Translations under genes and position numbers: made by a program | From: Raillietiella orientalis | Lineage: Eukaryota | Reading direction: 5' to 3' | Length of the DNA: 64,000 nucleotides | Assembly: GCA_036172245.1 (NCBI GenBank) | Contig: JAYWIR010000007.1 | Coordinates: 4,154,001-4,218,000 of the forward strand | In this document: positions 1 through 64,000 of the stretch, one piece after another | Layout: each line of letters begins with the position of its first letter | Position numbering within the stretch: the first letter of the stretch is position 1 | The notes under the pieces: model-generated | What the model was told of the DNA's origin: nothing | Databases searched by the model: none | The model's input: the letters and a program-made list of their open reading frames with translations, nothing else

Positions 1-2976
1 CATTTGCAGTTAATGCAGCTGACTTTCCAGAAGACACTTTCTTATTTGTACATTTTGAAGCTGGAAAGCTTCTAGTAAATCACAAATTAAACTACGTTTC
101 GCATCTTACATTTTGAATTTTGTAATGATGTGGCAATGGAATTTTTTCCTTGGGGAAAAGATTTTTCCTCTGTTGCTTTGCTTGAGCTGCTAACTCCTAA
201 TGGTACACTTGTACGTGATTCTAAACAGAATGTAAGAACGTTTTGCAAATCAAGAAACTCACTTGTATTAGGGTAAGCTTCTTCACTTGTGGAATCACTA
301 TCAGTTGAGGACTCATCTTTGACAGCCGCTGCTATTATAAAATGAAATTTATTTAACAAGCTTAAAATATTACGCTAATCTAAGAAACAATTAACAGTGT
401 TTAAAAAGAACATGTAATATGATTAGATCAAATTATATGAGGAATGATCGCGATTTTTTTATCATGGAAAATGACTTTTCAATTGGATCCTTTACAATGT
501 TATCCAAGAATTTTTTTTGTTAAACAAGCATGAATTGTAGCCATAAACACTAAAGCTGAAAACTACACAAATGAAGACAACTGCTTTAATTTGTGACACT
601 ACCATAGTCTACACTTTACCCAATTGTTGCCATGAATGTTTAACAGCATACTTTAATACCATTTTATACATGAACATGCCTTCTTATTCATTTCAACTTC
701 TGAACATGAAATTAGCTAATCACAACAAAACAAAAGGAAATGCGCACTTTGTATTCAATCCCTTTGATAGCTTACATGACCTCTTTGAAACACGTGCCCC
801 ACACTTTTACTTGCCCCAAACTACTTATTCTCCTACGAAATACTAAGAAAAATGAAGAGTAAAGTTTAGGAAACAACAAGAAAATGTACCTTAATGGATA
901 AACTTTGTTACTTTCTCTAAAACATGTTTCCGAATTTCCCTTGATTTGAAAACACATTCTGCATATTTATTACATTTTGTACAAAACTTTTTACTGCCTG
1001 GTTTTACAATTTGCAGTTCAAATAAACTGCATGCTTACAAACATTTGTAGCATGATCAACAACTGATAATGATAAGCTGAACAAGCAACCAAGTATGTTC
1101 AACTTTCATATATAAGAAAATTCAACTAGATAGTCATAGAAATTATTTCACTAAAAAGACTAAGCCAGATTACAACACTACCATGAATTAAGGTATTATA
1201 AATCTTAATAGTTTTATTTACTTTTCCTTGTTTCTCAGAATACTGTACAACTAGGCAACCAGTCATATGAACCAAACTAATTTTTGCTGAGCATTTTTAC
1301 ATTTGCTTGCATCAGGGGTTGCATGATACTATCTATATAACTGGTTACTATATGTGGGTATTATATATTACAGTGTTACTGTATTATATATTTCAATCAT
1401 TGTGTAAGCTAATATTTTAACAGAAAATCCAACAAATAATGCAAAACCAATGCCTGACCACTTTTACTGCTTTCAGTGATGAAAATGCATTTTGTAAACA
1501 TCCGATTTTTCTATTGTGACATGACCCAAATCACCAGAAATCTCAATAAGTGCATGCACTGTCTGACAAGATCAGCAGGAATCTCCAAAATGCATGGTGC
1601 GACTGCACCATGCTTTTTGGAGATGCAGCTATGCAGCCCCCTGAAGGAGAAATAAGTTGGCTAGGTGCAGCATGTTCTGATAAAAGTAACATGCAGAGAT
1701 CAAGTGTTACAATTTCAGAAGAACAGTTCTGATTACAAGCATGATGTCCTGCAGTCCATACAATTATTTGTATATGTGGTGCATCATTGTTTTCTCATTA
1801 CTTTAAAGTCTTGTCTTTGACTACAGATTTTCTGATCTGTAAGCCATTTGGTCTCTCTAATGTAAGGTAACATTTAACCAATTACAATTCTTAAAACTAG
1901 GAGACATGGTCATAGTTAGGCTGGTAATTACATGCATAACTTTAGAAACACCTGAAATGCACGTACCAATTGATGCGAAACTAAATGATTTTAAAAATGA
2001 AAAACTGAAAAAGCAGTTCTTCAGCCTCACACAAAATCATGAAGGGGGCACCACAAAACCTTTACTAGGCTTGTAACAGTAGCACCATTACATTCAGTTA
2101 GGAAACATAGTCCCAAGGTAAAAATCAAACCAAAGTTAAACATTCCAGATGCTTAAAACGAGAATTAAGACTTAATTTGTTACAGAATGGATTTTTTCTT
2201 TACAACATATATCTTCAGAAATCTGCAATGATTATCAATGAATTTTTTATACCTGAGTAACTATGCAAAACAAATGTAGCATTTCATGATAAACACTATG
2301 AAAAACACCAATGACAATAACTATAGAATATTAATCATCTTACTAAATGTTACGTTAACAATGAAAACCCCTCTTTAAAATTAACAATTCAATGATTATG
2401 GATGCAAAACCAAACTACATAACCAGTATGAAATTTACTTTTCTCCTTTTCTCCTTCTAGACCTGCAAAAAGACGCTTCTTCCCAGGTGATGTTCTAGAA
2501 TTTCAACATAGGAAATTAGGAGCACGTAATTCGTTTCCATACTCACTGCTGATAATGTTGAAAAATTTCTCGAATTGTTGGACTGCTGGCAGGTAAGGTG
2601 GGCTGAAAGGATTACATTTAGTTCCACACTTAAAACCCATTTTTTAAATGCATGCAGTTATGACCCCAACTTAACCCATGAACTTACAATCGCGACAGCG
2701 CAGCATACTTAAAAATAAAAACGCTTTTTTTAATACACATTACTACAACAATACTTTACAACGTAATGATTAAGCAGACATTAAGATATCCTACTAGCAC
2801 TCTGTTAACAATCATTCAATAAACATGACCAGCCATTTCCTGAAGGCAAAACATTTCCATATAAGATAAAAATTACATACTGCATTTGTTTTCTTTTTAA
2901 AAGATTCTGCCAAATAACTGTAGTTTGAATTTTTCAGATAGTTGTAAACCAAAGCTTTAATTGCAATATCTTCCAT
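1..2976 (-). CDS. Nopp140: Nucleolar phosphoprotein Nopp140/NOLC1-like, 5' part (gene runs off window start). Exons 2976-2881, 2602-2547, 2494-2439, 331-263, 220-110, 60-1
   Basis: Spliced N-terminus MEDIAIKALVYNYLKNSNYSYLAESFKKKTNA-PTLPASSPTIREIFQHYQQ-TSPGKKR is a LisH-type start resembling insect Nopp140. It is followed by S/D/E- and K-rich low-complexity exons. GT-AG junctions keep the frame. Confidence 0.75.
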
Positions 2977-4049
2977 TTTACAACCTATTACACAGGAACG
3001 CACGTTCGCACTGGCACCTCAAAACGGAAGATAGCTTGCACGCTCATGCTTCTGTTCCACATTAAAAAACAGGATTACCAAGTGTTGTACTTTCTATCCA
3101 CATAAATTGAAAATTCATATCATAATACAAATAAGAGAACATCAATGGAAAACTCCAAATAATTTTTAAATATTTCTATATGTGTTCACTCAAAGCAGAG
3201 GAAATACATGCTTTATTCTGAAAAACATTAGCAAACTTCTACTTCTTGCAACAAAAATTTAAACAAGTGTAATCTCCATAAAGCCTAAAATTCTCACATG
3301 GAATAATAGCAAAAATCAAAAATAAGAGTTTCGCTTATTCCTTAAGATTCATATCTATTCCACACATATAAGATAAAAATAAAGAAATTGCTGCGTGTTG
3401 ATATTTGCATATACAAGAGACGACCGTTAATTAATCACTTCACCGACTTATTAAGTTTTAGTGCATCGAGATCTCTGCATATAGAGATCTTCGAAAAAGT
3501 GAGTTCAAGTTGGCAAAATGAATTCTAAGAGAAAGAAAAAATCAAGTTCTAGCTATGAAACTAAAAAATGCAGATTCAATTTTGTGACTCGTAGAACGCT
3601 CTCCTAGGATAGTGGCAGAAACCTATATTAAAAAGCAAATATCGATCAATATGCTCTTGCTTGCCCTTATCCTTTTTTATGAAGAAAAACTCCGAGTAAT
3701 CTTAGTGACTCTAGATCATTAGCGTGAAATTCATAATCTCAAATTTGTAATTAGCTTTCGAATTTTGTGCTGAACAAATGGAAATTCTATTTAATGAATC
3801 TAGCAAAAATATATAACGTATGATTGATGGATGATTTCTAAGGTCGGGAACTGTTAAGCTTCACTTGAATTATACGGAAATTGTATAGCTAAATTCATAT
3901 GGAATCTCTCATTTCGTAGATAAAATCTGATTATCCTATATTGGTCTCAAAGAGTTTGCTGATACCGAGATCAGAATAATATGAAACCTTGGATACAGTT
4001 TTGGAAGCAATACGGTCAAAAGGAAACCTCACCAAGCACATAAGACATA

Positions 4050-7000
4050 CAGTATAAATGCTCCCCGAAGCATTGGTTCCACTCCTATCCCTCTCATACA
4101 ACATAAATCCTTACTTTCTCCACATTCATAGATCACTAATCCTGTACACACAAGCGTTTACGATTGAAAACACAGCATAAATCAACAACCGAAAATAAAC
4201 CAACATCACATCGCATAAACATTATTTCCAATTTCCATGAGATACAATAGGCAAATCATTTTCTTTACATCAACCTTAATTCTTTCCACGAACCTCCAGT
4301 GCACCGTTGTCACCACATCAGTATGCGCATTGTGAGCGAATGAACTAACTATAACCATTGGAATTATTTTATTCTCAAAAAAGGCCTAAAACATTAAAAC
4401 AAACAAACCCTTATCAACCTATGCATAATTATAATCCTCATCATAAACCTCGATTCCGTGAACATTATCGCACCACTTATTATCCCTGGTATCATCTGCA
4501 GCGTAATAATGAAAGCTTTGGAAGCCTTACCATACCAACTATACCCCTCCACCTAAAAACTGCATCTCACTAAAGGATACCTAGATATGCTCCTGTTCCA
4601 CCCATTCTCCATTATCAAAATTGTAACAAGCTTATTAACTTCCATGCCCTTCCCGTTCTTCATTTCCATCTTCCTGCCATGCTTATCCATATCTGAAGAG
4701 AGCTTTTCATCTTCAAATACATTCGTTCTCCTCCATCCACATCCAACCAGAGTGATGATTCCCATTTGCCTATCCGAATGTACGATCAGTGCCCAACAAA
4801 ACCAGAAGCCACTAATCTCCTGACAAGAATCATCATGTTCGTGATCTTCGCATTACGTTCTTTGGATCCTCATTTTAATAGCCATTAAAAAAAAATTACA
4901 GTCTCCTTATCGAGTTTTTTCCGCTCCATGCTTGCATGACGAGGCACTTAACTCGCTACCTCCAGCTTCCTTCCCTTCATCCCCAAATTATAGCACTGTT
5001 ATATTTATTGCTTCCAGCATTCGCACACCCCAAACTATCTTAGCCTTGATGGTTTATGCAAAAAAGCCGGTTTTGCAACTGGTTTTACAGATGGAGCATC
5101 AGCCAAGGAAATTCTCCATCCTCATCGCTTCTTTTTTATCGCAACGAAATTGAGAAAGAATCCTCTGATGCCAATAATTAATATTTTCATAAAGCCATCT
5201 CTGGCTCACCACCCTCAACCCATTGGTACCACAACCAACTTTATGTTCCATAATAAGTAAAAGAATCTACAATATAACTAAGCCACTACCATATACATTA
5301 GTTTATCGTTTGGACCATCGCATAGTCACATACACGAACAATTAAACCCTCCAATCTTCTCGCTTCTTCCCTTATGAGCGCAAACCAATCTACAATGAAC
5401 ATTAAACCTCTATTCGGATAAAAATAAGAAAATAGATTTGCTTTCTCATATTCCTTGCCATGTAGCCTAGATATAGGTTAAAACCAGCTTAGACTTGCCT
5501 TTCGAAAATCATAGGACACACGATCAACCTCCTCCAAACATCCAATTCATCTCCCTCGATTAGTCTATCCCACAAAACATCCTAGATGTTCCCCTCACCA
5601 TTTACAGTCCCAACTTGTATCTCCCCATACAATCCACCGCCTTCATCAACGGAACAATCGAATAATCGTATGCATCTGAAAAGTAAGAAAATGGTCTGAG
5701 CAACAGAACGCACCTCACGAATATGTGTACATTTTTCCTATTTCTTGCCCATCCATTCAACATTCCCTATAACCTACAACTTTACGAACAATAACATCGA
5801 CCCCGTCATCCCACTTAGGGATCACATCCCAGTCCCTTGGAGGACACACTACCAACGTTCCCATGATCGCTTCTAGTATAACCGTAGAAGAATCTGCAGC
5901 CCACTTCCTTTCCAAGGATCAGCTTGTGGAGCCGCTTACCTAATAACTTCAAACTGTTTCCTTCAGGCTGCACTCATCCCTTTCCCAACTCGTTCGAATT
6001 CTCCAGCTCCAACCATTGTGCTGTACCCAAAATCTTGCGCTCAGCTAACGTCACAGAGGCTAAACTTTGTCACCATCCACGCCTCTAACAACACCTTTAT
6101 CCCCATCAGCACACTTTAGGACCATCAACAACACAGTTTTCCACAACATACCCATTTCCTTAGGCAGAGAACATTTGAACACCGAACTTATTGAACACTT
6201 CAATCCTCTATTGCTAACACCGCAACTGCTCCACTCCTTGCAAATACTTAGTTCCACATGGAGCTCGCAAACTTCCACATCAATCCCAACTTTGAAAATC
6301 ATGCTACTATTAATTAGGCAACTTTTTTCCACTTCAGTATTACGATTCTTACTATTCAATATTCAAATTATTAAGGTTTGTGCTTCATCATCTGCCCCAA
6401 ACTTCATTCCCTGAAAATCTAATCTTCTAATCTTCCTCAAAAGAACAAAATACACGTAGCTTAGGGGGTCTTCTCCCCACCCCTTATACGGACCATGGGA
6501 TTTTCACTATAACGCTCAATTCAACATCCCATGCGCAAAAAAACAAAAACGCGACATCTTCTCCCAGCACTTTTTTCCCTTCGTGTTACGAATTAAATAG
6601 CTAAGTATAATGGGCTGCCTACTATTATGTGGTCCAAATGCCGCAGCTGTGTGGTACCTACCTTATCTCACTCATCGGAAAATGTCTTTAAGAAACATTT
6701 AAAGTAAACTTTTACTCAATTCCTCATCCCGCTCCTCCCATCATACTTTCCTCATTTACGAATTCTTACTAATTAGAACATTTCACATAATCTCCAATTA
6801 ATGATATTCCCTACTCGCAATAACCCTAACTTTGTGAAAAACGCGATAAAGGCTCATTTCTAAGAACCATATCTATTTCGGTAATCACATTTCTCATCCT
6901 TCATTCGACTAATAAATAACCAGAAACCACCAATAGCTACAAGTATTAATTTACTAGCACATCATCACCAAATAAGTCAGGAATACTATGCCACACATAA

Positions 7001-7260
7001 CATGAGTCCTCGTAGTGAGTATTCCTATTTAATATCCTCGTCTCACGTATTTCGGTTTATAGTATCCACTAATATTTAACTCCACTCTGATACCGAAGCC
7101 AATGCACATGGAACCTCAACCCAATTTATCATGTCTTTTTAGGTACATCTATCCTCTTTTGCCATGCAGCCGACTCATCACTAATAATTGCATGCTTTTG
7201 AACATCAAAAAACTCATCAAACTCATAGTTGAGATATCAAGGTTGATCTCACGCATCTCT
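4050..7260 (+). mobile_element. Highly decayed non-LTR retrotransposon relic (CR1/L2-like)
   Basis: G-poor + strand with faint RT-like remnants in the expected order: NYRP-like at ~5795, PHQHTLGP (~PQGSVLGP) at ~6102, NAAAVWYLPYL (~YASxVWSPY) at ~6637. No intact ORF; boundaries approximate. Confidence 0.3.
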
Positions 7261-9839
7261 TGGACGCTAGTAGGTGCAGGAAAAGGCAAGAAACCCCCCC
7301 CCCCAAAAAAAAAAAATCGATCTCAAACCAAAAACAATTTGAAAGGAAATCTCAGATGCTAAACAGAAAATGAAGATTGCAAGGAAATTCCATCTAAAAT
7401 CCAAAGTGAATAGCATGAAAAATTTAAATCATTGTCATTATTCAAATATGAAAATAATTATTAGCCAATCTTCGAATAGTACTAAACGTTATACTTATAT
7501 AATGAAGTGATGATTATGCAATTATTCGTTAATGCAAACTATTAGTTCAAATTTGAAGCTACGGAGATCACAGAACAGTGAGGGTCAATTTTTCAAGAAT
7601 CATAAGCAGTTACTTGAGAAAACACAAATTAGGTATTAAACGATAAATTAGTAAGTGGCGTCTTGAGTTATGGATTCGTTATGGATCAAATTCCTGAACC
7701 AAGCTTGAATGGTTATTCAAAAAAAAAATCGAAAGATGTCACTTAGATAATAAATAAACGAACATATTTTTTGTTCTCACTTAGACTAGATTGCATTAGA
7801 GTTTAAATTTTTCGATAAGAATCCATTTAAAAATTATTTTTTCCCACATAACAATATGTTATTTACACTTATAGGATATAGTATTTTCTTAAAATGATAA
7901 CAAGACTGTTAGTCTTTGAGATAAATTTTCTTAATCTTTCGTTTGGCAAAATAGTTTTGGCTAACGAAATTCCTAACATTACTCTGCCTGCGTACGCACT
8001 GAACGAGCTTACAAATTTGTACGTATCAACTGTTTCGTATATATGTGATAAATCTTGCATGCATAAATGTTGCATTCAGCATCAGAAATACAGATGATTT
8101 TTTGAATTCATAAACATGTACTATGTGGATTATGGTTTTTATAAATATGTATCAAATGTGACTTTTTTTTTATTTAAATTGATTTCTCACATTTGGAAAT
8201 CGAGGATTTCATAAAGAATAATGCATTACTTTTAACGTTTCAGTGCACGAATTATGGTTTTCAGGAAATTCACTGGGAGGAAATTTTAAACGTTGTCCAT
8301 CATACTAAAAGTCATTTTAACTGACGTAAAATTTACACTACTCTAGATTCACGTGAAATTCAAAAACGAAAACGGTTTTTATTTCTTTTGTTTTCTTTTT
8401 TCTTTTCTTTTTTTTAATAAAAGTAGTTTCTGAGAGTAATAAATTTTATCACTTCAATTATTTGCATGTTTTTTTTTTCTATTTCTATCAAAAAAAAAAA
8501 AAAAAACACATGAAAATTTTCTTCTACAGGTAAACTGAATTTGATATGGTGCATTGAATATAAAAATAAATTTTCTGCTCTAATATCACAGCAACTTGAA
8601 ATAAGAGACTCTAAATATGCATATGCATGATTGAATTCCAAATTCATTCCCTTTTTTGTGCTTTCATCTAAATATTTCAGTATCCACTAAAGTCTGCATC
8701 TTATTCACTTCTTTAATTTTGTTATCCTGCTGCTACAAGAAGAATTCTGCTCTCCTCTGTGAAGAAATTCTCAAACCTATTCAAAGGAACAAATTCGCAG
8801 TGAAGGATTTCCCAAAGTCGAGCACATTTTGTGTATGTTGAGTGAAGGCGTTTGCTACTAAATTGTGAATTGTGCTTTGGTAACAGTGAAAATAATTAAA
8901 CATGTCATCTTGTTCTTGCTTAACTGGTAGTCACGTTTTGCATCCATCGTAGCTATGCTGATAATTCCCCATCATCCATTCCTTACATTTTTCTCTCTCT
9001 CTTCTGTCAGAATGTGTTCTTTGGGTAGCATGCATATGTAATTATCAATCAAGAGTGAATTCAGTCTCAATCTATGAGTGTTTCTTGTTTTTCTTATTTT
9101 TAGCGCATATAAGATTATACCTTGTAGATTATACCGGTAGAGTCATTTATCATAACCATCACTGTTGGCTTTTAATTTTCCAAGTTTTGTGTTTCTTCAG
9201 CTTAGATTCTACTATACATCAACAACCCCCGACAAATCTTTAATTTGCTGGTATAGAGCACAGTTTCTCCTATTTATTTGATTTCTTCTTCTGGTTCATT
9301 TACGTCGATATTTTGATTAAGGATTATGCATTGACTTGACGAATTATATTAGCTAGTTTTCTTTATTTACCTTGTTTGTGTCAATTATCTTATACTGAAA
9401 AACAGATTTGCTGACTGATTGCAAAACAGAAAAGGAATGGGATAAATGTTTGGTTACTTCAAAGTGAAATATCTTTTGGTGATCTGTGTGTGTGTTTTCA
9501 CACATAAGTGATAACTATTATTTTTGATCAAAATAAAAAGTACTTTTTAGAAAAAAAAACAGATCGTTTACTTTAAAACTGTATGCATAGTTTTTGTTCT
9601 TTACATCGGTTTCGTGGGAGTACATTATTTTGCTCTCTATATGATTGTAATCATGCACGTCGCATTGTATGGTCTAATTTTGAAATCCGGGATTTCTAAA
9701 TCGTCTTCTAATCTAATGCGTTCTTAGCTTTCATTTTTAACACAAGATCAGAACTAGAATTATACCTTTCGAGTGAAGGGGTTAAGTACAATTCAAAGTA
9801 ATCGAATTTCAACACTATATCGTGCTTTAATCTAATCGT

Positions 9840-10260
9840 TGCTTCCACGAACTTTTTTGAAATCTCCTAGACATTTGCTATGGATGCTCTATTTCCACGT
9901 GGACCATTTTGAACATGCATTTTTGCTAGCAAAAAGGGGATGTTCATCGTCCCATTGCTCCTTCGCCCTTATTTGTCTCATTTCTCATCTAATTAAGGTG
10001 ATTAAGTTATACTCCGTTGTTGTTGTTTTTCTATTCTTCTTTCCCAGAGCCCCAACAAATCCAGAAATGCACGTCTTCCAGAAATCTTTATTTCATCCTC
10101 CAAGTGGTATGTGGAATGAGTCGATCTTGAAGCGCTGGAAGCAGTCTGAACGGTTGTGAATTCCAACGCGAAAATCCAACCGAATGCACTTCCGGTTGAA
10201 ATGGTCGCTGCCATTTGTGGATCGGTGATGTCTTCCGCAGCAAAGCAGGCTCTCCTCAAG
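9840..10260 (-). mobile_element. Possible Penelope-like RT relic
   Basis: Minus ORF 10002-10259 has IFAL...YHLEDEIKISGRRAFLDLL, resembling the PLE 'DIF..W...FT.E.E....LPFLDV' segment. Very degenerate. Confidence 0.25.
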
Positions 10261-11259
10261 ATTTAGATTACTATTGACATTGAAGTGTGATGGATTTCTT
10301 TCTTTTCTCGTAAATTGCAGTCTGCGGCAATGTTGCTAGCAATCATTTTTCATACTGCAAAACGGCTTATTCAATTTGAGTCCAAAGCAGCTTGTTTGAC
10401 AAATTTTGACCAAGGAGAATGCAGAAGTTTAGACAAGCCGACATTTCAATACACCTTAGCTAGCGTAAAAGTACATTGAAACGTTTATTACTTTGACGGG
10501 GCGTCAATCGCGGTGTTCGTATGTACATATGTGTGGAAAGATGATATAGAGCATACATTACATGTCCGCCCACGCTGTATGATTTCTGCAGGGTCATCTA
10601 CTCAGAGGCCGTATTTACTAAATAAAACATTTTGTATTAACCGGTAAAAAAAGTATGCTGCAAAGCACTCAAATCCATCGTATGGTACAATTTAATGGAA
10701 AATTTTGTACTGAGATGGGAAATGCGGCGTACGTAATACGTTTGTGGTAGTGACGGCATCGAATATCAAACTCAATAGAATGCAAGTATACCAAATTCAG
10801 GAAGAGTTAAAATGTAAACTTCTGGATGTCCCCAAAATCAAAATAGACAAATATGTAGGTTAATAATTAAAGCTTGCGTCGTCTAGAAATTTACATGTGC
10901 ATCGGATAAATGGAATTCATGGCCAATTTTGTGAGGCATGTCTGTTAATGCCCGTATGAATGTGTTTGTGTTTATATTTGTAAGGTTTGTAGATGTGCTA
11001 AGAAGTAATATGAGCGATAAAAATTCCAAAGAGGTGTGTTTACTTGGTGCTTTTCGTACACAAATGGATGGCACGGATGTTTTATTGGTTGAATTGATTT
11101 GGATTACAGTAACATTAAGACAGTATGATTTGAGCAATAACCAATTAATTGTTTTCCCAGATTGGGTTATATTGCTTATAAGCTTTGAAATTTCCCTTGA
11201 ATATAATTCGAAACCCTAAACAGATACTGCATATTCTGAGTTTTATGTGAATTTTAAAA

Positions 11260-14200
11260 ATGACTGCGTATTGTCAAGAATGGACATCCTCCTCTGCATA
11301 TGTAGACAGTATGGATATTGGGTCAAGTGGATTCCTCAGTTTTGAAGGAAAAAAGTATGTTTGCTTTGCTCTTGACAAGTTCTCATTTTATTTAGGTTAA
11401 GTGATTTGAAATCCATGTTAGACAATAATAAGGACAGTCTCAAATTGGAAGCTATGAAACGTATCATAGGAATGATTGCAAGAGGCCAAGATGCTAGTGA
11501 TCTGTTTCCTGCTGTTGTCAAAAATGTTGTTAGTAAAAATGTTGAGCTGAAAAAGTTAGTTTATGTCTATTTGATGCGATATGCAGAAGAACAACAAGAT
11601 TTAGCATTACTTTCCATTAGTGCTTTTCAGCGAGCTCTAAGAGACTATAATCAGCTCATTAGAGGCAGTGCTTTGCGTGTTCTTTCCAGCATCCGTGTTC
11701 CAGTTATTGTACCTATTCTTATGTTAGCTATTCGAGATGCTGTTAACGATATGTCACCGTATGTTCGCAAAGTTACAGCCCATGCAATTCCCAAATTATA
11801 TCATTTGGATCCAGATCAAAAAGAAGAACTTATCGAAATAATTGAGAAACTGTTACAAGATAAGTCTACCTTAGTGATTGGATCTGCTATGATGGCATTT
11901 GAAGAAGTCTGCCCTGACAGAATTGATCTTATTCATAAAAATTATCGCAAGCTATGCAACCTTCTTGTTGATGTGGAAGAATGGGGTCAGGTAGTCATGA
12001 TTCAGATATTAACTCGTTATGCCCGTACTCAGTTTACCAATCCCAACACAGTAAGTACTTGTTTTATCAAAGAGTGATGTTGAACATGCTTATTTTCTCT
12101 TAACCAAGGGGGCAGAGCCTCCAAAACCTGGAACTGAGACTCTGTTTACCAAAGCGATTGACTCTGACTTCCAGCTTTTGTTACGGAATACAAAGCAGCT
12201 ATTGCACAGCAGGAATGCCTCAGTGAGCTTTGCCTATTTGTGAATTTTAAATTGCTTGTAGGTAGTAATGGCTGTTGCTCAGTTGTATCATCATTTAGCT
12301 CCTCATGAGGAATTCCATCATGTGGTACAACCTCTGTTGCGACAGTTACGTTCACATGTAGAAGTCCAGGTTGTGGTCCTGCGCAGCATTGTTACATTGC
12401 TCTTCCATAGGAAGGTAGTCCGAAGAACTTATATTTCATTAATTTTCCGACTTAGGAAGTTTTTGAACCCTATTTGCGCTATTTTTTTCTTACCATGGAT
12501 GAACCAGCTGAAGTGAAACAACTTAAATTGGAAGCACTTACATTGCTGGCAAACAAAACTAGCATTCCGAAGATCTTATGTGAATTTCAGACGTACTTAC
12601 AGAGCTCAGACTTGGATTTGGCCAAAGGCACAATCCAGGCTATAGGTTGCTGTGCCCACAGCATCCCAGAAGTAGCAGATGTTTGTTTGAATGGTTTGGT
12701 TACATTGCTAACACACAGTAATGGTAAGCTGCTTCCTTTCATTATCTGTGAAATCACAGATAGTAAAACTTTTAGAAACTGTTGTTGCTGAAAGTGTAGT
12801 GGTATTGCGACATTTATTACAATGCAGAGCCAAGCAACATGTTGGTATCATTACTCAGCTAGCTCATTTAATAGACAATTTGGTTATTCCTGATGCCAGA
12901 GCATCTCTTGTGTGGTTAGTAGGAGAATACTGTGAATTGGCTTCTAATGTGGCACCTGATGTGTTACGCAAAGTGGCTCAAACATTTGCTGATGAGCATC
13001 TCTGTGTAAAGCTACAGGTGCTTACTCTGGCTGCCAAACTGTATCTGGTGGATGCCCCACACACATCTTTGTTGGTTCAATATGTTTTTAACCTTTGCAA
13101 ATATGATTCAAATTATGGTCTTCGGGACAGAGCACGATTCTTGCGCCACCTATTGTTTCCTGCTGGTGAATCCAAGCTTCGGAACTTTGCAAAAAGAATT
13201 TTATTTGCTCCCAAGTCAGCTCCGAGCTCTACTCCTTCCAGATGTGAGCAAACTTTAGCATACTTCCATTGTGAAATCACTCAGATCAGGATTGTTTCCT
13301 GCTTGGGTCTCTGTCACAGTACTTGCAACATCGTGCAGCCAATTACATTGACTTGCCACCTTTCTGTGAAGTTCCTTCAGACCCCAGTTTGAGGAATGTC
13401 GATGGTTCTCCCATTTGGAAGAGAAGTGAAACTGAAACTGACACTTTGCCACAAACTAATCAAGAAAGCTCATACAGTTCGGAATGTGATGAAGAACAAG
13501 AAGAGGAAGAAGAAGGTAAATGTTTATTCTATGAGAATAAACTGAGTGGTTTCAGAGAATGGCACAACTGACGAAGAGGACCAAAGCAGTGAAGAAGATG
13601 CTGCTATCTTGGAAGTAAGCAAAATTCTTGAAAACGTTTATATTTGTTTTAGGGATTTGATTCTCCTTGTGAAATCATACCTTCGTCTTCTGAAATAAGT
13701 GTACAACAAAGCAATGTGGATTTGTTGCTTAGTTTAGGCGATGGTATGTAGATATAACTGTTTTACTATTATTCAATGGTGTTAAAGCATCTGTGTGTCC
13801 TACTTTAACCATCCCAGCAACTACAGATACTTGCAAAAGATATTCAAATGTTACTACAGAAAATTACATTGAGTTAGCCCCTTCTGCTCCATGTTCCCAT
13901 CAATATTGGGAGCTATTGTCCAAAAATACTGGGTTGGGTGTATGTGTTACATACCGTTATCCTCGTATTCCATTCCTGTATTCTTCTCGTATGGTGACTG
14001 TAGAACTGATATTTGTTAATCAGTCTGAGAAAGAAGTTCAGTATGTTGGAATGGAGAATCAGGTAAATCATGTGAACAGACTAGATGAATGAATTATTTT
14101 TTTATTTTACAGAGTTTAGCTTGTGGAATGTCTTTACATCCTTTTCCCACCTTTAATTGCCTGACACCTGGAACAGCAACAACAGCTCTGCTTGGTGTTG

Positions 14201-15872
14201 ATGTCAATGACTGTACAGCTCCTGTTACATTTGATGTTCTTCTAGGAAGTCGAAGACACAAAGTGACTATTCATATTCCTGTTGGAGAGACTGTGTGGCC
14301 TTTACACATGACATTGGACAATTTTTTGCAGCACAAAGGTCTTTGAACTGGGTTTTTAATTGGCATGCACACTGTTTATGATTTGTGTTTAACATGTACT
14401 TTGAATGCAAGCACGTAAGTTTTTGGTTTTCTACTTTTCCACATTTGCCAACTGCATCAGCTCATAAAAGTTTGAATGATTTGATTGAGGTACTGAGTTC
14501 AGTTGCATGTTGTTTGAGTATTGTTTCTTGATTTTGGAAACTCTGCTTTGTGGGCAGATTTTTGATGTGTTCATTGTAAGTCACAAAATTTGGTGCTTGC
14601 ATTTGTTGATTTTTGAATTTCATCTTTTTGTTTTGGGAATTCATTATTACATGTATCTGCTGTCCTTGTTTATGCTCATATTATTGAATTTGTTGTGCAA
14701 ATATCTTTTCTGCCAGGAAGTTGAGTTTTATTACTTGATTTACAATTATACAACTGGCAACTGGAGGGACTCTCGACATTGCTAAATGTGCTTTCTTACT
14801 TAGTCTCAGATTCCATAAATGTTTTGGTACATCCCGAGTCCATTGCAAACCCTGTTCATTCTAAATGCTGTTCTTCATGTGATGTAACATAGGCATTACC
14901 CATCTAGATCATATGTGTGGATCTTCACATTTACTATACATAAAAAGAATCATTGTTGTTGCTACCACTTCAGATCATTCTGATTTCTTGTAGCGTTTTG
15001 AAAAATGATCTTTGTACCTATTTGGAAAATGGGTGTGATGCTCATGTTGGAAAACAAAGCAGCATTAATGCATTCTTGGCTATGGAAATTATTCCATAAT
15101 TGAACCTCATTTTAACTTTTGTGATTATATTGCTAGAGCTAGATTTGTAACTGAATGACTGTAATACTTATGAAATTTACATACTGTTATATCCAGTACC
15201 CCATTTTCTTCGATGTAATCAAGATCCTGCTTTATACCTCTAATCTTGATCTGCATAGATGGTTGCTCTTCCTTAAGCCATTTCATAACTAATGTGTTCA
15301 ATTCCTTGCAAATTACGCATTCTGAAATTATAACAATAATTCTATTATACCATCAATCTAGGTATGATAACTTTAAATCGTTTTATCAAAACTATCTAAA
15401 GTTATTACATAAGTCAGACTTTCCAACACTACCTTCATAGTGTTGGAAAGTCTGACTATACTGACTAGTCTGAAACTATACTGACTATATCCAGCATAGT
15501 AATCTTCATTTCAGAGTTGCTTGTAAGAGTTTTTCTCAAATTGAATCATTTTAAATGTTAATGAAGTGTATGCTTGCAGGTCAGTTGAAAGGAATGAGTG
15601 AACAGAATGGCACTGTGAATATTGCCTCCAAACCACCAATGCCACTTACTATTTACAATTGTGTCAACATGTTGTTGGTTCCAACTACAGAATCAAATGT
15701 ATATTATTTTGCTGGGCAAACACTTTCCCATCAGACACTTATTCTTTTGACCATCCAGTTTACTGATGAGAAGACCACTATCCAAGTTAACTGTGACAAA
15801 ATTGTTCTTGGATCAATATTGTTGAAGGAATTGAAAGATTGCCTACTTGCTGTTGGGCAAAATACCCAATGA
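11260..15872 (+). CDS. AP3B1: AP-3 complex subunit beta. 12 exons: 11260-11354, 11396-12050, 12109-12222, 12262-12414, 12456-12723, 12776-13243, 13285-13515, 13556-13614, 13653-13743, 13788-14062, 14113-14338, 15580-15872
   Basis: Diagnostic sequence [58 protein letters not shown], plus [16 protein letters not shown], an acidic hinge and C-terminal [16 protein letters not shown]. All introns are GT-AG and frame-consistent. Confidence 0.95.
15412..15457. repeat. Perfect 20-bp inverted repeat with 6-nt loop in the long AP3B intron
   Basis: AGTCAGACTTTCCAACACTA-ccttca-TAGTGTTGGAAAGTCTGACT read directly. Confidence 0.9.
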
Positions 15873-18289
15873 TTAAGCTAGTTTATGATTATTTATGTGA
15901 TAATTTTCATACTTTTGTATGATCAGATCGTGAATGAAGCAACACTTGGTATGAGATGCATAGGACCTTCACTGTTTCTACAAAAATGTGTATCATGATT
16001 TGAGTGTTCAAATTATGCAGTCAGAAATTGCAATGGAGTACCTTTAATTTCATTGAGTCCAGATCGGGGCACCAAATGAACAGGAATTCAATGGGAAAAT
16101 AAGTTTGCAACTAAATGAACAGTTAAAGTGCATGACTATTTACTGACAGGAAACTATTATATAGCTGAAATTTCAATAATTGTAAATGTGAATCATTTTC
16201 ATTTTCGAAAATGTAAACTAAAATACTTAAAAGTGATTAAGTGGAACCTGCGTTTATGGTGGGAATGCAAATAAAATGGGTAAAATACCACAGATGCTTA
16301 ATGATTATAGTCAACTTTGGCAAAGCAAAATCAGAGATTAATATGTACTGTTGTTGAAATGGAACAAGGAAATCAGTTCTGAAAGCAAAGGTCTTCATAC
16401 TTTGCATGAATGAAAGGATTATGAAATTTACTCGTCTGGCTCTTTCTGGTTGCTGACAAGTTTATCAATTTGTATTTGATTAAATTTTAGCTGAACAGCC
16501 TATATTTGGACTGCACAGACAAACTTTAGCAATTTCATCATGAAAGCTATTTCAAATGGTAAGCATGTGCTAGGAATTTTAACTTCTGCATTATCCTTTA
16601 TGTGTCAGGCTGACATCTGACTAGAATCCTCACACTTATGTTATCAACACCTGATAGCTGCAAATTCAAATTTCAAGACCAATTTTGTTTTCAAATGAAG
16701 TCTGTTGAGATTCCTGTTGCTTTTCATTTTTGTACAGAAGAACTGTGTAACTACTTGTGTCTTTGTTGACCACTGTGTTTGGCCAAATAGGCATCGACTT
16801 TTTCTTTCTCTTTCATTTTCTTCTACAAAAATCAGCAAAGGATTATAAGGTAAACACTAAAATATCATACCTTATAATTTTTGACCTCATTTGGAACTGG
16901 GATTGATACCAAAACAATTGCTAATATTCCAAGCACTCCTACTTGAAATAATTTACCGACTTGAGCAATATTCATTTCTGAGCAAGACTCATTTCTGCCA
17001 AAATGCTTCTTTTATGCTTATTTCTGTTTCCAAGCTTGTTGATCTAGTTTACGGACTGGGCATTCAGAATCCAAGGTTTCAGATAGAGAATAGAATCCTT
17101 AAATGAAACTTCAAATACATACTATCAAACAATCATAAAACACTAAGAATAACATAGAGCATTAAATACTTTGTACTTTATGAGACTACTACACAGAAAG
17201 TACGTAACCTAGGTGATTGGAAAAAATTCCTTGCGTTCAACCATAAAAATAAAATGTACTCTAACATATATGAGTTAGAAAGGTGGAACCAAATTTAAGT
17301 GTGAAAAGTATTCCAAGAACAGTTCAACAGGCTGATATAAAAATACAACCTTCCAATATCCAAGGGTGGTTTTCTTTCATGGAAAGACGAAAATCTATGG
17401 ATAGAAAACATGATTTAATGTTTCTTTTACTGAACACCATTTCTAAACTTCAAAAAGTGAAAAATTAAATAGCTAATGAGATGCAGTAACAACACCTGTC
17501 AAAAGTCACAACTTGTAAACATATTTTAATCATTAATCTCGGTAGATAACACACTCAACACCAGTCAAATACAGACCTCGACTTCGATTTAATTTGCTCC
17601 AGAGAATGTAAGAAGAAGCTAGTAAGCACACTTCGAACCAAATAACACTTTTCAATAAAGGACGACTACTCACTGGGTATTTTTTCATGACATGAAATAA
17701 GAATTACAAACGTGCACTTCAAATCAAGAAAACCATCAAGTCAGAGCTTTGAATGGGTAGTTTCTTTCATAACCATCCAAGTTCGGCTCGAAATTAACAC
17801 TAGCGAAACTTTCGAAAGTAGAATTACACCTTTCAAATTCATAAAAATTATTTATGAAATCCCCCCTGTTATTTCCCGAGTTTCAATCTGAGAGTTTCAA
17901 TCAAACTTGAGTTTAGTAGCTTAGTTCTCTTTATGAACCAAAGATTTACATTAGCAGCAAGGCTCCCTGATGGATTCTATGATCTCTATGTAGTGAAAAC
18001 ATGATGTGATGCGTTTCCAATTACCGGCTTCAATTATCCGGGAAATTTGGATGACTGGACCAAATCAATATGCTTTAAAGTGATTGAAGAGGAAAATGAA
18101 TAAAAGCAGCCAGTATGATTTTCGAGAATTTGGTCTATATTGCATTGTAGTAGTATAAAAATCCCTTACTTTAACGAATACTCAACAAAATTTGAGGAAG
18201 GGCTACTTGACATGCAATAACAAGATTAACAAGATTTTTCGACAAGCGATGAAGTAATTTTATTTAAAACAACAAGCTGATAATTTCAA

Positions 18290-21200
18290 AACAGTGAACG
18301 ATTCACAAGGCATTCCCAGAAGTCTGGCTCGCTGCAACAGCTCGGACTGAATTTTCTGGTTAACCAGGATGGGTAGCGTTCCTTGGCACTTGGGCATTTT
18401 CTTGCACCTCCGGCAACATACATTGGTGTGTCCAGACTGAGACTTTTCTACCATTACGGACACCTATTTCTCTCTTTAGCAAGTCCCCTAAAGATTTCCA
18501 CACCACTGCAGTTCTCCCTTCTTGTCAGATGCACGTGATGAAGGAGGCGATGGTGCTTCGTATCCCGGGAATGTACAGGGGAAGGTCCCCTTCCCTTTAA
18601 TAATCCGCTCACGATGTCCGGTTTTGCTCTCTCCTCCAAACTTGTCACTTGCTTCAACGCCTTCCAATCCTGGAACAACGTAGGGCAGGAGAGCATGTGG
18701 AGTTGGGGTTCTCCTTTCTCAGCACGCATCACAGAGTTCGTCCCCAGGGTTTCTTCAGAGTCCTCAGGGTTGCGACAGTGGTGCCACCGTGTGCCACATA
18801 GCCCTCGGTGGTCAAACATCGATAGGCCATCCTAAATTTCAAGTCACAATCTTTCATGAAGGCTGTTATTTCGACTGCTCTTTTATTAGTGTAAACGCTC
18901 GCAACTAACATCCCCTTGAAGGTAAGAATTACTTTCTCGGCTCTCAACAGGGTCCATGAATTCCTTCTAGTGCATCGGAATTTCCAGATCTTATAATTTA
19001 CACGATCCTTTGTACTTGGAATATACCGGAAGAGTCGCATCTCGTAGAGGTTCCTGCTCGTTTACAAGCAGATCATAGGGTCGAGTCTACAGTTCTTGTC
19101 TTTAGTGAATCCAATATTCCCTTGCTTGTGAAATGAAAAGGAAATAGAGAAGGACATCACCAGGATCACCTCTTCCTCACAAAACTCCCTGCTTCTGCGA
19201 ACAACTTTCAGGTGGTTGGTGATCACCAACACTTGCTTCCTTGGCCACTTGGAATCAAGTCAACGTTCTGTCTTTGTCGATCATCGCAGCATAAAGAAAC
19301 ACTCACTTTTAAGTAGTTTTGAGTCGGTCCTGTGAGCAGTGTAGAGCCAATTGTCTCAAGCTGCAGTGGCTTGGAGGAGTTGCGGAGTCCAGGAAATGGA
19401 AGCTACGGGCTTCCTGCCGGTGTCAGCTTCCTCCCTCGAGAGACACAAGCAACGAAGTTTCATCTTTGATAAGTATTTCTTCAATAAGAGATTATCCTGT
19501 ACCTTCTATATTTGCAGCTTTTCTTTTTGCTGGTTCACTAAATACAAGGTATTCCTAAGAGAATCTGCAAAGCAGGACACTGTTCCACAGCTTTGTCTTT
19601 TGTTTAAAGCTAAAGTCTGACTGATTGTATCTGGTCACTTCTTTAGCTTTCTCTAGGATTTTCGTCTAACGTTCTTTTTGCTGTGAGGCGTCTTCAAACT
19701 GGAATTCCAAGTACTTCACAACACCCTCATCGTTAAAGTGGTCACATGCAGGATTCTGAGGGTAAAAAGTTTGGAATTCTGGGCATTGACTTACAGACCC
19801 AAACTAACTATTTACAGAAACGTATATTGATCCTTCTCGTCTTTAAGGGAGATCATCTGCTAATGCCAGGTGAGTCGGAAGTTCTCCTCCCACTTTGATC
19901 CTTTTAAGGTGTACATCTTGATGGATCATCAATGACACCGTCTTCATGCATATTACGAAAAGCATAGAACGCAGGACATATCGATGGATGCTCGTCTCCA
20001 GCCAAATTTCTTTCGTTTCTTCCATTAATTGGAATGTGGATATGTATGTTCCCCGCAGCATGCTTTCTACTTCTCTCTTATTAGATTTAGGATGCCAGTT
20101 TTCCAGAGATTCTTACAAGCTAACCGCGCTCCACAGTATCGAACGCCCTCTTTATGTCGATGAAGACCAGCATTAAATTTTTACTGATAGAACGGCTGTA
20201 GCAGATGGTAGCTTGGACCACTTCACGTTGTCAAGCATGTGATGGCCGGGCACAAAACATGTCTTCACTGGAATGATCACCGTAAGCAAACCTTCGACCA
20301 GCCACTCTGCTTTCATACTCAGGTAGGAGACTGGCCGCCACTGGATGCTCCTTTCAGCAACAGCCACATCCTACTCTTAAGAAACGGTCCCAGGAGTTAT
20401 CCTCCTTCCTTGTTCTTCTGTTTTAGCTTGTGAAAAACCGGTAGGTAGACGGGCAAACAACGCTGATATTGCGATATCGGAACACTATGAGGTCCCGCTT
20501 CCATGTCCTTGCGCAGTCCCGTGAACGCTTCCTTGATCCTTGATCAATGCAAAGATGAAGTCCTATGTATTTCAAGCTCCCCTCCCGCTCTGCCGTTTGC
20601 GTACATTTTCTGATACTGATTCAAGCGCTTGTCAATGGAATGTGATTTTCCATTACGCCAGCTACTTCATTTTTTTTCGACATATCGGAGACTAGAAAAC
20701 AGGTGCTTGGTGAGCATCATCATGTCCAAATCATCAACTCTTAATAGTAGTTCTCCTCAGGATCTTCCCTATGACGTCGTGATATGGTAAGTCGGCTTCA
20801 GAGCAGGTGGGAATGCTAGTGAATGCTGCCTTTGTTCCAGTAGCCTCCCACAGGTTACTCGTTTAAGTGTGCACTGCAGCAGATGGTTATCCAATAGAAC
20901 TATCTTAGTTTTTTGGAATTCCTGAAAATGCTTGTCAATGTCCTCGTTGTGCAGATCATGGTCCATCGACTTATGGTTAACCTTTGCACTCTGAACCTTC
21001 AGACCAATAGTTTGCTTATCTCCAAGATATCACTGCCCGTGTCGGAAGCTTTGTGGTTAAGGTTTCCGCGCGTGGCACCATGCGTCGTGGGTTCGAATAC
21101 TCCGGCAGAAACTGACGCCACTGCGTCGTTGGATTCTGAGTTTCTCCGGCAAGATGGTGCTGGTTGGCCTAATCATTCGGGCGTGGCACCGGCGGTGGAT

Positions 21201-21615
21201 TAAGCCGGGTTCCCTCCGGAGAAGAGATTCCTACTAGCGGATCCTTTCCGGGTTCCCTTCAGAGAAGTTGAAATGGAGAGGACAGTCCCTCCTCATTAGG
21301 GGGAGGGGTGTCCCTCCGTAGAGAATGAGGAAGGAGATCCCCTTCGGGGTTCCCTTCGGAGACAACCAGGATGGGAGGTGCGATCCCTCCCAACCGGGGG
21401 GGATCCCTCCCCAAGCGTGAGAGGAACGGATTTCGAGTCCTTCCTGGATTCATAGGGCGGAACCCCATCCCAGGGTGCCCCCTATCCTGAAGAATTACCC
21501 TGAAGATTACGCGCCCCCCTGCGGGGTTGTCACAGGGGAGAGGCGTGGAAACTGAACAGTGTGTTTAAAGAGCCACATGCGCCGCGGGGCACGCGACCGA
21601 CTCTGAGGTACTTAG
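18290..21615 (-). mobile_element. Degenerate RLE-type (R2/NeSL-like) non-LTR retrotransposon
   Basis: Minus-strand motifs in RT order: IKEAFTGLRKDMEAGP (~SAPGPD, ~20500), QWRPVS (~20335), VFIDIKRAFDTV (~20150), degenerate GVKQGDP-like block (~19990), THLALADDL (~19860). These are followed by CRRC...C..NQKIQ (CCHC region, ~18400). Many stops and frameshifts. The 5' part 21036-21615 matches 54840-55531. Confidence 0.75.
21036..21615 (-). repeat. Dispersed repeat; inverted copy of blocks within 54840-55531
   Basis: 21481-21622 is the reverse complement of 54841-54982 (about 8 substitutions by eye). 21036-21200 is the reverse complement of ~55365-55531. Confidence 0.92.
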
Positions 21616-24600
21616 TGAACCAAGACATCACCGAATTTCCAGACGCTATGCTGGATGTTCAGCTCACCAAAGGCCATTCCACAATGTCCTTAGATGTCAA
21701 CTTGCTTTGAAGAAATTCCCTCATATCCCTTGCTCATTTTTCTTCGGGGTCTGCACATATTTTACAGGAATTGATTGATGCTTCGGAACCATGGCATCCT
21801 GATTCTGATTATCCGATTCTTTCTTACGTTTAATCAAGGTGGAAGAGAAAGAAACTTTGATCAGTGTTTCATGGTGTTAGCATTAGTTTCATTCATTGTC
21901 CTTACTCATTCATTTTGTCTAGTATAAAACGGCTTTATATTTATGACTCTAGAAAAAATTAACGATCTTGTTATTTTTAAGAAAAATGAAAGTATACATA
22001 ATGCAAAATGGATATTTTTGGATGCTTTTCATAGTTTTTGTTTTTAGTCAAGGATAATCAAAGCTGAAATTGATTGAGGCTAACGAGGAAATCTCAAGAG
22101 GGGGGAAAAAGTGAATCACTGACATGGATGTGCAGAACTTTATAAGCTGTAAGTATTAAAAGAAATCCTCGCTGAATTTAGTAGCATGAATTTTTCGTTT
22201 TCTGTTTTCAGTAAGAAATGTTTAAGTCTAAGTATCAGGTGAAGAATTTGATTTATTTCCTCCTTTCAATCGCTGGTCTGGTTGTTTGGTTTTCGATGTT
22301 GAGGATGCACCTGTGAAATGCCAACCCTATAAAAAATTTTCGGGCTCCAAATAATTACTTTTTCCCTTTATTTTCCAGCATTATTAGTTCAGAAGGTTTC
22401 AAACATCAAAAATAAAAATGAAACTTGAGATTAAACAACTGCTACATGAAGCACGTCATCAGTCTAGCACCAAATTTTACAAGATCGTGGCATTTTGAAC
22501 AGAGTACAGAATGTCATAGCAAATCAGCCAACCAATACGTCTCCCAAAGTCTTTAGTGTATTTCGTGAAAAATTTATATGATGGAGCCCTTTAAGCCACT
22601 CAAGAAAAGCGGTAGAAATATATTTATGCGTACAATTTCAAAGTATGATTGTCAGTCGAAAATTCTGACACTGTCGAAGTATGCACTAGACATGTACTCT
22701 GTGGAAGCTATTTCCTGGTACTTAGGCACTGATTAGAGTATATATCAAGTGATCTCACTGTCACAAAAACGAGAATCAAGAACCTCCAAAACCTAGCTTC
22801 TAATTCTGCTTGATTCAATCGATATTAATTCAGAATTATAGGTAGGTTTATATTGACTTCATGAATATTGTTAGTGTATATAGAATAAGCTCCTGGGGAA
22901 TGAACATATTGTGAAAAAATACTATTCGAATGCCAAATCATACTGTACTATACTTTGACCTTCTGCTGCAATAACGCTGTCATAGGAACTGAAAAGTCAG
23001 AGTGAAGATAAAGCTTGTATGAATCTCATTATCACGCAGATGTGAAAGATTTTGTTAAGTTCTAATCTGTTGGACCTAGGATTAAAACAAATTGCAAAAT
23101 ATGTGTAATTACCAATAATGCATTGCACCAGCATGCAACAAAATCCAGAGTTCGAGCAAATAAAACTGAAAATTCAAAAATCAAAATATATTTGAAAATT
23201 TCCGCTGTAGCTGCTTGATTAAATGGTAGTAGAATCCTCAACCTATCTTTGACTTTTTTGTTTCTGTTTCATTTTATGTTAAAAATGATAGTTCCCTCAC
23301 AAATTGTTTGCGGGGAGGAAATAAATCCCGTAATCTAATTATTTCAAATCTTGTATGAGCTAATTTAAAATGCTGCATTTATTTTGAGTAACAATGTTTA
23401 AAACCCAAGGAGGAACGGGATTTTAAACCAGCCCATTTGTTCCATCATTTTCAGCATCTTTCCGGTGAACGTCCAGCGCTCGAATTCTAATTCGAAATTT
23501 TTTTTTTTTATTTTCGGAAGCTGCAGATTTTTGTAGGCTTAATCCGTAGACTGTATTCCAGAAACTGTTGATTATGTGTTTCGTTTTTTTTTAGTTGAAT
23601 TTTCAATTTGAAACATTCCTATCATTTGAAAGTTCAGTTTGTGATACAACTGCATCATACAAATTTTATGTATTCACATCACATTCGAATAAAGTTAGAG
23701 AATTCGAGAATTCTCATTTTTTTACATGAAAGCAAACCAGAGAACTTTTTTTCTATTTTATGTTTCGACATTATTTTGTCCTGTGTTATTCTCAAGCATA
23801 TTTCATACGGTCTGCATTTCTGTTCGAAGTGCCATAAACAGATTTCTCATCTGCTACTTTTCCCGATTCGATTTCACTCTATAAAGAAATGAAATCTATG
23901 CATCTAGTGAGCATTTGTTTCGTTTTGTGGAATAGATCATATTTATTCTATGTGCATTTTGTTTAAGAATTATATTCCAATGCGTCAAGAAATATCTATT
24001 TCAGATGTATTCGTTGTCATTCATCGACACTCACTTTAGAAACGATTTCTTTATTTCTTTCCAATATTTCTGTATCATTTTCTCCATCACGTAATATTTA
24101 CTCTTGATAAAAACATTTGAAAATAAATCCAAAAATATGAATATAGCTGTAGCATATAGTGCATTCTGCTGTTTGCTTGTAATTATTTTATTATACCTTT
24201 TTTCCGTGATGTATGAGCTTCAAAAGCAGTACTTACTGATTTATTTTTGCTTTTGTTTCTTTTTGAATGTTTGCATTGCAACTGTATGGTAATCACAGTC
24301 ATAATTACGTTGTCCCATTTCCTTTTTTTTTTTTTTTTTTCAAAGTCCTCAGCCTATAGATCACTTGATTCTGAATTTGAAAGTACTATTGCCTCTGATC
24401 TTGAAGCATGCTTTTGAGATCTTTCCATAAGTGTAAGGAACACATGGCAACTCCATGATTCCAGACAATAAGTCGGGTTCGAAAGTTTGAAACCCATCGA
24501 CAGAAATTTTGTATCCATATCCCAAATGTTCAAATTCGTTGACCCTAGGTGTTCGAAGCAAATTATCTGTTATGAAAATACGATATTTCCAAAACAAATG

Positions 24601-24647
24601 CATTATGCTTTTCGGGTTTGAAAAATAAATCAGCGATCAAAAAAACA

Positions 24648-26608
24648 ATGAATGACAATGATGGGTTTATATTAAATAATGGACAAACCATCATAAGTGC
24701 ATGTGTGACGGAAGCATCTTTAGATTCTATTCCCGATGATATTCTTGCTCAAGCTTTAGCTGAAGTATCGGAAAATGCTTTATATCAAACTCTGGAACAT
24801 GATTCATCCAGCCTCTCCTTTGAGAGGAAGCATTTAAAAAGTGTAAAGGATTCGAATGAAAACTGTATCATACAGCAAAGAGAAGAATATCTCGGTGATT
24901 TACATACAGGTGAATGGAATGTCGCTCAAGACAAAGTTTCAACATTGAGATCAGACTCATTCAGTCCCCAAAGACCACTTCCAAAAGAATGTCGATTAAA
25001 TTTTGAAGGCATTGTATCATCCGATATTAGTAGTGATTGTGGTTCAAGTTTCTGTAAGAAAATTACAGATGATGTAGCCCCCCAGGGATCCATCTGTACT
25101 CAGGAAAAATCATTTTCATCAGTGAATAATGTATCAACATCATTGTCTTCTGTGCCTGTTTTTCTTGTGCCACAGTTAACATCCGAGAATAATACTCTCT
25201 TGTGTACACTTTCAGTGCATGGTGAATCAACAAATGTCTCACTGGCCAATGAAGCAAACATAAATACTTTCCCAGTTACAAGTTCGTCACATAATAACTC
25301 GGTGAATCATGATGGAAGGAATGATTGTATTTCAAAAGTTCCCCCCAAAGGTAAACTCCCTATACCTAGGCTCCATAGTGCCTATGAAGAAACTAGTCTG
25401 AATCCCTGTGTCAAAAAGAAACCAAACGTTTTAAACGATAAAGAACTTTTGTTTGATTCCAAAGCAAAAAATCCACCCTTCTCTTCTCTGCATTCTCATG
25501 AGGCTTATGTTCATGACATTCCTGAAACCAACTGTGCCATTATATGCCCTCTGCATACCTCAGAAGCAAAAAAATACTCTATTGAAAATTCCAAAAGACC
25601 ACTTGGCTCTGTTGAAAATCCCATTCATCTTATCCAACAAGGTCACTGGTTCCATAGTTCTCAACCACTTTCCTTTGAACAATTACAGCAGATTAGTTCT
25701 GTCTTACAGCAACATACTCATGATATTTGCAGCCCTCTAGGCCAAAACACAAATAGAATTCTGTTTGACAAATCTACAAATACAAAAATTATTTATCGTG
25801 TAATCTGTCCAAAAGAAGGGAAAACAAAGAAAAAAGTGAAGTATGCAGTGAAGGAATATGTTGAAAGAAAGGTAAGATGAAAAAATTGAAATTTGTTTTT
25901 AAAACATTATCTCAGAGAAAGGCATCAGTTAAATGTCAGACAACACGTTCTGGTCGTATCTCTAAACCTCCAGTCTATATTATTAAAGATTATCAAGAAG
26001 TACAACCAGTATCATTCAGTAGTCAGTCATTTGTACCAGAAATGTTATCATTTATACATTGCTGTGACAAATGTGGTAAAAGTTATCAACGAGAGGCATC
26101 TCTGAAGTTGCATGCTGCTACCTGCCATTCCAATAGAATCTCATCTCAAATACAAGATGTTTCTGTTCCTCAAGAATCAAATGTTGCTTTTCAGAAGCAA
26201 AATATTCCTGTTTCTAAGGGCATTTTGCGGGGTCGGAAAAAAAAGAAGTTGCACTGGAAACAACAATTGGCAGCAACCAAGGTTCCAAGTCACCACACAG
26301 ATACCAACAAACTTAGCAAGAACGTAAATGTCAAAAATGTCGGTCCAACAGTTAATTTAAGCAGCTGGCAGTATCTGTTATGCCGAGCTGCATATCATTC
26401 ATCTGGGATTTATCAAGAGGTCCAGTATATACTTGCTGATCTACATGACTTTCTAAAAGAGCAACCGGAAGATTGGAGTGGGATGGCAGCCAAAGTCAGT
26501 TATAATATTGATTACTAGATGTATAATATGCTTTAGGTTTGTAATGACCTAATGGGCTGTATGCCAGCAGCTGGACAGCCTGAACAAGCAAAGCCCTCAC
26601 CTACATGA
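24648..26608 (+). CDS. ZNF839-like (DUF4764-type) single C2H2-like zinc finger protein. Exons 24648-25871, 25916-26494, 26537-26608
   Basis: Long ORFs joined by 44- and 42-nt GT-AG introns. Motifs LGSVENPIHLIQQG..., TNTKIIYRVICP, TTRSGRISKPPVYIIKDY and CDKCGKSYQREASLKLH recall ZNF839 and its arthropod homologues. AATAAA at 26686. Confidence 0.65.
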
Positions 26609-27251
26609 AACAAGAATCTCATTTGCTAGCATTCCAGACTACCAGCCCTTATCTGTACACTTACACATATTGAAAGGACATAAATAATAAACATCCCTTA
26701 TCTTAGTAGTGCATCCATTTCAGTGAACAACTGTTAGGGAGAAATTGTTATTAGGGATTTATAAATGAGTGTGTATTTAAATGCATCCAATCAATTATGC
26801 ATTACCTTCTTCAAGGTGAGGTCTAAGTTGTATTTGTATTTTGCACTTTTTTTTCTGCATTCAGCACTTAGCTGATGGCATTGTTGTAATACTTTTATCT
26901 ATTTAATGGTAAAAGTTTTGATGACAGGTTGTAGGGTTATATTGCTCTTATTATCAAGTGGAATTCAAATGTGGCCATAATTCCTGTATGCAGTTACATG
27001 AACATCTTGCATGAAATTACCTGCTGCATTTCCAAATTATTTCTGTTGCTGACTTCTGCAACCAATAATTTTTTGAAATTTTTGTGAATGCTGGGCTAAG
27101 AACTTCGAAGTGTTTTATTCACTGTTCCTGTAATAGGATGGATCGTGGAAATTCAACAGGGTTGTGGGATTTTGTGGGAAAATGTGTTGGGCAAACTATG
27201 GGCAGAATTCTTTGCAGCCATTTGAGTACTATTTTTCAGATCTTCAGAATA

Positions 27252-28386
27252 ATGGACAAACCAATAGATGTGTTGGTTGTTGGATCTTGCATCATGGATT
27301 TAATCAGGTTACAGCTTACTGCTTTGCATGCTACTATGATATCTTTAGCTATGTGTCTACATTCCCTCAACCAGGAGAAACTGTAGAAGGAACTCATTTC
27401 CAAATGGGCTATGGGGGGAAAGGTGCCAATCAAGCTGTAGCTGCTGCTCTCATTGGTGCTCAAGTGTCCTTCATTGGACAAGTAAGGGTATCAAAACAAA
27501 TTTTATATGCTTGGCATTTGTTCAAGGTGGGCAATGATGAATATGGACATAAGTATATAAATCATCTTCAAAAGCATGGCATTAACACATCTGGAATAAC
27601 TACTTCTGATGCAATGACAGGTGTAGCAAGTATTGCTGTGGACAAAACAGGACAAAATTGCATCATCATCACTCCTGGTGCCAATATGTTGCTGCAACAA
27701 ATACATGTATCCCTCACTGAAAAAAACTTATTTCAAACTAAAGTCCTGTTATGTCAGTTGGAAGTCAACAAGGACATTATTCATCAGATATTGCTTCTGG
27801 CTTCCCAGCACAAGGGTCAGTTGTTATGTTGTCTGCATGACATGTGTATCCATCCAGTCATTTCAGTACTTAATGCAACTCCAGTATCCAACTGTGATAT
27901 GGAGCTTCTCAGATTAGCTACCATCATCTGTGTTAATGAAGTTGAGGTACAGTGAGACTGAGGAAATGCTAAGCTTTTAATTAGGCAACATGCTTGGTTG
28001 GGTTCAAAGTTGAAACCATTTCTGATGCCAAAACTGCCTTACAAAGAATGTTGGAATTAGGTTGTCATAATGTCATTATAACTCTGGGGGCAAAAGGAGC
28101 AGTTTGTGGATCCAATTCGATTCCTCCTGTTTTAGTTAATGCTCCAACAGTTGAAAAAGTTGTAGATACTACAGTTAGTACACATATCTTACATCCCTGT
28201 TCCTAATTTAATGAATTTCAGGGAGCTGGTGATTGTTTCTTAGGAACACTGGCATTTTTCTTATCCCAGAGTATGAATCTGGAATATCTCTGTGATTTCA
28301 CCACCAGAGCTTGCACTCTTGCCTCAAGAAGTGTCCAGAAATCAGGAACACAAACCAGTTTTCCGACATCTCTAGATGAACATTAA
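27252..28386 (+). CDS. RBKS: Ribokinase (PfkB family). Exons 27252-27307, 27349-27481, 27527-27815, 27858-27946, 27985-28173, 28222-28386
   Basis: VVGSCIMDL, P.PGETV, GGKGANQAVAAA, VGNDEYG, LLCQLEV, NEVEA, IITLGAKG and the spliced VDTT/GAGDCF motif. Introns are 38-48 nt GT-AG. Confidence 0.95.
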
Positions 28387-31249
28387 TTGCGCTTGTACAC
28401 ACTCCTGACCTTTTTAACTTCGACGTATATGCTCATTTGGTTAACTGAAAAAATTTTGTCATAAATTCATTTAGTTTTATTTAAATGGAAATAAATGTTA
28501 AATTAGCGAATTTCAGTAGCGTCTTTGACTTACTTAAAGGGTCCCACCTTAAGAGCTCTAATTTATCATCTAATCTTGGTCTAATGACATTAATTGTATC
28601 ACCGCTGATTACACTCTCACAGCACACCATGATGTCCCTAAAATGTACATTGCGAAACGGATCCGTTTAATGCACCGCTAGTGAACAGTCACAAAATTAT
28701 TTAAGACTACTGTAAAATTATGACAGCAAAAAATTATGAAACTTCATTGTCTTACTTTGATTTTACTTTCTTTAACAAAATTCTTGTAAGCAGCATCCTG
28801 TTCCGTTGCAATCCCAATGCAAAACCCTTTGGTTTTCCGCTACAACGCCGCACGGCTCGGAAGTGTCAGTCGTTTGGCTCACCTATCCAACGACGTGAGA
28901 AACTTACTGTGCATTCGATCAGAGGGAAGCAGTTATGTGGAGTGGAGCTGCCACGACCGAAAAAATTTCAAATTTGGAGATTCCACATTCGTAGAGCTCC
29001 CTTATGAAAATTTAACATATCCAGAAGAAAAAAAAAACGGGGAAAAAATACCCAGTCACTGGACATCGTGTCACAATGCAAGTTCTTTGACTTTCGATTG
29101 TGCCTTGGAATTCGATTATTATTTAATTTTCATCTTGTAAGTGTATATCGTTTTGATCATTAAGTTCTTAATAATAGAAATTATAAGATCCAATCACGAG
29201 GTAATATAAGAAATAGTGCAGTGAATACATTGGTTTTAGATGTCTAAGCATAATTTTTTAATAAGATGGGATGTATCTGAGCATTATAGGTCGTACACCC
29301 TTTGAGTGGTAATCGCCAGTTGCTTTGCTGCGAAGTTGGCTGCCTGAAGCTATAGGACTGAGCTGTGCTCGTGTCAGCTCGGTTTTCTAGCACTAAACTC
29401 CAAACGACTTTCATTAAATGTTCGGATTGCGAATAAAATCGATTCTTATATCATACCAGTATTCGAAAGGTGATAACTTCTTACTGCTATTTCACAAAGA
29501 CGAACTTGCACATGTTAGGTATTAAGCTAACTTCCAATTTTTTGATTTAGAGATTTATTTTTTCAGGCAAAAATTTCATTTTATAAATTCTTGGTAACTT
29601 TTTTGTTTTCTTAGGGCAAGATATCGACCTATTAATCTATAAGCAAAATTTGTTCCTCTAGATTCAGACAACTTCAAGAACATGCATTTCCATTTTCCTC
29701 TACATTTAGTCATTGCAAATTTTTGTGAAATTTCTAACGGTCCTTCGAATCTAATCAACTCCTAATGCAAACGATTCTGTATTTCTCAGAATGGGTGGAG
29801 GGGGGAAGTAGATGAGTGAATACGTGTCTTCTTTGCAAGAAATCGTCTGCTTTCTGTTTTCACTAAACGCACAAAAAAAAATTGGGGCACACTTTCCTTT
29901 CAGGAATATTTTCTTTTGTATTTGGTAGTTTAAATCATTCCAAATATTATATTATGATTGCTGAATCAGATGCTTTAATTCCACATACACAAAAATAATC
30001 TCTTATCTGTTGAAAACAGCTATTATGAACATATTACAGATTACCTTCTTTAAAATATTAAAACTACAAAATGCATGATATAAAGAACCTTAAAATTTTT
30101 CCGAGTACATTTTAAACTGCATCGCTTTTGTTTTATGTCTTTGATTTAGTCTCTATAACACTGCTAATAATTTCATGGCATTCTGAACGTACATTTGCTA
30201 CTGCATTCAGATATTGCCTGGAAGATTCCAGATTGGTTCTCCAGAATATTGCCCATATATAAGTATCTTCAATTACGAATTTCGATTTCAGTAACTTATG
30301 CACTTCATTTTAAAATTTCGAAACAAGCCGCTTTCCTTATTATGTAGATAGCGCGTACGTTTGCTTCTACTCATGACGATGTGCTGAACTTTTTCGTTTA
30401 TAATGCAGACTTTTGAATAATTAACATCCATCTGATTTCTGTTTAACTTACGTTGTAGGACAATTTTTTTGTCGTTGGGTGCTATTAATTGTTTCTGATT
30501 TAAAAAGCGGACAACAAAAAGTGGATATTCTATCACTTGCACAAACTATTGATACTCCGTTTGTAACGCGGAGCCATGTAATGAGGATTCTCTAGAACAC
30601 ATTTTCTTTTTTAACGATCGCTTTTAACGGATCATATTTTAATCTAAAATGTAACATCACATTTAAACAACATTTAAACATAACGATCCATATTTAACAC
30701 ACTTAAATTGCTGCAGAAAAACTGCTGATTATAGCTTAAAGTCTCCCTATATATTACAACACTTACATGGGTACTAAGGAACCAGTTTTTAAATCACACA
30801 CCTTGTATACACTGCTTCCCAGGCAAACGCCCTTTACATAACAACACAAATGTCTCGTTCGGGAATATTTAAGGATTTGCATTTATGTTTTTGCATTTAT
30901 TTTTTTATTTATTTGCATTTATACTTTTTCCAAACAGTTTGAATATTAGAAATGCTTCTTGCAGTCATGTTTCGGTTATCTTCAAAAGGAAAGAACTAAA
31001 ATTACGCTTGTATCTCACACAGATAACTGTTTGCCCAAACTACTCATTTGAAGTCTTAGTTGAGGAAAATAATTGAAGCTTTAGTAAAAGTGTGTAAACA
31101 AACCCGGTTTGTAAAAAGGAAAAGGAAGAAGAATTTTTTGTTTGGTTGGCATACCTTCCATCACTTCAAAATGTTTTGAGAAAAAATTAACGAGGTCCCG
31201 ATTACACACTGCGTCCCGATCCGAATATAAGTAAAAGATAAATGGTTTT

Positions 31250-31450
31250 CACGTTTTCCTAAAATTTCGTGTTTTGATAGCAAGGCGTTGTTTGCGTTTC
31301 GCGCCGCGCATATATCCGTCAAACGCGCCACAGCAGCGCCGTCGCGACACGCATTTTTCAAACTCGCTGAACGGATTAAAGTGAATTTCATCAGACTCGA
31401 GGCAGTGGTGTAGCACTGCAATCTCACGGTAACCAATATTTGAAATTCGC
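31250..31450. promoter_or_regulatory. CpG-rich promoter-like island
   Basis: Local CpG cluster (gcgtttcgcgccgcgc...gcgccgtcgcgacacgc) in an AT-rich background. It is followed on + by splice-like sites and an AAAATGGCG (YY1-like) motif at 31741. Confidence 0.4.
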
Positions 31451-34400
31451 AGTTGCTGGTGTTTTTGGAATGTGTGTCTACCTTTCGGTGTACAATCCTT
31501 CCCTCCCCTTGTGGAGTTTTAGGAAACTGCTTAATATTCACATCACTTTATCAGCTTTTTCGTTTACCAATTTTGCTTATTTTTGTTTTGCTCAGGGGCA
31601 TGTGATCATCCAAGTACACGAGCGATTTAATTAGGGTGTTAAAGGATGACGAGCATTTCTTTCCATTCTGTGAAGCATTTTCAATGAAACATGTCTCTGA
31701 ATGATATATGTTTTGCTGATTCTGAAGGAACTGCATCACCAAAATGGCGCATATCTTTTGCTAGGTATTATCAAGTATTTGTAGGCACATCAAGTTTCAC
31801 CTGTAGGTTGAATAAGCAATTTGTGCAACTTTGCATTTTTTGGAGAATTTCTGGAACTGATTCTTGATCGTGCACTGTTATGATGTGTCACAAGTGGGAA
31901 AACACAATTTAATCATAATCATGCCTAGTGCACGAGAGAGAAAACAGATTGGTTATTTTTATTTAGATGTATAAAATAATGATTTTAATGTATCTTTAAA
32001 TTCATGCATATCATTTTAAAAAAAATTCGATTCCTTTGTTTTCAAAACTTGAAGGGATCTTTAGAAAATTGACTTGAAAGTATTCTTAATGACTTCAAGT
32101 AAAGAATTCCAAATTATGAGGTAGATCTGCATCTATTCATAAAGTCTTAATATATAGTACTGAGTCATTTACAGTATGGTTGGAAAACATACAGATCATA
32201 TGATTCAGGTATTAAATGCATCCCATACTTTGAATCATCAAAAATTCTTCATATAAGATATGTTGATCATTTAGAAAACATTAAATGACTAGTTTCTCAA
32301 TAGAAGCATTATTGTCCATAGAAGCACTAACGAAAATTAATAAATTTTTGTCCAAGACTTCATTTTTCACGTGGGGCCTTTTGATATCCAATGAAGTGAA
32401 GAGTTTCATGATATTTACAAATTTAACCTGAAGAAGGAGCATTTGATATGAGATGGAATTCATTTAAATTATGGGAACGGATTATGGAATCATGAATGTT
32501 TAAGAAATAGCTGGTTGTAAAACAGGGTTTGCCAAACACACTAAATTCTTCTTTAAGAGTACACAAATTTAGAAAAAAATGATGCGAGAATCACAATTTA
32601 TAAAAAAGAATTTTAGTATTCCACCAACGTATTAATAGGTTGTAACAGTGTGGTATTTTATTTTTGCAATAAATTCAAAAAATCCATTCTATTAACTTAT
32701 CAAGTAATCAAAAAAGTCAAAATAATTCGATAATAATTTATTATGAAATAAGTTCTTTGAATGTTATGCTTTTATTTTTGCTACAGGTGTCAAAGTAACA
32801 CAAGAGAGCTCATTACATAACAGCAATAAAATAAAATTGATTGTTTTAACAAATATCTGTAACAAATATCAGAAATTTTTTACTGTTATTCCCCTTTTGG
32901 CAAACACTTTCGATGATTTGAAATTCATTTTCGAGCAATAAAAACGGATTGCTGGGAAATTGGGAAATATATCTCAATTCTTTATATAATTTCTAATGCA
33001 TTTCAGTTTCTAGATTAACAAATTACTGTCAGTTAATCCTTGCATGGCAGTGCTCGTGTTTTCCCTGGGAACTATGCAGATGTGATGAAATGTAGTAAGC
33101 AAAATAATAAATGCTTCGTAATTTAGGGAATCTCAACACAGATTTAATTTATGATGATCAGAGAGTTTAAAGTTGACCAGCAAGCAAGGATCAGTGAATT
33201 AATGTTTAAATGAAAACCTTAGTTTACATCTTTAAATGTTAAAAGAAGAAGCCAAGAAAATATTAAGAATAAATTTTCAGACTGATAAAAGTAAAGTGAA
33301 TACTTCACCTAGGAATAACTGAAATGTAACACGGAGTTATTGTTTGTTCTCAGTGTGAATTAACCGTGGGATTCTGTGATGGGGAACTAGTCGAAAAATA
33401 TCCGATGCTAAGACTTGAAATAATTCAGTATAAAAAAAATTGGGATGAAAACTAAATGTAATGGGCAATAAACACCTCTGTTTATCAGAACCCTACAGTG
33501 AAATGTCATTGGTGCATAAGGAATGATTGGATTTGTTAAAACAGTAAGAATAATGATATAAAAATCTTTTCAATGTGTATAAACAGATGTTTTGCAATTC
33601 TCTTATTCAACCATTCACTCCCTACCCTTTATGTGTAATTTTTGGGTCTGAAGGCAAGTATAACATTTACAAGAATATTACATTTGCTTTCAGAGAAACA
33701 GTATTCTTATAAGTACTTATTTAGAACTTGGAATATATAGTGAATACAGGGCAGCTTGAAGCACTTGGATGAATGTGAGAAAATGAGTTGAAAAAAGATC
33801 CTTTTACATTATTTCAAATAAACCTTATTTTTGTTAGTTCTCACTTAACATTGAAATGTAACTTGCAAAGTCTCGAAAACAACAAAGTGCCAAAAATAGA
33901 AATGGAGACGTAGAAGTCAGAAGTTTCTTGAAGAGCTGGAACTTCCATGTAGTCACTATGTTTCAAATATTTCATGTACTCTAATTCAGTCCTTGCAGTT
34001 GTAACCAGTCATGTTCACAAATGTTGAAAAAAACAACTGGAGTTAAAAAAACACTTTGTATAATGAAACATCCAGAAAACGTTGGTAGTATTAATGATTG
34101 ATCTTGGTATATTTGATGATACTTTAAGAAGTACCACTCTGAAGGTGGAAGTAAGAAGTGGCTGTGTAAGGTTGATATTTATAACTTAGTATGAACAGTG
34201 ATATATTTAATTAAGAGTGCAAAGAACATAAGACCCATTCAAAAACAGTTTTAATTTGATTGCCATAAACTAAAGGGTAATTTTAAAGTGAATGTGAAAA
34301 ATGCATAAAATAGCATGTTGCATGAAACAAGTAATTGTCTTTTGCCTGTTTCTTTTATTCCAACTTCTTGCGCTTCTTTACAAACATTCATTATTATTAA

Positions 34401-34570
34401 AGTTTAAAAAAGCACTTTATTTTGACCATCTTGGGGACTGGATTTTAGGTGTTTCTGCTTTTGTTTACAGGTTGATTGCAATGTCAGACCTGAAACAAAG
34501 CATCCTAATAGACTTCATCTCGGTGTAATTGTAGAACTTACATTAAGCCTAATACTGACATTCAGGGAAT

Positions 34571-35510
34571 ATGGCGGATCAGCCTGTAGATTACGATAGC
34601 TTTATAGCTCAGTTGCCAGACTTGGAAGACGGTGTGATTATAGGCCTCACGGATTATCGTGTGAAGCTCCCAGAGGAAGAGCACCTCCCAGTGCTTGTGG
34701 GGTCAAAAGTGTCTTGAAAAACCTAATATGCGAGTGCAGCGGCATGGGCAATCTCAACGCAGACATATTCGAAGGAGATGGAGCCTCTGTTATTGAATGG
34801 TTTATACAGTCTATTTTCATATGGTGTGATACACACCTGGAACTTGGATGGGCAAGATGTGCCTGATGGCAGCTGGAGATTCGTGACTGAGCCCTCATCT
34901 CTAACTGACAGTCAAGCAAGCCATTTATCCACAGTTTTAAACAAACAATTAACCAAAGAAATGTTTCTACTATTATTAGCAACAAAAGCCTCGTTTTGGC
35001 TTTGCAACAATCACATTGGCACTGCCAAGAGTGGTAAGAAGGGGACTGGTTATTCTATGAAAGTTGCAAAACTATACTTCGGCAAATATGATTTGGACAA
35101 CGTTATGTCACTTGCAAATCAGTTAGGCCATTACATGAGCACAGGTCACATACTCAATATGGCTGGAATTGAAAACAGCACCCACCAAAGTGATCCCATC
35201 GTATGATATGCCTCATGAGCTTTGGCAAATGTCAGATGCAGTCTTGTGGTTCAGATCAGGCCCAGCTGGGTTTAGGAGACACCAAGTGGCATATGAGGCA
35301 TTTCAAAGACTCTTATTGTCACCATATGCCTGCGCAAGGGAAGACTTTTCTGACTCGTATGTGGATCATTTCCTAGGTAGGCTCGGGTCGTACATGCTTA
35401 GTCAGTATTCGAAGTCGATCATTACGAAGTCATGACACTTTACGATGACTTCAATCCAATCGAAAGAGGATTCCCTGAGTGGAATTCATTTTGTGAAGCC
35501 ATTTCCTGCA
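34571..35510 (+). pseudogene. Endogenous viral element: disrupted nucleoprotein-like gene of a qinvirus-like negative-strand RNA virus
   Basis: ATG at 34571 is in frame with ORF 34778-35206 apart from stops at 34715 and 34724; frameshifts near 35180 and 35435. Motifs ATKASFWLCNNHIG, GYSMKV, LGHYMST..IL, FRSGPAG, FSD...LGRLGSY and KS*HF match my recollection of qinvirus-type NP (ATK.NWW..NHH.G / GHW.ST / S.PAG / LGRLG / SPH). The body is intronless. Confidence 0.65.
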
Positions 35511-35552
35511 ACAAAACTGTCTGTCCACGAATGTACCAATTAGAAGAAATTG

Positions 35553-36316
35553 CTGACTCTGATATCGCCCAATTGCATGTGGAGGTGTTTGGTATGGACA
35601 CAGATATCTCAAGACCATCTGGAATTCTAGCTCCTGAAGCATTGTCAGGAGTATTGGAAGAAACTACTGACCCTGATATCACTCAATTGCTTGTGAAGAT
35701 GTTCGCTGTGGACACAGATATCTCAAGACCATCTGGAATCCTGGCTCATGAAGCATTGCCAGTGGTTTGCCCATGTTCCTCTGGTTGTTTTCCCCGAAGT
35801 AAGCAGTCCCAAACAGGATAGGCACCTGCCCCTAAGTGCAGCAGGGGAGTTATCGAGGAACATCCTCCTCAAAGCCTAGACAAGTAAATGACTTGTCACT
35901 TAGTTTGTGATATTCACGAAAATTTTGTGATATTCAGGAAATTATTGTGTTTTCATTATGGTTGTGTTCTATTGTATTACACTGCCTATTAAATAATCTA
36001 TGACTACTGACTCTGATGTTGCCCAATTGCATCTAAAGATGTTTGCTATGGACACAGATATTGCAAGACTGTCTGGAATCCTGGCTCCTGAATCATTGCC
36101 AGTGGCCAGCCCATCTTCCTCAGTTCTGGAAAACTAGATAGCCTAGGAAGTAGGGAGCCCCAGAAAGGAGAGGCAACTACTCTTACGTGCAGTGGGAGTT
36201 ATCAAGAAACATCTTTCCAAAAGCCTAGATGAGTAAGTGACCTGTCATGTAGTTTGTGATATTCAGGAAAGTATTGTGCTTTCATTATGGTTGTGTTCGA
36301 TATTATACTGCCTATA
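35553..36316 (+). repeat. Nested tandem duplications at the 3' end of the EVE
   Basis: A ~90-nt unit (D.DI.QL.V..F..DTDISRPSGILA.EAL) starts at 35553, 35667 and 36007. The larger block 35663-35988 is repeated at 36003-36316. Confidence 0.9.
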
Positions 36317-37357
36317 CAGTAAACTACAACTGTGTTTAAAGTTTTAAGAAAATAAAGCCAAGTTTTATCAACATTTGTGTTTTGATTTAGCTTATTGCAT
36401 TCATTCTCATTGGGAAACTGAACTAGAGGCATGAAACTTTCAGAACATAAAAGGGTGAATATTCCAAAGTTAATATTTCACCTTTTTGGGTATGACAATT
36501 GACAATCCTTAGTGTTGATTACTGAATTAATCACAAATTAAAATGATCGCACTTGTTTGCAAGTATTCTTAATGTATTCATTCATTAGCTGTCTTGCTTT
36601 TAATACCACTTTGCAGCTGAATGCAAATTACAAAGCATAAGTAATTCCAACAATTTAGTGATTCTGATCTCAAGCAAAAAAAAAGGGAGGCGATTTTGCT
36701 TTCAGTTGCTTTACCAGCCTTAAATTACTATTCTTATCTATTTTTTAGTTTTCTATGAACTCAAACTAGAATAACAGCTCCATTTATCTAAGCGAAATCT
36801 GCACATGCTCTTAATACTTTGTTGATCTCATCATGTAAGCTGCAGGGTTTCCCAGATAATATGTGCTAATAAACAAACCAGAGATACAAATGTAAAGGAT
36901 TAAAGTAAAAACTATATATTGGAATAATCTGCACTTTAAAGAAAAAACAAAACTGTTAAAATCCTATTTGTGTTCAGTTTTTGTATTTCTACACTTAGCT
37001 TTCAACACTATTATTCCACTTGGCACTTTGCAACAGAAAACACAGAGCAACACACAGTTAACATAGAAATTCTTTATCACTGCAACATGCACATATATCT
37101 TCCCTGGTGGCTCAGTGTGGTGATCAGTTTTTGAAATTTCCCTTCAAAGGCTGTAATTGTGGTAGAGATTTTCAATGTATCTGCAATGTTCCAAAGTGTA
37201 ATAAATGGAATGATTTTTTCTCTCAATCAGGATATGGAATAACCACACTTGTTGATTTTTTGATTTAAAATTCATCCAGACTTAGGTGCATCTTAAACTA
37301 TCTTGACCTTTTCTTTATACTAATTTTTTATGAAGCTGACTCTTCAATATAAGACAT

Positions 37358-40300
37358 TCACATACTTACATTGGAATTTTCCATTTTGTACACATGGCAA
37401 CTTATATCATTGCTATCATTTGTACCATTAGCACTCACTTCACTACAGTTTTTGTCATGTGATGCTGCATGGGACAAAGCATGGTCTAAGAACTTCACTT
37501 TTCCTGTGACAACAAGCTTACACGTAATACAGTGATAATGTATCCGTTCTCCTAACCATCGTTCATTTTTATTTTTCATCAGCTCCACATAACAGTTTTT
37601 CAAACAGGGAACAACTAATTTGTTATTTACAAGTACACCTTTTTTGACATGGACATTAACCAAATGTTGAATGACTGGATCAGAACGTTTGAATGTATAT
37701 CCTCCATCAGCACATAAAGCACAGCGAAACTGTTTACCACTACGAATTATCAATTTCATAACCTGTTCCCTTTTCAAGCGATAAACACTATTCTTTTCTC
37801 CTGATTCTGGGCAAACACTGGTTCTTTTGGAAGGAATGTCACTTTTGTCTTTTAATGATGTTTCTCTTCTTGATCTTTTCTTTCGTGTTGTAGGAGATGT
37901 GATTCCTTCATCTGCGTCATCAGTTTGATTGCTTAATAATTTATGACTTCCATCAATAGTAGTTTCCAATCTTCCACTTTTTCTCAACGTATCATTTTCT
38001 GGAGGTCTGGAAATGACTGAACTTCTATGTTCCTGCATATGCCGGACATACAGTTGCTTTTTAAAAAACAATTCTCCACACTGGGTGCAATGATAGTGGT
38101 TTTTATCTGTATGCTGACAATCAGTTACAGAGCAGGCACTTTCACCAGTTAATTTAGAATTCACAGCTTTGCTCACAGGATCAGAAGCAGTAGCAGTGAC
38201 AGAGTCTCTAGTTGATGAGATAGGAAAGGACTGTTGGAGGGCGTTTTCAGTTAATGACACTACATCAAAGGAAATGGTGACTTTATGTGATATTGTATGC
38301 AGCAAAAAAGCATTCTTTCTCATTACAGCTTCATTACAAATAGGGCAACAGTAACTTTCCTGCTCTTCAGCTGATTTCTTGAATGGAAGGCAGATCCATT
38401 TCTGATCAACAAGTGCCACTTCTGCTTGATGATACATTTTGAGATGATTTAAAATCATTGATTTCATTTCGAGGTCCACAGAAAAGGGACATAATTTGCA
38501 TCTGTATTGTTGTGCTGTCTGTTCTACACACATATAAAACAGCTCAGCAGGATCCCTTCTTAGATCTTCCAGCTTGATCACAGAAATCAGCTGCTGAAAT
38601 TTAGTTTCTTTTTCAATGCTTGTAATTTCTTTGCAATTTTCTGTTGACAGATCACCTGCCTCATTATTTACAGCTAATTTTACAAGTGAAGGAAGACCCT
38701 CAGTGAAGGTCTTTTCCTTTAAATCAAAATCTGTTTCTAAACTTTCAGTCTTGTCATCGTAAGTGGTAGTGCCCTCTTCTGCTGACTTGTCATGAGCACA
38801 AGGTAATCCATTTGTTGAATAGGGTTCCATGATTGTTTTTTCTTCATAGTCGGTATTCTGATCAACATGATTGATTTCGCCTTTGAAAAAGGATGGATTA
38901 GGATGACGCTGGACATGTTTTAAGAAACTTTCTCTGTCTCCAAACACTGTTAGTTTGCAGAGAGGGCAGTGGTAATGAGTAGAATTAATGGCTCCACAAC
39001 TTTTCATGCAAGGAAATGCAAAATCCAAATCATGAATGGAAACTCTTTCTTCCCAATGTTCTGTAAGGACATGTTCTTGGGCATCAGTCCATTTCTGAAT
39101 ATTTGTCTCAAAGTCGCAATATTTGCAATGGCAACTATCTTCCACCACATGTAACAGCTGATCAAAAAGGATTCCACTGTCTTCTATGGTTTCTGATGCA
39201 AAATTGAGTGGTGATGTTAACCTATTGGTGCTATTATCTGAAGCAACCTTCTCCAGTTTTTCCAATTTAATAAAGCAAGGAGCAATAGCATATTTTTTCA
39301 GATAATGGCAAGCATCAAAATTCTCTTTTTCATCCTTGTCTCCAGTGTCTGAGTTGATCTGGAAACTTAGAAATGGACTTCTTCCAACTTCTTCTAGAGT
39401 TCTAGAACGACCTTTCAGACCCACTGTTTCTTCAATTAATCCTTCCAAATATTTCTCAACATCTTTCAGATAAACAGGATCTTCTTGATGTTGCAACTTC
39501 ATATGACCTAGAAAACAACTCTGCCTCAAGAACAGTTGTTTGCAAATAGGGCAGTGGTAATGCATGTCTTGGTTGCAAGGATTACAAGCTTTGCAACAGG
39601 GTAAACAAGCCCATTTATCTTGCACTACAATGAAATATATAGCATGAATCAGGTAAAGATGCTCTTCAGCCTCTTGCTGACTGGAGAAATGAACACTTTC
39701 TGGACAAAGAAGACAATGCTTATATGTAACTTTATCTATTTGGGAACTATAAGTCAAAGATTGAATGATACGAGAAATGTCAAGTCCATTTACTAGTGCC
39801 CAGTATTTTCTAATACGTTCAATTTTGTATTCCGCTGGTTTGGAAGTGAAGGAATTCAGCTTCATTTCTTCTACTTTCTCATTATCATTAATCGATTTTT
39901 GTGCAGTTACCTCTGACTTACTCAAAGCACTAGAATTTTCGCCATCTTCTGTTTTCACCTCTTTTACTTCACTAATGTGTCTCTTTTTCAATCTTGATCT
40001 TTGATGGCTATTTTCTTTATTGCCAGAAATTTCTTTTTCATTGCGGGAAGGGCAAGAATTCTTAAGAATTCCTTTGTGTTCTTTAATATGATCGATAAAA
40101 GTTTGCTTGTGACACACAGGTTGACGACATACAGGACAATGATAATGCAAATGATGAGAGGGCAAGTTTTGACATGGTTTGAAACAGGGGAGACACAACC
40201 ACTTGCTCTCCACAGTGATTTTGTCTTGAAAATGGACATCACTTAGATGTCGACGGAATTGGACTTGATCAAAGTTGTTGCCTGGAGGACATAATTTACA

Positions 40301-41059
40301 CAGTATCTGTCCATCTTTCTGTTCCATCAGCTTTTCAGCATGCTCATCTGGAAATTCGGCTTCCTTTTTTTCCCATTCATTTCCTGCATTGAGTTGATTG
40401 AGACATGGAACTTCTTTTTTGGGGACAGCATCAGCTTCATCTTGTTTGGAGATGGAAGATGTTTCAGTTGGAGAGTTCTCTTCTACTTTATTGTCCTTCA
40501 ACTGAGATGGACAAATAATTTGTTTGTCTGGTAGGACAAATCCTATTTCAGAGAATTCTGGAATATTTTCGAAATTATGATTATTTTGTTTACCATTATT
40601 AGATCATTTTTACCTGAAGATGTATCCACATTCCCATCACATGAATCATTGCTTTTATTTTCTTTTGCATTTACTGCACCGCATTCACTGTCTTTTAAAC
40701 TGGCTGCTGTTTGTTCCACTTTGTGCTTTTCTTCTGTAACTACAGGATGACGATTCAGCTCAGTTTCAACACAAACAGCAGCATTAGCTGTTGAATGATC
40801 TGCAAAATTAAGTACTAAAAGTCAAAAGAATTTAAAGAAAACACTGTCATAAATTTCAAAATTCCAACAGACTTGTGAACTGCTTACCTGAAGTCTCTGC
40901 ATCTGTTGCAGAAATGTCCAGTGTGGTGGAATTATTGATTTTATCTTCTAGAAGTTCCTCTTTAATAAAAATATCCTTTGGATCATTGCTAACACTTTCA
41001 GTTTTCAAAGCACATATTTCATTTAGATTTTTGTCGCTTTCATCTTTCATAGTTATCAT
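37358..41059 (-). CDS. Large multi-zinc-finger-like protein with a repeated CxxC..H..H / C.PC..C..HYHCPxC..H..H module. Exons 41059-40888, 40799-40614, 40557-~37358
   Basis: 1047-codon ORF extended 5' by two frame-consistent GT-AG exons. An AG directly precedes ATG 41059, so an upstream exon is likely. A GTAAGT donor at ~37369 suggests the true 3' end may be spliced. Confidence 0.85.
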
Positions 41060-44000
41060 CTACAAATTAGAAAGAAGTACACAGTTCAAGGAATCGAGGA
41101 ATCCGCCACTCAGTTATAGTTGATTGAATTTTCATTAATCACTTTAACATCCAAATCATAACAAGTACGAGGCAGAAATCCTCTAATTTTACACACTGAC
41201 ACTATGGCATGCACTAAGCAATTTCTGCATTTATAAGGAACTTCATTTCTATTAATATTTGCATTAACTTATAAACCAATTAGCTTAAAAATCCTTTTGC
41301 GAAAACGAGTTTTTTTTTAAAAACACATGCTAAATTTACATCTGTTTGCTTAATTGGGAATGTACTTTTTAAGAAGGCAAGTTATTGCCACGTATATCAT
41401 GACATTCTGCAGAGGTCCTGGACAAAAATATAAAACTGTGTTCCAAGGAATATTCAGACACCAACAAGAGCACCTAATCGGGCTAAGTAAACAGATCATT
41501 ACCTGCATTTCACATGTAGTAAATCAAACGCTTGATACTGAACTATGGGACCACGCTATGGTAAGGACACACACCCAACAAAAGAATTTAGATGCCACTA
41601 ATTACAATTAACTATTCATTAACACACTGAACACCATTCACTAAATACCTATCAATTTATCATATATCTGTCAAAACTGTCAGGATTAACGAAAAGCATA
41701 ATCCTATTAAAAATCCTGGACATGCATTAAAAATTTCTGATATTACAGATGAATGACAAGAAAACAACATTAAAAACCAATCCATGAACTTTTCCCAAAC
41801 TGCACTTCAATTTTCTTGTGGCGCAGAAACTCTGTAAAAATAGGCCACAAGCACTATCCGATGAAATAACATGTGTTTCACGTGGATCAAACTGGATGGG
41901 GGAAAACATCTCACTTTTGGCCAGCATCAATTACACATCTTTTGTATTGAAAAAAATGCGTCGCACAAGGTATGCGTCTTGCACATATCAGAATTTCTTT
42001 CAAGCAATCAGTGAAATCATTAACCAAGTCACGATAAGCGAAGGGGAAAAAAATTTCCTGCATGGAACTTTTTCGGACACATGCAAAAACATTCTCCCAA
42101 CTGCAATCTTTTCGATGGGAAGTTTTCAAGTAAATGAACAAAGCGTTCACAAAACATCAAAAGCGCATCGTTCAGATTAAGTCTTAATGTGAGTTTCATA
42201 ATAATAAATGTGGAGAGCCTTTCTCGTGGCTTCCTAAACACAAAAAGTGGGGGAACGTCCGGCGGTCGTGAAGTGTTTTGAAATATTCTCTAAGCCAAAA
42301 TATTTTTGAAACACGGAGAGCTTGTTGGTCTTGTGAACAAGGGGTTACATGTTATCTGGGTCCCTGTATGGGAAAGCATCTATCAACATTTTGGAGGACA
42401 TCAGTTCGTAGTTATTACTTTCCCAAGTGTAGTTTTGACTATTACTAGTGACCACGTTGATTAGATTCTGCCAAAAGCCATGCTTTTGCAGTAGCCGTTT
42501 CCTGAAGTGCATGGAATTTATTGAATCCACATTTAACCGTTTATTCAATACAGTGTGATTCATTCAGGATCAGTGAAGTTTACGCCCTCAAAGAGATCGT
42601 GATTTAGAATGGGTGAATAGGGTGAAATAAATCGGTTAGAAATAAAGCAGTTAGAAAAAAACGAAAGCAAGTTTTCATTGAAACAATCTTTTCAAATGTG
42701 TTTTTTTTGATATGTTACTGTTTTTAATTTCCTATTACAGTGCAACTGCCATCCTGAAATTCATAAATTTGTGGCCTTATTATTAAATTAAAATCGTATG
42801 TGCTATTTGGCATCTTAGAATTAACAAAATTTTGTTAACATTTAGCATCAAATGTTGCACTGGAAACTAAATGTTGCAAAGAAAATGTGTCCATCATATT
42901 TTGGAACTGCACTGCTTGCAGGAAAAGTATCAGTACTTTTAAGTTTCTTTAATTTATAGAACGTAACAGCGAGGTTAGATTATGGTCTGTGGAAATGGGT
43001 ATTCTTCACTCTTTTGACTCAATAAATAATTTTAAAATGTGACGGTTCCTTTCTTAAATTAACTGTTCTGCCTTGTTAAGACATGAAGCTACTTGGAGTC
43101 GTAAATGATCAAAAATTAAGGTAATCAATGGATGTATTAAACAGTGCAGTTAACAAAACGGTTGGTAGAATGGTAATCTACAGGAAAAGATGCAACCAGT
43201 GAATAGATGGTCATATTTCCAAGTTGTATTAGCTTTTTAGCTTCCTGTTTGATAGCTCTAAAGTTTTCTGCAGTGCATATACAACATAATTTATGGTGAT
43301 GCGAACGTACCTTTCAGCAGAAAGATAAGATTTAGTAAGATATGTGTAATATCATTTATTAACATTGCTTTTCTGTATGTTTTCTTGGTTAAGACTAATA
43401 TTTGCATTTCTGTTTTCATTTGGTACACAAATAATTGACTTCAACATGCAGCATAGGTTTGTAAGCCCAATCATCGGTGTTTGCAGTTTTTGAAGGCTTG
43501 GAATAAATCTCAAGTTCTGTGCTAATAAATCTCCCCAAAATTAGTTCTTTATGTAGGTAAATGAGTATGTTTTTTTATGCTATCAATCAAAACCAAGAAA
43601 GCCTGTAGAAGTTATTAAAGTGTACTGAACTTAACAATTAAATCTGCGTATACTGTTTCTTTTGTCTTTGCTGTTTCAATCTTTCAATCCACTTTCAGTT
43701 TACTTGAGGAATGCTTTATGAAATTTCAAAGTAATTAGTGGAATGCAGGATTAATGGTACTCAAGTAGTGATTATGTGTAGTTCAGAGTGATTAGGGATG
43801 TAGTAATTTATCGCTTTCATGGATTGTTGTATCACTTATAATTGTAATTCCATGGAATTCTTGGTTTTCTAAGTTGGTTGATATTCATCTTGTGTTACAA
43901 TCAAAAACATTCCTAATTTAAATTTACTTATACATCGTAAGTGATTAATACTAACTTCAAATGCTAAGATTGCTTAACAATTTTAGAATTGTAACCTTTT

Positions 44001-47000
44001 AGCCTGGACTTTTAATTTTTAGAAAAAGGTTGCTACCAAGCCTATTTTCCTTTTTCCATCATGTAAGTTTTTTCTTCCAAGATTAATGTGAACAGATGTG
44101 TCTGCAGATTCATGAGTTTAATGTTGGCATGATATATGGCTTGAAACCACATCTTTTCAATAAAAGTGGAAACTGGTCCTTATCTGAAAATTTTGGCTTC
44201 TTCTAGATTACTTCTTCAAATCTTGTTTATAAGGTCAAGACAAAGTGATAATTGCTGTATAATTTGATTCTTCCCCAAAAATGTTAATTGATTTCTAATC
44301 AATGGATTTGAATGTGTTGCATGAAAGATGTACTAGCAAAATTTTCCAAATGCATGCATTAAATTTCATGTCTGTTTCATGTGACATTTTGGAAAGCATG
44401 TCCCTTTAAAGCATAATTGTATGGGAGATAAAGGAAAAGAAAGCCTTTAAAGGATAAATGCTGTCACTGGTGATTTTTCTTTTTTTACTTATATGCACAA
44501 ACTGACTCATGATTACTTTGCTTCTGATTTCTGGCCGAGTTTATTTATTATGAGGTACTGTCATTTTGTGTACATTTGAGATAAACAACCTCACCTGAGT
44601 CACTGAATAAATAGAATGGTTCTTTTACACTACTAATGAATGTACCATTAGAGCTGTCAGGAAAATAAAGTGGCTACATATTTTGCTTAATGACACTGGA
44701 AATTAGCATTAATAAAAAAGGAAAATATGAAGGTATAAACAGGCTTGGAATGGTTGTGGTAATTTTCAACATGGCTGGTTACCTTGTGAGTCTTTCCAAA
44801 ATTAGATTACTTCAAAATTCAGTTTGTTTACTTGCAGTGTTCTGAATTGTCCATTGCAGAACAGATCACTAGACCCCACAAGATCACTAGAGCCATGTGT
44901 AATTATGTGAATGGCACATAATTACAAATTATTGATCATTTACAAAATTAATGTAGTGCAATTGCAGGCATAATTATAGTGCATAATTACACATGATCTT
45001 TGGAATGACTTACCAGGTCTCCTTTCTTTCATATGCTTTTGTGCAACTGCTACTTATCGGTTATTGCTTTAGTCAATTTTTGAGCATTTGTAAACTTTTC
45101 AGCAGTAATGTCGTATGGTTGCTTAACTGCTTAATTTTGAACAAAACTTTAACAGCAATTACTCGCAAATTTCATTTGCCAATATTGCAAAGTAGATCTT
45201 AAGAGAATAAAATTTACTTGTGATGTAAGTTGAGTTCAAAAGTTTAGCAATGCTTTATGCCTCTATTGTTGGTTGTACATGGAAGTAATTGAGTATATGG
45301 ATTTTTCAAATAAATGTGGACATCAAGCAGAAAGACCCATGTTTATATTTTAATTTCACATTGAGTGGAGCATGGTATTTTTAATTTTCATGGTGAAATC
45401 GGTAAATCATGTTTTCATCAAGCTTTCCAAATACGGTTTCTGGACAAATGTCACACTTTCATCATACTTCAATCTTTACATGTTATTATGCCCATTTTTT
45501 TTTTGTTTCGCGGAGTTTAAACAAATATTTAGGGATTTCTAGATAATTCTTCAGTTAAGGCGATGATTGCTTAACTATGGATTTAACTCTTCATGCTTTT
45601 TTGACATGAGGGTCTGTTTTTATATCAATGCCATTTTTTTCATATTTTAGCAGCAACGCAGTTCTGGACAGTGATGCTTTTAATCACGGACTCAACTTCT
45701 TGCTTCTGTACTAGCGAATTAGAATATGTTTTTTTCTTGTCGTGGATGATCACCAATCATTCAAATTTTCCTACTTCTTTGTGAATTGACTATTTATTTG
45801 GAAAAAGCTTTTTCTTCCATGAATTTGCTTTTGCTTTTGCTGAATATTTGGCATCTACATATCATAGTAACTTGCTGAATCTTGCAGTCAGTCAGACAAT
45901 CAGCAATTTTGGTTTGTGTCTACCTTAACAACTTCCTTCATCAGAGTTGCTTAGCTTATGACATTATTGTTACTGAATGAATATTAAGGAGATTTTTTTC
46001 TTCCTTTCTCTGTAAAAGAATTTTTGCCCATTCTGCAAACATAGTTTAAGTTTGTTTGACCTGAATATCATCAACTCCATCCCTTATTTTCAGTATCTTG
46101 CAGATACTTCAATAAATCTAGTTATTCAGTACTTAATAAGTTTCGACAACAATAAAATAAATTGTAGTACATTTAAAAATACGTGTGAGAATTGATGTAG
46201 AACATCTTCAAACCCATAACACTTTAATACTCCACATTACATGCATTGCTTCGAAGGGTTTATGGATTATGTGACTAATAAAACTTAATTTAGTCATTCA
46301 GAGTGACCTGGGGAAGATTACTCTGCGATTTTGTATTTTGGGAAGCATTACAAATTTGATTGGTGTCCCAAGACGATTTGGCATTTTCGCTTGGGGTATA
46401 CAAAATGTACATGACTTGCTATAACCTTAAGATGTTTAATCGTTAATATGGCGTGAATTGGTGTATCTGCGTGGTCTTAAAAAAACCATATTAGAAGTTT
46501 GGTGGATGTCCACTTTGCTTGCAGTCAATTTTTTGATTTTCATTGGGAAACCACATGTACGTTTTGTTTCCTTGTGTTATAGTTAACATCACTTGTGAAG
46601 GAATCGTGAGTCTCGTCTTTCGAAAAGCGATGTCACAAGTGCTATTTCAAGGATAGCCGGCCAGTAGGAGAATGGATTTTGTGCCAGTCGGCCTATTTGT
46701 CTGCATCACAAAAAGAAGTACATGCAGCAGAAAACCTGCGTGTACTCACTCAAGTCTCTAATACATCAAAAGTATTTTGGGGGGGAGGGGGTTGACCTAT
46801 TAGTGCTCCGGTCGCTTATGATGTTTCTGGTAGAACAGTAAATCCCCAATGTGTTGCAAACCTCAGATTTCATTTAGCTATTCGTGATTCTGTAAAATTC
46901 CAACATGATGCACATATTCCTTTCAGGTGCGTGTCAAACAAAAATACAGAAAATTCTTCTTGGTGTGACCTTAAGTCTTCCATCGGGCAAATTTCCAAAC

Positions 47001-49539
47001 TGTTCTTTCCCGTTGGCGCGTTTATCGACGGTGCAAACATGAAACTTGAAAACAGGCGCTTCATTTCTTTCTCCATATGGAAGAAAAAAACACACACATC
47101 ACTTTAACGAGTGATGTTAAAGTGCCTGTCGTTGAATTTGTGTGCATATTAATTGTGAGAACACATGGAATGTTAAGCGTAAGAAAAGATCTGCCTATAT
47201 CCTACACAGGCATCTTTGTATTTGTGCTACTTTACTGTTTCCGTTTGTTGTTGTTTTTAACCAAATTTCTGTGCCATCGGCAGTCCACAAAAATCCTGAC
47301 AACACGAAATTTACATGACTAAGTTGACATCATTGGTGGGCGATCTCTACCTATGTCTGTTCCAAATTTTACCATTTTTTTCATGAACGAATCGTGCACA
47401 CTGAATGTCAGCAGGTAGTGGCGCCGCCATTATCTGTTGCAGTGGTGCTCCATGTCTTATTCTCCTTGCATATTATGTTAAAGGTCTCAGAAGTTTTGCC
47501 TCATTTGCATAGCAGAGACAAACTGGCACCAATGCCTGGTTGCTTATTGAATGTAATAGCAATTATTTATAGCTTTAGCTGAAAACACTATCAGTGGATA
47601 TTATTGTAAGCATTTTTTGACTTCTATTAGGTTGCAGTGTAATTTCATTGCCGCGAGCATAAGGTGGTAAGTGTTGAAACTCTTGTTTCCAAACCCACAA
47701 ACGAGGTGATTCGGGATTTACTTTCGTGCAGTTCTTTATTACCTGTTGTGATTATTCAGTGTGATCACAATTCTAGGCGAAGGTTTAGATGACTATGAAG
47801 CCAGTAGCCCGGAACTTGGAAAATCTTCCAACTCCAGCGTTCTGTAAGGGAATCAAAACTTCTCACTGACTCTTATCCGGATAGCAGCACAGAATTTATT
47901 GCGTCATCAAGTACTAGAAGAGAGTTGATGTGGAAATCCCGAGCATTCATTAGAAAGTGCAATTACTAACCTTCGAATTGAAATAAGCAAGCGTTCAAAC
48001 TTTTCCTCTCGTTACCTCGATCTCTGTAAATGCTGTTTCAATTTGTGTTACTTCTGTGAGTTATTTGGGAGGTGCAGAAACGCGAATCCTGTTCTTTCGG
48101 ACGCTTTAAAGATCAGAATCTCCGAGATGATTCAAACGAGGAATTCTTTTGAGTTTAAAAGTATTGATCCGATTTCAGAAGTCGGAGTGTCGATTCCCAC
48201 ATCACGCGAGACCGAATTTCTTCGTTGGGATGGTCAAGGAAGCGGCGTGTCGCAAATTTTTCGGTCTGCTCTTCCTTTCTCTTTCCAGCTGTAGTTAAGC
48301 TGTGGCAAAGGAAAACTATGATTAATCTGGGATGTTTTACTAGGTCGCGTCACAAAATGTAGCTCAAATCACAATTTGTCATTGAAATCCGAATTTCACA
48401 TCGGTTTCAATATGTTTTCTAGGTAATTTTTGTCGACACATGTGAGGGACAAAAGACAAAATTATTGAGGGACAAAATTATTCTTTTTTTCAGTGTTTGT
48501 CTTATTCATGCAATATGCATTTAAAGGCGTTTAAGTGAAAGGTGATACAAAAAAGATTCGCCTACGTGACTTTACCGAGCTTTGTCTCTGGGAAGACCAT
48601 GTGCAGCTAACAGTAAGCTTTAGTCGGAAAAGCGATATCTATCTGCGTGAGATTGAAATTATAGAAGGGAAAAAATGGAACTTTGATAGATTGTTTTGTT
48701 TTCCTTTTTTTTTCTCCCTTTCTTTCTTTGATCTCCTTGCTCTAGATCCTCGTATAATGCTCTCCTCATCCGAAACTCCTCTCTTTGGCGGTTTTCTGAT
48801 TTAAGCCCGAATTCGTTCAGTTTACAATCAGAAGCTCCTAATACACTCTGTGCTCCACACGCTACTCCAGCACTGAGAAAACTGAAAAAGAGCTCCACAA
48901 TTTGGGCATCATCATTAATGCTGAACATTTCGTAAGCAAAGAGTCTACTGCTCCTTATGTTTCGAACCGAGAACGGCCTAGTAATTTTAACATTTTCATT
49001 TTTTGACATTTTTTTTTCCTCCTAACGAGACGTCACACTGCTTATCAGTTCATCTCGGGTTTTGCGCCATTTCGACCAGGTGAACTGAAGATGCCACCTT
49101 GCATGGTGGCAGCCAATTTTCTCTGCAATCAAATGCAAGTCCAGAAATTGCCATTCTGTGAAGGCAAAACTTCGTTATACACCCCAACCAGTGTTGCCAA
49201 TCTTGATAACTGGCACTCGGTGGAGTATCTTCTGCTTCTTTGTTGTTGCTTTTTTTTTCTTTCTTCCTTTGGAATTCGAGTGCTGTTCTCAAAGTGTTAT
49301 CTTTGGTTTGATTGTCTCCAACAGAGTTTTTATTTTTAATCGAAAAAATCTAACGTTGTTTCTCTATGGAACACGTTCTCGAACCCACGTTCATGCTATT
49401 TGTTCCATATTTTCGTTTTATCTGTTTGTTTTAAACGAAAGTGCACAAGAAGCTTTAGGAATTTTCCTCTAATCTAGATTAGATGTTTTTCCTATTCTAT
49501 CGAAACATAAAAAGTGAGCACCATAACACTGCATAGAGA

Positions 49540-50885
49540 AACCTGTTCTTGTTTCGTTGGACACTGTTGGGCACCAAAGCAGTCTTAATGAGGTACCTAA
49601 GCAGTATGCTGTACTGCATATCGAGAATACCATAGCAATGAAATTATCAACTTCGAATCGGTTTAAGGAGGAAAGAAGCAGCGGACCAGAGAACCGTGTA
49701 TCGATAAAGCAAGATCGTGTCCGGAGAGCAGAGATGGCTAGCGTCAGCGAAAGTGTGACTGCAATTGAACACGAATCTGTACCCAAAACCTAGCATGTGA
49801 AGATGGTCGTTGCATCACTGAGCTTGCGTCTTGACTTGGGGACATCTATTCAGGGCAATGGAGAGCAAAAGTTTCCCTACCTATTTTCCCTTCACATGGA
49901 GTTTGGTTGACAAAATGTATTGAAAGGAGAGCTGGAAGCCAATTGAGATGCAGTTTGCGATGAGTTGCACGTGTGACGAGAGCAAAATGGAAGACTTTTC
50001 GTGAAGATGCAGCCGACCACGAGACATGGCTGCTGCATTGTATGCGCTAGCATGCAATGCAGAAGAATCATGCTGAGACGAAGGGAAGAAGAAGCGAAGG
50101 ATGACCACACCAAGGATACGAAAACCGGAGAGGTTTCACCTACTTCAGACAAAAAGAGATCGTACTGGATAGGGAATTCTGAGGGTTCACAGCGACTACT
50201 CGGACCAATAATTTCGAACAGAGCCTCTTATCTCTCTGTTGTAAAGCTACATGGAGAGATTCGTCTCAGTCCTCAGAGATTTAAACACGCCCTGGGCTGT
50301 GCTCCACCGAAATGTTTCCATGCCTGTCTCATCCACCACAAGATTCAATCGCATCCAGAAATCCACTTTTTGTTCCCGACAAGGGTTCTCCTTGGGGTTC
50401 ATCACACGCTTCTGGTTAGACCACGCGATAACAGAGGATGCAAAGAGAGTTTATCAGTCCACTCTGTCACGTCCGGTAAGTGGCTTTGGTCCCCATTCTA
50501 ACGCAGAATCTTTTCCCCCTTTTACTGAGCAGAAGGTCTAGTGCTTTGGTCACCTCTCTTTGGAGGAAGGGAAGGGAAAAAGCCTTCACAGAGTTCTCTG
50601 GTCGACCGGATGAAACACAGAACTGCTGACTCGTCCTCTGGAAGGAACGGTTACCGCATCCATGGGATGCAGCACGTGCTCCTAAGCCTCCAAGAAGGTG
50701 GAACTATTTATCCTCCTGTTCCGCCGGGACGTTTAATTCAGAAGAACCGAACAAACCATCTGGGAACCAAGTTCCCGGACTGAGGGATAAGAAGTTCAAG
50801 GGGAGGGCTCCTCAACACGCAGGTCGGGCACCGTGAAGTCCGGAACAGGAGGGAGGTATAATTTAAAAACAAAATACAAAAAAGA
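49540..50885 (+). mobile_element. Decayed RLE-type non-LTR retrotransposon, 3' part
   Basis: LDTVGH (~AFDTV.H) at ~49557, SIKQD (~GVKQGD) at ~49700, KHALGC...LIHHKIQ (CCHC/RH region) at ~50285-50350, A-rich tail at 50861-50885. Confidence 0.5.
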
Positions 50886-51499
50886 TATGGTGGGACAGGG
50901 GTCTTTGGCTTCGGCCGTTTTCTTTGTTTCAGAACCGGCGCTGAATGCTGGTGAGATCCTTCCTTGCTTCTTCCTTGAGATGAGACCACCTAGCAGCCAC
51001 CCTCGTATTGGCAGCTGCAATCCTGGTGACCTCCCTGGGTAACGCTTGCGATTGCAACACGTGGTGGGCCTTTACGATGGCAAAGAAGGTGGAATCGTGG
51101 GGAGGGATGGGGGCTGCTTCTTTCCCAGAGAAACTTTTCCCAGAAGTATCGAGGTGATTGCGTTGCTCATCACCGCGCCCGCGTTTATACTTTATCCGTG
51201 AGATTCGACTTTCCCGAGGAAATTCAGCCGTGGTCCACGCTGCCGACACCTGCTTTATAGTCACTCCTGTCTCGCCCTTCACTTTTTTCGTGCAGGGATT
51301 ATTCGTCGGGAACGGAACGGACACACAGCAGTCTTCAGGGGGTTCGAACCTTCGTGCAAGGGCTAAGGAGAGGGAGGAGCGCACCCCAGTCGGCTCCGGA
51401 GTGGAGCTGGACGGAAGGATGTCGGTCTTCGATTCCTGTCCCTGCAGTTCTGGCTCTTCCCGCTGATTTTACACCGAGTTGGGAGGAAGAGCGCACGTA

Positions 51500-52650
51500 T
51501 GCTGGCAAGGCGCCGAAACGAGAGTCACTCGTAAGCAGAGGGAATCAGAGAGAGCGCTGTGCTCGCGATATCTTGTTCGCTTCAGTCCTTCGATCTCCTC
51601 TTAAGGAGGAGTTGAGCCGAGTCCTTCGCGCATTGCACGTCACGTGATCTTCGATGAGACTTTCAAGACCTTAAGGGACGAGTCCTCGGAGATTTCGCAG
51701 GCATTTCCGTGAGCTGCGCCCGCGCACGGAGAGACGGCGATGCCATGTGTGAAGCGCTTTCCCGGCTCACGCTGATAGGGGTGGGGGGTGAGGGTCACGA
51801 GCAAAGTCACGCGAAATGCCGCATCGCAGGCTCTTCACTAATGGGCAGAGTCCAATGGAAGCCTGCTCGGTCCAGCTCGTTCAGTTCGAGGATCCAAAGA
51901 AACTAAGCTGTCCGCCTTGGGATAATCCGACGTCGCAGTTCCTCCGTGGTAGCTTTCCCCTCACTAAGCGCTCACACATGCATGTTGCTCGCATGGTGGC
52001 CAACCCGAAAGCGGCACTTTGCTTCCGGCAGCTCTCCAAGGAGACTGAAAATGGTGCATCACAAAGACTCAGAGGGATTTTTTTTTTTTTTTGCTTTGCC
52101 CTACAAGCAGGGCGAGCCCGTCGCTAGGCAACGAACCGGTTTTCCTTCGGAAGTGGCAAGTGACCAGGGGTGTGCAAGACGAAGGGAAGGCATGGCGGAT
52201 CCAGCCCAGCTCCCTTCCTTGCTCGGCCGCTTCCACTTGAAGACTTGTGAGCAGGCAAACCGCAGGTGGCCGCTCCCCCTCGGCGCGCATCCCTGAGATT
52301 TCCCGCGACTCCCTCCTGCAGGTGCGCAAACCCGAGAAGCTCCAGGAACGCACGCCAAGCTGCAGGGAATGGGAAAAATTCGACGCGGCCTTCTTCCTGC
52401 TCGCCGTGCGCTCCCCATTTGGTCCCGGGAGTTCGTGGGAGCAGCTCGTCATCATCGAGAGGGACGAATATCCTTAAAAAGAGTTTGCCGTGGCTCGCTT
52501 TCGCCTCAATACGGAAGTGGGCAGCTTTCTAACCGGATGAGGTATGTGGCATTCGCGGAATCCCTTCCTGTGAGGCGGCGGAGACAGCACGCTCGGGTCG
52601 AGGAGGACGATGGGACGTTGAGGTTTTTCCTGGTGGGTCGGGGGCCAGCA
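51500..52650 (-). mobile_element. Possible gypsy-type RT relic
   Basis: Minus strand reads IFVPLDDDELL (~FVYLDDIL) at ~52460 and FLELLG (~LEFLG) at ~52340. Heavily decayed; boundaries approximate. Confidence 0.3.
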
Positions 52651-53099
52651 GACAAGGTGGGTGGCAGCTTAACGCGGACTATATTGGCTGCTTTCCCCTG
52701 CCTCCCGGAAGACTCCACCCATACTTGTTCTTTTTTTCCTCTCTCTCGGTCTCTCCAGTGGGAAGGAGAGGGGGAGGCCAATCCAAGGAGAAAGGACAGT
52801 ATAGTGAAAAGGTCAAAGATCGCGGTAATCCCATTGGTTCATCGCCCGGTCACTCAGGGATCTCGTTATGGAAACAGCGCATGTGGGGTGATTCCCGGTC
52901 CCACCACACTCGCTGCACGCGGAACCCGCCGAGATGCTGGTGCTCACGCAGCCCGGCGAGGTCCGCCTCCGCAGCGAAGGGGAAGGAATAGAACGAAAAG
53001 GGGAGTAAGGGGAGGAGGGGGGAAAAGGAAACAAGGAAAATGTTCTTTGGTGGATGGCTCGTTGCTAGACGTCCTCTGCAACATTCTTCCCAGGACGCC

Positions 53100-54750
53100 G
53101 GATGCAAGTTCAGTCCGAGCACGACCTGAGTGGGGCCATCTCATGGCGACCTCATGAAGGATTTCGTCCGGCAAATGGCGTCCCTTCCGCTCCACCCTCT
53201 TCTTTCAGCGTCCTAGGACACCCACCGTCCCGCGAAGACAGCGGAGAACCGCTGGAGACGCGGGTGGCGGGCGTACGGCCCGCGCGAAGAGGCACGAGGG
53301 GACTCATGTTTCTGGAGCTGCCCCACCAGGATCCGTAGGGCCGTCGCGGAGCATTCCCCGAGGTGCTGGAGGGCAGCACGGTCCACGAAGGTGCGGGAGG
53401 GTTTCTTTTTTCCGGAACCTGTCACGGCCGGCATCTGCTGGACCTATCCCGGGTCCAACGGTGCAGGCGTGCCAACTACAACACTTGGTGGCAAGCCTGC
53501 AGCACGCGCGCCGACGCAGAGTTGGTAGGTCCCACCTACGACCTGGAAGCAGCCTCTCTGGAGGGAGTGGATAGGACAGGAATAAGTGGACCCAACCCAC
53601 TGTTACCCCTCTAGCCGCAGCTCTGTCCTCCTACAAGAGAGAAGGGGAAGTTGCCAGGTGTTGGCAGGGTGGGTGACCTCGCGGCGAGAGCGACGAAGCT
53701 GGTGGGGCCGGTGGGGGGGGGGACGGGTCAGTTGGCCGACGACCCACTCCCAGTGCACGGCTGCTCCGTATCGGACAGAGTACCTAGGTTCGGACATTCC
53801 GCCGTCGGGGGTCGCAGCCGTGACCCTTCCCTTCCATCTGGACAGCTCCGCTCTCCCCCTCAAGTGGCGGCACGAAGAGGCTTGGCCGTCCGTGCGCCGC
53901 GACTCCCCGTGCAACCAGCGGTTGCATCGCTGGACGTGGATGGTCGCTTCGGCGAACGACGCCAGCTGCGGGCAAAACAGAAACCTCCACACACCCGCCG
54001 CTGGACTGCGGTGACCTTCGCGGAAGCGTGTGGAACCGCCTAGCGGCTGCTCCACTTCGACCCGAAGGCACCCCGGAAGGCCTTCTCCAGCGCTGCTTCC
54101 CGCGGGACGGGCTTTCGCCTGCCTCCCCGACCGCTCCCGATTCCGCGTCGCGCCGGGAGGACCGTGGCGTCCCGGAACGCGCAGGAGGTGCTGCGCCACG
54201 CCTCAACTCCCCAATGATGAAGGAGGTGTCAAAACGGCCTTCGAAAGATACCGGAATCGAGGAGGACGCCGCCTGCATCGTACGCACGCGGGTTGAGGAA
54301 GACGCAACGTTGAGGAGCGTAACCCCTGTCCCTTCCCCCCTTTTACTCATTGCCCCCTCCTCTACACCCTTCCCGCCCTTCTGTGTATCCGGCCTGCGAG
54401 CGGAGGTTTTCTTTTTTTTTCTTTCTCCTCTTCACTCTCTGAAGTCTTCATGGACCAGTGGATTCACCGATCCACGTGACCTCTTCTGCTTCCCTTGCTT
54501 GGGACTGAGAAACGGGTCGGCGTACGTTGCAAGGGACAGCCCAATGCAAGGCCAGCAACGCTGACTCCTGCCTCTCTAAGGGGAGGGTGGGGCTGTGAGT
54601 CAGTACCGCGGACGCCTCGTGGGGGATGCCCAGATGCTCTGGTTAAGCGAGCCACCGGCTGCGAGGGACTATCTTCGTTCCTGGAGCGGCGGCGCAGATG
54701 CAAAGTCTCCAGCTGCGGGCTGGAGACTTTGCCGAACCTCTGAACGATGG
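53100..54750 (-). mobile_element. Decayed RLE-type non-LTR retrotransposon fragment
   Basis: ELSRWKG...W...HPANT linker segment (~53850-53660), then CRP*...KETLPHLRGPC (CCHC, ~53435-53375) and a G.W-type endonuclease tail (~53225). Lies head-to-head with the 54840 element. Confidence 0.45.
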
Positions 54751-54839
54751 AAATCCTTGGGTTCTTCTTTTTCTTCTGTCTTCGCTGTTTTCCTTCCAGC
54801 TTTTTTCTTGTTTTTTGGTTTTTAAGAGTTTTCTTTTTT

Positions 54840-56900
54840 TTGGTTCGCTAAGTACCTCAGAGCCGGTCGCGTGCCTCGCGGCGCACGTGGCTCTTTAAAC
54901 ACACTGTTTAGTTTCCACGCCTCTCCCCTGCGACAACCCTGCAGGGGGGCGCGTAATCTTCAGTGTAATTCTTCAGGATAGGAATCTCCGCTAGTAGGAA
55001 TCTCTTCGGAGGGAACCCGCAGGAGAACAGCTCCTGTTCACTCCTCTGAAGAGAACCCCGAAGGGACGCTCCCGAAACTCAGAAGGGGCGCTGCAGCTTC
55101 CCGCAGGGAATCGCTCTCGCTTGCTTCCTTGCACTCTGTAAAGAGGCGACGACTCGGAGGGTCCCTTCGCAACGGGGGGGGGGGCGCTCCTTTGAACAGC
55201 TGCCCGTGAGGGCTCCTGCTCCATCTTGAAACCGGAGGGTTCCTCCGGTGAGGGGGGTCTGCTCTCCGTTGTACGACCGGTGGGGGAACTCCCCACTCCT
55301 TGATTCCTGGGAGGGCACGAAAGTCGACTCCCATTGTTCCGGCCTTCATCGAGGGCCTCCGGTGTTAACCGCTACCGGTGCCACGCCAGAATGTTTAGGC
55401 CAACCAGCGCCATCTTGCATGAGAAACTCGGAACCCAACGACGCAGTGGCGTCAGTTTCTGCCGGAGTATTCGAACCCGCGACGCGTGGTGCCACGCGCG
55501 GAAGCCTCAACCACAAAGCCCCAGACGCGGGCTCCAGCGGAGCTCCTACTGGAGCTCCGGCGAGTGGCAAGCTGACCAGGGCCAACAACTGCATCTTCTG
55601 CCGGCCTGCGAACGGTAGTGCCTGCCTGCAGGAAACTGCCCGCACGTGGGTCAAGAACAACGGAGCGATCCCGGAGATGCGGCAGCGACTACTGCACTCC
55701 TTCTACAACAACCACTGGCCACAGGTCATCATCGTGCGACCCACCACATGTGTGTGGGCGCAAAGAACCTCCTTAGCCGCGGTACTGTGCTCCCTAACGG
55801 AGCACCTGGGCAGTAACCAGCTGGCCAAATGGGAGGTCAGTTGCGAAATCAATCAGAAGACGAGAAAACTAGGTGGTTGGACCACGGGCCAAATCACGGA
55901 CTCCGCGACACCAAGTACCCCACCGAAAGGACTATTGCGCTGGGGTAAGCTGCTGGGAATCCCACAGGAAGATCTCGAGCGGCCCCCAGGGCTGAACCTC
56001 CAGGGCTGAAGAACAATTGAGTGCTTCCCCTGAAGTGGCAGGAGTGGGCGCTTCTGCTGCTGCACTGGGGTCTCACTGGACCCAGAGGGCTGTGGACCCC
56101 TGGGTCCACCTGCAACAGTTGTTGCAGGTGCAGGGAACGGGAATCCCTCCCGCACCTGCTTGCAGCCTGCGTGCCGGTTACTCGGCGGGTTACGAGCGTT
56201 TTCGGACGATGCAGTGCCGATGGCCCTACACATATATGTTTGTCCCGGCGTGATCGGGTGATAAACTCAAATGCTCTGCCCAGTGGAGCATTCCTTTGGG
56301 TGGAACCTCGAGGTCTCGACGTCCGCGATTCTTCGTCGACCACACCCGCCAAAGGGTTTCACGTTCCTTACAGTGCTGCAGGTAACGTCCCACTTTGCCG
56401 GTGAGCCACGGCCAAGGGCTTCTTTTAAGGAGGGCGACGTTGCGTGAAGGGAAAGAAGGGGGGGGGGGTGATGAAGAGCGCAGTGGTACTTCGACGCACT
56501 GCGGAGGATCTTCTGCAGCACGCGTTGCCGTGTTGCAGGGAGGCGGATCCCCATCCCCATCGGCAGGGCGGCACGTAGCACGGGAATTTTCCCAAGAGCG
56601 GTTTCTGGTAGGAGGGAAGGACGCATGCCGGGGGTCCTGCCAACCCGTTCAGCTCCGCGATGCGCGGAGGCTGTGCGCGGTACGCGACCTTGGAAAGTCT
56701 CCCGCGCCGGCGGTGGATGCCAGGACGCCACCGCTCCTTGCCGCCAGCCTACTCGTCGCTCCGCCTGCACCTCCACGGGCGCTGCGAGCTGCAAGTCGCT
56801 CCTGGATGCTGGGATCTTGGGTCGGAGTTGCTGCAGATGTGGGAAGTCCGAACTTTTCCTCGTCCACCTCCCAGTTTCTCTTGGGCTTTCCCCCCGGTGC
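54840..56900 (+). mobile_element. Internally deleted RLE-type element: 5' module, possible Ulp1-like protease remnant, CCHC and endonuclease remnants, no RT
   Basis: 5' module shared with 21036-21615. ARTWVK...FYNNHWPQVII...TSL at ~55640-55775; CCRCRERESLPHLLAAC at ~56120-56170; WVEP; ARYATL (~KY..L) and PGCW near 56680-56810. Confidence 0.6.
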
Positions 56901-56909
56901 CGATCCAAG

Positions 56910-57778
56910 TCCCGGAAGATCTTGAAAATAAATATGTGTGCTTAATGCATAAATTAATGCATAAATTTACATAGAGATCAATGCACAGATTAATATATAT
57001 TTAAAAAATTGTAAAAAAAATAAACACATGTGATTATTGTGTATCGCAGCACATAATATACACATAATAACAGCCGTTCCTAACTTGCATAGATTAATAA
57101 ACATTTATTTTAACATATATATTAATTCATATTTACTGACAAACATACTATTAGTATAATTTATAATTTGTCTGCTATATATAAATATATATATTCATAT
57201 ACAGATTAATATATGGATTCAACTATCTTATAAAGATTTTAAAAAATAAATACATGTGCTTATCATTTACATTTACATATAAATAAATATATAGGTTATT
57301 ATATTATGAAGAGGATACTCATCAAAAGAATAATGTATGTTAATATTATTTATTTACTATGGATATTAATATAACATGCTTATAAAATATATTTATGTAT
57401 AGATTAATATATACATAAATATATATATCCCAAAGATGGCAAAAAACAAATAAAAATATTATTAATTATATCAAAGTATATAATGTAATTAATTACATTA
57501 ATAATATTAAAGATATTAAGGGTATGTCAATAAATGACAGCATACATACATGTGTTAAAATCATATTAATATTAAGGACATGTATGTTAATAAATATGCA
57601 TGTTAAAATAAATTGCTATATTTATCCCTATACAAACACGTATACGTGATATACAATAGCAAGCGTGTACATTCATTTTTTATAATCTTTGTAATACATA
57701 CATTAATCTATACATAAATTTATATATTACTGTATGTAATAAGCGTATGTATTTATTTATTTCAAAGATCTTCCTGGA
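56910..57778. mobile_element. AT-rich island with imperfect terminal inverted repeats (foldback/MITE-like)
   Basis: Left end TCCCGGAAGATCTTGAAAATAAAT... versus reverse complement of right end TCCAGGAAGATCTTTGAAATAAAT..., with loose similarity over ~70 nt. Internal AGATTAATA motif recurs at ~56987, 57091, 57203 and 57401. Confidence 0.55.
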
Positions 57779-57979
57779 TTTTGAAGTTCGGGGCTTTGAA
57801 CCAACCCCCTTTTCTCCCCCCACCCGACCACCCCCGCGTACTGCCGTTCACGCGACGCTGCCCGCGGCGCTCCCGGAGCTCCGCCGGTCTCATCGCCAGT
57901 CGCCACCACCGCGCCCCGAGCAGACGGAACTTCCGCCCGGGCGCGGCTCGCAGTCCACCTTCCGGGGCTCCTCGCGCTG

Positions 57980-59900
57980 ACTGACGGGGGGGCGTCGGGA
58001 AAATTCCCACCTCCCGGGCTCGTCGTCAGGGGAGGACACCCGTGGCCCGCCTTCCTGCTGCACGCCGCCTCGTGGGGCGATCCTCGCGGAGGCGGCCACG
58101 GGCGGGTGGGGTCGCGCCCCGCCCCCGACATGCGTTCGTGGCGCTCTCGACGAGGGAAGGTTCCTCGAGGGACCGGTTTGGGATCCCGGAGCAGATGCAC
58201 CATCCCTGCCAGTGCTTCCCGCGTCTCGCGCGGGCCCGGGCCCGCGCATCGTTTCGGCGGAAGGTGCCGGCTGAGGGGTGGGCCCTAAGGCGTGGGCTCC
58301 CCAGTGTTGGTGCGACCTTTTTCGCCTTCCCCACCATCACGGATCTTCCGTTCCGCGATTAGCGTCATCTGAGGTGGGAGGAGGTGAGCACAAGGAGCTT
58401 CCTGAAGGAAGCCGGCCCTTCCAGGTGGTGCATGGGCTCTCGTGCGGGCGGAGCCCTCGCTGCTTTACACGCTCCCTGCTGCTGGGTTCACCCACGTCAG
58501 CGGTGATCACTCGTCTCTGGTGAGGGAGGCATGTGCCCGGCTGACGCATGCCTGGACTCCCGACACATCCTGACTCGGAATGCCCTCCCTACGTTGAGTG
58601 TGCTAGGGGGTCTGGAAGATCTCCTCCCGTGAGCCTCTTTCATCCCAGGGAGGAAGAAAGGGGGGAGGCGGGCTCGCCTCGAACGGTCGCGCGTTTCCGT
58701 ATTGTGTAAGCTGCGCGTGCCTGGCGTCCGCCCGTCCTGGCAGGAAGAACGCTGGAACGCTAGGGTGGTGCCTGGACGTGGGTAGCGACGTGCTCTGTGG
58801 GAATTTTTGAAGTGGAGGTGGCGTCACGTGGACTTTCCTTCCGACGCCAGCGTTGCGTGGAGGGTGCGAGCTCGGCGGTGGTCCCGGTGGCTTGGCTTTC
58901 TCCTCCTCCCCTTCCTTTCCCTCCCTCCTCCTCTTTTTTTTTTCCCGCATGCCCCGTCAGGGTAGCTAAAAGCGCGACGAGAAAAGCGTTCCCCCTGGCG
59001 CACCTTTTGCAGAAGCTGAACAATCCCGAGCCCTTTCGTCCTCCCCTCGGGATGACCCTCCCTCTCCCCTGTCACCCCTTGCCTACCCTCCTCCATGTTA
59101 TTGCAACGCCTGCGCCGCCGCTGCTGGCGGTGGGTCGGTTGCCGTGCATCCAACCGAAATGCAGCAGTGCGGTGGGCATGGACGAACCCACAGCAGCGCA
59201 CCTCCAAGAACCCAAGAGCGCCGGACAGCCCCAACGCGCGACCAGGACAAGGAAGGAGGGGGGGACGAGCAAACGCCGTAGTCGCGCGCGAAGGATGCGG
59301 GCGCCTCGCCGTCCCAAACGCCGGCCACGCTGGCGAGAGAACCCTGGCGCGGGGGAGGTGCACGCAGATGGCAAACACCAGCAAGCCCGTCCCCGACGCG
59401 CGGAAGGCACCGTGAACACCACGCCACTTGAGGTTCTCCTCGCGCCGTGCTGATCGCGGAAGAACTGCGTGCACTTGCCGGCGGCCGTTCGGCACACCTC
59501 GGAATTGACCTTCTAGGCCAGTGGTCTCGCAGATCAGATTGACGGGAGGACGACAAGAGAGAGGGGGAGGGAGGGAAGACGGGGGTCGAGGAAGGCAACG
59601 CGGAAAGATACGCATCTGCGCATCTGTACAGTCAGAGCCCGGACACATCCCAGAAGGCAGTGCGGGAAGTCACCAGGAAGAGGTCACCAGGAAGAAGGTG
59701 GTGCAGGAGGAATGCGGCGCGCGCGCGACGAGCGGCGCGAAGAGGGCGGCCGACCCCTATCCCGGCTCTACCAAGGAGGGAGGGAGGAAGCTCGATCCCG
59801 AGGGCACCCATGAGGACCTCGGTCCCCAGAAGAAACGTGGCGGCGGCAACAGAAACTTTCACGCGTGACCTCCTCAAGCGGAGGTCTCCTCCCGGGGTTC
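57980..59900 (+). mobile_element. Decayed gypsy-type integrase region
   Basis: RFGIPEQM (~RFGIPE.I.SD) at ~58175, LPSV..FA at ~58295, PFQVVHG (~SPF.LVYG) at ~58415, and KLDP...GP / TF..DLLK (integrase C-terminus-like) at ~59790-59880. Confidence 0.45.
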
Positions 59901-61671
59901 CTGGTGGAATGCGCATCGGCTTGTATAGAGGGTCTCGCCTGGAGCGCAGCCCCTTCCCCGAATGCCCTCGCGGGCCGCTGACAAGAGGCTCTCGGGTGGC
60001 GCCGCCGCCGCAGATGCACCTCGCGGTCCCGCGAGGAGGGTAGCGACCGGGGATGCGTGAGCGCTCGGGAGGACCGGGCGGCTCGCTCCTCTTCCTCTCT
60101 CCCGACCTTCTCCCGCCGTTCCCCTGCGATCCCCCCCTCTCCCGAGGGAGAAGGCGTTGGCGTCAGGAGCGGTTTTTCGGGGCTCCGGGGCATCCCGGAA
60201 ATCGTTCCTGCGGGGAAACCCGAGATGTGTCTACTCCCTCCCCCTCCCCCCTTCAAGAATAGGGAGTTTCCCCCTTCTGTCCTCCTCCTCCTCCTCCTCC
60301 AGGCAAACCATCGGCCGACTCCCCGGCGTCTTTACGACGGGGAAAACTTGACCTTCCAGGTGCAGAACTCTTCCTCTTCGTTCCCACCCTCCTTCCGCGG
60401 CCCTTTCCTTCTCTTTTCTCCCAGAGGTGCGTGCACGCTGAGTAGGAGAAAGAAAGGACGGAAAGGCAAAGGAAGCTGAGGTCGGGAAGAGGACCGGTGG
60501 GAGCGACTGGAACCCTCCCCCCTCCCTTCCCCGCAGAAATCCCAAGTGCGAGCGTTCCCGACTCTCCGGAGAGAGAGGAGGGAGGAGGGAAGAGGAAGAG
60601 GGAGGGAGGAGTACTCCGGAGGGGAGAGGAGCAACGGTCCCGTGAAGGGGAAAGAGGGAGGCGAGGAAGGGGAGCGAGGCAGGGTGGACGCTTCCACTCC
60701 GTCCTCCTTTCTTCCCCTTTCCCTTCCCGCCGTCGTCTGGTACAGAGGGAACAGGGGGAGCGGAGAGGCAGATAAGCACAGAAGAGAGGGAGAGGGACGG
60801 CGCCTGGAAGAGCTCTTCCTCCTTCAGGAACGTTCCTTCGCCTCCAGGGAGACGTTCCTGGGAGAACGTGAGCGTGCGTGAGCTCTTCCTTTCCCTCTGT
60901 CGGGACCACCGCTCGTGGGCAGGCGGGACGAGGATGCGGCCCTGAGAGAAGACGCCGTTCCTCACCGACCTCTCCACACCGCTTCTTTCCGATTCGACTA
61001 CCACCACCACAGAGGAGGATGCCACTCAGCAGTGAGGGGAGGGATACATTGAAGAGTGTTATCCCTCCTGGGGAGTTTCAATGGACCCAAGGGCACCGCG
61101 AGGACAGGAGGCAAGGCTTTGGGCAGAGCTGAGGGCGGAAGATTTGAAAGGGACAGGACGGGAGGAGGGAGGGGAGGAGTTGGTGGCAGATCCTTTCCTT
61201 CCTCTCCTTCCCTCTATCCTCTCAGAAGTTCCCCTGCACGGTGGTGAGTCCTTCGGGAGCCTCCGGGCCCTTAGTCAGGGAGCCGGGGCTCGAGAGGGTC
61301 AGGGGAGGAAAAGGGTGAGGGAGGGGAGGGTTCCCAGTTTTGCGTGGCGGGATCGCGGCCGTGGAGGAGAGTACCCTCGTCCCGGAGGGGGAAGGAGGGG
61401 GGGGGAGAAGGCGGTGGCAACTCCCGCTCTTTGCTACGCGGCGGCGGCGCTTCCGTCGCTCCTAGCGGCGTGCCAAAACAGCCTCCTTCCTCCGTCGCCG
61501 CCATCCTCGTCTTCGTATTCCCGCCCCCTCCCCCTCCTTCTCTGCTCCGCTCAAATAAAGACGGGGGAGGCGGAGGGAAGGGGAAAAGCCGGTAGGCAGC
61601 CACGCCTCCGCCCCCGCAGAGAGGAGCGCGGAGGGTTCGAACAAGTCGCAATTCCCCCCCTCGACGGCTGC

Positions 61672-61695
61672 CGACGACGACGACGACGACGACGA
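61672..61695 (+). repeat. (CGA)8 microsatellite upstream of the Ig-domain gene start
   Basis: Read directly. Confidence 0.9.
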
Positions 61696-61783
61696 CGCCT
61701 CCCGGAGGACGCGTCCCTCCTCCGCCAGAGAGCTCTCGCACCGCGTCCGGGACGGCAGGTGCGCTTGGCCGGGAGGCCTCGGC

Positions 61784-64000
61784 ATGGGAGCACCGCCGTC
61801 GCCGCCGCTGCTGCTGTTGATCCTGCACGTCGGCGCCTTCTGCCTCGGTGAGTGCTACCGCCTCCGCCGCTGTTGCCGCGAGGGCGCTGCGCGCGCGCGC
61901 CCGTCCTCATCGCCCCACCCCACTTGCCCCGTCCTCCTCCCGCCCTCCTGGAAGGCGAAGGAAGGTGGGGAAGGAACGTCGTACCCTGGAGCTGCTCCTT
62001 TCCCACGCCGCGAGACAGTGCGCGACGGAGACAGGGCCTTCCTCGTCTCGAGATCCCTCCGGAACGAGAGGAAAAGGCAGGAGCCCCTCGGACCGTCTGC
62101 GCCCCTTCTAACCGACGGGGGGGGGCACGGACAGACACCTGGACGCTCGCGAGGGGGCAGAAAGGACACGCGGGAGGCGTCTGCTGCGCTGCCTCGCTGC
62201 CCCCCTGTTTATTTTTAAAACGTTGGCAACGGCTCCGAGAAATCCGGCTCGAATTCCCTTCCTCAAGCTACGGAAGCGCCTCCTCCATCCCTCCTCTTGT
62301 CTCGTTCTCTCCTCTCTCCCTCCCCCCGTTGATTAGTCGAGATGAACCCTCCACCAGATCTTCCCGCCGGTGCATTCCTACACCTCCCATCGCGCGAGGA
62401 GGAAGCGGTGGAGGCAGGGATCCTCGGGAGGGTGAGCTCGCAAAGGGGAGCGTAGCTCGGTATCGAAAGGGCTCCTCCTCCTCCTCTTCTTCCTCCTTCC
62501 CCCTTCCTACTCATCTTCCTTTCTCTTCCTCCTCATTCTCCTCTTCCCTTCCCTTCCTCCTCCTTCTCCCTCCCTCCCCTCTCCCTCCCTTCCTCTCCTT
62601 CATCGGAATCCGGCTGCTCGGTGGACCAAGTGCTTTGCTCGCGAAGGAACGAATTGGGTCTGCGACTCCCCCTTTCTCTGCTGGTTCTCTTCGTGAGGGG
62701 AGGGGACGTAGTGTTGACGGGGACAGCGGCTTCCCTCTGATCCTCATCTCGCCCGGCCTGTACCTGGGGGCGGAGGGTGAGAGTGAGCGCGCCTTCGAGG
62801 AGGGCGCGTGTGACCGAGCGGCATCCTCGCGGTCCTCTCGACCCCGGACGCGCTGCGTCGAAGGGTCCGTTTGGGGGAGCGCCCGTGATGCGCTTCCCAC
62901 ATGCATCCTGAGGGAAGGGAGACCCCTCTACCAAACGCTGCCTGTGCTCCGCCGCCTCGCCTCACCCTTGCAGAAATCGAAGAGGATCCTCGAGAGGGAA
63001 GTGCTCGCCTCCGGGAGGGCGGAGTCTGCCTAGGCTACTGCCACGGGGCTCAGGGGGCAGAGGGGAGCAGCCATCTGGGGAGAGGCAATTCCAGGAGTGC
63101 AGCGGCCTACCGGGAGGCAAGCGCGCCATCCCTTCCTTCCTCACGCTCCTTCTCCTCTCCCTCTTCCCGGAAACGGGAGAGAAGAGAAGGAGGAGGATAA
63201 GAAGAGCGATGTTCCGCGCGCTCCCTCCTCCGAAGGGAGATGGGGCCGCGGACCCGAGCGTTCTTCTCCGGTCGGAGAGGTCCCGGAGTCACCCCCACCT
63301 TCGCTCCCTGTCTCCTTTCTGAAGGGGTCTCTGCCGCGAGAGACACCGCTTGCGGCAGCGTTCGTGCTTCGCTGCTCCGGGGATTCGGGGGCACCCGAAC
63401 GGGAGGGATGCAGAAGAGCAGGAGGGTCCTTCCTCGTCCCTCGGGACAGCCCCACGTCCACCGAGGGAGTGCCCGGTCCTACCACGAGCCCCGGATCTGT
63501 CGGGGAGGAGGGGGGCGGCGGCGGCGGTCTCTCGAGATGCCCCCTCCTCGCGGCGCGACTCTCCCGGGTCAGCAGGTCCGGTCGCATCAGCCGAAGAAGC
63601 GCGTGCGACGCCAGGCCGGACGCGATCGTTGGCGGGGCTGTGGGGCTGAGGGGAGGGAGGGAGCCAGTGTCCCTCCATGTCCGTCTCCCTTCCTCCCCCT
63701 TTTCGGTGGCTGCTGCTGCTGACCCTTCCGTCGTCCCGCTCCACCCAGGGCCCGCACACTGCCTGCTGGAGATTGCGGGCAACGGGACTGTGGTGTCGGT
63801 GCTGGAGGGCTCGGCAGAGTCCGTGGTGTTGGATTGCGACTACTCGCTCGGGGAGAAGCCGGCGGACGGCCTGGTCGTGAAGTGGTACTTCCGGGATGAC
63901 CCCCAGCCGATCTACCAGTGGATCCCGGACCAGACCCCTCAGGGCATCGGCGCGTTCAGAGAAAGGCTCAACCTGCAGCACGTCTCTTCGGAGGACTCCC
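61784..64000 (+). CDS. Secreted/cell-surface Ig-domain protein, beat-related arthropod family (partial). Exon 1 61784-61847, exon 2 63749->64000
   Basis: Signal-peptide exon MGAPPSPPLLLLILHVGAFCLG|GTGAGT joins a phase-1 acceptor (CTGAC...CCCAG). Exon 2 reads ...SVVLDCDYSLGEKPADGLVVKWYFRDDPQPIYQWIPDQTPQGIGAFRERLNL, an Ig V-type start. Confidence 0.85.

Follow-up and report, generated by a model that had tools for sequence, protein, structure and literature searches.

The window, by which we mean the whole 64,000-nt stretch of Raillietiella orientalis DNA analyzed here, contains on its + strand a broken copy of a nucleocapsid (N) gene that starts with an ATG at 34571 and extends to ~35610. The copy sits in a 5.4-Mb contig with host genes on either side, in keeping with the first-pass annotation, which had placed it between ordinary host loci. 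Its upstream neighbor is a PfkB-family (ribokinase-like) gene (27137..28390, + strand; Pfam PF00294, E = 1.5e-24; end coordinate read from the sequence). An AP-3 beta gene is located further upstream, at 84-85% to spiders and crustaceans and 81-84% to many other animals; by this gene the host is a bilaterian and probably an arthropod, and none of the matches came from a close relative. The downstream neighbor is an open exon of 1,081 codons with no Pfam match (37358..40603, - strand). The GC content is 44% for the element compared with 31% for its flanks, and it drops to the host level beyond ~36300. This embedding among host genes marks the copy as a non-retroviral endogenous viral element (EVE). 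No DNA-level twin of it was found in the genome, and it is unusual among the related copies described below only by lying between host genes and 14 kb from any LINE, the distance to its nearest LINE-like match.

The reading frame is intronless and disrupted. The two stops reported on first reading, TGA at 34715 and TAA at 34724, are both present and in frame from the ATG, and a third, TGA at 35433, falls within the 'S*HF' word of the motif series on which that reading had relied. We aligned the region with a family profile of 110 members and 439 positions. Nucleotides 34592-35200 corresponded to profile positions 4-200 (141.6 bits), and the match continued in the next frame with 35211-35330 at positions 204-243 and 35334-35471 at positions 280-325, whereas none of 600 shuffled frames scored above -0.2 bits. 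Given these frame jumps and skipped positions and the far lower scores of the shuffles, the two frameshifts and a deletion of ~35 codons are real. In tblastn searches, 159 of 168 proteins matched this region, and their matches within the window were confined to 34580-35609.

The copy can thus be described from its 5' to its 3' end, all features being on the + strand. The N-terminal 60% of the protein is encoded in a single frame at 34571..35200, with the first two stops. The first frameshift lies at 35200..35211, where the profile match shifts to the next frame. The middle of N follows at 35211..35471, with the third stop and the deletion at 35330/35334, seen as a gap of 33-35 residues relative to the paralogues and to protein P0025; the segment noted earlier as missing between SPYAC and AREDFSD is therefore indeed absent by both profile and paralogue alignment. 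The second frameshift, identified by alignment to paralogue L002, is at 35471..35478, later than had been implied. As the homologous frame runs on to 35471 and 'YDDF' is in another frame, this last word of the motif series is a chance look-alike. The C-terminal helix and the start of the N tail (35478..35617) display weak homology, with 24% identity to L002 and tblastn matches up to 35609, so that the element reaches about 100 nt past the end at 35510 given initially. The tail itself is duplicated as far as 36326. A 114-nt tandem duplication (35539..35762) has units 85% alike that diverged near neutrally, with 5 synonymous and 11 non-synonymous changes, and a 340-nt duplication (35663..36326; units 35663-36000 and 36003-36326, 73% alike with gaps) covers the end of the tail and a probable 3' untranslated part. 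An AATAAA is present past the duplicated tail (36351..36356), a weak signal at 1.1 such words per kb in the region.

Direct comparison with the N protein of Wuhan insect virus 15 gave 27% identity over 128 aa for the N-terminal part of the window copy (E = 1e-15), and a second alignment gave 28% with a 35-residue gap (E = 4e-7). A profile built from 10 host frames retrieved 474 cluster representatives at E ≤ 0.001, 114 of them at 1e-30. Of the 150 profile matches listed, 30 were looked up, and three of these were named qinvirid small-segment proteins, those of Wuhan insect virus 15 (YP_009342457.1; E = 5e-67), Sanxia qinvirus-like virus 1 (YP_009337850.1; E = 5e-42) and Shahe qinvirus-like virus 1 (YP_009337853.1; E = 9e-26). 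The remaining ones were some uncharacterized insect-genome proteins and, for the most part, unnamed products of contigs of 1-3 kb. The other named matches were uncharacterized proteins from insect and fluke assemblies, and no transposon or characterized cellular protein, the kinds of best match held at first reading to speak against a viral origin, was found among the named matches. Identity to outside proteins was 26-35%. The intact window frame of 159 aa had 40 matches in its own genome but none among 956 candidates in a word-index search; its homologues were thus reached only with the paralogue alignment.

Other searches yielded no informative match. Pfam had none for the element or for seven paralogue frames, Rfam none across the window and the PDB sequence search none; the ESM Atlas returned only unrelated matches, all under 0.9, and a first scan of viral contigs gave 65 pattern matches of which 0 were confirmed. 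The mononegaviral L families PF00946 and PF14318 had no match in the genome, their controls being blank as well.

For structural comparison we used the open-frame paralogue L010, whose model had a pLDDT of 89.6; the N-terminal stretch of the window copy folded alone, as a single-sequence model, reached a pLDDT of 34 and was unusable. The L010 model gave eight viral matches at E ≤ 0.001. Ranks 1-6 were named qin-like proteins (TM 0.66-0.74), followed by one unnamed protein and then by a far weaker yue-like protein (TM 0.43 and 12% identity, compared with 0.65-0.74 and 16-31% for qin-like proteins), so that L010 is nearer to qin-like proteins than to those of yueviruses and yue-like viruses. Foldseek against solved structures found none at E ≤ 0.001. 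In a wide search of solved structures, the top 10 rows were all mononegaviral nucleoproteins with middling Z scores of 4.5-6.1, and ranks 1-3 were the N proteins of parainfluenza 3, mumps and Sendai viruses (Z 5.6-6.1, rmsd 4.7-5.7, 219-228 residues aligned). The predicted fold agrees with the ICTV profile, which describes Qinviridae N as structurally related to mononegaviral, especially paramyxovirid, nucleoproteins (PMC10721934), and the accessible part of a structure study clusters Qinviridae N with Haploviricotina (PMC11315766).

The qinvirus-like nucleoprotein identity proposed at the outset is thus upheld by the direct alignment with N of Wuhan insect virus 15, the profile matches to named qinvirids and, at the level of the paralogue, the fold predicted by the structural check suggested then. 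The window copy is a broken endogenous copy of a qinvirus small-segment N gene. Membership in the Qinviridae is defined on the phylogeny of the L-segment RdRP, and it is by N sequence and fold that the copy counts as the remnant of a small segment from a qinvirus. It is colinear with the three Yingvirus N proteins over ~325 profile positions and has the same motifs and predicted fold, but it is only 26-28% identical to them, belongs to a separate host-associated clade and consists of broken chromosomal DNA with a duplicated tail.

The window copy is part of a large family. Run over 53 fetched loci, the profile delineated 48 N stretches on 30 contigs. Pieces under 12 bits were dropped, a few of the stretches belong together as a single interrupted insertion, and the count is a lower bound. 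The flank GC of the window copy is the lowest of the 48. In an IQ-TREE phylogeny of the N-terminal half, for which 31 host rows had enough columns and three near-twins were omitted, 28 host rows were separated from 36 outside proteins by a branch with support of 98/96, and the window copy belonged to a five-member subclade (100/98). A FastTree of the C-terminal part, which no longer included the window copy, grouped 25 of 26 host rows together. One copy, L006 (G000:C84:53058-53991), was with the host copies in the N-terminal tree and outside them in the C-terminal tree; it may be chimeric, or this may be noise.

We then compared pairwise the 37 copies that covered 100 or more profile positions, which formed 33 groups. 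Of 540 measurable pairs, four were near-identical and none differed by 0.1-0.35, and the median fourfold-site difference was 0.73. Close pairs had pS of 0.75-0.95 with pN of 0.07-0.2, in contrast with one pair of host duplicates, for which pS was 0.028 and pN 0.024. From a single host clade with saturated synonymous sites, we infer about 30 separate captures, an approximate count because non-overlapping pieces cannot be linked. The simplest reading would be that the divergence between copies arose while they were still fast-evolving RNA viruses, with each then captured on its own.

Several other observations were made in the family. The near-identical pairs (in G000, C17:6275 and C184:30958, C1:8080723 and C57:792089, C33:625912 and C72:171921, and C81:62421 and C161:47385) represent either duplications of recent date or haplotypes left uncollapsed in the assembly. 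A divergent subclade on a long stem (G000:C89:101653-102720, C63:471410-472543 and C10:4500509-4501260) has the highest fourfold-site GC (0.59-0.65), near the GC-rich background of the genome, and its members are candidates for older or host-adapted copies. A mitochondrial-like fragment, which we take to be ATP6/COX3-like, lies beside a close sister copy (L002:2600-3444, on G000:C9), and fragments of CRESS-virus Rep (PF02407) adjoin N copies at L019:3000-3683 and L028:754-1257.

How these genes entered the genome was addressed through their surroundings. LINE-like matches occurred within 2 kb of 32 of the 48 copies compared with 6 of 40 random 4-kb stretches (p = 1e-6), an enrichment favored by the LINE queries having been drawn from the flanks of the same copies, even with self-matches removed. 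The neighboring LINEs were on the same strand only as the copy in 26 cases, on the opposite strand in 3 and on both in 3. The same LINE-like 3' end, oriented alike in all four cases, directly precedes the viral leader at L051 (C20:2945672), L027 (C22:3213573), L021 (C35:2191780) and L007 (C103:150025). These ends are 85-92% alike in most pairs, with saturated synonymous sites in N, which fits template jumping by one LINE family, provided that this non-coding stretch is indeed a LINE. Within the window, the closest LINE to the element is a frameshifted reverse-transcriptase fragment at 19728-20215 (- strand).

Sister copies also retain what appear to be the ends of the captured segment. Short motifs shared between copies mark both ends, occurring before the gene in five copies and behind it, at 16 or more of 23 matches, in 7 of 48 compared with 1 of 40 random stretches. 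In three sister copies the distance between the shared end motifs is 1.69-1.77 kb, the size of a qinvirus S segment (1.6-1.9 kb in Qinviridae; PMC10721934). The pairing of the two motifs in these three copies was modest, 27, 5 and 21 of 500 shuffles being as strong, and the two ends of the window copy did not pair better than those of controls. An 18-nt end pattern had 10 matches in the genome versus 27 for its reversed control; its four exact matches all lie before N copies, yet the pattern was built from those copies. No A8 run was found behind any of 25 copies. With both segment ends retained in sister copies and no poly(A) behind them, the template was apparently genome or antigenome RNA rather than mRNA. 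The window copy itself has no A8 run, no LINE within 14 kb and neither end motif, and age may have erased the marks of LINE insertion there. A candidate target-site duplication, TTAAAGTTT at 34397 and 36336, is put down to chance, since 53 of 99 control pairs were as good as this 9-nt match. The route of entry of the window copy is therefore deduced from its sister copies.

We also noticed a possible splice signal in the leader. In the window, an acceptor-like site (34422..34470, + strand) is composed of a pyrimidine tract with CAG|G at 34470, 100 nt before the ATG, and a branch-point-like word 44-48 nt upstream; it might be of viral or of host origin. This site is borderline, as it fails the strict rule and passes only with a branch-point window that was widened afterwards. 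A tract-only rule found an acceptor in 8 of 23 copies. With a rule combining branch point, tract and YAG, set after the sequences had been seen, 9 of the 25 copies that keep their 5' end (two twins dropped) were positive, compared with 1.9 expected from shuffles, and all nine sites end 44-70 nt before profile position 1. Among the same 25 copies, the rule was satisfied once on the antisense strand, never in either of two coding windows and five times further upstream; in random tiles the rate was 4.9%. Six of the nine positive copies belong to one subclade, and three other branches are also positive. Between two copies, likeness extends from -306 to -1 and then stops, and in one pair the leader is 73% alike where fourfold sites are 39% alike. 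With likeness confined to this interval and conservation above that of fourfold sites, the leader was part of the captured unit. Strong donors were present upstream of only some acceptors, leaving the extent of the intron unfixed in most copies. Judging from these signals, what was captured looks like small-segment RNA in full length and unspliced, with a splice acceptor in it.

Outside the host genome, 2 of 16 testable leaders passed the rule, with 1.8 expected, and that of Wuhan insect virus 15 failed; some of the failing leaders may come from spliced or truncated assemblies. Two contigs deserve mention. L116, a metagenome contig of 2,969 nt with a qin-like N, has AU-rich GT-AG blocks at 906-989 (84 nt) and 1684-1791 (108 nt), and the second contains all six stops that split the N frame; it represents either a qin-like virus with introns or a host gene that arose by domestication. 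In L105, a 64.5-kb contig from another organism, a 41-nt GTAAGT...TTTCAG block (1440-1480) precedes an open qin-like N frame, its end lying 20 nt upstream of the start codon. It could support a spliced qin-like N, or be a domesticated host gene instead. Whether some qinviruses transcribe in the nucleus and splice their N message, the fossils being unspliced S RNA with its acceptor, is in our view an even bet from sequence signals.

Taken together, we put at about 0.9 the probability that the window copy is a pseudogenized, non-retroviral element, derived from a small-segment RNA of a qinvirus (order Muvirales) that was reverse-transcribed, inserted into the germ line and left to decay, one of about 30 such captures from a single host-associated virus clade. 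A qinvirus would have infected the host lineage, an enzyme supplied in trans, most likely that of a LINE, would have copied its small-segment RNA into DNA, and the cDNA would have been inserted between two host genes. Unconstrained decay would then account for the three stops, two frameshifts, one deletion and two tail duplications.

The two other accounts of the family as a whole appear improbable. A single ancient domestication event, after which the qinvirus N gene expanded into a host gene family kept by purifying selection, would explain the single clade of host copies and the long open frames of several of them, and the acceptor would be that of a host 5' UTR intron; host genes typically carry acceptors 20-40 nt upstream of the start codon. 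However, likeness ends at fixed end motifs, ~300 nt upstream and 220-390 nt downstream of the matched region, and beyond them the flanks differ or are LINE ends, much more alike than the saturated synonymous sites of N. The leader is conserved above synonymous sites, unlike a host intron, and recent host duplicates evolve neutrally. Retrocopies of a spliced mRNA should moreover have lost the acceptor and kept a poly(A), and no A8 run lay behind any of the 25 copies tested. Slightly less probable still is a source outside Qinviridae proper, such as a yue-like or unclassified bisegmented virus, or viral DNA of a symbiont assembled into the host contig. It draws on the low identity to outside proteins and on the lack of a polymerase copy to place the source, and the confirmed qinvirus hosts named in the accessible text of a 2024 paper are so far trypanosomatids only (PMC11108086). 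The far weaker yue-like match argues against the former source, and the latter is at odds with RNA viruses having no DNA stage and with decayed copies spread over 30 contigs among animal genes and sharing LINE families.

At the window copy itself, recruitment by the host has to be considered, before or after the frame was broken, with the viral sequence as last exon of a spliced host RNA. We regard this as unlikely, though less so than the two accounts above. The layout would consist of a CpG-rich promoter near 31.3 kb, where CpG peaks at 31250-31500, non-coding exons, the acceptor at 34470 and the AATAAA at 36351. On the + strand of 1-48000, CAG|G with a strong tract occurs only at 32786 and 34470, both upstream of the copy, and two such sites were obtained in 4 of 200 shuffles, but the acceptor rule was picked after the site had been seen. 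No other coding gene was seen by eye on the + strand between 28400 and 37358, and the low flank GC and absence of a nearby LINE would also suit recruitment. Against it, the acceptors of sister copies belong to the viral leader, and the one at 34470 may therefore have arrived with the virus. The tail duplicates diverged near neutrally, and the frame has three stops and two frameshifts.

Two rough clocks fit unconstrained decay of the copy. Three stops in 891 nt correspond to ~0.08 changes per site (0.02-0.24), and the three tail copies differ pairwise by 0.16-0.20, i.e., ~0.08-0.10 each. The two estimates agree at ~0.08 per site, and decay looks neutral; conversion to an absolute age needs a substitution rate or relatives. 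A domesticated gene is expected to keep an intact frame under purifying selection, but here the frame is broken and the first tail pair has pS of 0.195 and pN of 0.134 over 36 codons. The copy encodes no protein now, and any role would be at the RNA level.

Endogenous bornavirus-like N elements are nucleoprotein EVEs made by LINE enzymes, and the copies described here resemble them in deriving from the N gene of a negative-strand virus and in their association with LINEs. Unlike such elements, sister copies keep both segment ends without poly(A), and the window copy lies outside LINE piles. The same-strand LINE bias is likewise shared with LINE-made N EVEs and with those arthropod EVEs that, in the accessible text of one report, are often located in piRNA clusters (10.1101/396382). 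EVEs derived from qinviruses have been published before. Camponotus floridanus EVE7 is described, in the portion of the paper at hand, as a single qinvirus-derived polymerase fragment (PMC6540820), and a Qinvirus clade figures among the arthropod and basal-hexapod EVE groups in the available section of another (PMC6955108). As far as these excerpts go, they are germ-line fossils of the same kind, whereas here dozens of N copies are present in one genome. We found no N-gene series in the literature searched on qinvirus EVEs, although supplementary or subscription EVE tables may list such copies. Taken singly, the window copy is a viral fossil of an ordinary type. It gains its value from the series to which it belongs, and the series of about 30 N captures and the leader splice signal are what is added.

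Qinvirus hosts have mostly been deduced from pooled RNA. The presence in a single animal germ line of dozens of decayed N genes, each captured separately, is direct evidence that this animal lineage was infected repeatedly and over a long time, and it would provide a time series of a host-bound virus clade. Nuclear residence, if true, would explain how about 30 strains were captured by one host lineage. Replication and translation of Qinviridae are listed by ICTV as unknown (PMC10721934). Introns have been reported in nematode yue-like viruses (PMC12770441) and in bornaviruses, orthomyxoviruses and two rhabdo-like viruses (PMC10101049), according to the parts of both articles that are accessible, and none was reported for Qinviridae in the papers found, as far as their accessible parts extend. 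The GT-AG blocks and acceptor signals described here would be similarly placed in a haploviricot segment, though known from sequence signals alone. The captures and the leader signal are of added interest because they make the site of qinvirus replication testable with existing reads: the conserved acceptor and the two outside contigs predict that reads spanning splice junctions occur on the small segments of qinviruses and that viral RNA is present in the nucleus.

Lastly, GC content rises sharply in the distal part of the window (49000-64000), from ~36% to 60%. LINE-like fragments are present there at 53082-53444 and 55572-56170, the 15 long frames have no Pfam match, and random stretches of the genome span 31-71% GC.
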